Part shown: positions 1 through 64,000 of the stretch, piece by piece
How the letters are laid out: each line of letters starts with the position of its first letter
Numbering within the stretch: the first letter of the stretch is position 1
Source of the DNA: Mobula birostris
Taxonomy: Eukaryota
DNA: 64,000 nt
Direction: 5' to 3'
Assembly: GCF_030028105.1 (NCBI RefSeq)
Contig: NC_092394.1
Location: 51,314,477-51,378,476 of the forward strand
The notes under the pieces: model-generated
Database searches by the model: none
What the model was told of the DNA's origin: nothing
Seen by the model: only the letters and a program-made list of their open reading frames with translations
Made by a program: the position numbers and the translations under genes

Positions 1-2214
1 CTGACCAACAACCAGTATTCACCACTATACATTACAAATCCTTTGAAAAGATCACGTCATGTGTCAAGAACTGGTTTACAAGAAGTAGACAGCTCAAAGC
101 AAAATATGGCTAACCACCCCCACTTCAAACATAGAATAGTACAGCACCGAAACCTGTTCTTTGGCCCAATTTGACATCTTGAGGCCCAGTAACTCTCATT
201 CCTTTGCTGGTATCATCCCTCATTACCTCAGTAAGAAAGATCCTGATTAACCTGTTAGCTCACGTGGATTTTGTGAGGGAACACCTGTGTCTTCATTAAA
301 TCCAAATTACAACATACAATTAGGAGGGAGGAACCCTTGTGAGACAGAAAACGTACATTTATTTGAACAAAATCTATACAAAGTCCTTATTTTCAGTCAA
401 TCAGATGTCAAAAATTTAATGATTGACAAGACTGACTAAGAAGAGACCTTTTCAGATGAGTGCATGCACTCATTTACCTCTGGCCCTCTTGCCCATAGTA
501 CATCTGTTCCCAACTGAGGAATGTTCCTGGGTCAGTAAATTGATCTAAGGCATTGTCAGCGCAAGTAAACCGTACTTAATGTTGCAGTCTGCTTACCATT
601 GCACAAAGTTAGATTTCATTTACAGCAAAAGAAGCGGCCCTTGGCAGCATGCAACAAAGTCCAGGTGACACCTACGCACAGGCTGTCAAGCATTGCAGAA
701 GTGTCAAGTGATGTCCACCTCCACCAAGAGAGATGTTAATTACCTGTCCCTGACATTCTACCACCAACGGCATCCTGGGGTCACTATAGACTCAACTGGG
801 CCAGCCACATCAACAGCGCAACTGGTCCTTTGACCATTTAGATGGCGTGTCAGGGAGACTTGATTCTGCCCACTTGCCTGGATCAGTATATCTCCAATAT
901 TCAAGAAACTTTGACATTAGCCAGGACAGATCAGTCTTCTTGTCTAACACACCAGCACTTTCTTAAATAATCACCCTTTGCTACCTTGTGCCTAAAATTT
1001 ACAAGATACACTGCAGTTATTTGCCTCCTGCTGCTCCAACTGAAACCCAAGAGCTACAACATCAAGGAGGAGGGCAACAGTCCACCATCTGCAGGTTACC
1101 TTGCGAGTTGCATGTCATCCTGAAATACATTTCCTTCCTCATCGCTGGGTCCATATTCCAGAACCCTTGACCCAATGACACTCTCTACCCGGCCGACTTA
1201 AATAGCTCTCTGAGGTAGCTCAAGGGCAATTAGGGAAATATTGATGCCCATAATCCGAATCCGAACCATGAAAAATGGAAGGCTGTCTCAGGAGAAACAA
1301 CTCGGTTAATGTACACCTCACTATAAGCACGTAAATAAATTGGAAACCTCTCAGCTGAGGAGACTGGGATTATTCAGAGGGTTACGCAGGTTCATAAAGA
1401 CCTGCTGAGCATCTTTAGCAGTTTCTGTTTTTGTCCCAGTTTTGCAGCATGTGCAGGTTTGATTTTGATTTTCATTTCCTGTAACATCTTCCATTGATAT
1501 TTTTCCCCATGACCGCTGTTGATTTTAATACACTTCGACACCCATTATCTTTTCTATACAATGCAGAAAGTGCGGAGAGCCATGGGAATTTCTGCACACG
1601 GCAATATCCCACATTGATACTGAGCAAGGAGCTGTTTTAGAAAGTAAAGTATGTGGCTTCACAACCAGGTCGTGTACACTGTTCTGCAGTTGAAGTTGGT
1701 CATTTCAAGATAGGAAATACAGCCTATTATGTGCCTGAAAAAAATCTATCGACAGGAAAGATCTTTGAGGTGCTAAAAATAATGACTGAATTTTGTGCTG
1801 AGCAGCTAATATTTGAATCAGCTCCTTTGCTGGTTAGTTGCAGGGGAAATTCCACCCATTTACGGTGTTATTGGCTCCAACTTCCACAGCTACCTCAAAC
1901 CCTTTATTACAATGGTGCTGTCATTTCTGTTGAGGCTGTATCATAATAACATTTTTCCTTCTGCTAAAATGAGGTTTTAAGGGTGTTTCCAGTCCATAGA
2001 TCAATGCACAGACACTCCTAAGTAAGCATTTACTTACACCATTCAGCGCCTTCTCAGTTTTTTCAAAGCAAAAGGCACTTTCTTAAAAAATGTTAGTATG
2101 AGGATCAGAGTGGGAATGTGGAATCTGGAGAAGTTATACCATCAGAAAACATCAAAGGGTTTCACATCCTGACTGTCCAAACAGAGGGAGATTGAATGCT
2201 CGCTAGAACAGGTG

Positions 2215-2420
2215 ACGGGATGGTGCAGCAGGTAGTGCTACCTCAGTGCCAGAGTCCTGGGATCAATCCTGCAGATTCTCCCTGTGACTGTGTGCGTTTC
2301 CCCAAGCTGTTCCCATGTCTTCCCACTGCAAAGGCGTGCAGGCAGGTTACTGGGCCACTGCAAGCTCTCTCTTAGCCTGGGTATGAGGCAAAAGAATCAA
2401 AGAGGAGCTGATGGGCAATG
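2215..2420 (+). mobile_element. tRNA-derived SINE (V-SINE/HE1-like), degenerate
   Basis: Head tggtgcagcaggtag...gggatcaatcctg has A/B-box-like motifs, followed by a ctccctgtgactgtgtgcgtttcc core shared with other copies in the window. Confidence 0.6.
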
Positions 2421-2549
2421 TGAGAGAGCAAGTTGTCATTGCCACAGAGACATGAGGGGAAGGAGAATGAGCCTGATAAGCCACATGTGTGCCATAGTAA
2501 GTAAAGATAAAGACAGTGGACCTGATTTTAACAACATCCAATATGATTG

Positions 2550-5137
2550 ATGGAATTTATCACCTCATGTATTTTCCTACGTTAATTGTGCCTCTACATA
2601 AGAAGTATATTTTTCTGTAATTTTGGATTGTCCCAAAATCATAACAGTCGTTATTTAAATGCCAACTGTTTCCTTTGAACAAATTAAGCAGCATTTTGAA
2701 GCGAATGAAATAGACAATGAAAAGTGAATGCCAGTGTTGCTGAGTGCATTAGGTGAAAAGTTTGCTTAGAAGTTTAAACGCTTCAACCAAACCAGCCAAA
2801 ATTAGCTTTGCTGATATCATGACCACTTAGAATTAAAACCACTGCAGGCCACTTTAGGTTTCATCAGTGGGATCGAAACAAAGAGGAGACCATTTCAGGT
2901 TATGTGGCTGAATTGAAGAAATTTCTGAGCATTGTCAGTCCAGTGAGGGGCTTAATGATGAACTAAGAGATTGTTTAGTTTGTGGAGTCTTATCAGGAAA
3001 CATTCAAAAATGTCTCCCAAGTGAAGCACAACTCACATTAAAAGAGTAGTTGAAATAACTGTATCAATGGAAACAGCAGACAGAGATACAATAGCATTGC
3101 AGTCAGGATGAAAGTGAGCATGAACAAAATTGCAACATCTAAACAGAAACCTGCCTGACCAAACAAATTGTGTTACTGTTGTGATATACCAGACCAATGC
3201 ATGTTTAAAGGTGAAACTTGTCGAAAATGCAACAAAGAGCATGTCGGACAGACAAAAATAAATGGACTGCACAGAGCAGAGAGAAAGATAAAAAGTCAAG
3301 TTGCAGTTTCAAAAAGAGCACTAATTTGCATGCTGTTGATGAAAAATCTGATAATGATGGGAGTGACACAGGACTGAGTAGCCTTGAGATTTACAATGTG
3401 AAAACTAACAAGACAACAAGCATTATGGCTTATACCAGAAATGAATAGCAAATTAATTAAAATGGAATTAGACACTGGCTTGACTCATTCCGCAAAATGA
3501 GTTTGAATGTCACTTCACAGATGTTAAACTGAAGCTTGCCAATATCCAACTAAGAACTTACAGTGGAAAAAAGATAAATCCTGTGGGAGACATTTATACC
3601 AGTGAAATACAATGACCAGCAAGGCACATTGGGTTTGTATGTAGTTGAAACAGCAATTTGAGGGCATGAGAGGCTGAGACAACTACAACTTGATTAGAAA
3701 CCCATCCACCACTTGCATGCCACAGCCTCTGCAATAGAGTTAACCAAAAGAGAATCAAGAAAGGTACTGGATGATGCCACAGCGATGTTCAGGGATGGCA
3801 TTGGAAAACTCAACCATATCAAGGGTAAGCTTGTGTTAAATGAAAATGCCACACCCAAGTTTTACAAAACCCATCTGGTTCCTTATACCGTCCATAATAA
3901 AGTCACCAGTAAGCTAGATCACATGGAGGCCAAAGGAATTCTTTCCAAGATTGAGTAGAGCCCATGGGCAATGCCAGTGGTCCCAGTAGCCAAGAAGAAT
4001 GGGTCTGTCAGGATCTGAGGTGATATTAAGGTCACCATCAACCCAGTACGGAAAGTAGATCATACCCTCTGCCTGGAATAGAGGATATCTTTGCAAACTT
4101 TTCTGGAGTGAAACACTTCAGCAAAGTGGACTTAGCTGAGGCCTACCTGCAGATGGAGATGGAAGAAGAGTCCATAGTGTTTCTCACCATAGACGTGCAC
4201 AAAGGGCTTTATCACTATCATGGGTTTCTTTTTGGAGCGGCATCTGAACCTGCACTCTGGCAGGAAGCTAAGGACCAAGTGCTACAAGACTGCCCCGGCA
4301 CTCAGTGTTACCTGGATGGCATCATTGTTACCGATCAGGATGACTTGCAACATCTCCAAAGTTCAGGACAGTATTAAAAGATTGTAAGATAGTGGGCTCA
4401 GAGCACGGCACAACTAGACTGAATTCTTTAAAACAAACATCACCTAGAGTGGTCACACTATTGATGCACAAGGATTACACAAAAGTGCCGAGAAAATTCA
4501 AAGAATGGTGGACGCCCAAGGCCAAAGGGAGTTGTTGTTCTTTTTAGGATTTGTCAATTATTTTTAACAGGTTCCTGCCAAACCTGACTACTGTGCTCCA
4601 CCACTTGAACTCATTACTATGGGTCGGGAAGAAATGGCAATGGACAAAGCGGAGTGAAATGGCTTTCCAAAAGGTAAAAGAAATGGTGATGTCAGCCACT
4701 GTACTCTTACACTATGAACCCCATCGTCCAGTGAAGCTTGCCTGTGACGCCTCAGCTTACGGGACAGGGGCTGTCCTGCCACATGTTATCAGTGATTAAA
4801 GTGAATGCTCCACAACCTTTGTATCGCGTCCCGTTGCAACCTTTGCTTTTGCAATGATTTGTACGAGTATAAAAGCAGCTGCGCTCTTTGTATTATTTGA
4901 AGTTCGAATCCCACTGTTAGCAGTTCCACTCCTCATGATATCGTGAATAGAGCTGTTCTTTCTTCAAACTCTGTGTCTAACTTTATTTGTGATCAACTTT
5001 AATCAAGTTTCCTTAGCAAATTAATTTCCCGGACACCACCATATCATATGTGAGCACCACGTGTAAAGAAAACCTAAGTACACATGTATCCTACTGCTTT
5101 TCCTTTCGATTAGTTTCTGAAATTATAAAACACAACA
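2550..5137 (+). mobile_element. Decayed Ty3/Gypsy LTR retrotransposon (gag-PR-RT-RNase H; integrase absent)
   Basis: Protease MELDTG at ~3462; RT motifs PVVPVAKKNGSVRI, FSKVDLAEAYLQ and CYLDGIIV; RNase H LACDASAYGTGAVL. Many stops and frameshifts. LTR boundaries are uncertain. Confidence 0.88.
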
Positions 5138-7350
5138 AAGGCACTTACTCTAAAACCATAAACTGAAATAAAAGAGACGGGAATGTTTAAAGTGCCGTTG
5201 GACAGAGGCTGCATACACTTCCTATGGGGATGTACAGGGAAATGTTGGTCTTGCTCTTTTTCCAGAAGAGTGGGAAAATACAGGGAAGCGGGAAGCACCA
5301 GAGGTTGCACCTGGAAGGTCAGAGCTGGACTCTGCCTGTTCTAGCGGAGGAGAGCAGCAAGGCTCTGCGGCTGATCAGCACTGACGTAACATTGTCCAAC
5401 AGTGCTAGTTGGACAATGTGGAAACAGAGACTTAAAATATTGACAGATCTAATACCTCTCGAGGGTCTGAGCACAATGCCACACCTCTCTACCACCGGGA
5501 CATCTATTAGTAGAAGATGATTCACAGGAATTTACCCACAGTTTGGGATCAGATAGAGTCCATTCAGTCAGTTTACTCCTGCAATGGTTCACCTATTCAT
5601 TCGCACACCCAGACTTTGACATCAGCTTTTAAAATTATGAATAATTTAAAGAATTCAAGGAATTGTTTCTCACAGAGCAGGTGAGCTCTCCCTAAACTCC
5701 TGGCCAAAATCAATCAATGAACCTATAACACTGAATCCCACTGACATTGGCAGGATGCCCTGAGGTACTTCATAGCCAATTACATACTTTAAGAGCTGTC
5801 ATTGTGTAATGGAAAGGAGCATGGCAGGCAGTACGTACATAACCATGTCCCTAAAAGAGCCACGAGATACTCAATCCAATCACGTTTCAGCAGATGCTGT
5901 AGGAAAAACATTGCCGGGATAAGGAGAAATCCCCAGCTCTTCTCGGAACAAAGCATTGAAACCTGGGCCCCGACCTTGTGCTTGACTTCCTCCAGTCATG
6001 CCCAGAGCTATAACCTTCCAATTCAGCTGGGACAGGATCTCTCACTGAGGTGACAGTGTATGAATGCACGGCTGCCACATTTTGTCCCACATTTGTCATA
6101 AACATCAAGAAACTATGTACCTAATCTGCATAATTTATTCAAGTGTAAGGACCCATCAATTCGAGGGGGGAGGGGGGAGGGGGGGAGAGGGGGGAAAAGG
6201 AGGGAGAGGCTCTTTGGTTCAACTCATCCACGCTGACCACGCAGCCCACCGAGCTAGTCCCATTTGCCTGTGTTTGGCTGATATCCTTTGGTTAACAGAA
6301 GGGGTCCAAGGCATTAAAAAGATTTGGAACTTCTGTTCGAGACTTTCCTAATCATGAACTTACCCAAGTATCTTTTCGAGAGAGGGAGAGAGAGAAAATA
6401 TATAATTTCATTCCCAACTGTGTCAGTCTTGACAAAAGCTCATCAACCTGTGATATTTTTTTTTCTCTCCACAGATGCTGCCAAATCTGTGAATTATTTC
6501 CAGCATTTTCTGCTTTGCACAGATTTCCAGCAGCTGATTGGTGGGCCATCCCCTCGTCACCTCGAGCAGGAGGGGGCTCGGTCGCTCCTGAGACATTGAG
6601 TCCCTCTTGATGCTACAGACATAGTGCTGCACTGCCTCCTCAGGTGAATATGATACTCCCTGACTGGGCGGATCCTGACTGACCTCTCCATAGGTTTCTG
6701 CAGGGAATGAGATAATGAACCAATCCTACAAATAATTTCCCCAGGGATGGCAACAAGAGCAGGAAGAAATGGCAAGCTGTCATATGACGAGAACAGGGAT
6801 GCAATATAACGTCTTGACAGTTTGGAAAAGGTGAAAGGGTCAGGTGTGCTGATTTCTGATTAAGGCTGCTGAGGCTTTATTCCATGTCTTGCCCCTGCTG
6901 TCAACGCACTGACAAATCACCACACTACAGGGTGACCAAAATAGAAGTGTTTAATTCCTCACCTTGATATCGTCTAAAAATTCAACCTCAAAAATACATG
7001 AAACAATCTGACAGTAACACGCTGTAAAAAATAAAGATCTTTGCACCCTCTGCATTTACACATTACTGCTATTTTTAATGCTTGTCAGATTGAATAAAAG
7101 GGAGAAAAATATTAGCAATGTTTGTTGGGAGACAAGTTAACTGAGTAGCCGTAAATCAGGAGTGATTTTAAAATTATCCATTTGCACTTTAGAGGTAGAG
7201 CAAACTGTAAATGCATGTCAAAACATCCGGCCTACCCAAGTCACTACCATCTCACATGCATTCCACACCATAAACAGCTAAGATGCTAATAATACAAAGG
7301 ATTTGAATGGTCTTTCTTTCTTGGGAAGATTGTGTTGACATTGGAGCGAT

Positions 7351-7535
7351 ACACATAAAATGTTGGAGGAATTCAGCAGGCCAGGCAGCATCGAGGAAAA
7401 GAGTAAACAGTTGACGTTTCGGCCTGAAACATCGACTGTACTCTTTTCCATAGATGCTGCCTGACCTGCTGAGTTCCTCTAGCGTTTTGTGTGTGTTGCT
7501 TGGATTTCCAGCATCCGCAGATTTTATCTTGCTTG
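7351..7535. repeat. Palindromic (head-to-head) Penelope terminal fragment
   Basis: Two ~70-bp arms, acacataaaatgttggagg...gacgtttc and gaaacatcgac...ttttgtgtgt, are reverse complements around ggcct. Confidence 0.75.
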
Positions 7536-9129
7536 TGCTGACGTTGACCTTAAAGTGGGATCAAATATTAGTAATAGGAGCAGGTTGTAACAACAGTCAA
7601 CGAATGTGAACTTGAAGCAGATCCAGACAGTTGGAGTTGTCGGTAGAAGTGACCATGGAGATTGATTTGGTCCAGTAGGACCCTTTCTGGAAGGCAGCTT
7701 GCCGTCCTAACCTGTTCTGGATCATGAGTTCAATCTCACACCAATGGGATTATTCCGATCTATCCAACTACACCATTCACCTGTCCAAGGAGAGGCTGCA
7801 CTCCCATCATCTCAAAGCTCCTGAGCAAGACAATCCATGCAGATGTGATGGGGGGGTGGGGAATGAGTGTTCCCAATTACGTTGTCTGCTGCACTCTGGT
7901 TAAACTTTCATTGACCCTGTTAGAGTTACTATTCTATAGATTTATTGAGTATGCCAGCAGGTAAATGAATCTCAGGGTTGTATATGCTGACATATCTGTA
8001 CTTTGAACTTTGCTAGCCCCTTATGGATATATGACTATTTGTGTTCATATAAGCAAAGTATTAGCTGTGTTTTTGGAGTATATAAGGAATATTTTTTTGG
8101 TTTCCTGTGATTCACGTTGAACCTTGTGTCAGACTGGAAATGCACAGAATGGATCCCATCAGCCAAGATACATGCTGTAGCTCCCATTACACACACCAGA
8201 TGGATCACACACTCACTGGCCATAGAGAGTTAAAGCATGGAACTACGCTTTTCTACCACCAAGTCCGTGCAGACTATGAAAATCTATTTACACGAATCCT
8301 ATCGCACATGTTGAACCTTTTTGCCTTCATCCCCTTCCTCGACTTCCCCTCAAGGCTAAACCTTCTAATACAGTCCAATGGGCCAGAGACTTTGAACAGA
8401 CTTAGGTGAAACACTGTGAACAAGATATGGTGTTCTTGTGCCCACACACTAAAATGTAATTGTTACTCGGAAGAAAGACATCAATAAATATTGTGAGTAT
8501 TTAGCAATTAAATGGTTAAAGCGCTTTGAGAAAAACAGTCGGCAACCGTTCAAGGTGACTAGCTCGAGAAGTAGAAGATCTCATTTATCCTTCAACAAAT
8601 ATCTCCAGTTTGGATCATTAAAATTAGCTCAAAATTATAATTACCTGATGTTCCCATTCTCAAATCTGGAAGAGCATGGTTGGAGGTGAAGGACAAACGA
8701 TGCCCTGGCCCTCCATGGTCACTGCCTCACAGCAAGAAAGAGAGAGAGAGCAATTCAGAAAAAGAATTATTAAGTCTGGCAGTCTCAGAGTCCCAGAAGT
8801 TCAAACTATGTGTCTGCCCTCAACACCATGAAGTGAAAAGGAAAGAAAGCGGAAAATGCAGCAGAAAATATTGGAAAGAGATTAGCTGGCACATGGGGAT
8901 TTACAGCCTTTCTGAATCTGGGACTTGGGAGAAACCAAACCCAATCTACTGGAAATAAACATTTATAAATAGAGTAGATGAATAAATTCCGACATGCTGA
9001 GGAAAGTATAACAACTGAGTTTGAATCCATGATTACCAAAGCTCTTCAACACTGGCACTTCCTCACCTTTGGTCTCCAATAGTCTATTGACTTGAGATTG
9101 CAATGATTATCATCCAATTTTATGAGTCA

Positions 9130-9480
9130 GATTCAGAATCAGGTCTAACATCATTGGAATATGTCGTGAAATTTGCTAACTTTGCAGCACTGGTACAATG
9201 CAAACCATGACAAATATAGAAAAATACTGAATTATAGTAATTATATATGTATCTTAAACAGCTAACAAAATAAGCAGTGCAAAACCAGAAATTTTAAAAA
9301 AGTACTGAGGTAATGTTCATGGGTTCAATGCCTGTCCATTTAGAAATCAGATGGCAGAGCAGAAGAAGCTGTTCCTGAATTACTAAGTGTGTGTCTTCAA
9401 GCTTCAGTACCTCTTTCCTGATGGTAAAACTGAGAAGAGGACATGTCCTCGGTGGCGGGGATGGATGGCGCCCTCCTGAG
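9130..9480 (-). mobile_element. Rex1-like LINE 3' end fragment
   Basis: Has a tcagattcagaatcagg tail and the aagaagctgttcctga motif (reverse complement of FRNSFF). Same family as 51600-51845. Confidence 0.6.
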
Positions 9481-10724
9481 TCACATTGTACTAAGATGGT
9501 TGAAAGTTGTACCAAGATGTTTGAAGAACTGTGATCATTTGTTTTGTCCAGCCATTCATCCTCTTTGAAATCCACTCTTCAATGGGTCTCAGCCCACAAC
9601 TTGGACAAGCTCACTGAAGCTGATTCAAGAATGCATTGCGAGCTTCACAGTGGGATCACATGCTTGGTTGCTGGTATCACAGCACAATAAACTCTGCTGA
9701 TATTGGGCTGTATCTAGGGAGCTTTACTGTGAAGTACGTACCTCTGGCAGCAGAGTTTTAGGACTTCGTTATGTGCAGCCCAAATGCAAATTGCAACTGT
9801 GATGAGTTTTCAAACATGATGTAATTGACTGTAATATATTTGGGGATGTCCTGGATTACCAACAGAGATTACATGTCATTGAATCTACAGCAGTTGAGAT
9901 GTCCAAAAACACTTTGTCCTCTCTGATTTTTTCTTTTCTCAGTTAATTTTTTTAACCTTGAGCAACAATTCCATTTTTTCCTCGGTAATAACCAGTTTTG
10001 TCAAATGTCCATGAAACAAAATGAGTCCAAAGCCCACAATCATGATGTGTGCCTGGGGTGTAGGAACACTTGTGATTATTTGGCCTTCTCACAGTTACAG
10101 TGTAAACTCACTCACTGCTGTCACAGTCCAGTTTACACCCAGAACCTAACATTGTAGCAAAGCCAGTTCAGTATGAACACCTCTGCTTGAACTGTTTTTT
10201 GCCATAATTGATTATCTACCCAAACTTCTGGTATTATTAATTGATTCGCATTGACTCATGGGTCAGTGAATGTACTTAGTGCAATCAGTATTACTTGACT
10301 AGTGATTTTCATCATTTCCCTCTGGTACTGGGCTTTCCCCACAAGATAATCTGAATTATTTTGCCTTAAATGTTTCTCCAAGGCCAGTCCTCACTCAGCA
10401 ATCCCATTGTGGGCATTTTCCAGGAGGTTTTCAGAAGTGTTTGGCTGATTCCTCTCAGGATTAGCTGCCCAATTGCCCCTCTGGATTCCACCAATTAATT
10501 CAGCAGAAATTAAACATCAAATCTGGCCCTTGCTTGGTTTGCAGTCTGCCCCCACTGGGCTGTGAACTTAATCAACAGACTTAGAGTGAGTGAATTAAAA
10601 TCACAGCAAGTAGCTTTGAACAAAACAAAATGTGTCTAAAACCTCGGGTATGCTAATGACATTGAATCTGCTGCCTCAGAAAAGAAACAATCACAGAACA
10701 ACAAACCATGTACTGTGAGATCTA

Positions 10725-10789
10725 CAGGACTGTGCAAAAGTCTTAGGCTCATATATATAGCTGAGGTCCAAGACTTTTGCACAGTACTG
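10725..10789. mobile_element. Tc1/mariner-like miniature inverted-repeat element
   Basis: Reads TA-caggactgtgcaaaagtctt...aagacttttgcacagtactg-TA. A related degenerate copy lies at 11181-11234. Confidence 0.65.
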
Positions 10790-12040
10790 TACTTGTCAGC
10801 GTGGAGCAGAGTGCAAATTTGTAAATCTGGCAGGAGCAAAGGGTGTTGGGAACAGGGAGGGTGAAGTATCATGGGTGGAGTGTGGGTCAGGTAGCAGAAG
10901 AGTGCCAGGGGCATGGAGGGGCTGGCGCAGGTGCGGACACACCCAGCCCTGAGACACCAGGCAAGGTCATTGGATTCCAAACAACTGGTTTATTGATCAT
11001 TACAGAATGTCTCTCTGGTGCTTCCCCTTCCCCTTTTCCCCAACCATGATTCCCCTCTCCCTGCCCTCTTCCCACTCTCAGTCCACAATAGAGACCCAGA
11101 TCAGAATCAAGGTTTATCATCACTCACATATGCCGTGATTTTTTTTTGCAACAGAAACGTGCAATTGCATAAAACTACCACAGTTCTGTGCTAAAGTCTT
11201 AAGCACCCTAGCTATATGTATGTGCACAGTATTGTACATCACTTTTTAATATGCTTATTAACATTCACACTGAAACACTAAACAGATATATACATAGAAC
11301 CATGGGCACAGAGACACAGATATGAACATGTAGACACACACACTCACACAGTCCCTGCCTTCAATGGCATTCTTCACAGGACAATGAATTATAGCCGTGC
11401 ATTGAGTGCAGTTGGTCTGGTCTTGGACCTGACAAGTTGGGCTCAGCGTGCACTTTATAATCGTTGTGAGTTCAATTTCCCTAGCTGAGAAAACCTGTTT
11501 CTTCACCCTCGCTCATATAGATTACAACCTGACTTCAGATCAAAGTGACTTCCCAAAATTAACATTGGAGAGGTTGCATTTCTGGAATATGGAGTTGCAT
11601 CCTCCCTACTAAAGTGGCAGGAAACTGCTAGCTCATTGTCACCATTTCTTGGATCACCTGTCACTTTAATTCTCCACTTTTCTCTCACTCTGCCACTGGT
11701 ATCTTATATTGTTCCAACAAAGCCCAATAAACCAATGAGAAACACGAACTTGCCTCCTGACTAGGCTTGTGACAGCTTTCAGAGATTAACACTGAATTCA
11801 AATATTTCAGATAACCAGCCTTTCCAGTTTGTGTCAGAACTGGCCAGTCATAATGATAGCTCATCTTAGTCTTTACTTCGAACTACCTTTATAAACTTAC
11901 TTATGGAATGATCTGTCTGGATGGCATGAAAACACAAGGTCTCAGTTCATGTGGCATGATAGACCAATTACCATGTTAAGTATGTTTATCTCTTTACACA
12001 GACACAGCCTGCTCTGCTGGCTATCTCCCCACTTCCCGCT

Positions 12041-12077
12041 CAGTCCTGAAGAAGGGCCTCAGCCCGAAAAGTCGACC
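12041..12077 (+). ncRNA. Minimal hammerhead-ribozyme-like motif in a Penelope end fragment (12015-12180)
   Basis: cagtc CTGAAGA agggcctcagccc GAAA a GTC gaccg: both core boxes, helix II and helix I (cagtc/gaccg, one mismatch). Confidence 0.6.
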
Positions 12078-12746
12078 GCTCACTCTTTTTCACAGATGCT
12101 GCCTGACCTGCTGAGTACTTCCAGCATTTTGTGTGTGCTGTTTTGGGTTCCCAGCATCTGTAGACTTTCTCATGTTTGGGTATTTCCAACACTCCATTGC
12201 AGGTTTCCAGCAAATGTTTGTATCTTACAGTTCCAGCAACTCTATTTCTTCTTTCTCTTAACCATCGTAAACACTCACTACTACCACCAGCAGCACACAG
12301 CAGCCACCGCCTGTACCATCCAAACAATGTACTGCAATTCCCCACCGGATAAACCCAAACCTGCGACCCTAACTAGGAAGAAGGTCAAGGTCAACAGGTA
12401 TGTGTAAAGACCACTACTGCAGATGCCCTTTCAATCCATGTACCATTCTACCCGGAAATAATCCTTCTGTGTTGATAGCTACAAGTCCAAGAAGCCCCCA
12501 TCTCACTCCAGGGGGAGCACCTTCGTCAGAAGGAAACAGATGCTCAAATGGACTATGAGGAATGAGTGTCAGCCTTGCCTTATGTAGATTAATTCATTAA
12601 ATAGAATTTTACAGAATTACTCCACTCACTATTCATTTAATTGACCCGGTTCCTAAAAAGTACTCCAAAGTTAGGAACTATTCAATCGTTCTACACCCTA
12701 CCAATTAATCCAACTGCGACATATATACTTAGCCCACTCCCTGGCC

Positions 12747-12924
12747 ATGAAACATACAATTACCCCAACTATGAACAATATAATAATTCCACTCCCTGAC
12801 TGGGAAATATACAATTACTTACCTTTATAATGTACATGTATTATAAAGGTAAGTAATTGTATATTTCCCAGTCAGGGAGTGGAATTATTATATAGTTCAT
12901 AGTTGGGGTAATTGTATATTTCAT
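12747..12924. repeat. Near-perfect ~85-bp inverted repeat with 8-nt loop
   Basis: Arms 12747-12831 and 12840-12924 are reverse complements with 2 mismatches. The loop is gtacatgt. Confidence 0.92.
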
Positions 12925-14436
12925 TGGCATATGTCAAATGGATGATCAACACCAACATTCACTAGTTCCTCTACACGAGGATAACACTGATTTTGTTTTT
13001 TGACCTGATAGCCAATTCAGTTATTAAAAGGGCAATTTAATGAGGCATTTCTTTTGTGGCTTTACATATGTAGCAGTTTCTACATTCCTACTGCAAGCCA
13101 ATTATGCATGTGTCAGAGGCAAGTACCTTTCACAAGGTGCTCATCTGGAATATTTCCAAACCAGCGATTGAAAGAGTGACAATGCATCCCACAGAAAGAT
13201 GACCAAAAGCTTCATTGAAGAGGTGGCCTTCAAGAGGGATCTTAAATAAATGAGCCTGGAATTCTAGACCTCATGCAGCTGAGAGCACATTGCCACTGGC
13301 AGAGAGCTTGGATTTCAAGGACTGTACAACTGAGGAAAGGATACAGTATGAGGAGATGTTCCAGAGATGTTGGAGGGCAGGGGATAATGTGTGGAGGATG
13401 GGAAAGACCACAACCAGTCTCAAAAGCCACGATGAGGTTTTAAGAGCAAAGCATTGGAGAAGGCACCAGTGTGGCTCTATAAGCAGAGGTGGAGCAGAAG
13501 TAGGGAATTTAATTGGGTCATTGGTTCATTATTATCACTTGCCGAGAACAATGAAAAACGTAGCATTCATATGGATCATTTCATTACAACATTGCATTGA
13601 GAAGAATAAGGAAAAACAATAACGCAATGGTGCAGACAGACGGAAAGGTGCAAAACCATAACGACGCAGATTGTGAGGTTAAGAGAGAGACACCATGAGT
13701 TAGATACAGTATGATAGCGCAGCTTTGGCTAGCATTAATTGTGAGCTTCATTAGGATTCAAGTTCAGCAGCCTCACCTGCTGAGAATTCCCAGGGTTTTC
13801 CATTTAAATTTCAGATTTCTCAGCATTACTGAGATTTTGTTTATACAATGGACATGTGATGAAAGAATAGCTCTCTCCCAACTGTATGGACAATGTGTAT
13901 GGTCTGCTCAGGGGCAGGCAATTGTCTGATTCAGGAATGGTGGCTAAAGACGGCAACTTTCTGAGTTGTTGGATGTATTACCTTACTTAATATGAAATAC
14001 TGACAAAACAGTGCAACGTATTGGAGGGAATAATCTGCATATGATCCAGAGAAACAACTGGAAGACAGAGCTGAGCATCTTCCCCTGTAACCATTCAAAT
14101 CAGCTTTCTTACTATGAACATATGAATCAACACAGTTGCAGCACCATTAAGCATTTAGTGCTAATCTGTACCTAGCAAGCATTAACGAACAATGTATGTA
14201 TTAGTGTTAAAACAGCAACCCCAGTAAAGGCAATATTTAGATCTTGCTGGAACTGTTCAAGTCACGTTATAAACTATCAAAAAAACTGCAGATGCTGAAA
14301 ATCTGAGATAAAAACAGACAATGCAGAAAACACTCAGCAGGTGTGGTAATATCTGTAGAAAGAGAATTAAAGTTAACTGAAACCCAAAACAGACATTACT
14401 TGATCTGCTGAGAATTTCCAGAATTTCCTGCTTGTA

Positions 14437-15940
14437 TTACCACACCTGCAGACAATCCTCTATCCGTGATAGTATCCTTCCTGAAATACCATGGGCTCTT
14501 ACCTTGTTAAGCATTCTCATATACTGCATGTGATCAAAGGCCTTCTGAAAATCCAAGTACACAATATCCACCCATTTTCCTTTGTCTATCCTGCCTGTTA
14601 TTTCATCAAAGAATTCCAACAGATTTATCGGGCAAGATTTCCCCTTAAGGAAACCATGCTGATCTTGGTCTGTTTGGTCATGTGCCTCCAAGTATCCCAA
14701 AACCACATCCTTAACAATCAACTCCAACATCTTCCCAACCACTGAGATCAGGCTAACTGGCCTGTCATTTCCTTTCATCGGCTTTCTTTCCTGAAGAGTG
14801 GAGTGGCATTTGCCATTTTCCAGTCCTCCGGAATAATGCCAGAATCTAGTGATCTTTGACAGATCAATACCAATGCCTCCACAATCTCCCTAGCCACCTC
14901 TTTCATAACCCTGGAGTGCTGACCATTTGGTGCAGGTGACTTATCCACCTTCAGACCTTTCTTTGTTTCCCAAGCACCTTCTCTTTAGTAATAGCAATTG
15001 CACTCACTTCTGCCCCCTGACACTCTTGAACCTCTAACTTACAGATGCAGAATACTTATTCAGTTTGTCCACCATTTGCTTGTCCCCCATTACTACCTCT
15101 CCAGCATCATTTTCCAGTGGTCCGATATCTACCCTTGCCTCTCTTTTACTCTTTATATATCTGAAAAAAGTTTTGGTATCCTCTCTGGTATTATTGGCTA
15201 GCTTACCTTCATATTTCATCTTTCCCCTCCTTATGACTTTTTAATTGCCTTCTGTTGGTTTTTAAAAAATTCCCAATCCTCTAACTTCCCATTAAATTTT
15301 GCTCTGCTATATGCCCTCTCTTTTGCTTTTATGTTGTTTTTGACTTCCTTTGTCAGCCGCAGCTGCATCATCTTGCCTTTAGAATACTTCTTCTTTGGGG
15401 TGTATCTATCCTGTGCCTTCCTAATTGCTCCCAGAATCTCCAGCCATTCTGTTATGCCGTCATCCATGCTAGTATCCCCTTTCAATCAACCTTGGCCAGC
15501 TCCTCTCTCATGCTTCTATAATTCCCTTTACTCCACTGTAAGACTGACACATCTGACTTTGGCTTCTCCCTCTCAAATTGCAGGATAAAGTCTATCATAT
15601 TATGATCACTTTCTTCTAAGGGTTCCTTTATCTCTAGCTCCCTAATCAAATTTGGTTCATTATACAACACTCAAACCAGAATAGCCTTTCCCCAAGAGGG
15701 CTCAACCACAAGCTACTCTAAAAAGTAATTTCGTAGGCATTCTACAAATTCTCTCTTGTGATCCAGCACCAACCTGATTTTCCAAATCTACCTGCATGTT
15801 GAAATTCTCCAATACTATCAGAACGTTGCCCTTTTGACATGTGTTTTCCATCTCCCACTGTAATTTGGAGCCCTCATCCTGCCTACCGTTTGGAGGCCTG
15901 TATACAACTTCCATCAAGGTCTTTCACCCTTACAGTTAAC
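14437..15940 (-). mobile_element. CR1 LINE ORF2 fragment (endonuclease to start of RT), inverted segment
   Basis: Minus-strand motifs VVYRPPN, SDHNMIDF, RPVSLISVVGKMLE, QHGFLKGKSC and LDFQKAFD. Confidence 0.9.
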
Positions 15941-15942
15941 AA

Positions 15943-17215
15943 TCAGGTTTCAGGGTACTTGAAAGAACATGACAACATGGTTTCCTTAAGGGGAAATCTT
16001 GCCTGACAAATTTTTTGAAATTCTTTGCGGAAATAACGAGCAGAATAGACAAAGGAGAATTGGTGGGCATTATTTATTAGGATTTTCAAAAGGCATTTGA
16101 CAAGGTGCCACAAATGAAGCTGCTTAAAATATAAGAACCCATGGCATTCAGGAAAATCACTAGCATGTATGAAGATTGGCTGACTGGCAGAAGGCAAAGA
16201 GCGGCTGTCGGTGACTAGTGTTGTTGGGACTGCTTCTTTTTACATTATATGTCAATGATTTGGATGTTGGAATTTATGGGTCTGTGGCCAAGTTTGTAGA
16301 AGATACAAAGATAGGTGGAGGGACAGGTAGTGTTGAGGAAGCAGGGAGTCTGTAGAAGGACTTAGACAGATTAGGAGAATGAACAAAGGAGTGGCAGATG
16401 GAATGCAGTGTCGGGAAGTGTATGGTCATGCATTTTGTTAGAAGGAATGAAAGCATAGACTATTTTCCAAACAGACAGAAAATTCAAAAATCTGAGTTGC
16501 AAAAGGACTTGGAGTCCTCATGCAGGATTCGCTAAAGATGACCATGCAGGTTGAGTTGGTGGTGTTGAAGGCAAATGCAATGTTAGCATTAAATTCAAGA
16601 GGACTAAAATATAAAAGCAAGGATGTCATTCTGAGGTTTTATTAGACACTGGTGAGTCTCACTTGGAGTATGTGAGCAGGATTTAGCCCCTTCTCTAAGG
16701 AAGGATGTGCTGACGTTGGAGAGGCATCCGAGGAGGTTCACAAGAATGATTCCAGGAATGAACAGGTTATTGTATAATCAGCGTTTGATGGCTCTGGGCT
16801 TGTACTCCTTGGAATTTAGAAGAATGGGGGTGGGGGATCTTATTGAAACCTATCGAATGCTGAAAACCCTAGAAAGAGTGGATGTAGAGAGGATATTTCC
16901 TATAGTCGGGGAGTCTAGGACCAGAGGGCACAGCCTCATAATAGAGGGACATCCATTTATAATGGACATTAGGAGGAATTTCTTTAGCCAGAGGGTGGTG
17001 AATCTGTGGAATTCAATGCCATAGGCGGCTATGAAGGTCAAGTCATTGGGTGTATTTAGGATGGAAGTTGATAGGTTTTTGATTAGTCAGGGCGTGAAAT
17101 TTTATGGGGAGAAGACAGGAGAATGGGGTTGAGAGAGAAAATGGACTGGCCAAAATGAAATAGAGGGGCAAACTGGATGGACCAAAAGACCTAATTCTTC
17201 TCTATATTTTGTGGT
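15943..17215 (+). mobile_element. CR1 LINE RT and 3' end
   Basis: Motifs GFLKGKSC, KFVEDTK, RRFTRMIPG and RRNFFSQRVVNLWNS, followed by a CR1-type 3' UTR. Confidence 0.9.
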
Positions 17216-18589
17216 TCAGAATGTTCCACACTTGCAGAGTGAACAGACTGGTGGGGCATCTTCCATCTCAATCAACTGCAGTAATATTATCTGTCACAAT
17301 CCTTAACCAGGCGGCTTAAAATGAAAGAACAATAGAGAAGGAAATAGGACAAGGTACAAAATGTACTAAAAGTGAGAAAAGAGGAGAAACATTGTGTTAA
17401 GATTTGAAAGAATGGAAACAGAAGGGACAAGAAAACACGTAAGCAAAGTAACTTCAAAGTATGAATTAAAAACTGCACGTTTTCAATTTGTTCCGAAGCA
17501 GAAAATGTCCAGTGATGTTGCAAAAGCATAGATAATTGTGCTGTTAAGTTCCAAGCCCGACTTTCTATGGTGAGTCCAACTAACATCTAGATGCAGAAAT
17601 TCCGAAGAATTTATGGATCTTCAGGAGAAGATGGTGGCTTTGCCAGAATAGTCATTTTTTAAAACAAGTTATTGCCATTTTACAATTTATTACCCCTTCC
17701 TGGTGAAGGTTCTAATCGATTTACACAGTAAAACAGCATAAACGATAAAACATGATTGTATGCAAAGTCAGAGGAACAGTGCTGTGTGCAGTTGACAGGG
17801 AGACCTCTCATTCTGCTTTGAAGCTTTCTCTTGGTTTGACCTCCTAGGACAGTCACTAATGGACGGTCTCTCTATTAAGTCAATCCTGGAATCAGAGTTC
17901 AAAATGCTCTTACAGGGCAACCTGGAGTGGGTTTAATAATTTATGAAAAATACAGAACAATCTATTAAACTTGCACCTGCAACCTACATCCGATGGTGGT
18001 AATATACAAAGGATTTAGGAGTTGGTTGTCAAAACCACCCTTTCGCTCAGCATCGGTAATGAATTCGTATAATTTTAAGAAAAGGAATCCCATTTATACA
18101 ATTAATCTCGAGAGACTACCCCCCCCCCCCCCCCATTAGCGGTCCTTCGCCATTTTACGTCCTCAACCTCTACGGGTAATGAAGAACCACGGCGAATAAG
18201 GAGAGACTGCGAACTGGTAGCTGAAGATCGAAACTACAGAAGTCAGGAGTGTAGCAATGCATCCACTGACCGGGCCCTTTTAATCCTCCCATCGAACCCA
18301 GCCAGCAAGTTAACGGTGTCCTGTCAGCGGGTTTGACCCGCTCGGCTCCATTGTTTCTGGGGTAATCCGGAACCGCTGCGCGATTGCGAAGAGACGACCC
18401 GGCCAAACTGCCCACGAGCTTGCGATGGCGCCTCGGGGACAGGTAACCCGAGACCTCTGCGCATTCTTCCCCGGGATGCCCGGAACAAGACGGAGCTGAT
18501 GTGGGTTAGGGTCAGGATCAAGTTCAAGAGAGACAGCGGACACCTTGGCATCCCATCTCCTTAACGACTCGACCCATTTCAATGGAGCG

Positions 18590-18832
18590 AGCTACCAGAC
18601 GAGGTGGTTGAGGCGGATACATTAAAAACATCTTTAAACCAATTTCCGCCGGGATCAATAAAGTATGACTATGACTAGGACTATATAAAAAAAACACTTG
18701 GACAGGTACACAGACAGGAAAGGTTTAGAACGATCTGGGCCAATGCGACTGTTTGTAGTTCAGAAGGGCATCTTTGTCAGTACGGACGTGTTGGGCCGAA
18801 GGGACCGTTCTCGTTCAGTGCCCTATGACTGA
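18590..18832 (+). mobile_element. CR1 3' end fragment with a small inserted aataaagtatgactatgac tail
   Basis: Matches CR1 3' sequence elsewhere in the window (gaggcggatac...ttgggccgaaggg). Confidence 0.6.
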
Positions 18833-18948
18833 AACCCATCAGCGGGGAGCAGTGGCCACTGGTGTCCCCGCTGGAGACCCCCCGCCCCCCAAGGCAGGTG
18901 CATAAGTTTCCCTGTAAGGTGCCCCACGCCCCGGTGGTTAGCCGTTAC

Positions 18949-19162
18949 CTGCCACAGTGTAGCGATCCATGTAATTCACCACGTAGCCGAAGCTCAGCAC
19001 CCCCGCTGCGATGTGCGGGCGCAGCCGGTACAGCGCCCGGAATTTCTCCGCCGGGCTGGATGCCGAGTCGCCGATCGGAACCGAGCCGCTGAGCGTCTGG
19101 ATCTCCTCCGAGGAGACGGAGACCGAGAGCGGGCACTCGGACGTGTCCTTATCCACACACAT
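18949..19162 (-). CDS. SPNS2: SPNS2 (spinster homolog 2, MFS sphingosine-1-phosphate exporter), first coding exon
   Basis: ATG at 19162 gives MCVDKD...EEIQTLSGSV...AAGVLSFGYVVNYMDRYTVAG. This matches recalled vertebrate SPNS2 N-terminal motifs (EVQTLSGSV; AILSLGNVLNYLDRYTVAG). The exon ends at a phase-1 donor GCA G|gtaacg, with the intron starting at 18948. It lies in a CpG-rich region. Confidence 0.93.
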
Positions 19163-20788
19163 CTTCCCTGGGAGCCGCAGCCTGTGCCGGGGTAACCGAG
19201 GCTGTTGGAACCTGTGTCAAGCTCCTCCTTAAAAGCAAGCAGCACCCGAGTGTGTGTGTGTGTCCGTGCGATAAACAGCGTATTTACATCTACCTCGGCA
19301 TGCACAAGGATCCCGCGCCCACCGATCTTGCCATCCAATGCAATCATTTAAGACGCGATGGCTCTAAATTCCCACTCCACTAACGCGTGGTTTCCGATTA
19401 ACCTCGTCCCTCCCCCTTTGGGTTTCCCTGGGCGTCTCTAACACAAGCCCGAAATACGTTGGCCAAATGAACGTGAGGGTGCAATAACGCTTCCTCTAGC
19501 GCTCGGAGAAACGCGGCTCCCGACCAGCGCTCTGAACATCCTTTGAATTGATCCTTCCCCAAACACCCATTGTACCTCTTTCTTGTCTGATTTCAAATGG
19601 TATATCACTGCATTTATCTGTTTACAGTTCACACTCGTCCGAACTATTCCCTTATTTTAAACCTCACTCAGATTTTAAAGCAAGTTGTTATGAACTTGCA
19701 AATCGCGCAGAATATTTAAAGTTCAGGCAGGGCTTCCTGAGTTTCTAATTTTGGAGGGTTTTTTTTTGGTTTTATTCCGTATTTTGTGAGAAAATTGTTG
19801 AGTTTATGGACGTAGGAAAGTTGCTTAAATTACTCTGCGTTTCCCATGAGAAACTTTTAGCTTTTCCCCGAAGGATGGAGGTACCGAAAGCGATCGGAAT
19901 AAAACGCGGTAAATTGGTGCACGGATGAGAATGACAGTCGGTGTAGTTGCCCCTCTGTCGTAGCCTGAGGTGGCAGTAACTGTTGGCGCTGATTCCCCGG
20001 CTGCAAGTCTCTTTCCAGGGGCTCGAGCACTCGTCGCTGGAGGGGGGGGGTGCTGTGTCTTGGGAGTTCCCCCACCTCATGCGACGCTGAAGGGAGCCTC
20101 CAACTGCAGTGGGGCACCAAAAATTCCAGCTCCCTGCTGAGTGAGAGTTATCTCCCTGCTTTCGGGTGACAGGGCGGGGTAGCAGGTGAAGCTGCTGCCT
20201 GACTTGCACATTCTGCCTGTGACCACCGGGTGCTACATTCCCTCCCACATCCCAAAGACACAAAGGCCAGTCATCTAAATGTAGCTGTAAATTGTCCCGA
20301 GTGTGTAAGTGGGGGGAGTTGTTGGGAATGTGGGGAGCCATTCTACATGGAAAATTAGTGGAGGGATGGGAATTGCTCTAAGATCCAGCCTTGAATCCGT
20401 GGATTGAGTGGCTTTCTTCTGTGTTTTATGGGAGAATAGAACGTCAGTGCCTCAACCAATAACATGAAAACTACTCTCTGGTTGTCTGAGAGATGTTCTT
20501 GTGCCAGCATTGGTTTGCTTCCCCCCCCCCCCCCCCCCGCAATGTTACAACAGTGACTATATTTCTAAAGTACTTCATGTGTTGCACTGAAGGGTGTGAA
20601 CATGTTTCAATAGGTACATTTAATGCTAGAGAAATGTATACAATATACATCCTGAAATTCCTTTTCTTCACAGGGGGAGGGAACCTCGACTCAGACCACG
20701 AGGGGCCTGTGTCGGGCATTTTCATGCCTTACAAGGTGCAGATTGGAAGTCTGTGTGGGGCGCCACTCCTCACACAGACTAGAGCAAT

Positions 20789-20895
20789 GTGTGGTTAAGT
20801 GCCTTGCTCAAGGGCACAAACACACTGCCACAGCTGGGGCTTGAACTAGCGACCTTCAGATCACCAGACGAACACCTTAACCACTTGGCCACGTG
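20789..20895 (-). mobile_element. tRNA-derived SINE head (second family)
   Basis: Reverse complement reads tggccaagtggttaagg (A box) ... agttcaagccc (B box) ... tgtgcccttgagcaaggcacttaacc. Confidence 0.65.
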
Positions 20896-21089
20896 TTTCA
20901 CAAATGTCCACAAAAACAGAGGGGTGCTCCAAGTGTAAGTTTGGAGCAGATAAGAAGATCCAGTAGTTGTATCCATGCTGATAGAGATTCAACCACTCTT
21001 CATCATTCTGTCTTATGGGGCAAATGCACATCAGTTTGGTACTCAGTATCAACGGATGATATGGCCAGTCTATTAATGATGTTCCAAAC

Positions 21090-21605
21090 ATTGGAACATA
21101 CAGCACAGAACAGGCCCTTTGGCCCACAATGTCTTGTAACCTACTCTAAGATCAATCTTGCCCTTACCTCCCACATAGCCCTCCAGTTTTCTATCATTCA
21201 TGTTCCCTCTATGCCCCTAATATACCGCCACTATACCGCCATTAGTAGTGTTTTCCATTTACTCATCACTTTCTGTGTAAAAAAACTTATCTCCAACTCT
21301 CCATTAATCACCTTCAAATTGTGGTGTCTCAAATTAACCATTTCCATCCTGGGGAGAAACCACTTGCTGTCCACTCTCCCAATGCCTCTTATCATCTTAT
21401 ACAGCTGTATCAAGTCACCTCTCATCCTCCCTTGTTCTCTCTCAACCATTTCTTATAGGACATGCTCGCCAATCCAGGCAGCATTCTGGTAAATGGCCTC
21501 TGTGCCCTCTCTAAAGCTTCCACATCCTTCCTATAATGAGGCGACTAGAAATGAACACAATACTCCAAGTGCGGTCTAACCAGAGTTTTGTAGAGTTGCA
21601 ACATG
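21090..21605 (-). mobile_element. CR1 3' fragment
   Basis: Minus-strand RMRGDLIQLYKMIRGI and FFTQKVMSKW. Confidence 0.85.
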
Positions 21606-21689
21606 TCAGGGATGAATTTCAACGCAGGGGCTGGAGGTCAGAATGTTAACTCACATTGCCCAGTGTTTACACCTTTGCTGTTGATGTCT

Positions 21690-22905
21690 TGCGTGAGAAC
21701 TTTGTGCCAATTCTTCCGTTCCACGTTTATATTGCAAACTCCCTCTCACCACGGTTCTCTCAGCTATACCTTTTCCCACACTATCTCCTGTAAAAATACT
21801 ATTCTCTTTTCTCAGTTTCTTTGCCTCTACTGCATTTGTTCCCAGGACATGGCTTTCTGTTCCAGGAGATGTCCTCCTGTTTCAGATAATGGGTTTTTCC
21901 TCCCTCTACTATTGATGCTGCCCTTGTCCGCATCTTCATTTCCCCTACGTCTGTGCTCACCACATCTTCCCACCACCTTAATAGTAACAGGGTCCCTCTT
22001 GTCCTTATCTACCACCCTGTCAGCCTCCGCAGCTTCCACCATCTCCAAAGAGAACCTACCACTAAACATAACTTTACCTCCAACCCCCCCCCCACCGCCT
22101 TCTGCAGGGATCACTCCCTCCCCACTAATCTCCCTCCAGGCATTTATCCCTGCAACCTGCCCATTCACGTCCTCCCTCGCCCCCATTCAAGGCCCCAAAC
22201 AGTCCTTCCAGGTGAGGCAACACTTCACCTGCAAATCTTCAGGGTGGGGTGGTCTATTGTGTCTGACGCTCCTGACGTGGTGTCTTCTACACTGGTGAGA
22301 CCCGTAGTAAATTGGGAGACCGCTTTGTCGAGCACACCCACACCATCCGTCACAAGCAGGACTTCCCGGTGGCCAAACATTTTAATTCCCATTCCCATTC
22401 CCATTTCCCATTCCTGGTCCCGTTCTGATGTGGTGATCCCCGGCTTCCCCTTGTGCCAAGATGAGGCCACCCTCAGGGTGGAAGAGCAACACCTTACAAT
22501 CCATCTGGGTAGCCTCCAACCTGATGGCACGAATATTGATTTCTCCTTCCGGTAAACAAATCATCCCTCCCCCCACACACTTTCCTCTATTCCCTCACTC
22601 TGACCTTTGAATTCCTCAAAATTGCCTATTACTTCCCCCTGGGTCCCCTCCTCCTTCCCTTTCTCCCATGATCCATTCTCCTCTGCTATCAGATCCCTTC
22701 TCCTCCAGCCCTTTACCCTTCCACCCAACAGGCCTCACCTATCACCTTCTAGCTAGCATCCTTTCCCTCTCCCTCCCCACCTTTTTATTCTGAGATCTTC
22801 CCCCTTCCTTCTCAGTCCTGAAGAAGGGCTTGGACTGATATGTTTATTCATCTCCATAGGTACTGCTTGACCTGCTGAGTTCCTCCAGCATTTTGTGACT
22901 GTTGC
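21690..22905 (+). mobile_element. Penelope-like element, 3' part (GIY-YIG region and terminal repeat)
   Basis: RVPLVLIYHP, IQGPKQSFQVRQHFTC, FYTGET...LGDRFVEH and LGSLQPDGTNIDF, then a pyrimidine-rich tail and the shared terminal motif. Confidence 0.85.
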
Positions 22906-23339
22906 TCTTACCATTCTTAGCGTTGCAGTATTCATTTCTGTTTCTTGTAACTCCTTTTTGCTCACCATTCCTTATTGATAATGTAAAAGATAAAATTAAA
23001 ATGGAAAAATAACGAGAAAGGAATCAGTGATTTCAAAATTAAGAGCGAATCTCACTTGTTCCGGTTTTATGTTCAAACACAACTTCTTTAGAAACTACAA
23101 ACAGAGGAACTCAGTGGATGACCTGTCTTGATGCAGAGAATAGACATGAAGTGTCAACAATTCCTTTCCAACTGCCAATGCTGTTTGATCCACTGAGACT
23201 CTGCAGTAATTGTGTATCGCTCCAGTACAGAGTCTGCATTCTCTTGTGTCTCCACTCTTTCCTGGAAACTAGCTGAGCATGAAATACCCCGGTATTTTGG
23301 TAGCTTGGGCTGGTAACTTCCAACTAACTGAGCTGCTTA

Positions 23340-24570
23340 AGTCAAGTTGCTTTTTATTGTCATTTCCACCATAAACTGCTGGTACACAGTAAAAATGAAA
23401 CAACGTTCCTCCAGGACCCCATGGTGCTACATGAAACAACACAAGACTACACTAGACTAAGTGAGACAACACAAGGCTACACTAGACTACATAAGACAAC
23501 ACAAAAACTACACTAGACTACAGACCTACACAGGACTACATAAAGTGCACAAAACAGTGCAGGGCAGTACAAAAATAATAATCAAGACAATAGGCACAGT
23601 AGAGGACAAATTACAATAGAATAATAAATAATGTAGATGTTAGTCTAGTCTCTGAGTATTAAGGAGTCTGATGGCTTGGAGGAAGAAACTGTTGCCCAGT
23701 CTGGTCGTGAGAGCCCAAATGCTTTGGTACCTTTTGCCAGATGGCAGGAGGGAGAAGAGTTTGTATGAGGGGTGTGTGGAGTCCTTCACAATGCTGTTTG
23801 CTTTACGGATGCAGCATGTGGTGTAAATGTCTGTAATGGCGGGAAGAGAAACCCCGATGATCTTTTCAGCTGACCTCACTATCCACTGCAGGGTCTTGCA
23901 ATCTGAGACGGTGCAGTTCCCAAACCAGGCAGTGATGCAGCTGCTCAGGATGCTCTCAATACAACCCCTGTAGAATGTGGTGAGGATGAGGGGTGGGAAG
24001 TGGACTTTTCTCAGCCTTCGCAGAAAGTAGATATGCTGCTGGGCTTTCTTTGCTACAGAACTGGTGTTGAGGGACCAGGTGAGATTCTCCGCCGGGTGAA
24101 CACCAAGAAATTTGGTGCTCTTAATGATCTCTACGGAGGAGTCGTCGATGTTCAGCGGAGAGTGGTCGTTCTGTGTCCTCCTGAGGTCCACAACCATCTC
24201 TTTTGTTCACATTCAGAGACAGGTTGTTGGCTCTGCACCAGTCCGTTAGCCACTGCACCTCCTCTCTGTATGCTGACTCATCGTTCTTGCTGATGAGACC
24301 CACCATGGTCATGTCATCGGTGAATTTGATGATGTGGTTCGAGCTGTGTGTTGCAGCACAGTCGTGGGTCAGCAGAGTGAACAGCAGTGGACTGAGCACA
24401 CAGCCCTGGGGGGCCCCCCTGCTCAGTGTGATGGTGTTGGAGATGCAGCTCCCGACCTGGACTGACTGAGGTCTGGTGTTGCAGAGGGAGGTGATCAGGC
24501 CCAGCAGTTTCAGCTTTCCAATCAGGTGCTGAGGAATGATTGTGTTGAACGCTGAATTGAAGTCTATCAG
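23340..24570 (-). mobile_element. Rex1/Babar-like LINE, RT and 3' end
   Basis: [38 protein letters not shown] and NSFFLQAIRLLN. A short tandem repeat lies in the 3' UTR at 23430-23540. Confidence 0.88.
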
Positions 24571-24834
24571 TTTAACAGGCACTGAAAGAGATTTAGTATT
24601 GTATTTCTTATCCAGGAAAGCAAAGAACAGAGGGGGAGAAAAACTCAGTAAGTAGGCAGGAACAGACACCTCTAGCTTACTCAGTTTTAAAATGGTGAAG
24701 TTGCTGTTTTACTCGAACATTAACAATATCGACACAGCCTTAAATGTATACATTGAATAAGCAGATCACGTTTAAATGTTTCATTGGGAACAGGAGCACT
24801 GGGAGGGACCTGTGCACTACCAACTAACATACCA

Positions 24835-25040
24835 GGCAGCACCGTGGCATGGCAGTTAGTAATACTGCCTCCCAGCTCCAGAGGCCTGGGTTCAATCCTC
24901 AAATCCAGTGCTGTCTTATGTGGAGTTTGTACGTTCTCTGTCTGACCACATGGGTCTCCCCGGGTGCTCCAATTTCCTCCTGTTCCCAAACATGCACAGT
25001 TTGATAGGTTATTTGGCTGCCAATTGTTAGCCCTTGAGCT
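24835..25040 (+). mobile_element. V-SINE/HE1-like SINE
   Basis: ggcagcaccgtggcatggcagttag...gggttcaatcct...tgtggagtttgtacgttctc. Confidence 0.7.
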
Positions 25041-25703
25041 GCTGAGTAGGGAATTGAACAAAATAAGTTACATAGGAATTGCATTGATGGGACGCTCTGA
25101 AAGCTATCCTCAACTCAATGGGCTGAATAGCCTTCTAAAATATGAAATAAAGTGCAAGCTTTTTTTTTGCTGTTCTGGCGACATTTAGCATTGATCCTGT
25201 GAGGCAGAGTGAGTGAAGTGTTCCATTTCCCAGCAGCATGAATGCCACATTATTAGGTGAAGAGAGAATTCCGCTAACAGCCTTTATGTAGACAGCATTT
25301 GGAGGCCAATTAAGTCGTTTTGAAGTGTAGGCACTGTTGTAACGTGGAAAACACAAAAGCTGATTTGTGCAGCTCAGTCTCTCACAAGGTGGGATAAAAG
25401 GACAGATAATCTGATTAAGACATTGGTTGAGGAATAAATATTGGCCAAGGCTCTGGGAGTGCTCCCTGTACCATGTGTGTCTGAGAGGGCAGGCAGGATC
25501 TTGATTTAATGCCTCACTTGACAGAGCAGAACTCCCTCAGTACTGCACTCAATGTCAGCCTGTGCAATAGACTTGTTAAATGGTGGGTGCAGACCCATGC
25601 CCTATAATCTGAGGCAAGTTCAATTATCATTCCACTCTACATGGGTATCCATGAATACAGCCAGACAAAACAGTGTTCCCCTGGGCCCAAGATGCAAAAC
25701 ACA

Positions 25704-26240
25704 ACAACACACACAGAATGCTGGGGGCAGGCAGATCTATGGAAAAGAGTAAACAGACAACGTTTCAGGCCGAGGCCCTTTATCAGGACTGGAATAAAAG
25801 TTGAGGAGTCAGAGTTAGAAGGTGGAGAGAAGGGAGGAAGAAGTACAAGTGAAACTGGGGGGGAGGTGAAGTAAAGAGCTGAAAGAGATACAGGGCTGGA
25901 GAAGGGGGAATCTGATGGGAGAGGACAGAAGATTGTGGAAGAAAGGGAAGGGGGAGGAGCACCAGAGGGAGCTGATGGGCAGGTGAAGAGATGAGGTGAG
26001 AGGGGGAAACAGGAATGGGGGAATGGTGAAGGGAGGGGGGGGGCAACTACCTGAAGTTGGAGAAATTGGTTGGAAGCTATCCAGATGGAATATAAGTCTT
26101 ACCTGAGTGTGGCCTCATCGCCGCAGTCAAGGAGGCCATAGACTGACATGTCAGAACGGGAGTGGGAAGTAGAATTGAAATGGATGGCCACCACGAGATC
26201 CTGCTTTTTTGTGGCGGACGGACTGAAGGTGTTCAGCAAA
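25704..26240 (-). mobile_element. Penelope 3' fragment with degenerate hammerhead motif at 25754-25791
   Basis: Reverse complement of the 22320-22900 segment. Flanked by gcaaaacaca at 25694-25703 and 26236-26245. Confidence 0.8.
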
Positions 26241-26784
26241 ACACAGTACCAGTAGTCATACACAGCACAAGGCACATGAAGTACATATGTACATATAAGG
26301 TAGCAGCAAGCATACGGTCACACAAATATACTGTATATACTATATATATATATCTATATATATAGTCCCTGAGTGAACGTTCTGTGAATTGATGGTGTAT
26401 GGGCTTTGTCGGCAGGAACAAGCTCTCAGCTGTCCGCAGACAAACGCACACATACAATCCAGCTTGTCTTCCACTGAGTGAACAGTGGAGGACATACCAA
26501 TGGGAGAGGCCAGCCCCCAATCCAGCACTGGCACCACACCACACCACCTCCGGCGTCTCCCCTTCTGGGCAGCTGCAAAAAGCAAGCCCGCGGTAAGAGG
26601 CCTGGTCCTAGCTACAACCAGAGTCACACAGCTCCCCTGCTGTGGGTCTCACCAGTAAACCGGTGAACCAGACTCGCAGTATTTTACATTACCAGTGTCC
26701 AAACAGGGCCTTCCAATTGCAAGAGTAACGCCCAGGACAATCACTCGCACAAACACTACGTTACATAAACATGAGAAGTCCAGA

Positions 26785-27145
26785 GCAACACACACCAAAC
26801 ACTGGAGGAACTCAGCAGGTCAAGCAGCAACTATGGAAACGAATAAAGAGTCGACGTTTCAAACTGAGACCCTTCTTCAATACTGGAAATGAAGGGGGAA
26901 GTGGCCAGAATGAAAAGGAGGGTGGAGGGGAAGGAAGGTAGCTAGAAGCTGACAGGTGAGTGGGAAAGGTTAAGGGCTGGAGAAGAAGGAATCTGAGTGG
27001 AGAGGAGAGTGGACAATAGGAGAAAGGGAAGGAGAGGGGACTCGGGGGAAGTGACAAACAGATGAGAAGAGGTAAAAGGTCAGAATAGAAGAAGAAGAGG
27101 GGGGTATATTTTTACTGGAAGGAGAAATGGATATTCATACCATCA
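26785..27145 (-). mobile_element. Penelope terminal fragment
   Basis: Shared terminal motif ctggaggaactcagcaggtca...gtcgacgtttc followed by the purine-rich tract. Confidence 0.75.
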
Positions 27146-27929
27146 TTACTGCATTACCCCTGGCACCATCAGAGAAGGTCCTGAGAGTGAACTCCAGCAA
27201 AGTGTTGTAAGACTTTGGCTGAGACGAACATTTCATTCATTTCTCCTGGAGGCATGTTAAATATTAAAAGAAGAAAGACAAACGTTACCAATCATGTTAC
27301 ACAATTCATAAACTCAGGACACATAAACCAGTTAAATATTGTGAAGTGTTGCTGTTGCAGGAAATCATGTTTTTACTGACTGGATTTTGCCTGCGTTTTC
27401 ACTTGGTATTTGGAAGTGGAATTATTACTGTGCCATTAAGCTGCTCCATTGCTGGCAGGAACTGTTGGCTCCCTGCATTCTGGCTGTTCTGTGTTACAAA
27501 ACCACGTTGTACTAACCGCTAAACTGGATACCCAACGTTTAGCAATTCCAGTGCTGTGCAAGGATATTCTTTTAACATGCACCATGAAAGTTGCAGGAGT
27601 TTCATACCGAGGCATTCCTTAAAAATAAACAGTAAGATTTTGACTGCATAAATCAAAGGTATTCAAAACGCGGTTGGCTAAGCCATGGCTTTAACCATAT
27701 GGAAGTGAATGATTTCGGAAAATCTAATTATAATCCTGAAGGGCTGAATTTCATACTCTTTTCCCTATAATTTCCTTTCTGTTTTGAAATGAATTTGGTG
27801 GAGTATTTAAATAACAGGGATGCACACAGACTGAAGGAAATTAGAAGGTCATCTCCCATAAATATTACAGGTGAGGTATTGTGGATAAGTGTTCTTGCTT
27901 TCTAGGCGTGTCAGGGCCAGGTGCCTGAT

Positions 27930-28830
27930 GTGCTATGGCACCTGCCGTAAAGTGGTACTGTCCAACATGGCAGGAATGGAGTTGCTAATATGTGCCATTA
28001 CCAGTACTTCATGGTGATTGACATCAGTCGTTGTTTAGTTCTGAAGGTGTGGAGTTCTTTGGCGCGGGGATGATGGGGGCTGATTTGAAGCATATGGGGA
28101 TGGCAGCCTGGATGAGTGATGTGTTGAAGGTGTCGGTGAGCTGGCTTACGGGGGGTTGACACTCTGTCGAGCCCTTCTTACGTCCGTTGCTATTACAGAC
28201 TGTGGTCGCTCACCTTGTGGAGGGGTGGCTTTCATGCCGGCATTGTGTAGCATGCCTGAAAGCTTCGTACAGCTTGCCTGAAAGCATGCCTAAAAGTTGT
28301 TCGGAGTGTCAGGGAGGGAGGCGTCTCTGATACAGTTAACGCTGTCTTACCTTGCATAGTCTGTAATGCCCTTGATACCCGGGCACATATGCCGGGGATT
28401 GTTATCGGACAGGTGTTCATGAATTTTTTTGGGCATGGGAGTCTAGGCCCTCTTGATGCCTAAGATGAGGTTTCTCCTGTCTGCACCGGGAGCTGTTCTG
28501 CTACCAGACCTGAAGGCAGTGTCCCAGGCTTTTAGCAGGGAGTGTATGTCAGTGTTCAGCCAGGGCTTCTGGTTGGGCTGTGAGATGACTGTTCTTGAGC
28601 TACCAACATCATCTACGCACCTACTGACGTAACCAGTGACAAATGAGGCATATTCCTCGAGGTCTGAGTCTTCCCTGTTTGTGGCGGCCTCCTTGAACCT
28701 CTGCCAGTTAATCCATTTAAAACAGCCCTGAAGCTTAGGGGTTGCCTCATTAGGCCGAACAGTGATGGCCCCTTGACTGGTTTCTCCGTTTTCAGCAGAG
28801 GTTGGCATGCTGGAATTAATATTATGAAGG
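27930..28830 (-). mobile_element. Rex1-like LINE, inverted upstream segment
   Basis: LQGCFKWINW...PNQKPWLN...TAFRSG, continuing leftward to TFNTSLIQAAIPICFKSAPIIP. Confidence 0.8.
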
Positions 28831-28834
28831 TGTG

Positions 28835-29915
28835 GTCAGAGAGGCCACATTTTACACCACTGTGCAGCTGGATGTTGGACTTCCTAACCAACAGGCCTCA
28901 GAGAGTCAGGATGCACAAACATTCCTCCCTCCCCATCATCCTCACCCCCAGGGCTGTGTGCTGAGACCATTGCTGTACACTCTGCTCACACATGATGCAC
29001 GGCCAAACACCCACGTAGTCACGTTGTCAGGTTCGCTGATGACATCACAGTGGTGGGGCTCATCACCAACGTCGGAGAGATGGCCTACAAAGAGGAGGTG
29101 GAAGAGCTCAAGGCTCAGTAACAGGTGAGTAATCTCTTCCTCAATGTCAACAAGACAACTTGCAGCATTCATACCTCTCGTTACATTGGTGGCACAGCAG
29201 TTTCAAACTCCTGGGAGTGCACATGCCTCATGGTCCCAGAAGACATGATACACAATCAGGAAAGCTTCCCACCCCTTTACTTTCTGAGGCTGAAGAGAGC
29301 TAGACTATGCACATCCATACTCACGTCATTCTACAGATATGCGTTAGAGAGCATCCCATCCTAACAAGTTGCATCACTGCATGGTATGGAAACTTTACTG
29401 CGGCAGACAGGAAGGCTAATCGAGTAATCTAACGGGTAATCAAAATTATCCAATGCATCACCAGCACCACCCTACCCAACATCAAGGACATCTATACATA
29501 CAGAAGGGTGCCAGAAAAGGGCTAGTAACATCATAAAGGATCCCACCCACCCTGCTCATGGACTGTTTGTCCCACTCTCATTAGGGACAATCCTAACAGG
29601 ACCACCAGACTCAAGGCCAGCTACTTTCCCCAAGCAGTAAGGCTGATCAACACCTCCACCCACTAACCCACCCCTCCACACTGCCAACCACCACTAGTTT
29701 ATCATTTCCTGTGCCTAACATCACTTTATGGACATACAATCATTCTATGTACATAAGGTATCTTGTGTAATGTATTTATATTTATTGTGTTTTTATTGTT
29801 TTCTTCATCTTATTGTGGTTTTTTGGGCTGCATCAGATCCAGAGTGACAGGTATGTTATTCCCCTTTACACTTTTTACAAGAAATAACGTTAAACAATAC
29901 TGAGTCTCGAATTTT
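28835..29915 (+). mobile_element. Rex1-like LINE RT and 3' end
   Basis: LCSWMLDFLTNRPQ, PQGCVLRPLLY, RFADD (aggttcgctgatgac) and SYFPQAVRLIN. Confidence 0.85.
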
Positions 29916-30019
29916 GAATCTTGAATGGAGCGAGGATTCGCAGAAAAGCTGCTGCCTAATGAGGCAGTGGGTTCTCAAAGTTCTCGACTTTCTTAGAAGT
30001 TTGCACTGATTTGGCTCAT

Positions 30020-30600
30020 CATCTAAAATTCTGACAAGCTTCTGTAGATGCACAGTGGAGAGTATCCTGACTGCTTACGTCATGGTCTGCTATGGAAGCA
30101 TCAATGCACAAGAATGGAAAAGCCTTCAAAAAGTGATGGATATACAGCCCAGTCCAACACAGGAAAAGCCCTTCCCACCACTGAGCACATCTACAAGGCG
30201 CACTGCCACAGGAAAGCGCCATCCATCAATTACGGAGCCCACCATCCAGATTATTCTCTCTTCTTGTTGCTGCCATCAGGAAGAAGACGCAGGAGCCTTG
30301 GGTCCTGCACCACCAGGTTCCTGACCTAGCGTGGGCATTTTCACTCACCACAACACTGAACACAACCCATGGATTCACTTTCAAGGACTCTACAACTCAG
30401 TTTTATTTACTTGTTTGTTGTTGGTATATTTATTCAGCTTATTTATTATAATTACTTTTTTTGTACAGTTTGTCAGTCTTTGTGGTTTTTCATAGATTCT
30501 GTTGTACTTCTGTAAATGACTGAAGGAGAATGAATCACAGGGCAGTATTTGGTGACAGATGCGGTACATACTTTGATGATACATTTACTTTTGAGCATTT
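30020..30600 (+). mobile_element. Rex1-like 3' fragment
   Basis: ESILTAYVMVCYGS and LLPSGRRRRSL. Confidence 0.75.
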
Positions 30601-31171
30601 TTTTGAACTTCCGTTTATTGGTGGGGTGAGACAATTTTTGTGAGCTTAAGTTTGGGCTTCGGGCCTTCTTTGCTGTGAGCAGAGCCAGCTGGGGGAGGTG
30701 GGGCTGCAGTTCGAATTCAGCCATGCTTCTGTGGGACTGGAGTCACGTATGAACCAGGTGATGTAACAACATGAGCATTTTGGGTTTTAGAACCATCTGA
30801 CAAAGGCATGGTCACAACTGCTGTTGTCACAAAGCCAGCCACTTCTGCTCCCATACCAACAATCAAGCACCTATGCACACAAATATGAAAATTTAATTTT
30901 TATTTTCCTAAGTTATTGTGTGTTAGATGTATGTTATGTGTGCTACTGGGCTTTGCACTCACCCCGAGGTCCAGTGATATATTGTCTCGTTTGGCAGTAT
31001 ATAGTTAAATGACAATAAACTTGACTTCACTTGACTTAATATTGGTGTTGGTTTATTATTGTCATTTACTGAGATATAATGTAAAGCTTTTGTTTGCTTG
31101 TCACCCAGTCAGATCTAGCCATATATAATTACATTGAAGTAGTAAAAAATAATCAGAATGCAGAATATAAT

Positions 31172-34100
31172 GGGGCATCACACAAAATACTGGAGGAACT
31201 CAGCAGGTCAGGCAGCATCTGTGGAGGAAAATGGATAATCAATCTTTCAGGTCGAGGGGAAGGGTGGAGCACCAGCTGGAAGGTTCCAGATGAGGAGGGG
31301 TCGATAGACAGATGAGGGAGGGGAGAGTGGTTCCAGATGAGGAGGGGTCGATAGACAGATGAGGGAGGGGAGAGTGGTTCCAGATGAGGAGGGGTTGATA
31401 GGCAGATGAGGGAGGGGAGAGTGGTTCCAGATGAGGAGGCATTGATAGATGAGGGAGGGGAGAGTGGATCCAGATGAGGAGGGGTTGATAGGCAGATGAG
31501 GGAGGGGAGAGTGGTTCCAGATGAGGAGGGGTCGATAGACAGATGAGGGAGGGGAGAGTGGATCCAGATGAGGAGGGGTCGATAGACAGATGAGGGAGGG
31601 GAGAGTGGATCCAGATGAGGAAGCGTTGATAGGCAGATGAGGGAGGGGAGAGTGGTTCCAGATGAGGAGGGGGTTGATAGACAGATGAGGGAGGGGAGAG
31701 TGGTTCTAGATGAGGAGGGGTCGATAGACAGATGAGGGAGGGGAGAGTGGTTCCAGATGTGGAGGGAGTTGACAGACAGATGAGGGAGGGGCGTGTGGTT
31801 CCAGATGAGGAGGGGTCGATAGATGAGGGAAGGGAGAGTGGTTCCAGATGAGGAGGGGTCGATAGACAGATGAGGGAGGGGAGAGTGGTTCCAGATGAGG
31901 AGGGGTCGATGCCAGTGTGGGAGTGGGAAGTTGCATTAAGATGGGTGACCAACAGGAGATCCTGGCTGGTGCAGCTGATGGAGCAAAGGTACTCCATGAA
32001 GCAACCCCCCAGTGTGTGTTGCGTCTCACCAATGTAGAAGAGGCCACATGGGAGCACTGGATGTGATAAATGATACCAGGAGAATCACATGTGAAGTTCT
32101 GCCTCATCTGGAAGCATTGTTTAGGGCCTTGAATGATGGTGAGGGAGGAGGTGTGGGAGCAGGTGTAATACTTAGCATGACTGAAGGAGTAAGTGCCAGG
32201 AAAAGGGGTGGGATTGCAAAGGGGAACTAACGGATAAGAGAGTTGCAGAGAGAGTGATTCCCGAGGAAAGTGGGGAAGAAGGATGCACCAGGTAGTGGGA
32301 TTCTGTTGGAGGTGATGGAATTTGCAGAGAAAATGTTGGATGTGTTGGCTCATGAGGTGGTAGTGAGGACAATGGGAAGTCCATCCCTGTTATGTTGGGA
32401 GGTTGATGGGGTGAGGACAGATGTAGAGGAAAAAGAAGAGTTGCAGTTGAGGACTGCATTGACAGAAGTGGAGGTAAAGCCTATTTTTTTAATAAAAGAA
32501 TACATATTGGATGTTGTGGAGTGGAAAGTCTTGACACAAGAACAGATGTGGTGGAGACAGAGGAACTGAAAAAAGAAAATGCAAGTGACAAAGTGGGAAG
32601 AGGTGTCGTTAAGGTAAATGTGGGAGTCAGCGGGTTATGCATTACACTGGTGGATAATCTGTCTCCTGAGGTGGAGACAGAGAGATCAAGAAAGAGGAGA
32701 GAGGTGTTGAAGATGGACTAAATGAACTTGAAGGTGGATTGGAAGTTGGTAGTGAGGTTGATGAATATGATGAGCAGGAAACAACATCAACAGCAATGCG
32801 GTCGGCGATGTTGTGGAGGAAGTACCGGGGTAGGTTTGAAATATGGATTGCCCTGTGTAGCTAATGAAAGGGTAGGCATAGCTGGGGTCCATGTGAGCGC
32901 CCCGGCTACATCTTTGGTTTGGAGAAAGTGGGAGGAGCTAAAAGAGAAGTTGTTGACAGTAAGTACAATTTCTGCCAGATGGAAGTTGGTGTTTGTGGAG
33001 TAGAATTAGTTGGGTCTGCTTTTCCCAGAAAGGAACAGAGGAGCTCTGAGACCTTCCTGATGGGGGATAGAGTGTATAAGGTCTGGACACCCATAGTAAA
33101 AATGTGGTGGCCAAGGTCAGGGAACTGAAAGCTGTTGAAGTGTTGGAGAGCATGTGAGGTATGAGCGCTACAAATGGGAAGGGACAAGGTGGAGTCAAGG
33201 TATGAGGAGACCAGCTCTGTTGGACAAGAACAGGCAGAAACAATGGACCCATGTGGTTTTGTTGTGAGGGGGTAGAAATGGAAGTGAGGGCTGAGGAACA
33301 ATGAGGTTGGAGACTGTGGAGAAAGAGCTCCAGAAGTGATGAGGTTGGTGATGGTGTGGGAGATGGTGACCCAATGATCACTGGTGGATTCCCAGTCCAG
33401 AGTAGGTAAGAGGAGATGTCAGAGAGATGCGGTCTGCAAGGAAGAGGTCAGTTTGCCAGACTACAGGGCCAATGCCCCTGACTGTAGGTTTGATGTTGAG
33501 GTTGGGATTGGTGTGGAGAGAGTAAAGACAAGTGTGTTCAGAGGGGGTGAAGATAGGGTGAGTGAGGGGAGAGGCAAAGTCAAGATGGCTAAAGATCTAT
33601 CACCAGAGTGTGCAGTAGGCCAGGGGGATGTGAAGGAGGAAGACAAGGGCTTGAGTTGGGAGAATCCTTGACAAAGAAGCAGGCACAGAAGCATTAGAGG
33701 AACAGCTAGGTGTCATGGTGGGTGCAGAACTCATTGAGGTGCAGAGGATGAAGGTAATGTCCCTGCTGAGGACAGAATGTTTGGCTTTAGAGAGGGTCCA
33801 GTCAAAGTGGAAGGTAAAAACAGAGCAGAGTTTGGAGAAGAGATCAGAGGAAGGCAGGTTGAAGGCCAGTGGGGGCTGAAAGGAGTGAAGGGGGGATAGG
33901 GGTAGGGGGAGGTGTGAGAAACCAAGGATGTGGGGGGAGTTGTGATGGATGAAAAGGAGCATTAGGACCTAATAGTGGCATGAGAGCTCTTGACCAAGAC
34001 GTGACCAGAGCCAAGGTCTGAGCTGGAGGCTGCAGGGCTTCAGCCCAGAAACAGATGAGCTCCTGGTCTCGAGGAAAGAGAAGAGCTGATGGTTGAAAAC

Positions 34101-34462
34101 GTGGATCTGGCGGTGGAAGAATAAGTCAAAGGTGTCTGGCAGAGTGAGGTTCAGAGCTGTGGGTGAGAAAGGGAGATGGCCAGCAGGTGTCTGTGTGTAG
34201 AGGAGAGGCTCACACGTAGAATCTGGCAGGAGGAGTGGAAAAGAAGCCCGTCAATGAGAGGTAGGTACCTGAAATCTTTGCTGGGGCCAACTGAGAGGCC
34301 TGGGAACAGAGCTGGAAGCTACATGGCACAAGATGGCGGCACAGGCAAGTGCTCAGGGAGAACCCAGGGCTGTGGAAGCAGGTCTGGGTGAGCACGTAGT
34401 TGAAGAGCCAGAGAGCATTAGGGAACTCAAGGGGTTGGGGAGCAGTGAGAGGATCTCACATT
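31172..34462 (-). mobile_element. Near-full-length decayed Penelope-like retroelement (RT + GIY-YIG)
   Basis: RT motifs IVSACSCPTELVSSYLD, FTMGVQTLYT and MDPSYA; linker GPKQCFQMRQNFTC; GIIYHIQC...GLFYIGET. It appears inserted into a minus-strand Rex1 tail (31020-31170 and 34463-34755). Confidence 0.88.
31284..31910. repeat. Purine-rich 47-bp minisatellite, about 13 copies
   Basis: Unit ccagatgaggaggggtcgatagacagatgagggaggggagagtggtt. The 47-bp period is seen between 31286 and 31333, with some shorter units. Confidence 0.95.
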
Positions 34463-35589
34463 TATAGTGTTCCAGTTACAGAGAAAGTGCAATAAATTGC
34501 ACGGCAAGGTAGATTGTGAGATCAAAAGTTTGTCTTTTGCCATAAGAGAGGTCCATCCAAGAGTCTTAAAACAATGGGATAGAAGCTTCCCTGAGTCTGG
34601 TGGTTTGCCTTCTCAGACTTTTCCATCCTCTGCCTGATGGAAGGGGGCAGAAAAGTGACTGATTTGGGTTGGAGGGTCCTTGATCATATTGACTACCTTC
34701 CTGAGGCAGTGAGAAATGTAGATGGTGTCGTTGAAGGGGAGGTTGGTTTGTCAATGGTCAAGAGACAGCCGTGTGAGATTGTTTCATCAACAGGCCAATT
34801 CCAGTTTGTCTTGTGTCCACTTTGGCACTGACCATGGTGTAGAAGGCAGCCCGCTGGAAGGTTGTTGCAAAGGTCCAGCGAAGAGTCCAAACCTGAGGGG
34901 GTGCCATCTTACTGATGAAGCCTGCTTGTCGGGTGTCAGTTCCCTGCCCAGATTTGCCCCCTGCAGGTGACCTGCAGAGGACTGTCAAAGTGAGGCAGCT
35001 CCTCAAGGCCTGTCTTCAAATGCTCTGATGTTGCTGGCAGTCAGAGGCTTTTTAACTAGTTTTAAACATCTCTATTAGTGACATTTTTGGGAAAAACTTT
35101 TCAAATCTATCTAAATAATTAAAGGATAAGGAATAATTAGGAAGAATTAATTAGAAACCTATTAAAATGCTAACAATTAATTACAAGTATTAAAATAAGA
35201 TTAAATTAGCCATGCGCTCAGTTTCTTTGACAAATGTTTGTACAGTAGCCCTCCATAGTCTCAAGGTGAGCACCAGGCGAGACCTAATTATCAGGGAGTC
35301 CTCACTCCAACGTGTTGGGTCCAGCGGAGGAGAAGGTACTCAAATGCACCGGCAACTGATGTTCATCTAATCATCGGTATCCACTTTTCAAATTAAGCAT
35401 GTGCATTCAAGACATAAAGTTTAAAATTTAAATCTGAAACAGAATTTTATTACTGTGAAGAAATGGAGAAGTGATATTGGGCCGTTTCCTTCCATCCCGT
35501 CAGCCTGTAATCCAAGGCCCTAACTCTTCTCCCTCTGATCAGAACTCATATTTTTGTAGAGTGCCCCGCAGGGAATACCCTGTAGAAGT

Positions 35590-35915
35590 TTTATGGGATT
35601 AGGAGAGGCATCGATAGAGTAGCTAGCCAGTATCTTTTTAAAAGATACCGGACGAAACGTCTAATGCTTGAGGGCACGCACTTAAAGTGAGAGTGGGCAA
35701 GTTGAAAGGAGAAGTGTGGGGCAAGTTTTCTACACCCGAGACTGGTGGGAGTCTGGAATGCAGAGCCAGGGCTGGTGGAGACAGATACGATAAGAACCTT
35801 AAGAGGAGCCTGAATGTGCGGAGAATAGATGTGGCCCACGTGTAGGCAGAAGGGATTAGTGAAATTAGGTGTCATAGGCTTAATTAGTTTGGCACAACAT
35901 CATGGGCTAAAGTCT
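35590..35915 (+). mobile_element. CR1 3' fragment
   Basis: gaggcatcgatagagt...gggcaagttttctacacc...gtctggaatgc, matching other CR1 3' ends. Confidence 0.75.
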
Positions 35916-36039
35916 TCCTGTCCTGTATCACAGAACCAGGGCCCCGTCCATGACAACCATCACGCACTCACTCACACTGATCTTATTGTATTCTCTCCAC
36001 ATTCCCACAGCTCCCTACTCACCCACAGCTTCCCTTACC

Positions 36040-36240
36040 ATTCACACTCGGGGCAATTCACAGTGGTTAACTGATCTACCAACCGGCCTGCCCTTAGGAT
36101 ATGGGTGGAGGCTGGAGCACCCAGAGAAGCTCATGCAGACAGAGGGAGACCATGCAAACTCCACACAGACAGCACCGGAGGTCGGGATCAAACCTGAGTC
36201 ACTAGATGGTGACCCTACCCACTGCTCCACGGTGCTGCCC
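36040..36240 (-). mobile_element. V-SINE/HE1-like SINE
   Basis: Reverse complement reads ggcagcaccgtggagcagtggg...ggtttgatcccgacctccggtgctgtctgtgtggagtttgca. Confidence 0.75.
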
Positions 36241-37239
36241 ATTCTCTAGATTATTAGTCCCCTCCCAGCCCCAATTATGAAACTTCTCCCGTCTTATCCG
36301 GGGATAAGCAGGGAGCAAATTCAGAAATCGGAGAATCAGGGGTGCAAAGGGGCTTGGGAGTCCCAGAGCAATATTCCCAAAAATTTCCAGGTAGAAGGGA
36401 CATCAAATTCAATGTTCGCATTCCTTTTGAGAGGACTAGAATAGAAAAGCAAGGATGTAGATGCTGAGGCTTTATAAGGTATTGATCAGACTGCACTTAG
36501 AGTACTGTGAGTAATTTTGGACCCACCTTAAAAAAAGATGTGAGGCCTTATATGTGCGAAGAGAAACAGCTTTCTTACACTTTTCATTATTCAGTGATTA
36601 CAGTCGCCCAATATTACAGCACTTCATGATACACACTGTTTACAGTTTCAGCTTATAATGCATTCATCTCTATCCAGAACGCATTCAAGCCCCCGAGGTG
36701 CCTATTGGTCACGCAAATCCCCCATTGTATCCGCAGACATTGTGTGCTGCTTCTTCAGGGACACATGGGCATGGAAGAGGGGCAGGCAATTGGCTCTGGC
36801 AGGATCTTCGACTGCCTTCCGCCCAGACCTGTGAATGGCTCCTCGATCAGGCCCAGGAGCAAACTGACCAGGAGAGCTCCCGAGTGACACACCCCTCCAA
36901 ACTCTGCTCCGGGTAACAGAAGATTGTCAAGCTGAAGTGCGGACAGAACTCGAGAAACAACACCTTTAGACACTCTGAGGCTGCAACCTCTCACTCTCTG
37001 TGCGTGCACAGTACACCATCTCCTCCCGGCTGCAGAAGCAGCAGGCGGCGGGAGATTCCGTAAACTGACTCTCTGTTACACAGCACTGCTCTGTGTGACA
37101 CTTTCTGCCCCAGATCCTCAAGGTAAAGGGGAGAGCTCCACTGGGTCCTTCCTCAATGCCTGATTACAAGACAGAAGGGAAACAGAGTTAATATTTCAGG
37201 GTGAGGAACTGTCATCATATCTGTGAAGGAATCACTGAA

Positions 37240-38745
37240 ACACGCAGCACAGAAATGATCCCTCAGAGTGCACCTCACCTGATACCCATCTTCACGGATC
37301 CCATTTACCTGCATTGGGCCTGTATCTCTCGGATGCTTTTCTACCCAAGTACTCATCCAAGCATCTTTTAACTTAGCATCTGCCTTCCAACCTGCTCTGG
37401 CAATTCATTCCAAATATTCATCATCCTCTGTGTGAAACAGCTCAGACCTCCTTTACATTTCTCGCCTTTCATCTTAAACTTCTGGGCTCCCCTGTCTTGA
37501 GAAAATGACTCCAACTATCTATCCTTGTTATGTCATTCACTATTTTATTAGCTGGTTCCTAAGGTTGTCATAACCGGGGGTGGTAGTTGGGATAAGCTCC
37601 CACTACCTATAAAGTGCTCCAAATGGCGTGCGTCTCTAACAGCCTCTGACAACCAAGTCCAACTCTTGGCCTTCACGTGAGGCTTAGCTACTAGGCCCAG
37701 CGGAACCATTTCTACTGACAAGAGAAAGGGCAAAGGCAGACCACTGGCACCTCAAAACCAGTTGCTTCGGGCAGGTGGGGTTCATCAGCCTTGGATGGCA
37801 GCCCGCCTAGGAGAAGGAAAACTCTGATTTTAAACCTCCACTGCCTTGCGACCTGGGAAAAGCTTCGTGAGTAAACCCCAGGTAGAAATCTGGAGCCAGG
37901 GTCCCTAAGGCAGTTTGATGTTGTTTGCAACTTCACCCTGGCAGCCTCTGTGATGACACTGGTGCCAGGCTGTCTCGGCACTTGCCCTTCTCATGGACTA
38001 CATCAGTGACGTGGAGAGGGGGAACCCGCTGCGTGGGCAACAGCCGGTTCTTCAAATCTTCCCGCCCAGACTTGTGCCCTGGAGAGGACACAGTCCACCA
38101 GAGGCGCAAACCCATGATCCCCTGGGATTGACGGCTGCCTACTACTATTTTATTAGCCCCTGTCAGGTCAGCCCTTGGCCTTCCAAGTTCCAGTGAAAAT
38201 AAACTCACACTGTCAGATTTCTCTTTATTACCACAGAACTCCATTTTAAACAACATTCTGGTGAATCTCTTCTGCATTCTTTTTATTGCTACCACTTCTT
38301 CCTGAAGTGCAGCAACCAGAATAATACATATTACACTAAGTGCAGACTAACCAATATTTTGTACAGCTGCACCATGATGACACAACTCTCGTGCTCATTT
38401 CGTTGGACTATGAATGAAAGTAGATGACATGTTTTTTTTCCACTATTTGCTCCATGTATGTTGCCACTCTTAGACATAGGGTCCCAGACCTTTCTCTGCA
38501 TATTAAAACCCCTTTGGTTTCCCTGCCATTTATTTTAAACGTCCAAACAGAATTTGACTTCCCAATGTGTAATTCCTCATTCCCTGTGGATGATTTTTTT
38601 TTTTGCCATTACTCTGGCCAACTTTCCAGCTGATCTATGTCCTACTGATTCTTAAACAACTTTCTTCAATGTCTATGATCCCACCAATTTTTGTGTCATC
38701 TGCAAACTTACTATTCATACCCCTTACGTTCTTACACAAGTCATT
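37240..38745 (-). mobile_element. Old CR1 fragment interrupted by the 37553-38143 insertion
   Basis: Minus-strand KFADDTK (tgtgtcatctgcaaactt) and RMQKRFTRML. Confidence 0.75.
37553..38143 (+). mobile_element. Short non-autonomous retroposon, probably RTE-derived
   Basis: Perfect 14-bp TSD actattttattagc at 37539-37552 and 38144-38157, and a (tac)n tail. The motif ctaggagaaggaaaactctgattttaaacc is recalled as RTE 5' UTR-like. Confidence 0.8.
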
Positions 38746-38789
38746 TGAAACTGGAATGATCATCTGTTATGAGGTACACTGAAAAGCTT

Positions 38790-39250
38790 ATCAGCACACA
38801 ATAGAAAACATTCTACTGAGGTGGATCACAGCTTTGTATGGCAACTGCTCTACCCAAGAACACAAGAAATTCTAGCTAAGTCCAACATGAAAATTGAACT
38901 CCCTCTATGGACTCTGTCTATACTTACCTCTGCCTCAGGTAACTGGCCAACATAATCAAAAACTGCTTCCACCATCAACATTCTCTCTTTTCCCCTCATC
39001 TTAGTTGGATGATCAGCCATGATCATACTGAATGGTGGTGCAGGCTCGAAGGGCCGAATGGCCTACTCCTGCACCTATTTTCTATGTTTCTATTGGACAG
39101 ATGATACAGAAACTTGAGAGCACATACCACCAGGCTCAAGGACAACTTCTGCCCCACTGTTTTAAGTCTTTTGAATGGATCTCTTGTACAATAAAGATGA
39201 TCTCTTGTTCTTCCAATCTACATTGTCATGACTCTTGCATCCTATTTGTC
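38790..39250 (+). mobile_element. Rex1-like 3' fragment with a CR1 3' tip inserted at ~39003-39092
   Basis: atagaaaacattcta...caccaggctcaaggacaacttctg; the insert reads ggatgatcagccatgat...tttctatgtttctat. Confidence 0.65.
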
Positions 39251-40429
39251 TTTTTTGGTGAACCGTAATCACTGTGAGTGGTTGCTTGTTTGGCTGGGGT
39301 GGTGCAAAGCTTGAAAAGATCTTGGGGCCTCTTGGAACTTTCTGCTGACTGCACTCGAGAGCAGGTGTTTGTTTGGCTGAGGCGGCACAAGCTTTTACAA
39401 AAACTCACGGCCTCTGGAAACTTTTTGCTGACTGCATGTGAGAGCAGGTGTTTGTTTGGCTGAGGCAGCACTAAGTCTTACAAAAGCTCAGGGCCTTCTG
39501 GAACTTTTCACTGGGTTCCATCATAATGATCACAGGCACTTGGAAAGGCCAATAAAAAGAGGCTGAGTGGCCATTGTTGGAGTGGGCAGTGTTAGAGTGG
39601 CCAGGCTTTGGCTCAACAGGCTTGGGATAGCACAGATGAAGGTTCTAAGTAAGTTTCGAGAAAGATTTTTTTCTTTTTATTGGTCTATTAGTACATAGCT
39701 AGTGCACTGAGAATGGATCTAGAGTTAGTGGCATGTGTGAGATGTGGGAACTCTGGGAGAGTTCTAGTCTCCCTAATAACTATATTTGCATGAAGTGCAT
39801 CAAGCTGTAGCTCTACTCAAAGACTGTGTTAGGGAACTGGAACAGTAGCTCGATGACTTTTGGCTCGTAAGGGAGAATGAGGAGGTGATAAATAGGAGCT
39901 ACAGGGAGGTAGTGACCCCTAAGCTGCAAGAGACAGGTACCTGAGCGACTTGCAGGAGAGGGAAAAGGAATAGGCAGCCACTGCAGAGTATCCCCATGGC
40001 CATTCCCCTCAATAATAAGTATACCGCTTTGGATATGTTGGAGGAATGAGCTACTAACTGGGAAGCCATAGTGACTGGGTCCCTGGCTCTGTGGCTCAGT
40101 AAGGAAGGAAGACGAGGAGTGCTGTAGTTAAAGGAGCAGGCAGGAGATTTTGTGGACGTGAAAGAGACACCAAGATGGTAAGTTGCCTCCCAAGTACCAG
40201 AGTCAGGGATGTCTCAGATCGGGTCCATAGTATTCTAAAAGGGGAGGGGGAGCAGTCAAAAAGAAAGGTACATATTGGTACCAATGATATAGGTAGGAAA
40301 AGGGAGGAGGTCGTGAAGAGAGAATATAGGGAGCAGGGTAGAAAGCTGAAAAGGAGGACCTCAGGGTTATAATCTCTGGATTGCTGCCTGTACCATGCAC
40401 CAGTGACGATAAGAATAGAAACCTCTCAC

Positions 40430-41890
40430 TGCTATGGGCGGCCCCACTTGCTTCAAAACGACAACAGTTATGCCAGTGCCTAAGAAGAATAACGTGGGCT
40501 GCCTTAATGACTATCGCCCAGTAGCACTCACATCTACAGTGACGAAATGCTTTGAGAGGCTGGTCATGACTAGACTGAACTCCTGCCTCAGCAAGACTCA
40601 TTGTAACTTGCCTGTCACCACAATACGTCAACAGCAGGTGCAGTCTTAATGGCTGTCCACACGGCTTTAGACCACCTATGTCAGGATGTTGTTCGTTGAA
40701 TATAGCTCAGCATTTAATACCATCATTCCCATAATCCTGATTAAGAAGTTGCAGAACCTGGGCCTCTGTACCTCCCTCTGCAATTGGATCCTCGACTTCC
40801 TAACTGGAAGACCACAATCTGTGTGGATTGGTGATGACATATCCTCCTCACTGATGATCAATACTGGCGCACCTCAAGGGTGTGTGCTTAGCCCACTGCT
40901 CTACTCTCTAGATATACATGACTGTGTGGCTAGGCATAGCTCAAATACCATCTATAAATTTGCTGATGATACAACCATTGTTGGTAGAATCTCAGATGGT
41001 GGTGAAAGGGCGTACAGGAGCGAGATATGCCAACTAGTGGAATGGTGCCGCAGCAACAACCTGGCACTCAACGTCAATAAGATGAAAGAGCTGATTGTGG
41101 ACTTCAGGAAGGGTAAGATGAAGGAACACACACCAATCCTCATAGAGGGATCAGAAGTGGAGAGAGTGAGCAGTTTCAAGTTCCTGGGTGTTAAGATCTC
41201 TGAGGATCTAACCTGGTCCCATCATATCAATGTAGTTATAAAGAAGGCCAGACAGTGGCAATACTTCATTAGGAGTTTGAAGAGAGTTGGCATGTCAACA
41301 AATCCACTCAAAAACTTCTACAGTTGTACTATGGAGAGCATTCTGACAGGCTACATCACTGTCTGGTATTGAGGGGGGGCTACTGCACAGGACCGAAAGA
41401 AGCTGCAGAGGGTCGTAAATCTAGTCAGCTCCATCTTGGGCACTAGCCTACAAAGTACCCAGGACATCTTTAGGGAGCGGTGTCTCAGAAAGACAGCGTC
41501 CATTATTAAGGACCTTCAGCACCCAGAACATGCCATTTTCTCACTGTTACCATCAGGTAGGAGATACAGAAGCCTGAAGGCACACACTCAGCAATTCAGG
41601 AACAGCTTCTTCCCCTCTGCCATTTGATTTCTAAATGGACATTGAACCCTTGGACACTACCTCAATTTTTTAATATACAATATTTCTGCTTTTTGCATGT
41701 TTTTAATCTATTCAATATACATATACTGTAATTCATTTACTTATTTATTATTATTATTACTTTATTTATTTTTTCCTCTTCTATATTATGTATTGCTTTG
41801 AACTGCTGCTGCTAAGTTAACAAATTTCACGTCACATGCCAGTGATAATAAACCTGATACTGATTCTGATTCTGATTCGGATTCTGATTT
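40430..41890 (+). mobile_element. Rex1/Babar-like LINE (5'-truncated) inserted in CR1 ORF1
   Basis: [11 protein letters not shown]; a 228-aa open RT at 40686-41372 with [13 protein letters not shown] and YKFADDTT; (gattct)n tail. Confidence 0.92.
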
Positions 41891-44161
41891 GGGAAATAAG
41901 TGTGTGTTCAAGGAATTGGTGCAGGGGGCAAGGTTTCTAGATCTTTGAGATCTCATCTAGGGACACTATGACTTGTACAGAAAAGATGGATTAGTCCTAA
42001 ACCTGAGGGTGGCCAGTATCCTTGTAGGCAGGTTTGAGAGAGCTGTTGGGGAAGGTTTAAACTAATTAGGCATGGGAATGGGGTCTAGAGTGATAGGACC
42101 GAGGATGAGCCGCTGGTATTCAAGTCCATGCAGTGTGTACTGAAACTGAGAAGAAAGACAGGCAGATGACAGGACAAAATTGCAGTCAGTGGATGATTTG
42201 AAGAGTAACATTGGGACAAAATTGAAAAAGGTGATGAATACACGACTGAAAGTGCCATATTTGAATGCAGACAGTATACGGAATAAAGTAGATGATCTTT
42301 TATTGCAGTTGAGATTAGTAGGTATGATGCTGTGGACATCACTGTATCATGATCACAGCTGGGAGCTTAACATCCAAGGATACACATTCTGTTGAAAGGA
42401 GAGACAGGTAGAAAGAGAGTCTGGGTAACTGTTGGTAAAAAATGAAATCAAATCCTTTAAAGAGATGACATAGGATCTGAAGATGTAGAATCTTTGTAGG
42501 CATGGTTTAGAAACTATAAGACCCTGGTGGGAGTTATAGACAGATATCTGAACAGTAGCCAGGATGTGGGCTACAAATTACAATGGGAGATAGGAACAGC
42601 ATGTCATGATAGCCATGAGTGATTTCAATATGCAGGCAGGATCCCAAGAGATGGAACTTTTAGATGCCTACAAATAGCTTTTCAGTGCAGCTTGTGGTTG
42701 AGCCCACTAGGCGTAAGGAAATTCTGCATTGGCTTTTACACAATGAACCAGATTTGATTAGGGATCTTAAGGTAAAGGAACCCTTGGGAGTCCGTGATCG
42801 TAGTATGATATAATTCACCCTGTAGTTTGAAAGGGAGAAGCTAAAGTCAGATGAATCAGTATATCAGTATTACAGTGGAGTAAAGAGAATTACAGAGGAA
42901 TGAGAGAGGAGCTGGACAAAGTTGATTGGAAGGAGACACTAGCAAGGATGATGGCAGAACAAAGTTGCATACTTGAATTTTCAGAAGGCCTTTGACAAGA
43001 TGCCACACATGATTCTGCTTAACAAAATATTACAGGAAAGATACCAATGGTTGGCTTTGGGAGCAATTCGCAAGGTGCAGGATATATACATCCCAAAAAT
43101 GATGAAGTATTCTCAAAGAACTGTGGCTGACAAGGGAAATCAAAGACAGCATAACAGGTAAAGAGAGGGCATATAATAGAGCAAAAACTAGTGGGAAGTT
43201 AGAGGATTGGGAAGCTTTTGAACCCCAACAGAGGGCAACTAATAAGCAATAGGAAAATAAAAATGAAATATGAAAGTCAGCTAAAAGAGTATACCAAATG
43301 TATTTTTTAGAACATTTTAGTAAAAGAGAGGAGAGAGTGGACAACTGGAAAATGACACTGGAGAAGTAGTAATGGGGGACAAAGAAATAGCAGATGAAGG
43401 TAATAATTATTTTACATTTGTCTTCATTGTGAAAGATGCTAGCAGAATGCCAGAAATTCGAGAGTATCTGGGGGAGAAGTGTGTGTAGTTGCTATTATTA
43501 AGCAGAAAGAGCATGGGAAACTGAAAGGTCTGAAGGTAGATAAGTCACCTGGACCAGATGGACTGCACCCCAGCGTTCTGAAAGAGGTAGTTGAAGAGAT
43601 TATGAAGGCAATAGTAGTGATCTACCAAGAATCACTAGATTCTGGAATGGTTCAGGAGGACGACAGAATAGCAAATGTCACTCCATTTTGTAAAAAGGGA
43701 GGGAGGCAGAAGAAAGCATATTATAAGCCAGTTAGCCTGACTTCAGAAGATGTTGGAGTCCATTATTAAGGATGAGGTTTTGGGGTATTTTGAGACACAT
43801 GATAAAATAGACTGAAGTATGCATGGTTTGCTTAAGAGTAAATCTTGCCTGACAAATCTGTTGGAATTCTTTAAGGAAATAACAGACAGGACAGACAATG
43901 GACATTGTATACTCGGATTTTCAGAAGGTCTTTTGCAAGGTGCCACACATGAGGCTGTTTAACAAGATAGTGCATGGTATTACAGGAAAGATACTAGCAT
44001 GGGTAGAAGATTGGCTGACTCTCAGGAGGCAAAGGGTGGCTGCCAGTGACGAGCGGTGTTCTGCACGGGTCAGTGTTGGGACTGCATCTTTTTACATTAT
44101 ATGTCAATGATTTGAATGATAGAATTAATGGCTTCGTTGGCCAGGTTTGCGGACAATACAA

Positions 44162-44480
44162 GGTTAATCATAAGTTGGAACAATTTGATTCATACTGGGA
44201 AGAATGGTTTAACTACATAACACTTCATAGGCCTGATTTTATTCTCACAAGTCAATGAATATGTTGAAAAAAAGACCACTCCCTACTTTGTACATAGTTT
44301 TCTTCTTTTGATTGTTCTTTCTTGTCTCTCCTTTCTATAAGTGTATAACTCAGATAAATATTATGTGGAGATTTGTGACAAATATGACTATATGATATAT
44401 ATGTAGAGTATCTGAAATACATCTTCTGGAAATGTTTGTTTGATGATGAACTTCAATAAAAAAATAAATTACAAAAAAAA
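44162..44480 (+). mobile_element. L1/Tx1-like 3' end with polyA, inserted in CR1 RT
   Basis: ORF tail EQFDSYWEEWFNYI, then aataaa and an A-rich tail. It interrupts the CR1 sequence gatacaaagataggt. Confidence 0.7.
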
Positions 44481-45509
44481 GATAGGTTGAGGGGCAGGTA
44501 GTGTTGAGGAAGCAGGGTGTCTGCAGAAGGACTTAGATGGATTGGGAGAATGGATAAAGAAGTGGCAGATGGAAAAGAGTGTAGGCAAGTGTGTAGTTAT
44601 GCACTTCAGTAGAATGAATAGAAGTGTAGACTATTTCCTAAACAAAAATCAAAACTCGGAAAACTCAAAAATCTGCAGTGCAAGGACCCTTGGGAATCCT
44701 TGTGCAGGGTTTCCTACAGGTTAATTTGCAGGTAGAGTCAGTGGTAAGGAAGGCAATTGCAATCTTAGCATTCATTTCAAGAAGACTGTATTTTGAGCAG
44801 TTTTGGGCTCCTTATGTAAGAAAAGGTGTGCTGGCATTGGAGAGGGTCCAGAGGAGCTTCAGGAAAGTGACTCTGGGAATTAAAGGGTTAATTTTGATGG
44901 TTCTCGGCCTGTATTTGCTGCAGTTTAGAAGAAAGGAAGTAATCGAATATTGAAAGGCTAAGATAGAGTAGATGTGGAGAGGATATTTCCTATAGTGAAG
45001 AATCTCAGACCAGAGGGCACAGCCTCAGAATAGAGGGACATCCCTTTACAGCAGAGATGAGGAGGAATTTCTTTAGCCAGAGGGTGGTGAATATGTGGAA
45101 TTCATTGCCACAGACAGCTGTGGTGGCCAAGTCATTTTGTATATTTAATGCAGAGGGTGATAGGTTCTTGATTAGTCAGGGCATCAAAGATTATGGGAAA
45201 AAGGCAGAAGAATGGGAGTAGAGGGAGATAATAAATCAGCCATGATGGAATGGTGGAGCAGACTCAATTGTCTGAATGGCCCAATTCTGCTCCTAAGTCT
45301 TATGGTCTTACATGCTCTGCACTTTCTCTGTAAATGTAACACTACATTCTGGATTGTTCTTCCCTTGTACCGCCTCAATGTACTGATGTTTCAAAATGTT
45401 CTGTATGGATGGCATGCAAAACAAAGTTTTCCAAAAAAAGGAGAAAACAAACAAGCCAATGCCACAGGTACCTGATACCTGAGGTTGTAGATTTTCATGT
45501 TGGGCACAG

Positions 45510-45685
45510 AAGGCTTAGCTCCTCCTCATCTCTGTTCTAAATGGACGTACCTCCATTCTGAGGCTGTGCCCTCTGGTCCCAGACTCACACACAATAGGAG
45601 ACTCCTCTCCACATCCACCCTACCAGGCCTTTCAGCATTTGATAGCTTTCAATGAGATTCCCACTCATTCTTCTAAACTCTAGAG
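45510..45685 (-). mobile_element. CR1 fragment
   Basis: Reverse complement of gggcacagcctcagaat and neighbouring CR1 3' sequence. Confidence 0.7.
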
Positions 45686-46237
45686 TTAGAAGGTGAGGTA
45701 GAATAAGGAAGCAAGTAAAATTGTATTTAAGATGGGCTTAGATTGGGATTATGCTTTTCATGAATGATATCAGACTCATGATGTGTGTGTGAGGATTATA
45801 TCACATGACCTCTCCACTAGAATGGTTTAGGCTGCGGATCAATGCTACCTTTGAGAGCAACGTCATCAGTCACTGCATTCCCATTAAGCTCTGCACAAAT
45901 TAAGGAACCCATCAGACAGACTAACAGTATCTTTGGGCACCCTGACCATTACTGCTCGCCTCTACCTTCTCAGAGAAGGAACAGAAGCTCAACCACCCGG
46001 ACAATCAGGCTCAGGAACATGTTCTTCCCCGCAGCTATCAGACATCTGAACCAATCGCTTCCCCGGTGGTTCTGTCATATTCTTGAACCCTCCATTCTGT
46101 GAGCTTCATGTGAGCAAGGAATTTTAATACACACTGATGTATTTTTGAATAAATTAATCTAGATATGAATCTGGAATAGCTTGGGAAGCTGCCTTTCACC
46201 TCTGAAGAAGAAATCAGTTTTTCCCATGTCTGTCATG

Positions 46238-46540
46238 GGGTGGTACAGCGGTTAATACTACTGTCTTATACCCAGGGACCAGGGTTTGACCCTGACCTTG
46301 GGCGCTGCCTGTGTGTAGAACACATTCTCTCTGAGACAGTGTGGGTTACCCCAGGTGCTATGATTTACCCCACAACCCAAAGGTCCACTGTAAGTTATAC
46401 TTTATTAGTGGAAGAACCAAAAAGAGATTGTTGAGCATGTGAGAGAGAGCAGGAAACTGGGTAATTGGATTGATTAGATTTCTCTGCTAGGAGCTAGCAT
46501 TGACCTCATAGGCTGAATAGCTTCTTGCTGAGCTGTACTA
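46238..46540 (+). mobile_element. V-SINE/HE1-like SINE, degenerate
   Basis: gtggtacagcggttaa...gggtttgaccctgacc. Confidence 0.6.
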
Positions 46541-46642
46541 AGTCTGCCAGGTTGTGTGTTCGCCCGGGATTGAGCTATTTGCGACAAGTGCAGCCCTTCA
46601 TCATGCAACATGTTGCTGTTAGTAATTAAGTATCTTGTAAAT

Positions 46643-46721
46643 CAAGGGTTCCCAGTCTGGGGTCCACGGACACCCCGGTTAGTGATGGGAGTGCATGGCA
46701 TAAAGAAGTTGGGAACCTCTG
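46643..46721. mobile_element. Tiny hAT-Charlie-like MITE
   Basis: Termini caagggttcccag...ttgggaacctctg, with imperfect 8-bp flanks ttgtaaat and ctgtaagt. Confidence 0.55.
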
Positions 46722-47908
46722 CTGTAAGTAAACTCCAGGAGGTTTCTAGGTATCCTCAGAAGATAAGTAAAATTAATCTTGGTTTATTTCCATGTTTCTT
46801 ATGTAAAATCAATTTAAAAAATTTATGTGTGTGTTTGAAAGTGAAGAAGTCTCTTTCTGCTGCACAATTATCTACAAGAGGCACTGACTTAAGAAGGCAA
46901 AATCTATCATCAAAGACCTCCACCGTCTGGGCCATGTCATCTTCTCACATTTACCATTGGCCTGGAAGTCCAGAAACCTGAAGTCTGACATGAATAGGTT
47001 CAAAATCAGCTACTTCCCTGCCACCATTTGGTGCTTGAACCTCCTGGCACAACCCTCATCATCAACTCAGGATGGCAACACCGTGACTACTATGACCACT
47101 TTGCACAGCAATGTCTTATTTTTAATTCTAATAGTGCGCTCTTTCTTGTAAAGTTGTGTACAGTTTATATTTAATGCATGTTTTTCTTAATGCTGTGATG
47201 CCTGTGATGTGCTGCCAAATAAGTTTTTCCTTCCACCTGTGCATACATGTAAACAGTGAACTTCACTGTAGCTTTGCTCATTTTAATGCTCCAGTATCAG
47301 CTTCCTGAACTGCTGCAGTCCACGAGGTAATCATAGAGTCACTCCATATAGAAACTGGCCCAATGGCTGCTGCTGTCCATGTTGACCATAGTACTCACGT
47401 ACACTAATCCTATTTACCTGCCTTCCATGATTCAATTGTTCTCAAATATCAGTCTGAGACACAGTATTTGGGCGAGTGGTTTGAAGTCAACTAGATTGGT
47501 AATTTGTAGACCACATAAAGGTGAGTTTTCTTTTCCCAAAGGATATCAGCCAACCATCTGGAAAGTTACAACAATCTGGCAGTCTTTCTGATACCAGTTT
47601 TGTACTCCCAGAATCCAACATCTTCAAGCTACCAGAGTGGGGTTTGCCTCCCATTCCTCGTTCCCATGACTCCGTTCTCAGTATTATTCTTTATTAGCAC
47701 AGTTTGTCTTATTTGTCTTCCTTTATACATTGGCTATTTGTCAGTCTTTATTTATGTGTAGTTTTCATAAATTCTATTGTATTTCTTTATTTCCCTGTAA
47801 ATGCCTGCAAGACAATGAATCTCAAGATGATATATGGTGACGTATATGTACTTTGATAATAAACTTACTTTGACTTCGTTTCTCATCCTGGACCTTTGGA
47901 TTTCATGC

Positions 47909-49094
47909 CCAGTAACACAATCATCACATGACCATATCTCAGGCTAGTAACACAGCAATCACATGACCATATCTCAGGCCAGTAACACAATCGTCACATG
48001 ACCATATCTCAGGCTAGTAACAAAGCAATCACATGACCATATCTCAGGCCAGTAACACAATCATCACATGACCATATCTCAGGCTAGTAACAAAGCAATC
48101 ACATGAGCATATCTCAGGCCAGTAACACAATCGTCACATGACCATATCTCAGGCCAGTAACACAGCAATCACATGACCATATCTCAGGCTAGTAACACAA
48201 TCATCACATGACCATATCTCAGGCTAGTAACACAATCATCACATGACCATATCTCAGGCTAGTAACAAAGCAATCACATGACCATATCTCAGGGCAGTAA
48301 CACAGCAATCACATGACCATATCTCAGGCCAGTAACACAATCATCACATGACCATAAATCAGGCTAGTAACACAGCAATCACATGACCATATCTCAGGCT
48401 AGTAACACAGCAATCACATGACCATATCTCAGGCCAGTAACACAGCAATCACATGACCATATCCCAGGCTAGTAACACAGCAATCACATGACCATATCCC
48501 AGGCTAGTAACACAATCATCACATGACCATATCTCAGGCTAGTAACACAATCATCACATGACCATATCTCAGGCTAGTAACAAAGCAATCACATGACCAT
48601 AAATCAGGCTAGTAACACAGCAATCACATGACCATATCTCAGGCCAGTAACACAGCAATCACATGACCATATCTCAGGCCAGTAACACAGCAATCACATG
48701 ATCATAAATCAGGCTAGTAACACAGCAATCACATGATCATAAATCAGGCTAGTAACACAGCAATCACATGACCATATCTCAGGCCAGTAACACAGCAATC
48801 ACATGACCATATCTCAGGCCAGTAACACAATCATCACATGACCATATATCAGGCCAGTAACACAATTGTCACATGACCATATCTCAGGCCAGTAACACAG
48901 CAATCACATGACCATATCTCAGGCCAGTAACACAATCGTCACATGACCATATCTCAGGCCTGTAGCATAATCATTACATGACCATATCTCAGGCTTGTAA
49001 CACAATCGTCACATGACCATATCTCAGGCCAGTAGCACAATTGTCACATGACCATATCTGAGGCTCAGCAAGACAATCATCACATGACCATATC
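47909..49094. repeat. 35-bp minisatellite, about 34 copies
   Basis: Unit c(c/t)agtaacac(agcaa/aatca)tcacatgaccatatctcagg, with a few recurring variants. Confidence 0.97.
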
Positions 49095-50619
49095 ATGGGA
49101 CTAGAGGCAATTAACTACAGCATGCTCAGCAAAGTTTGATTCTTTATCCTAGGACGAAAGGGAAGAGTATTTTCCTGAAGCTGATAACATTTCCAGGGTC
49201 ATGAGATTGCACCATGTGAAACCATGTTGATTTTTTACAACATACACAATAAGCTGTGTTTGCTCAGCATGAGGAGTCACAGATTCCTGCTGGTGTGATT
49301 GAAGGGGATTAAACAAACAGTGCTCTTGATCCCTTTGTGAATCCATTCACCACCAAACTGAAGCAGTTGCTAGGCAAGGAATCCCCTCAGGACCCAGTTC
49401 TTGTTAGCAGGAATGTCGCTGGCAGCTGGCAGACCAGTTTCCGGGTCAGTGTCCTTCATTCCCCCCGCCCATCCCAGTCTTTGTTCAGTTTTATAGCAAA
49501 AACACCAGAAGTATTCTTGATCTGCTCCTAACTTATTCATTTCTAACGTCATACAAGTGCGTATGAGCACAGCTACAGACCTTTGTAGAGAGTCTGGAGG
49601 TGAGAGCTGCACCATTTACATTACTGACTAGTTGGATATCTTTTGATATCTGTTCCATAACAGGCAGTATTGTTACAGGAACATGGGAAACGGAGTGGCG
49701 AGGCCTGTTGTTGCTTCTGGCAGATTTCCATCTGCCACACCCGTGGGACCTTATTCCTTCGTAGCCATGGAAATCCTAAATTGTGGGTGCATCAATAATA
49801 ATCCCAGGAAATGGGCAATTGATGTGGGGTGATGGGAGAGATGGTGAAATTAGGCTGATCACCCAGCAGATAGGAGTGTAAATCCTCCAAGACAGAATGG
49901 CAATTTTAATTTGATTTAAATAAATGGAAGAGCTATTATTATTAAAATAACCATGAAGCTGCTGGGTTGTTGTAAAAACCCAGCTGGTTCATTAATATCC
50001 AATGAAGGGGAAACCTGCTGTTCTTACCCATTCTGACTCGTATACTGTATAACTCCACATCATCTCAATTGGCTCTCTCTACAGGGTAAGGGCATTTTAT
50101 GTGGCAGTGTGTGTTGTGAAGACAATGCTGAGAGACCACTGTTCAATGGTGTAAGTGAACAAAAGCCGAGGCCCGAACATTTAACAAAGGCCACAGATAG
50201 CAGGACTTAGTACTTCGGAAGAGCCTGCACAATATTCACCCTTGAAAAACTCTAATAAGAAATTACTGCATATCCTCCATCAGATCTTTACAGGATCGTG
50301 CTGTGCATGAATTGTTCACACTTTTAATGAGAATACTCTTCAGGAGGAGTTTACCTTCTCTGAGCACGTTAGAATGTCTTCAAAGTTCCAAGTTCAAAGT
50401 AAATTTGTCGAAGTTCATATACGTCACCATATACAACCCAGAGATTCGTTATCTTATATTCAGTAAATCCAAGAATTATAAAATAAATGAAAGACCACAC
50501 TTAACAAGGCAGACAAACAACCAATGAGCAAAAGACAACAAGCTGTGCAAATATAAAAGAGAAAAAGGGGTAAGTAAGTAAATAAGCAATAAATATCAAG
50601 ATTGAGAAGAAGAGTCCTT

Positions 50620-50793
50620 TTGATTGTTCTTTCTTTCCTCTCCTTTCTGTAAGTGTATACCTCAGATAAATATTATGTGGAGATTTGTGACAAATATGAC
50701 TATATGATATATATGTACAGTATCTGAAATACATCTTATGGAAATGTTTGTTTGATGATGAACTTCAATAAAAAATAAATTACAAAAAAAAAA
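50620..50793 (+). mobile_element. Second, shorter copy of the L1/Tx1-like 3' end
   Basis: Nearly identical to 44306-44480. TSD-like gagaaga(a/g)gagtcctt at 50604-50619 and 50798-50813. Confidence 0.75.
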
Positions 50794-51381
50794 GTAAGAG
50801 AAGAGGAGTCCTTGAAAGTAGGCCCATAGGAAACGACAGCAGATCAGTGTACCAGTCGCTATGCATGGGTCAAAGGATTTCTCAAGGCAAAAGCTATTTC
50901 TTCCGTGTTATTTCAAGATAGCTTTTGTTGCTACCGCTTCTTTTCTGAGAAAAACAGTCAATAGTATGAATGCCTGCCAAGTGATTCACACCTGTCTGTT
51001 GCTTCATCACCCTTGATAAATTCCAATATGAAAAACAATCTCATCTTTCTGATGTGGCCTGCTTCACTCTTTCATCCGCTTTCTCAGCTGTTTATTAAAC
51101 CTGAGCTTTGGGATAACATTTAGCTACAGGAGGCAACTTGTGTTACTCTAGAATGGGTGTAATGTAGGTCTGAGGGATTCCAGTTTCAAAGTGCACTTTG
51201 GAGACAAAGTACAACATATTCTCGTGGAACTGGATTGGAGTGGAACCTGTGAGGATAGAGAGAGAGACTTCAGTGAGCCATGAACAAGCCACAAATCAAA
51301 TGATAACAATAATATAAATGATGTCGTTCAAAGTATTTTACAATGAGATAAAGTGTAAACATAAAGAAAAGGACAAAATGA

Positions 51382-51482
51382 ACAACACACACAAAATGCC
51401 GGAAGAACTCGGCAGGTCATATAGCATCTATGGAAATGAATAAACAGTCGATGTTTCTGGCTGACCCTTCTTCAGGACTCGG
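51382..51482 (-). mobile_element. Penelope terminal fragment with hammerhead-like motif at 51445-51480
   Basis: Reverse complement reads agtc CTGAAGA agggtcagcca GAAAC ATC gactg. Confidence 0.65.
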
Positions 51483-52194
51483 GTGCTCTACATTTTCAGC
51501 ATCTGCAGAATCTTTCGCATTTCACAGGGAGGATGTACAAAGACTCCTTACGGAGGACACCGGAATCGAACTCCAAACTCCAAAGCCCCGAGCTGTAATG
51601 AGAATCAAAATCAGGTTGAATATCACTGGCACATGTGGTGAAATTTGTTAACTTTGTGGCAGCAGTTCAATATAAATATAGAAGAAAGACTTAATTGCAG
51701 GATTATATATATAAAATAGAGGATATAATATATGTGTATATTAAATAGTTAATTTAAGAGAAGTAGTGCAAAAACAAATTTTAAAGAAATACTGAGGAAT
51801 TGTTCATGGGTTCAATATCCATTTAGGAATTGGACGGCAGAGGGTGTTGTGCTTACAATGGTGCCCAGTATTTTCAAGTCGGGATTCTCCGTGACTTGTT
51901 GGGGAATTTACAGCCGTTGGCTTTGCCACGTCCCTACTATACTTGTCCTTCTCAGTGGTAGGAATCATGGACAGTGGAGTTTCTGCTGGGATAGCCTTGG
52001 CAAGTTACTCCAGCTTATTTTGCAGAGGATGCACACCTTCAGGCACAGTGGAAGGTATGAAGGTCAATGGACTGCTTTATCATGGATGGCAACAAGCTTC
52101 TTCTTGCAAGTGGAAAATGTTTCTCATAGGTGGCAGAAAGGGTTGTCAGAGGGGAATCACTCACCACCGGATACCCGCTCTCTGATTATGATGA

Positions 52195-52480
52195 AGACAT
52201 CATTGGTAGATAGGGTCATAAAGCAATTTGGCACATTGGACTTCACAAATCAGGGCGTTGAGTACAGGAGTTGGGGTGCCATGTTAAAGTTGTAGAAACA
52301 TTGGTGAGGTGAATTTGGAGTATTGTGTGCAGTTTTGGTCACCTACCTACAGGATAGATATCAATAAGCTGGAAAGAATGCAGAGAAAGTTTACAAAGAT
52401 GTTGCTGAGACTTGAGGAATTGGGTTATAGGGAAAAGTTGAACAGGTTAGGATTTTATTCCTTGGAGCGCCGGAGAATGA
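52195..52480 (+). mobile_element. CR1 fragment
   Basis: LEYCVQFWSP...LERMQRKFTKML. Confidence 0.85.
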
Positions 52481-53634
52481 TCTTCTGGTCATCTTCTTGT
52501 GGAACTTTGCTGCAGAACTTCATAAAGCTGTTGGATACCTGGCAGGGAAGGAAAGCCCATGGTACCTCAACTAGACATCTATTCAGACAATCCAATCAGA
52601 CACCTATTCCTTTCCAATTCCCTTCTGAGAGTCACTGCTAAATCTGACTCATTCTCCCTTAAGATTTACAAACATTAGTACCCAAAAAAACCTGTAAACA
52701 CTCAGCAGGTTGAACAGTCTAGGAATGTTCAGTTTCGTTTTTGGAAAGGGGAAAAAAATAATGTTTCACGTCAGAAACCTTATCTCCTTCCAGTTATGTC
52801 CAGATCACTGATAAATACTAAAAGGAGCGATGCATTTAACATAAACATTATAGTTCTCTTTTAGTCTGAAAACTGGCGCTCACCAGTATTTCTAGCATTC
52901 CTTCTCTTGGCCAGTTTCACATTCACATCACCCTGTTACTTAATACCATGACCTCCACATTTCCTTAATAATGATGATGATGCTCTGAGAAACTAAATAA
53001 TGTAATAGGTGCAAATTACCTCCATGACTAATGATCTATAAATCACATGCATGCTTTTGTGATGAAGTGACATTCCAACTTGCAAGCAAGAAAATGGACC
53101 TGACGATGTATCTTGGCGTTAACATCATTCTGAACTTTTCTCTTGAACTGTTAGCATCAGGTACCAGAACTTACACCACAATGGCCCTTCCCAAGCAGTT
53201 AACTCTTTCAGCCTTGAATCAGAAAAACTAGAGGATAGGTATTGATCAAAAGGAAATGAAGGAATTTGCCTGATTTGCCTTCTGGCAATGAAGACGGTGT
53301 GGTTTTGCCAAGCAATTCCAGTTGGGTTAGTCATCACAAGTGAACAACAGAATAAAGAGGTAATACAGAGAACATATTTAGATCTCATGTCAATAATCAC
53401 ATTCCCTCTCTACACCTCCCTCTTTTCTTGGAAGGTGCTGCTTAAAATATCATGATTTCACCACATTATTTTCCACCTGTTCACCTGTCACCCTTTATGA
53501 CTTGTGCAAATTGCAATTGATTAAGTTTCTGTGAGGCACCTTCCCATGCATTGCTTTGTTGAAGGTAATAAAAATATATGAAAGCACTGCGGATTTAAGT
53601 GAGCTTACTTTTCGTGGCCGAGCTTGTGGGTTGT

Positions 53635-53985
53635 GCCCTGGTGTAACTGGTAGAGCTGCAGATTCACGGTTCTAGTGACCTGGGTTCCAACCTGACCTCT
53701 GCCGCTGTCTATGTAGTTTGCACATTCTTCTTGGAACCTTGTGAGCTCCTGCCACATCCCAAAGGTGTGCTGGTTGCTAAATTAATTGGCAACGTTAATA
53801 ATTAGTTATCCTTTCTTATGCAGGTGAGTGATAGAATCCAGGGGGAGTAGGTAGGAAGGTGAGGAGATTGAAATGGGAATTTTGGAAATGGGTGAGAAAA
53901 CACTACAGATGCTAGAAATCTGAAAATAAATCTACAGAGGGTTGATGTATTGACTTGGTGGGCAGAATGGCTTTGTTATGTAGTT
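53635..53985 (+). mobile_element. V-SINE/HE1-like SINE
   Basis: tggtgtaactggtagagctgc...gacctgggttccaacctgacc. Confidence 0.65.
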
Positions 53986-54239
53986 TGTCACCTATGGCCC
54001 CATTCAGTAACCAGCGCGTGCAGACTTAAGATAACTGGCAAACTGACCTGATGCCACACAGCGTACAACTTTTTTCCAAAATCATTCGTTAGGATTTGAA
54101 ATCCACTGCCAGAAAGAGTAGCCAATACAGGCTCAATCTTTCCTTTCTTCAAGAAGGTGGATAAATACTTAGGGAGAAAACACTGCAGCGATATGGGGAA
54201 AAGAACTTGCCCACTAAAATTGATTTTAAAGGACCATCA

Positions 54240-54592
54240 AAGAGTTAGAATTTTCCATGGTGGGAGAGTCTAGGACAAGAGGACACAGCTTCGGGATGGG
54301 GGGGGCGGTCCATTAAAAACAGATGTGGAGAAATTTCTTCAGTCAGAGGATGGTGAATTTGTGGAATTTGTTGCCACAGGCAGCTGTGGAGGCCACATCG
54401 TTAGGTGTATTTAAGACAGAGATTGATGGGTTCTTGTTTGGACATGGCATCAAAGGTAATGGGGAGAAGGCCGGGAAAGGAGGTTGAGGACGAGGGAAAA
54501 AAAAGGATCAGCTATGATTGAATGGTGGAGCAGACTCGATGGGCCAGATGGCCTAAATCTGCTCGTATGTCTTATGGTCTTATGGTCTTAAT
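54240..54592 (+). mobile_element. CR1 3' end
   Basis: Contains the RNFFSQRMVNLWN equivalent and a (tatggtct)n tail. Confidence 0.85.
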
Positions 54593-55440
54593 GGGCTGAT
54601 AGGCCTTGTTCTATGTCATTTAACTGATTCTGTAGTATAAATACAAGCAGCTTGTTTTTATATTACAGCTACTGTCCATCTAGAGTCCAAAATGGTGGCA
54701 TGTTTATTCTCAATGCCTAAGGTTCTGACCATTTTGGAGATAGTGATCATAATTCTATCTCCTTTACAATAGCATTGGAGAGAGATAGGAACAGACAAGT
54801 TAGAAAAGCGTTTAATTGGAGTAAGGGCAATTATGAGGCTATCAGGCAGGAAATTGGAAGCTTAAATTGGGAACAGATGTTCTCAGGGAAAAGTACGGAA
54901 GAAATGTGGCAAATGTTCAGGGGATATTTGTGTGGAGTTCTGCATAGGTACGTTCCAATGAGACGGGGAAGTTATGGTAGGGTACAGGAACCGTGGTGTA
55001 CAAAGGCTGTAATAAATCTAGTCAAGAAGAAAAGAAAAGCTTACAAAAGGTTCAGAGAGCTAGGTAATGTTAGAGATCTAGAAGATTATAAGGCTAACAG
55101 GAAGGAGCTCAAAAAGGAAATTAGGAGAGCCAGAAGGGGCCATGAGAAGACCTTGGTGGGCAGGATTAAGGAAAACCCCAAGGCATTCTACAAGTATGTG
55201 GAGAGCAAGAGGATAAGAGGTGAAAGAATAGAACCTATCAAGTGTGACAGTGGGAAAGTGTGTATGGAACCGGAGGAAATAGCAGAGGTACTTAATGAAT
55301 ACTTTACTTCAGTATTCACTCTGGAAAAAGATCTTGGTGATTGTAGTGATGACTTGCAGTGGACTGAAAAGCTTGTGCATGTAGATATTAAGAAAGAGGA
55401 TGTGCTGGAGCTTTTGGAAAGCATCAATTTGGATAAGTCA

Positions 55441-56087
55441 AACAACAGGAATTCTGCAGATGCTGGAAATTCAAGCAACACACATCAAAGTTGCTGGTGA
55501 ACGCAGCAGGCCAGGCAGCATCTCTAGGAAGAGGTACAGTGGACGTTTCAGGCCGAGACCCTTCGTCAGGACTAACTGAAGGAAGAGCTAGTAAGAGATT
55601 TGAAAGTGGGAGGGGGAGGGGGAGATCCAAAATGATAAGAGAAGACAGGAGGGGGAGGGATGGAGCCAAGAGCTGGACAGGTGATTGGCAAAAGGGATAT
55701 GAGAGGATCATGGGACAGGAGGTCCGGGAAGAAAGACAGGGGGGGGGAACCCAGAGGATGGGCAAGGGGTATAGTCAGAGGGACAGAGGGAGAAAAAGTA
55801 GAGAGAGAAAAAGAATGTATGTATAAAAATAAATAACGGATGGGGTACGAGGGGGAGGTGGGGCATTAGCGGAAGTTAGAGAAGTCGATGTTCATGCCAT
55901 CAGGTTGGAGGCTACCCAGATGGAATATAAGGTGTTGTTCCTCCAACCTGAGTGTGGCTTCATCTTTACAGTAGAGGAGGCCGTGGATAGACATGTCAGA
56001 ATGGGAATAGGGTGTGGAATTAAAATGTGTGGCCACTGGGAGATCCTGCTTTCTCTGGTGGACAAATCGTAGGTGTTCAGCAAAGTG
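55441..56087 (-). mobile_element. Penelope 3' fragment inserted in CR1
   Basis: Reverse complement of the GIY-YIG C-terminus, pyrimidine tract and terminal motif. It interrupts CR1 after ggataagtca. Confidence 0.85.
55537..55574 (-). ncRNA. Minimal hammerhead-ribozyme-like motif (best-preserved core)
   Basis: Reverse complement reads agtc CTGACGA AGG gtctcgg CCT GAAAC GTC cactg. Confidence 0.65.
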
Positions 56088-56877
56088 ACGGGAGACGTTC
56101 CAGAGGATTGGAAGGTTGCAGATGTTGTTCCTTTATTCAAGAAAGGGAGTAGAGATAACCCAGGAAATTATAGACCAGTGAGTCTTACTTCAGTGGTTGG
56201 TAAGTTGGTGGAGAAGATCCTGAGAGGCAGGATTTATGAACATTTGGAGAGGTATAGTATGATTAGGAATAGTCAGCATGGCTTTCTCAAGGGTAGGTCA
56301 TGCCTTACAAGCCTGATTGCATTTTTTGAGGATGTGACTCAACACATTGATGAAGGAAGAGCAGTAAATGTAGTGCATATGGATTTTAGCAAGGCATTTG
56401 ATAAGGTACCCCATGCAAGGCTTATTGAGAAAGTAAGGAGGCATGGGATCCAAGGGGACATTGCTTTGTAGATCCAGAACTAGCTTGCCCACAGAAGGCA
56501 AAGAGTGGTTGTAGACGGGTCATTTTCTGCATGGAGGTTGGTGACCAGTGGTGTGCCTCAGGGATCTGTTCTGGGACCCTTATTCTTCGTGATTTTTATA
56601 AATGACCTGGATGAGGAAGTGGAGGGATGAGTTAGTAAGTTTTCTGATGACACAAAGGTTGGGGGTGTTGTGGATAGTGTGGAGGGCTGTCAGAGGTTAC
56701 AATGGGACAGTGATAGGATGCAAAACTGAGCTGAGAGGTGACAGATGGAGTTCAACCCAGATAAGTGTGAAGTGGTTCATTTTGGTAGGTCAAATATGAT
56801 GGCAAAATATAATATTAATGGTAAGATTCTTGGTGGTGTGGAGAATCAGAGGGATCTTGGGGTCTGGGTCCATAGGA

Positions 56878-58068
56878 CAGGGATCCACAACATTTTTTGC
56901 ACTGCGGACCGGCCGACTGGGACTGCGGGGGGTGGGGGTAGGGTTGCCAACAGACAAGAGTAGCAGTCAAATACGTTGTTTACCCTGAGAAAGACTACAA
57001 TGACCATGAAGCCTTGTGCGGGCACCAGTGCGCATGCGTGAATGTGCTGATTTTTTTCTTCCACAAGTCACTTTTGGCGATTCTGTTCGGGGGGGGGGGG
57101 GGGATGTTAATCACGACCAGAATATAGGTGATAAGTGGCTAATACACTCAATTTCATTTCTAAAAGGGTTTATCTAATGAATTTAATATTAAACACACAG
57201 CGCATATTTTCCTCGCATGAATATACTGATAAGTCAATTATCAGGTGAGGACAGGGGAACTTGAAGTAAGTATTGAACGAACTTCCAGTAGAAGTGGCAG
57301 AAGCAGGTTCGATATTATTATTTAAAGAAAAAATGGATAGGTATATGGACAGGAAAGGAATGGAGGGTTGTGGGCTGAGTGCAGGTCAGTGGGACTGGGT
57401 GAGAGTAGCGTTTGGCACAGACTAGAAGGGTAGAGATGGCCTGTTTCTGTGCTGTAATTGTTATATGGTTATATAAGTCACTTATAAGTCAATAGCATCA
57501 TAAAATTTTAAGTATCTTTTGAATATTAAACACACAGCACATATTTTCCCTGTATGAACATATAAAATCATTGCAACACACCAATATCGCTGAATCAGTG
57601 GGAGCCCTGGGCTTGTTTCCCTGCAACAAGACGGTCCCATCGAGAGGTGATGGGAGACAGCGATAGTCAAAGGGGGTTCCTTATGTCCAGTCTATTCCGC
57701 AGTTTATTTGTCGTTGCATTCATTGCAGAGATATGTTGGAAATGGAAGCAACGTTTTCAGTGCTTCCGTGGCTATCTCAGGATATTTAGCCTTGACTTTG
57801 ATCCAAAATGCCAGCCAAGATGTTCTGTCAAACATAACTTTTCAGCCCGTCGTCATTTGCAAGCTTGAGGAGTTGATCTCTTTCCCGTGCTGACATGGAT
57901 GACGCGCGGATAATGACTTCGCGTGCGTTCAAGTTCAGCAGTGCATGACAAGGAATGAGGAAAGGTGCAGCTGACTCATATCGCCAAATCATATCGTTTC
58001 CTTGTGGCCTGGTAGCACATGCTTTGCGTCCCGGTACCGGTCCATGGCCCGGTGGTTGGGGACCGCTG
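56878..58068 (-). mobile_element. Internally deleted hAT (Charlie/Buster) DNA transposon
   Basis: Perfect 8-bp TSD ccatagga at 56870-56877 and 58069-58076. TIRs cagggatccacaac and gttggggaccgctg. Minus-strand transposase C-terminus FWIKVKAKYPEIA...LLPFPT...KLRNRLDI...LSPITSRWDRLVAGKQAQGSH*. Confidence 0.93.
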
Positions 58069-59264
58069 CCATAGGACATTCAAAGCAGCTGCGCAGATTG
58101 ACTCTGTGGTTAAGAAGGCATACGGTGTATTGACCTTCATTAATCATGAAATTGAATTTAGGAGCCGAGAGGTAATGCTGCAGCTATATAGCCCTGGTCA
58201 GACCCCACTTGTAGTACTGTGCTCAGTTCTTGTCACCTCACTACAGGAAGAATGTAGAAACCATAGAAAGGGTGCAGAGAAGATTTACAAGGATGTTGCC
58301 TGGATTGGGGTGCATGCCTTATGAAAACAGGTTGAGTGAACTCAGCCTTTTCTCCTTGGAGCGACGGAGGATGAGAGGTGACCTGATAGCGGTGTATAAG
58401 ATGATGAGAGGCATTGATAGTGTGGGGAGTCAGACACTTTTTCTCAGGGCTGAAATGGCTGCCACAAGAGGACACAGTTTTAAGGTGCTGGGGAGTAGGT
58501 ACAGAGGAGATGTCAGGGGTAAGTTTTTTACACAGAGAGTCATGAGTGCGTGGAATGGGCCATCGGCAACGGTGGTGGAGGCGGATACAATAGGGTCTTT
58601 TAAGAGACTTTTGGATAGGTACATGGAGCTTAGAAAAATAGAGGGCTATGGGTAAGCCTAGTCATTTCTAAGGTAGGGACATGTTCAGCACAACTTTGTG
58701 GGCCGAAGGGCCTGTATTGTGCTGTAGGCCTTCTATGTTTCTATCTTGAATTCTTGCCACACCAGATGTGTGTTGGAAAGCACTTAAGGGATAAGAATGG
58801 GGCCTTTAGGATGAGATTTTGAAACTACTTATTGAAATCAACATTGGAAAGAAAATTCAAAGATATAAGTGAGGCAGTGTGGCATTTAAAATAGAACTAT
58901 GCTCAGGACATGTGGAGACAGAACCTATGTAATTAACATCAAAATTTGTACAGTCACAGCTTGCCTGATCCGAAGAAGAAAAGCACATTCAAGGAAGGTA
59001 CACATAGTTGGGTTGGGGGAGGGAGCAAGGGACTATTACAAAGTTCTTCAACAATGTATATTTAGTTCACCATCAGATCACTTGTGTTTTCTCTTCAAAG
59101 AATTTGAAAGTCCTCCTAAAAATCAGGAAGTCATTGGGAGAACAGGTTAAAACACAAAGAGAAGAATGTCTGTAACTTTCCTCCTCATCTTTTTAGACCA
59201 TCCCTTGATGTGGACGATGATTTGCATTCACTCCAGTTCTATTTGTTCTGAGGTGGCTGATGAA

Positions 59265-60450
59265 GTCAACGTTGATAGAGGGGAACCTGTAGCTGAAGAG
59301 TATTTAGCTTTCCAAAAGACATTTGTCAAGGTGCCACAAATGAGGTTATTTCATGTATTACAAATCCAAAGTTTTAGAGGAAGTGTATTTGCATGGATTG
59401 AAAACTGACTGTTGCACAGAAAATAGAATTGGAAGAAATGGGCGGGCCCTTTTCAAGCTGGAGGGATGTAACTGGTGGAGTGCCCCAGAGAAAAGTTATT
59501 AATCTTTAATTACATTAATGACTTGGAGGAAGAAACAAAATATAAAGTTTCCATACTTGCCAATGATACAAAAGTAGGCCGAACGACACATTGCGATGAG
59601 GACACAGTAATTCTGCAACAGGATATACAGAGCAATTGAGGAAAACTATCTGACAAATGGAATTTAATGTGACAAAGTGTGACGTCATGCTCTTCGCTAA
59701 AAAGGATCATCGAAACAGAGAGAGGCTGCAAATGAGTGGAATTCCGAGGGATCAAGTATTCTAGTGGATGAGTCATTGAAAGTCAGCAGGCAGGTCTAAC
59801 AAGTGGTTAAGAAGGCAAATAGCATGTTGGCCTTTATGGCAAAGGGATTGGAGCTTAAGAACAGGGAGCTTTTATTACGGTTGTATAGGGTTTAGGTAAG
59901 GCCACACCTGCAAAACTGCGCATAGTTTTGGTTCTCAAAAAGATATAGTGACATTGGAGGCCATCTAAAGGAGATTGCCAGGATAATTCCTGGTTTGAAT
60001 TCCTGGGATTGTCTATCAAGAGAAGCTGGACAATTTGGATCTGGATTTCTTGGAAGTTTAGAAGAATGAAGGGTGATCTTATTCAAACATATAAGATCGT
60101 AAAGAGGTTTGACCAGGTAGATGTTGGGGTGAGTTAACTAGTAGGAGAGCACAAGCAAGAGGACATAGTTACAATATAAGGGGACAGTCATTTAAAACTG
60201 AGGTACATAGAAATTTCTTCTCTTGGAGGATGGCACATCTCTGGAATTTATGCCCCAAGAGTGGTAGATCATTAGATATCTTTAAAGTGGAGATAAATTA
60301 AAATTGGAAAGATGGAAGAATTGAGGATTATGGGGAACTGGCTACAAAAGAGGAGTTGATGCAAGTGCAGATCAGCCAGGATTGTACTGAGTAGTGGGGC
60401 AGGTTTGAGAGGCTGTGTGGTGTACTTCTGGTTCCTGTTTTCGTGTGTTC
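59265..60450 (+). mobile_element. Old CR1 RT and 3' fragment
   Basis: YLAFQKTFVKVPQMRL and a GVPQ equivalent; heavily decayed. Confidence 0.8.
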
Positions 60451-60539
60451 CTGTCTGTTCATATGTTGAAAGGAGAGGAGGTGCCTGACAGAAAGGGTGG
60501 TTTGTGATCTGGTCAACTACTCCGGCCACTTCTGCAGGA

Positions 60540-61050
60540 CCATAAGACCATAATGCCCTGAGATAGAGGAGCAGGATTAGGCCATTTGGCCCATCGAGTC
60601 TGCTTCCCATTTCATCATGGCTGATCCATTTCTCTCTCAGCCCCAATCTCCTGCTTCTCCCCATATTCCTTCATGCCCTGACTAATCAAGAACCTATTAA
60701 TCTCTGCCTTAAATATACCCAATACTTGGCCTCCAAAGCCACCTGCGGCAACAAATTCCACATATTCACTACTCTCTGCTAAAGAAATTCCTCCTCATCT
60801 CCATTCTAAATGCACATCCCTCTATTCTGAGGCTGTGTCTTCTAGTCTTAGACTCCCCCATCATCCTCTCCACATCCACTCCATTAAGGCCTTTCAACAT
60901 TCGGTGGGTTTTAATGAGATCCCCCTCATTCTTCAGAATTCCAATGAGTACAGGCCCAGAGCCATCGAACGTTCCTCTTATCCCAGAATCATTTTGGTGA
61001 ACTCCTTTCAATCCTTTCCAGTGTCAGCACATCTTTTCTGAGATAAGAAC
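60540..61050 (-). mobile_element. CR1 3' fragment
   Basis: Minus-strand GDLIKTHRMLKGL...MRRNFFS, with the tail cataagaccataa. Confidence 0.85.
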
Positions 61051-61324
61051 TTCTGAGGTCTCAAAACTATCCTTCTTTGCTTTGAGTAGCCATGGATCAG
61101 GTATTTGTAGGAGTCCATCGCGATGTTAAGTTGCCTCCTGGAAGCTTTGAGCTCATCTTTCAATCCTTTCCACTGCCATTCTGCTAATCACCTCTCGAGA
61201 CAAGAGCTGAGAATAATGTCTGTTTCAGGACACTAGTGTCACATATGCAAATAACATGCTCAGCCCAGTGGGTATAATCCGAATTTCAGTGCTGAGACAT
61301 TCGCCTTTGGGAGTTCACTGGGAC

Positions 61325-61720
61325 ACCAGACACTGTCGATGTTGGAATCTGCAGCAACGAATAAACTGCTGGAGAGACTCAGCAGGTCACAAGGCAAATG
61401 TGGAGGGAAATGGACCACTGACGTTCTGGGTCATGAAAGATAAAGGGGAGATAATCAGTACAAAGAAGTGAGGGGAAAGGTGGAACAAGAGCTGGCAAGT
61501 GATAGATGGATCCAGGTGAGGAGGAGTGAAAGGCAGATGAGTGAGACAAGAATGGAGATAGTGAGAGAGGGTGGGAGGTGATATGTGGAATTTGGATGCA
61601 ACGTAGAGTTGCAGATGATAAGAATCTGATAGAAAAGGAAGGAGAAATAAGGAAACAAACAAGGGAGGCTGGGAGGGCAGATGGGATCATGAGGGGATAT
61701 AGACCCTGTGTGGATAATGG
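61325..61720 (-). mobile_element. Old Penelope terminal fragment
   Basis: tgctggagagactcagcaggtca followed by a purine-rich tract. Confidence 0.6.
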
Positions 61721-62074
61721 GCAGGTGGAATGGTGGTTGTGGGGAAAGAATCCATGATGATGATTCTCCGATGCTGGTTTGCTTATCCTCAGCGAATCTG
61801 GAGTCTATTTTGGGGACAGTGTTTGTGGTACCTCTCCAGTTCCTTGATGTACCTGCTTCAGGTAGTCCAGGATTCAGAAGCAAACGAGGTGCTAGGGGTC
61901 AGCACTAACCCACAGACAGTTTTGTGCCAGGTCCGTAGTCTTGATTCTTTTCCATTGACCAAAGGTTGTGCTAATGTTTTGAAAGTCAAAGTCCATTTCA
62001 TTAGCTTTGTATCAAGGAACTGCTGGGTGTGGAGTTATGGTGATGTAACGTCAGTGGTGTTAGGTGTCTCAGGC

Positions 62075-62370
62075 TAATAGATGGCCTCATGGCTCATGTG
62101 GATGGTGCTGCAGCCCTGGGTTCAGTCCTGACCTCAGGTGCTCTTTATTTGGAGTCTGCACGTTCACTCTGTGACTACATGGGTTTCCCCCGCATGCTCT
62201 GATTCCCTCCCACATCCCAAATACATGCTGGCTGGTAGATTAATTGACCACTGTCAGTGTGCAGATGGTGGGGGAATCAGGGTGAAGTTAAGGGAATGTG
62301 AAAGAGAATCGGTTACAGAGGATTAAATGTGGGAATTCTGGGAGAGACTTGATGGGCTGAAGGGCCTGAT
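62075..62370 (+). mobile_element. V-SINE/HE1-like SINE
   Basis: gggttcagtcctgacctcaggtgc...cacatcccaaa. Another copy lies at ~62815-63020. Confidence 0.65.
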
Positions 62371-63039
62371 TGTAAGGAGGTATCAGAATAAAATACTGAA
62401 TGTGCTGTACCTATCAAATATAATCCATGTTGCATGAGGAGCATTATTACATATTGAGATACTTATTACTTAATATTATGTTAAATATTTAATGGAAATA
62501 AAGATTGTTATGTTTAACCTTGGCAACTTCTAATATAACTCTTCCAGTTGGCTTCATGCCCTTATGAGTGAATATATGACTAGGCGTGTTCAATGCAATC
62601 CGTTTCTTTTATAGCCAATGACTGGGATGCAAGCAGATTTGTTAAATGTCATGCCAGAGTCTGCATTTATATAGTGCCTTTCAAGTGGCATTGAGCATTC
62701 TTGCAGTCAGGGAGGTGTAATTGCAGGTACAATGTGGCCAGTTTACACCCTGCATGACCCTACAAGCGGTGATAGATAGTGGAAGTCTACTTTGCTCAGT
62801 TACTTGAAGGGAGAGCCATTGCAGCACAGTTCCAGTGAGCCAGGGTTGATTCTGTCTGTGTGCAATTTCACGTTTTCCCTGTGACGGCATGAATTTCTCT
62901 GTGTGCTCCCATTTCCTCCCACAGCCCAAAGAAGTGCCTGTTGATAGATTAATGGTCCTTAGTATGTAGGTTAGTGGTAGAATCTGGAACAGAGTTGTTG
63001 AGCATGCAGGAAAAATAAGAAATGAGATCAAATCTCATG

Positions 63040-63545
63040 CTGGTATGGAAGTTGTCCTGTCCAAGACCGGAAGAAGCTGCAGAAGATTGTGAACACGATG
63101 CAGCAGATCACACAAACTTATCTTCCGTCCTTGGACTCACTTTACACCGCACGCTGTCGGAGCAGTGCTGCCAGGATAATCAAGGACACAACCCACCCAG
63201 CCAACACACTTTTTGTCCCTTTTCCCTCCGGGAGAAGGATCAGGAGCTTGAAGACTCGTACGGCCAGATTTGGGAACAGCTTCTTTCCAGCTGTGATAAG
63301 ACTGCTGAACGGATCCTGACCCGGATCTGGGCCGTACCCTCCAAACAACCGGACCTGCATCTCAGTTTTTTTGCACTACCTTACTTTCCATTTTTCTATT
63401 TTCTATTTATGATTTATAATTTAAATTGTTAATATTTACTATCGATTTGTAATCCAGGGAGAGGGAAGCGCAGAATCAAATATCACTGTGATGATTGTAC
63501 ATTCTAGTATGAATTGTTTGGTGACAATAAAGTATAAAGTATAAT
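63040..63545 (+). mobile_element. Rex1-like 3' end
   Basis: IIKDTTHPAN...PSGRRIRSLKTRTARFGNSFFPAVIRLLN; tail aataaagtataaagtata. Confidence 0.85.
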
Positions 63546-64000
63546 TCAGGTTTATTGTAAAAGGGTAGTTAATGGTCAGCACAGACTCGATGGGCCAAAG
63601 GGTCTGTTTCTACACTGTATGACTCAATGGTTCTATGGATAAATGCTAGTCAGGATTTGTTTTTTCAATGTTGTGCCAGGTGAGGATAACTTGGATCATA
63701 ATGTAATGCTTCATTGAGTCCAGATAGAGGGTCTTGACCTGAAATGTCGACAGTTCACTTATCTCTGAGATGTTGCCTGGCCCTCTGAGTTCCTCCAGTG
63801 CTTTGTGTGTTGCTTTCTTTGCAAAAATGTTGCTTCTGGCCATTCATTGCTTTTCAGTTAAGGCAAGGGCTATCAGGTCCTTCTCAGGCTGAGAGCTGAA
63901 CCCCAAACCATCTTCCACAACAAACGAGATGGTAGTGATGCTTTCCTTGATCAAGTTCAAAACTGACCACTTTAGCAAAGCACTGAAACTTTCAGGGTCT

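Follow-up and report, generated by a model that had tools for sequence, protein, structure and literature searches.

The motif at positions 55537-55574 of the window, the whole 64,000-nucleotide stretch of Mobula birostris DNA analysed here, is almost certainly a minimal type I hammerhead within the pseudo-LTR of a Neptune-type Penelope-like element, and the window copies are dead 5'-truncated insertions of that element. The association of hammerheads with Penelope elements is itself already published. On balance, the ends and junctions of the genomic copies lead us to favour a working model in which the element RNA starts at the hammerhead, is occasionally cut in vivo, and yields a leader that is captured by the reverse transcriptase (RT).

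Analysis of the window with a profile built from six of its copies gave 17 matches, about 10 of which hold hammerhead sequence (Table 1). An earlier note, made from the letters of this DNA, had named five motifs, beginning at 55537, 12041, 51445, 25754 and 26848, and all five were recovered at these positions and on the strands assigned to them. The three partial copies that it listed needed some revision: 63717-63752 is indeed a degenerate full motif on the plus strand, the copy at 22813 consists of the 5' half alone with an internal deletion, and 7408-7438 sits at the junction of two back-to-back arms, each carrying the 3' half of the motif only. At least one damaging change was found in every window copy, in agreement with the remark that no single copy here is perfect; the complete set of core boxes and NUH triplet is lacking in the damaged copies at 25754, 26848 and 63717. 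The note had also proposed a scan with hammerhead models, and an Rfam scan of the window with its damaged copies at E<=10 gave 16 matches, none of them to a hammerhead family.

Table 1. Penelope-derived features of the 64-kb window, with the positions of the predicted cut and of the inferred RNA starts.
Feature	Position	Strand	Remarks
Hammerhead, young subfamily	55537..55574	-	G to C at +1 (helix I closing pair broken), U at 11.1
Layout of the same hammerhead	55537..55574	-	Helix I 5' strand, CUGANGA, extra A, 4-bp helix II with tetraloop, GAAA, ACGU palindrome, GUC
Predicted scissile bond	55541..55542	-	C17 at 55542 is -1 and 55541 is +1; from hammerhead numbering and the junction pile-up in other copies
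C-terminal end of Penelope-like ORF (GIY-YIG end and stop codon), 5'-truncated	55866..56084	-	tblastn with the L083 ORF, 75% identity
Pyrimidine-rich 3' UTR / pseudo-LTR upstream of hammerhead	55575..55865	-	
Two overlapping initiator-like hexamers	55570..55579	-	A at -36 (55577) and A at -32 (55573), inferred RNA 5' ends; from the genomic 5'-end hot spot
Tail past hammerhead, up to the longer 3' end (+103)	55439..55536	-	
Older short copy	12035..12185	+	Hammerhead 12041-12077 (C15.2 lost) and tail
Older mini-copy from helix I	51378..51485	-	Hammerhead 51445-51480 (G16.2 and 2 loop bases lost) and short tail
Older 3' fragment	25700..26242	-	GIY-YIG end (26068-26242), UTR, hammerhead 25754-25791 (G8A), tail
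Older copy	26780..26890	-	Hammerhead 26848-26885 (C3U) and tail, UTR upstream
Old mini-copy from helix I	63709..63818	+	Degenerate hammerhead 63717-63752 (three core changes) and tail
Old 3' fragment	21720..22908	+	RT thumb, zinc linker and GIY-YIG remnants (21720-22546), half hammerhead and tail (22809-22908)
Two tail arms back to back	7344..7503	.	Joined inside loop II; each arm with 3' hammerhead half only
Old decayed near-full-length element	31179..34416	-	ORF remnants 31908-34416, partial hammerhead and tail 31179-31256

Alignment by blastn revealed that 55439-56084 (minus strand) is the final 646 bp of a retrotransposon, 93% identical to the full-length element L081, with endonuclease end, pyrimidine-rich UTR, hammerhead and tail following one another on a single strand. 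Decayed ORF pieces likewise lie upstream of the motifs at 22813, 25754 and 31179. When 15 window frames were compared with Pfam, none of the seven decayed Penelope frames was matched, and the RT matches belonged to other retroelements, whose RVT_1 fragments lie at 4030-4377, 14437-14889, 24121-24708 and 40671-41372. A LINE-type RT remnant on the plus strand (54721-55500 and 56073-56471) is interrupted by the young Penelope fragment in antisense orientation; its two halves seemingly do not abut, which suggests that target sequence was lost at insertion. The 3' UTR of the old near-full-length element contains an expanded tandem minisatellite (31247-31935, minus strand). Elsewhere in the window, 12744-12928 forms a long near-perfect palindrome with an inner duplication, resembling a MITE, and the sub-threshold Rfam microRNA matches there are due to the hairpin only. 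A 77-codon open frame at 18941-19171 (minus strand), which resembles a host coding exon and is without Pfam match, lies in the GC-richest part of the window (18001-20000, 0.517).

The complete element was reached by a protein search of the genome, from which eight stretches were examined. In two of them, L081 and L088, two hammerheads about 3.5 kb apart flank one ORF with RT and GIY-YIG domains, so that the placement of the motif at a Penelope terminus, already put forward from the letters, holds. Pfam matches of the L083 ORF to RVT_1 (E 7e-6) and GIY-YIG (E 0.0037) were both below the curated cut-offs. A DKG motif is present in the ORF, and a Cys-X4-Cys-X2-Cys linker separates RT and endonuclease in L081, L083, L084 and L087; the Neptune clade was assigned from these motifs alone, and the linker is common to Neptune and Nematis. 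A pseudo-LTR from a partial tandem (a 1.47-kb direct repeat in L081), an inverted truncated partner (41 of 100 sampled junctions) and an optional tail (two 3' ends) are all present. Every ORF seen in the stretches examined was broken or truncated and none was intact. The main ATG lies about 140 nt past the predicted cut. In L081 (3403-3460) another ATG, 21 nt past the cut, lies in the frame of the main ORF, and a stop codon closes it at the first (+66) tail end. The near-identical copies L033, L034, L036, L038, L041 and L086 on contig C1 (8.07-8.27 Mb) share a change at position 15.2 and are probably a segmental duplication.

Positions are numbered from the predicted cut after GUC, C17 being -1 and the next base +1; this places C3 of CUGA at -28 and the helix I 5' strand at -32..-29. 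Three subfamily profiles (129, 22 and 13 copies) were obtained by grouping 387 unique matches by their flanks. All three share the core boxes CUGANGA and GAAA, the helices and the ACGU palindrome, core and palindrome being invariant. Their differences are confined to N7, loop II, position 11.1 and the flanks, a pattern that suits a hammerhead. The anatomy first proposed thus stands for the core boxes, the GUC and the palindrome, and fails for helix I, described as 5 bp, which has 4 bp and a variable fifth pair: an older subfamily has C-G there, the young one has U.G, and the third leaves the two bases unpaired. Helix II is present as claimed, corrected to 4 bp with a tetraloop and preceded by an extra A between 9 and 10.1. 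The 10.1-11.1 pair is G-C in one subfamily and G.U in most young copies, which form the commonest subfamily.

Covariation among copies, which the earlier note had named as a test, was not observed: no compensatory pair occurs across the three subfamily profiles, whose helices are nearly identical, and a targeted search returned only CpG-decay variants of the same subfamilies among the 100 of 1,714 matches listed. Excess conservation among young copies, named there as a further refutation test, appears unsuitable, since inserted copies would decay neutrally while selection acts on the source elements. Folding predictions gave -6.8 to -8.7 kcal/mol for the active monomer with 4-bp helices I and II, and -9 to -13 kcal/mol for the minimum-energy monomer, an inactive hairpin in which the first core box pairs with the cleavage triplet. 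A double-hammerhead dimer is feasible (-11 to -16 kcal/mol) and weaker than inactive dimers (-27 to -31 kcal/mol). These features match the published class, whose minimal hammerheads lie in both pseudo-LTRs and are weak and dimer-dependent (PMC4209133).

The genome of 4,014,635,230 bases contains 33,423 exact matches (16,490 + 16,933) to a 33-nt stretch of the young motif and none to its reversed control, so the motif is not due to chance. A degenerate core pattern that permits CpG decay and loop variants gave 91,708 matches, again with none for the control, which bears out the very large genomic population that had been anticipated; a 30-nt stretch of the tail matched at 63,097 places. Core and helices were intact in 36 of the 76 young copies spanning the motif and lost in 40.

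Copy ends were determined for the first 100 of the 63,097 tail-match places, unselected for the hammerhead and all on contig C1. Their 3' ends were bimodal, with 48 below +85 and 52 above, and modes near +66 and +103, about 37 nt apart. By analogy with an anole element, the two ends may reflect a double internal RT start. The sampled copies comprised 41 with back-to-back arms, five with direct junctions and 54 joined to flank. The uncut bond was included in 98 of the 100, and none started at +1.

Enrichment at the predicted cut site had been named as the test before the junctions were searched. Hammerhead-to-hammerhead joins in head-to-tail orientation numbered 58 in the genome, at 54 loci, and the upstream unit ended unambiguously at -1 in 21 of them (20 of the 54 loci; p 1e-10 against a uniform distribution over 15 positions). 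Microhomology was absent in all 21. Ten further tandem joins ended at -2, six of them with G replacing C17, and neighbouring C positions were little used (one doubtful case at -4, four at +3). The 20 loci with -1 joins had 3' flanks unrelated to one another, fell into five junction types and carried several subfamily marks. No upstream unit reached 5' of -37 (0 of 54, of which 49 were measured and five were too short to align), whereas 58 of 93 ordinary copies did, and later slippage of random copies is therefore excluded. Taken together, the unrelated flanks, the junction types and the 5' limit indicate that the -1 joins arose independently, during insertion, from RNAs starting at -37..-31.

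The other side of the bond was examined by searching for 5' ends between -4 and +7 under a strict CpG rule, which gave 1,061 matches, of which 100 were listed and 94 analysed. Among these, 28 of 94 ends fell at +1 in the 11-position window. Half of the +1 ends are arms joined to the hot spot at -33..-26, often through the helix I complement, and part of the +1 peak is microhomology. With arms so partnered set aside, 14 of 64 ends among the matches listed remained at +1 (p 0.0016), and in flank-only junctions the enrichment was not significant (4 of 21 among the matches listed, p 0.12). A general search for 3' breakpoints inside the hammerhead was swamped by 1-nt indels (100 of 599 matches listed).

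Control regions without the cut site temper these figures. Between +29 and +42, 80 tandem joins were found, 14 at +35 and 13 at +36 (by eye; 4 of the 80 unassignable), and between +10 and +23 there were 39 joins, about 14 of them at +20/+21 (by eye). The region -19..-6 placed 17 of 92 rows at one microhomology and is comparable in that peak alone, many rows ending at the anchor or being short fragments. Jumping to internal sites is therefore frequent and varies from place to place. Of about 43 comparable positions, -1 had the most joins, though just 1.5 times as many as the second, in search windows that differ in sensitivity; the chance of a preselected site ranking first is about 1 in 43. 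The p-values against a uniform distribution overstate the case for cut-site enrichment. Since a helix boundary coincides with the scissile bond, the RT could also be guided there by structure alone.

Arrays of 68-72-nt units (-32 to about +35), with junctions that all differ, were found at G000:C3:207501963-207502206, C9:167541040-167541206 and C25:27364291-27364467. They are possibly repeated RT jumps within one insertion and seeds of retrozyme-like repeats. An identical, complex three-part back-to-back junction occurs at four unrelated loci (L063, L103, L116 and L223).

It is quite possible, if short of probable, that the element and its RNA start are as described but that cuts by the hammerhead in vivo are rare or absent. 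The peaks at -1 and +1 would then arise from short microhomologies and from RT that pauses at the helix I boundary of uncut RNA and primes anew. Peaks of 13-17 joins where no ribozyme bond exists fit this explanation, as do the repeated-jump arrays at +35/+36, the span of the uncut bond in nearly all sampled copies and the preference for the inactive fold. In the anole, internal homology-free RT starts were shown, and no RNA reads were found to end at the cut site (PMC11167929). Against it, the most used landing site is the preselected one, most -1 joins lack microhomology while nearby C positions are little used, and enrichment occurs on both sides of the same bond. The junctions hint at hammerhead cleavage in vivo without proving it, and we regard such cleavage as about an even proposition.

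A further part of the favoured model, an RNA that starts at the hammerhead, draws on the 5' ends. In the C1 sample, 21 of the 100 copies began at -33..-30, that is 21 of the 52 that began within -100..+19 (p 8e-18). A search for starts in helix I gave 10,823 matches; among the 100 listed, 60 of 81 informative starts fell at -33..-31 (by eye), 30 at -31, 22 at -32 and eight at -33, after 19 rows were omitted (16 intact copies of other subfamilies and three ambiguous). Two A residues, at -32 and -36, fall within hexamers that we take to be initiator-like. The hot spot at -33..-30 is probably a transcription start on this sequence, and transcription from -36 or -32 would, as seems likely, make the hammerhead the first 40 nt of the element RNA, recurring at its 3' end. 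A G precedes all seven acceptors at -36, as a cap would leave. No such excess of G was seen at -32 (6 of 22), where C was the commonest preceding base (11 of 22), nor among single-base insertions in the control region +29..+42 (about 6 of 20, by eye).

The region directly upstream has another side. In the window copy (55577-55600, minus strand) and in all young copies, a branch-point-like sequence, a pyrimidine tract and an AG stand directly before helix I. The Penelope element of D. virilis has a TATA-less promoter in its pseudo-LTR and an intron between start and hammerhead (PMC2377424), and that intron ends at helix I (PMC4209133). The junction rows examined held no copies in which a common upstream exon had been spliced to the AG that precedes helix I.

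It is unlikely, though worth considering, that the hot spot at -33..-30 instead marks a place where RT stops or the cDNA folds back on helix I, or an end made by processing, for example at a splice acceptor. It coincides with the 5' strand of helix I, fold-back joins via the helix I complement were observed, C is the most frequent base before -32, and the pyrimidine tract with AG recalls the D. virilis intron that ends at helix I (PMC4209133). Such an origin accords poorly with the 10 of 21 hot-spot copies that join plain flank, with the target duplications on several of them (8 of 18 short flank-class copies), with second templates that never extend past -37 (0 of 54), and with the G before each of the seven starts at -36 and the absence of a shared upstream exon in the junction rows. 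A transcription start remains the reading that we prefer.

In the mechanism that we propose, RT would start internally at about +66 or +103 of the element RNA. A start in the downstream hammerhead copy would give long truncated insertions, and a start in the leader would give mini-copies of 100-135 nt beginning at helix I; two RNAs per insertion would produce the back-to-back arms. Alone, the RNA would form the inactive hairpin, and it seems an even chance that a complex of protein and two RNAs lets the ACGU palindromes pair, with an occasional cut after GUC. Hammerhead dimers reportedly cleave (Luense et al. 2017). At the RNA 5' end the RT may jump templates; it would land on the released 32-37-nt leader, at its free 3' end, more often than at any other single site, yielding tandem hammerheads that end exactly at C17. 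RT template jumps can rely on single-base pairing. PMC12039810 mentions that related RTs jump between templates, the anole Penelope protein is predicted to be a dimer, and protein-assisted hammerhead cleavage is described for the anole (PMC11167929), with which the inactive minimum-energy hairpin of the monomer is in line. Because nearly all copies derive from uncut RNA, cleavage is dispensable for insertion; its likely role would be the late or occasional removal of a capped leader and not routine unit-length processing. More tentatively, the genome may preserve a countable fossil record of germ-line cleavage by a Penelope minimal hammerhead, with the capped leader released and captured by RT, sometimes repeatedly.

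An action of the dispersed copies on host RNA, which the earlier note had raised and by which intronic or mutually antisense copies would pair with, cut or misfold transcripts, is improbable. So large a number of near-intact cores, about 92,000, makes it likely that a single pre-mRNA will hold neighbouring copies in tandem, and back-to-back arms form long hairpins. The proposal is weakened because cores are damaged, in all window copies and in the 40 of 76 young copies without intact core or helices, and because the inactive hairpin is preferred; moreover, anole cleavage required the element protein (PMC11167929). We likewise give little credence to a vestigial hammerhead kept as a promoter or protein-binding sequence after catalytic capacity was lost in this lineage, for which the absent covariation, the G.U at 10.1-11.1 in the dominant subfamily and an overlap with the inferred start site that could account for conservation all speak, since N7, loop II and flanks vary across the three profiles and core and palindrome do not, and junctions peak at the scissile bond.

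The approximately 92,000 near-intact cores allow junction statistics beyond the reach of smaller families. The model of a hammerhead-initial RNA with occasional cleavage makes three testable predictions: capped starts at -36/-32, a 32-37-nt product with a cyclic phosphate at C17, and a core-dependent RT jump at that site. Should it be true, the ribozyme would be a decapping switch on the element's own transcript, the junctions would show the birth of retrozyme-like tandem units, and they would give the first evidence of in vivo activity that we found, in open-access PMC and bioRxiv, for hammerheads of endonuclease-containing Penelope elements. Should the predictions fail, the element would be an ordinary, very abundant member of a described class.

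Reviews state that the in vivo role of Penelope hammerheads is unknown, and open-access PMC and bioRxiv yielded no account of junctions piling up at the bond where endonuclease-containing Penelope elements should be cut. The Terminon study is said to treat telomeric Terminons as a case in which the hammerhead is tied to element ends. Units of the non-LTR retrozymes, reported in one chondrichthyan genome (10.64898/2026.07.22.740005), are tandem type I hammerheads derived from Penelope pseudo-LTRs, a likeness to the joins seen here; unlike them, the units here are 28-72 nt long, occur as two to five repeats at single loci, and most copies are solitary. There was no sign that tandem units spread as a family of their own, the 58 joins lying at unrelated loci with unique flanks and varied junctions.

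Comparison with the metazoan Penelope minimal hammerheads (Cervera and De la Pena 2014, PMC4209133) revealed the same type I organisation, core boxes, extra base between 9 and 10.1, helix III reduced to the palindrome and helix I of 4-5 bp in both pseudo-LTRs, as well as mostly solitary, dispersed copies and opposite-strand pairs. Supplement file 2 of that study yielded no shark, Callorhinchus or Leucoraja entries. With 33,423 exact and 91,708 degenerate matches, the motif is more numerous here than the 4,000-9,000 copies given there for coelacanth and Xenopus, figures obtained with another search method; helix II has 4 bp as against 7-8 bp in Schistosoma, and the G.U at 10.1-11.1 of the dominant subfamily is unlike the hammerheads described in that article (PMC4209133). 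Like the Poseidon element PAc of Anolis carolinensis (Frangieh et al. 2024, PMC11167929), the M. birostris element has two apparent internal RT starts downstream of the hammerhead, an optional 30-40-bp tail, uncut RNA as the main template and a ribozyme that is predicted to be poor alone. PAc belongs to the Poseidon clade and its ORF starts inside stem II, while the present element has a Neptune-type linker and an ORF about 140 nt past the cut; for PAc no in vivo ends were seen at the cut site, where genomic joins are enriched here (PMC11167929). In layout the element resembles the Neptune clade (Craig et al. 2021, 10.1101/2021.04.23.441226), with which it shares an RT, a zinc-finger linker and GIY-YIG at its C-terminal end, as well as partial tandems, an inverted 5'-truncated partner, a tail and a pseudo-LTR hammerhead.

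Follow-up and report, generated by a model that had tools for sequence, protein, structure and literature searches.

Does a hAT transposon of a ray that resembles the Charlie3 and MER1 elements of primates tell of an exchange of DNA between such hosts? The question was raised by a window of 64,000 nucleotides (the whole stretch of DNA analysed here) from contig NC_092394.1 of Mobula birostris, in which an earlier note, made from the letters alone, had recognized a hAT element closely resembling primate Charlie3/MER1 and had put it forward as a candidate for horizontal transfer. The features of the locus are collected in Table 1.

Table 1. Features of the hAT element and of its host CR1 copy (positions in the window)
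Feature	Position	Strand	Remark
Non-autonomous, internally deleted Buster/Charlie-type hAT element	56878..58068	minus	1,191 bp
Target-site duplication, left copy	56870..56877	n/a	8 bp, CCATAGGA, central TA
Target-site duplication, right copy	58069..58076	n/a	CCATAGGA
5' terminal inverted repeat	58055..58068	minus
3' terminal inverted repeat	56878..56891	minus	11/14 against the 5' one
Transposase C-terminal remnant	57598..57902	minus	residues 522-629 of P0003, three frames
5' subterminal/untranslated arm	57903..58054	minus	~150 bp, joined directly to the C-terminal remnant
44-nt direct repeat, first copy	57182..57225	n/a	86% to the second copy
44-nt direct repeat, second copy	57519..57562	n/a
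232-bp insert in the 3' non-coding arm	57241..57472	plus	antisense to the transposase
Host CR1 LINE, ORF2 part upstream of the insertion	56090..56877	plus	start approximate; RVT_1 match
Host CR1 LINE, ORF2 end and 3' tail downstream of the insertion	58077..58745	plus	end approximate

A deleted copy nested in a CR1 element

The perfect target-site duplication announced for this element is there: the eight bases are identical at both flanks, the chance of an exact 8-mer at a fixed place being 1.5e-5, and the quoted minus-strand non-coding end was found as written, as was the quoted C-terminal transposase peptide with its stop (57666-57598, minus strand). Inverted ends exist as well, short and less than perfect. 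The pair does not figure among the 25 longest of the 75 inverted pairs of the window, and no second copy of the element lies within these 64 kb. That the insertion occurred inside a CR1 is confirmed in three ways: an RVT_1 domain is recognized by Pfam in the flank (56073-56468, E 1.8e-15), the two flanks join into one open frame once the element and one duplication are taken out, and contigs with an uninterrupted CR1 continue, in all three contig runs, at 56879 with letters resembling those that follow 58079, as expected of an empty site. Pfam, applied to 80 of the 94 long frames of the window, found RVT_1 in four, ALKBH8_N in two and one match below the cut-off, with no host gene usable as a baseline; one of the 14 other long frames was covered by a separate Pfam scan.

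Other repeats lie elsewhere in the window. One, at 55439-56090, adjoins the host CR1 and has further copies at 7416-7535, 12042-12178, 22354-22555 and 26068-26240; it has no Pfam match and is presumably Penelope-like. Two CR1-type 3' ends, inverted and about 76% alike, lie in the flanking region (54250-54590 and 60543-60864). At 38248-38343 a tblastn alignment to the tail of P0024 and its cluster mates, weak at 37% over 35 aa (E 3.6e-4), is possibly another small hAT end, or chance.

How old is the insertion? The earlier note had it as relatively young, which holds in the sense that nesting makes it younger than the host CR1 copy, and has to be qualified by its three frame breaks and by its distance from other copies, which differ from it at 63-71 of 886 places in at least 15% of contig depth, so that about 8% is an upper bound. 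An attempt at dating the element against its host CR1 found, among the sites listed, at least 16 of 476, 14 of 232 and 10 of 178 to differ. CpG decay was considered as the main source of the differences of this copy, and discarded: it fits only 9 of the 40 sites listed, transitions making up 32 of the 40.

What is left of the transposase amounts to some 108 C-terminal codons, interrupted by a frameshift near 57836, by a deletion with a frameshift near 57727 and by an in-frame stop at 57669-57667. The transposase C-terminus recognized at the outset is therefore present; the internal deletion and the 232-bp insert had been overlooked. As the 5' arm aligns, in translation, with that of a full-length Mobula element (residues 97-162 of P0002), it follows that the ~520 absent codons, out of ~629, were deleted. 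The junction of this deletion, at ~57903-57910, is common to the window element and to a protein of Mobula hypostoma (P0163, XP_062902114.1), with 60 of 78 positions identical across it, and so is a one-codon gap. When the frame crossing the junction was searched against 1.84 billion representatives, this protein was the one strong match among four. Since it has the same junction, we take the deletion as a trait of a subfamily, on the evidence of this one further, independent copy with the same breakpoint. The element of the window itself is non-autonomous and dead.

Two forms of the subfamily

Within the 3' arm, the insert is made of some 30 unassigned bases followed, from about 57270, by a 5'-truncated CR1 3' tail, and the frame at 57270-57425 is similar to the closing part of that of the host CR1 (58215-58655). 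The region 56700-57585 was compared with three contig runs from three organisms (32,959, 37,008 and 29,107 contigs, all 30 bins covered), no run containing more than 0.56 of the sampled words; a raw-read run (X21) gave no read matching this region. Joints that skip 57238/57240-57472 were found in 6, 4 and 11 contigs (depth 1,056, 288 and 648), and mixed loose contig ends lie behind 57474. At position 57246, inside the insert, the summed contig depth reaches 369,137, 207,194 and 28,307 in the three runs, a depth that is not a copy number; variant-bearing contigs over the insert extend to 42-55 letters from their ends, and its right junction is bridged by one contig (depth 382). Forms with and without the insert coexist in three other organisms. 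The chimera that bears it seems to be the commoner one, as judged by summed contig depth, which does not count copies. That three organisms carry the family suggests that its amplification is not recent.

Relatives of the transposase and the primate link

Three protein searches, in which 29 of 33, 66 of 8,000 and 69 of 283 candidates passed the thresholds set, brought in as named hosts rays (Mobula, Hypanus), many teleosts, frogs, a newt, squamates, a turtle, sperm whales (Kogia, Physeter), spiders and bees; no named primate appeared among the matches, nor any shark or skate among the named ones, protein databases giving evidence of presence only. With X placed at its breaks, the remnant is identical at 85 of 102 positions to both Mobula proteins, at 83 of 102 to those of Hypanus and Centroberyx and to P0001, at 77 of 101 to the decayed P0163, and at 64-69 of 102 to those of Kogia, Physeter and Mauremys (64-73% for five short ORFs of the whale/turtle type). 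In percentages, it shares 81-83% with the transposases of rays and of Centroberyx, and 63-73% with the sperm-whale and turtle proteins and others like them, which points to a myliobatiform ray as the probable host.

Pfam found no match in the transposase fragments of the window, and sequence searches of the PDB gave nothing meaningful. For the modelled structure of a full-length relative, P0003 (pLDDT 66.5), all 11 matches listed with E below 1e-6 are Hermes chains (best 4.4e-9, TM 0.34-0.40). Pfam sees zf-BED on P0003 only below the cut-off, and Dimer_Tnp_hAT passes only on the distant relative P0108. Residues D214, D279 and E582, which we take to be catalytic, are invariant, and it is on this relative, P0003, not on the remnant, that a Hermes-like transposase with a BED finger and a DDE core is recognized. 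A TA at the centre of the target-site duplication and terminal repeats starting with CAG are marks of Buster and Charlie elements; both are present here, together with an ORF of ~600-680 aa in the relatives, and the assignment to this group is one made by traits.

Scans of viral and prokaryote genomes confirmed none of 4 and none of 14 candidate stretches, and no virus-borne copy was found in the former. In metagenomes, 2 of 32 were confirmed: L001:350-2410 and L002:1-898, from AT-rich contigs in a single metagenome assembly, are decayed members of the same lineage and bear the terminal motif of the family. The last 40 nt of the element end agree with theirs at 30 of 40 positions and the C-terminal 72 nt at 51-53 of 71, with dN of 0.22-0.23 and dS of 1.1-1.2 between the window and these copies.

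Could the ray element be the sister of Charlie3/MER1, after a direct or near-direct passage between primates and the ray lineage? The idea came from the non-coding end and from the last ~70 coding bases, the latter presumably alike at about nine in ten positions to human MER1A/Charlie3. If that figure is right, ray and primate elements would be closer in DNA than the ray element is to L001 and L002 over the same stretch. Charlie3 would fit the whale type of protein, with its one-residue insertion. The stand-in for Charlie3 was accordingly a set of whale proteins and of ORFs with the same insertion; this choice was made because of that presumed fit and of the dolphin matches given by the article of Hellen and Brookfield (PMC3525145). 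The article reports Charlie3 matches in dolphin, cow, megabat and guinea pig, a patchy distribution in mammals that would suit this idea, as would the recent activity of Charlie3 in the tarsier (PMC5059674). The last 23 residues of the ray protein are also identical at 19-21 positions to mammal-type proteins, but teleosts score 18-20 and the spider and bee 18, the range being 16-21 in all 28 in-group proteins. With such scores in all 28 proteins and with the terminal motif common to L001 and L002, the C-terminal and terminal stretches on which the first reading relied are constrained parts of the whole family.

Longer comparisons speak against the idea. At 19 columns that separate four ray-clade proteins from six of the mammal/turtle type, the window has the ray state 16 times, neither state three times and the mammal state never. 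In a tree of 25 proteins a clade of rays and mammal type is rejected (p-AU 1.9e-29), so that, with whale-type proteins as proxy, the ray transposase stands outside the clade of the mammalian element. The whale proteins fall together with those of turtle, agama and Xenopus (99/97), within a wider clade (100/99) that is without rays, and the Physeter protein is identical to that of a turtle element at 165 of 182 positions (elements P0136, P0167 and P0006) but to that of Mobula at 258 of 346. The latter likeness is still, as had been claimed, too high for neutral vertical descent. What remains of the initial proposal would then be a Charlie3-like hAT belonging to a family of broad transfer; a special primate link of the ray element is not supported by these comparisons, and we hold a direct or near-direct ray-primate transfer to be very improbable.

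Transfer across the family

The careful tree was built from 25 proteins (22 in-group and 3 outgroup) hand-picked from the relatives retrieved, and both groups submitted to the AU test, teleosts on the one hand, rays with the mammal type on the other, were chosen after quick trees had been viewed; a quick tree of 54 rows served as a guide only. The element tree is incongruent with that of the hosts: teleosts fall in at least three places, their monophyly being rejected (p-AU 5e-57), and spider and bee elements nest among those of squamates and newt. Horizontal transfer in the wider sense, across the family, is well supported by such comparisons.

One might still propose that the ray element came down from the jawed-vertebrate ancestor, without transfer, under strong constraint on the transposase and with patchy loss. 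Rays do group together (100/97), a tetrapod-only clade exists (100/99), substitution rates in elasmobranchs are slow, and the dS of 1.1-1.2 that separates the window from L001 and L002 at a dN of 0.22-0.23 means that protein identity overstates recency. This reading has to face the scattered teleosts and the misplaced arthropods just described, and also the identity of 558 of 626 positions (89%) between Mobula and the teleost Centroberyx. Rays and teleosts separated ~450 My ago, which at 3.1e-9 per site per year makes a neutral divergence of ~2.8 per site, incompatible with such identity if the elements are neutral within genomes. DNA transposons are indeed found to be neutral there, with purifying selection only in transfer, by Zhang et al. 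(PMC7070016). Vertical descent is thus given very little credit.

Centroberyx would be the nearest named non-ray relative of the ray clade, a placement that is moderately supported: the node has 83/88 in the careful tree and 97 SH-aLRT in the quick one, itself only a guide, and in a tree of 108 columns the clade of the window has a support of 91 with Centroberyx outside. Mobula and Hypanus share 544 of 626 positions, Mobula and Sebastes 505 of 621. A real ray subfamily in a mobile family, with the ray-teleost link an artefact of a contaminated or mislabelled Centroberyx contig and the source of the ray element elsewhere, is unlikely without being negligible. Centroberyx contributes a single protein record, from a contig of 116,544 bp, no second named teleost joins its clade with rays among 66 matches, and the node is that of 83/88; yet this protein differs by 11-14% from both ray proteins and has an uninterrupted frame of 629 aa, a further lineage (P0001) is 83-87% identical to Mobula and Centroberyx, and even Sebastes comes as close to Mobula as just stated.

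Several other pairs of hosts deserve mention in their own right. A snake element nests among those of poison frogs (P0016 cluster; Ranitomeya and Erythrolamprus, 575 of 596), colubrid, catfish and bee share one 90% cluster (P0061), with Pituophis and Lasioglossum, snake and bee, identical at 556 of 621 positions (90%), and the lizard and newt elements P0068/P0082 (Podarcis and Pleurodeles) agree at 510 of 530 (96%); all three are probable transfers. P0194 carries both tilapia and ferret labels, a database oddity able to fake a transfer between fish and mammal.

A proposed history and its place among known systems

We can thus understand the locus, with good confidence, as a decayed copy of a high-copy non-autonomous Buster/Charlie hAT subfamily of the ray genome, its history running in five steps. 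An autonomous element with a transposase of ~625 aa would have passed horizontally into or out of the ray lineage; outside rays, its nearest named relative is that of a beryciform teleost. An internal deletion then brought the 5' arm up against the final ~108 codons, an event like the one that led from Charlie3 to MER1A/B, at an independent breakpoint. One deleted copy would have taken up a CR1 3' tail, and the chimera amplified, the two forms being observed and their order presumed. A copy was next inserted into the CR1 by cut-and-paste, with its 8-bp duplication, full-length elements like those of Mobula and Hypanus being the probable suppliers of the transposase in trans; and this copy finally decayed. 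As part of this reading, ray and mammalian elements would be cousins, not donor and recipient, within one lineage that has passed many times between fishes, amphibians, reptiles, mammals and arthropods.

Outside the window, gene models of two Mobula species (P0002, XP_072113696.1, and P0030, XP_062905633.1) attach to an N-terminal stretch of RNF4, broken off within the RING, the 5' arm of the element and an uninterrupted transposase of ~628 aa; one may read them as a true fusion of host gene and transposase, or else as an artefact of annotation where an insertion is shared. A bolder account, which we put forward tentatively and somewhat short of an even chance, would rank the Charlie3 lineage with the most widely spread DNA transposons of animals (rays, several teleost orders, frogs, newts, squamates, turtles, whales, primates, spiders and bees, by many separate transfers), with an undescribed exchange between a myliobatiform ray and a beryciform teleost, followed by amplification of a MER1-like ray subfamily with a captured CR1 tail and possibly by a transposase-RNF4 fusion in Mobula.

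A single copy of this sort is nothing unusual. Its use is as a pointer: it brings rays into the host range of a hAT lineage that has travelled widely, and the ray-teleost exchange is a lead worth keeping. The likeness of whale and turtle elements (165/182) suggests that the source of mammalian Charlie3 is to be sought among turtle- and lizard-type elements, not in fish. With the full-length relatives of Centroberyx, poison frogs and snakes, whose frames are uninterrupted, dS dating and an ordinary transposition assay become possible. Guan et al. 2022 is reportedly a dedicated Buster survey, and may already cover the lineage of the ray element, as may the Charlie3-like frog entries of Repbase. 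Among the titles and abstract openings surveyed, subscription papers being outside this scope, no Charlie3-like element in rays is described.

Transfer of hAT elements is familiar: hAT-6_XT passed among turtles, fishes and a frog, as summarized in PMC11008031, and 975 vertebrate transfers are catalogued in PMC7070016, the species table of which has no match for 'raja', 'Chondricht', 'Centroberyx' or 'Beryc', and one each for Rhincodon and Callorhinchus. The phenomenon is the same and the host range similar, identity of lineage with hAT-6_XT not being implied. The Buster family (TcBuster, SPIN, AnBT and others) is defined, in PMC12637253, by 8-bp duplications, terminal repeats of 14-16 bp and one ORF, 597-677 aa long, that encodes BED and DDE domains; its transfer across animal classes is described there as common, with no mention of Chondrichthyes in the main text. 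The likeness of the window copy to these elements is judged by traits and, unlike them, it is deleted and dead. Closer at hand, the ray gene models named 'SCAN domain-containing protein 3-like' (Mobula hypostoma XP_062902114.1, which has the junction and the gap of the window element, and Hypanus sabinus XP_059799794.1) are 81-83% identical to it in the full-length forms; they come from automatic annotation and have not been described as transposon families, and the window copy has extra breaks. The nearest parallel is human Charlie3, which gave rise to the deletion products MER1A and MER1B (PMC5753468 and PMC1914374). Here too, an 8-bp-duplicating hAT has a non-autonomous derivative that keeps both ends and the transposase C-terminus (see also PMC3525145), within the same wider transposase lineage (~75% to the whale proteins standing in for Charlie3); the ray element differs in belonging to a separate clade, as judged with the whale proxy, and in having a breakpoint of its own and a distinct 3' arm, in which a 44-nt repeat and a captured CR1 tail are found.
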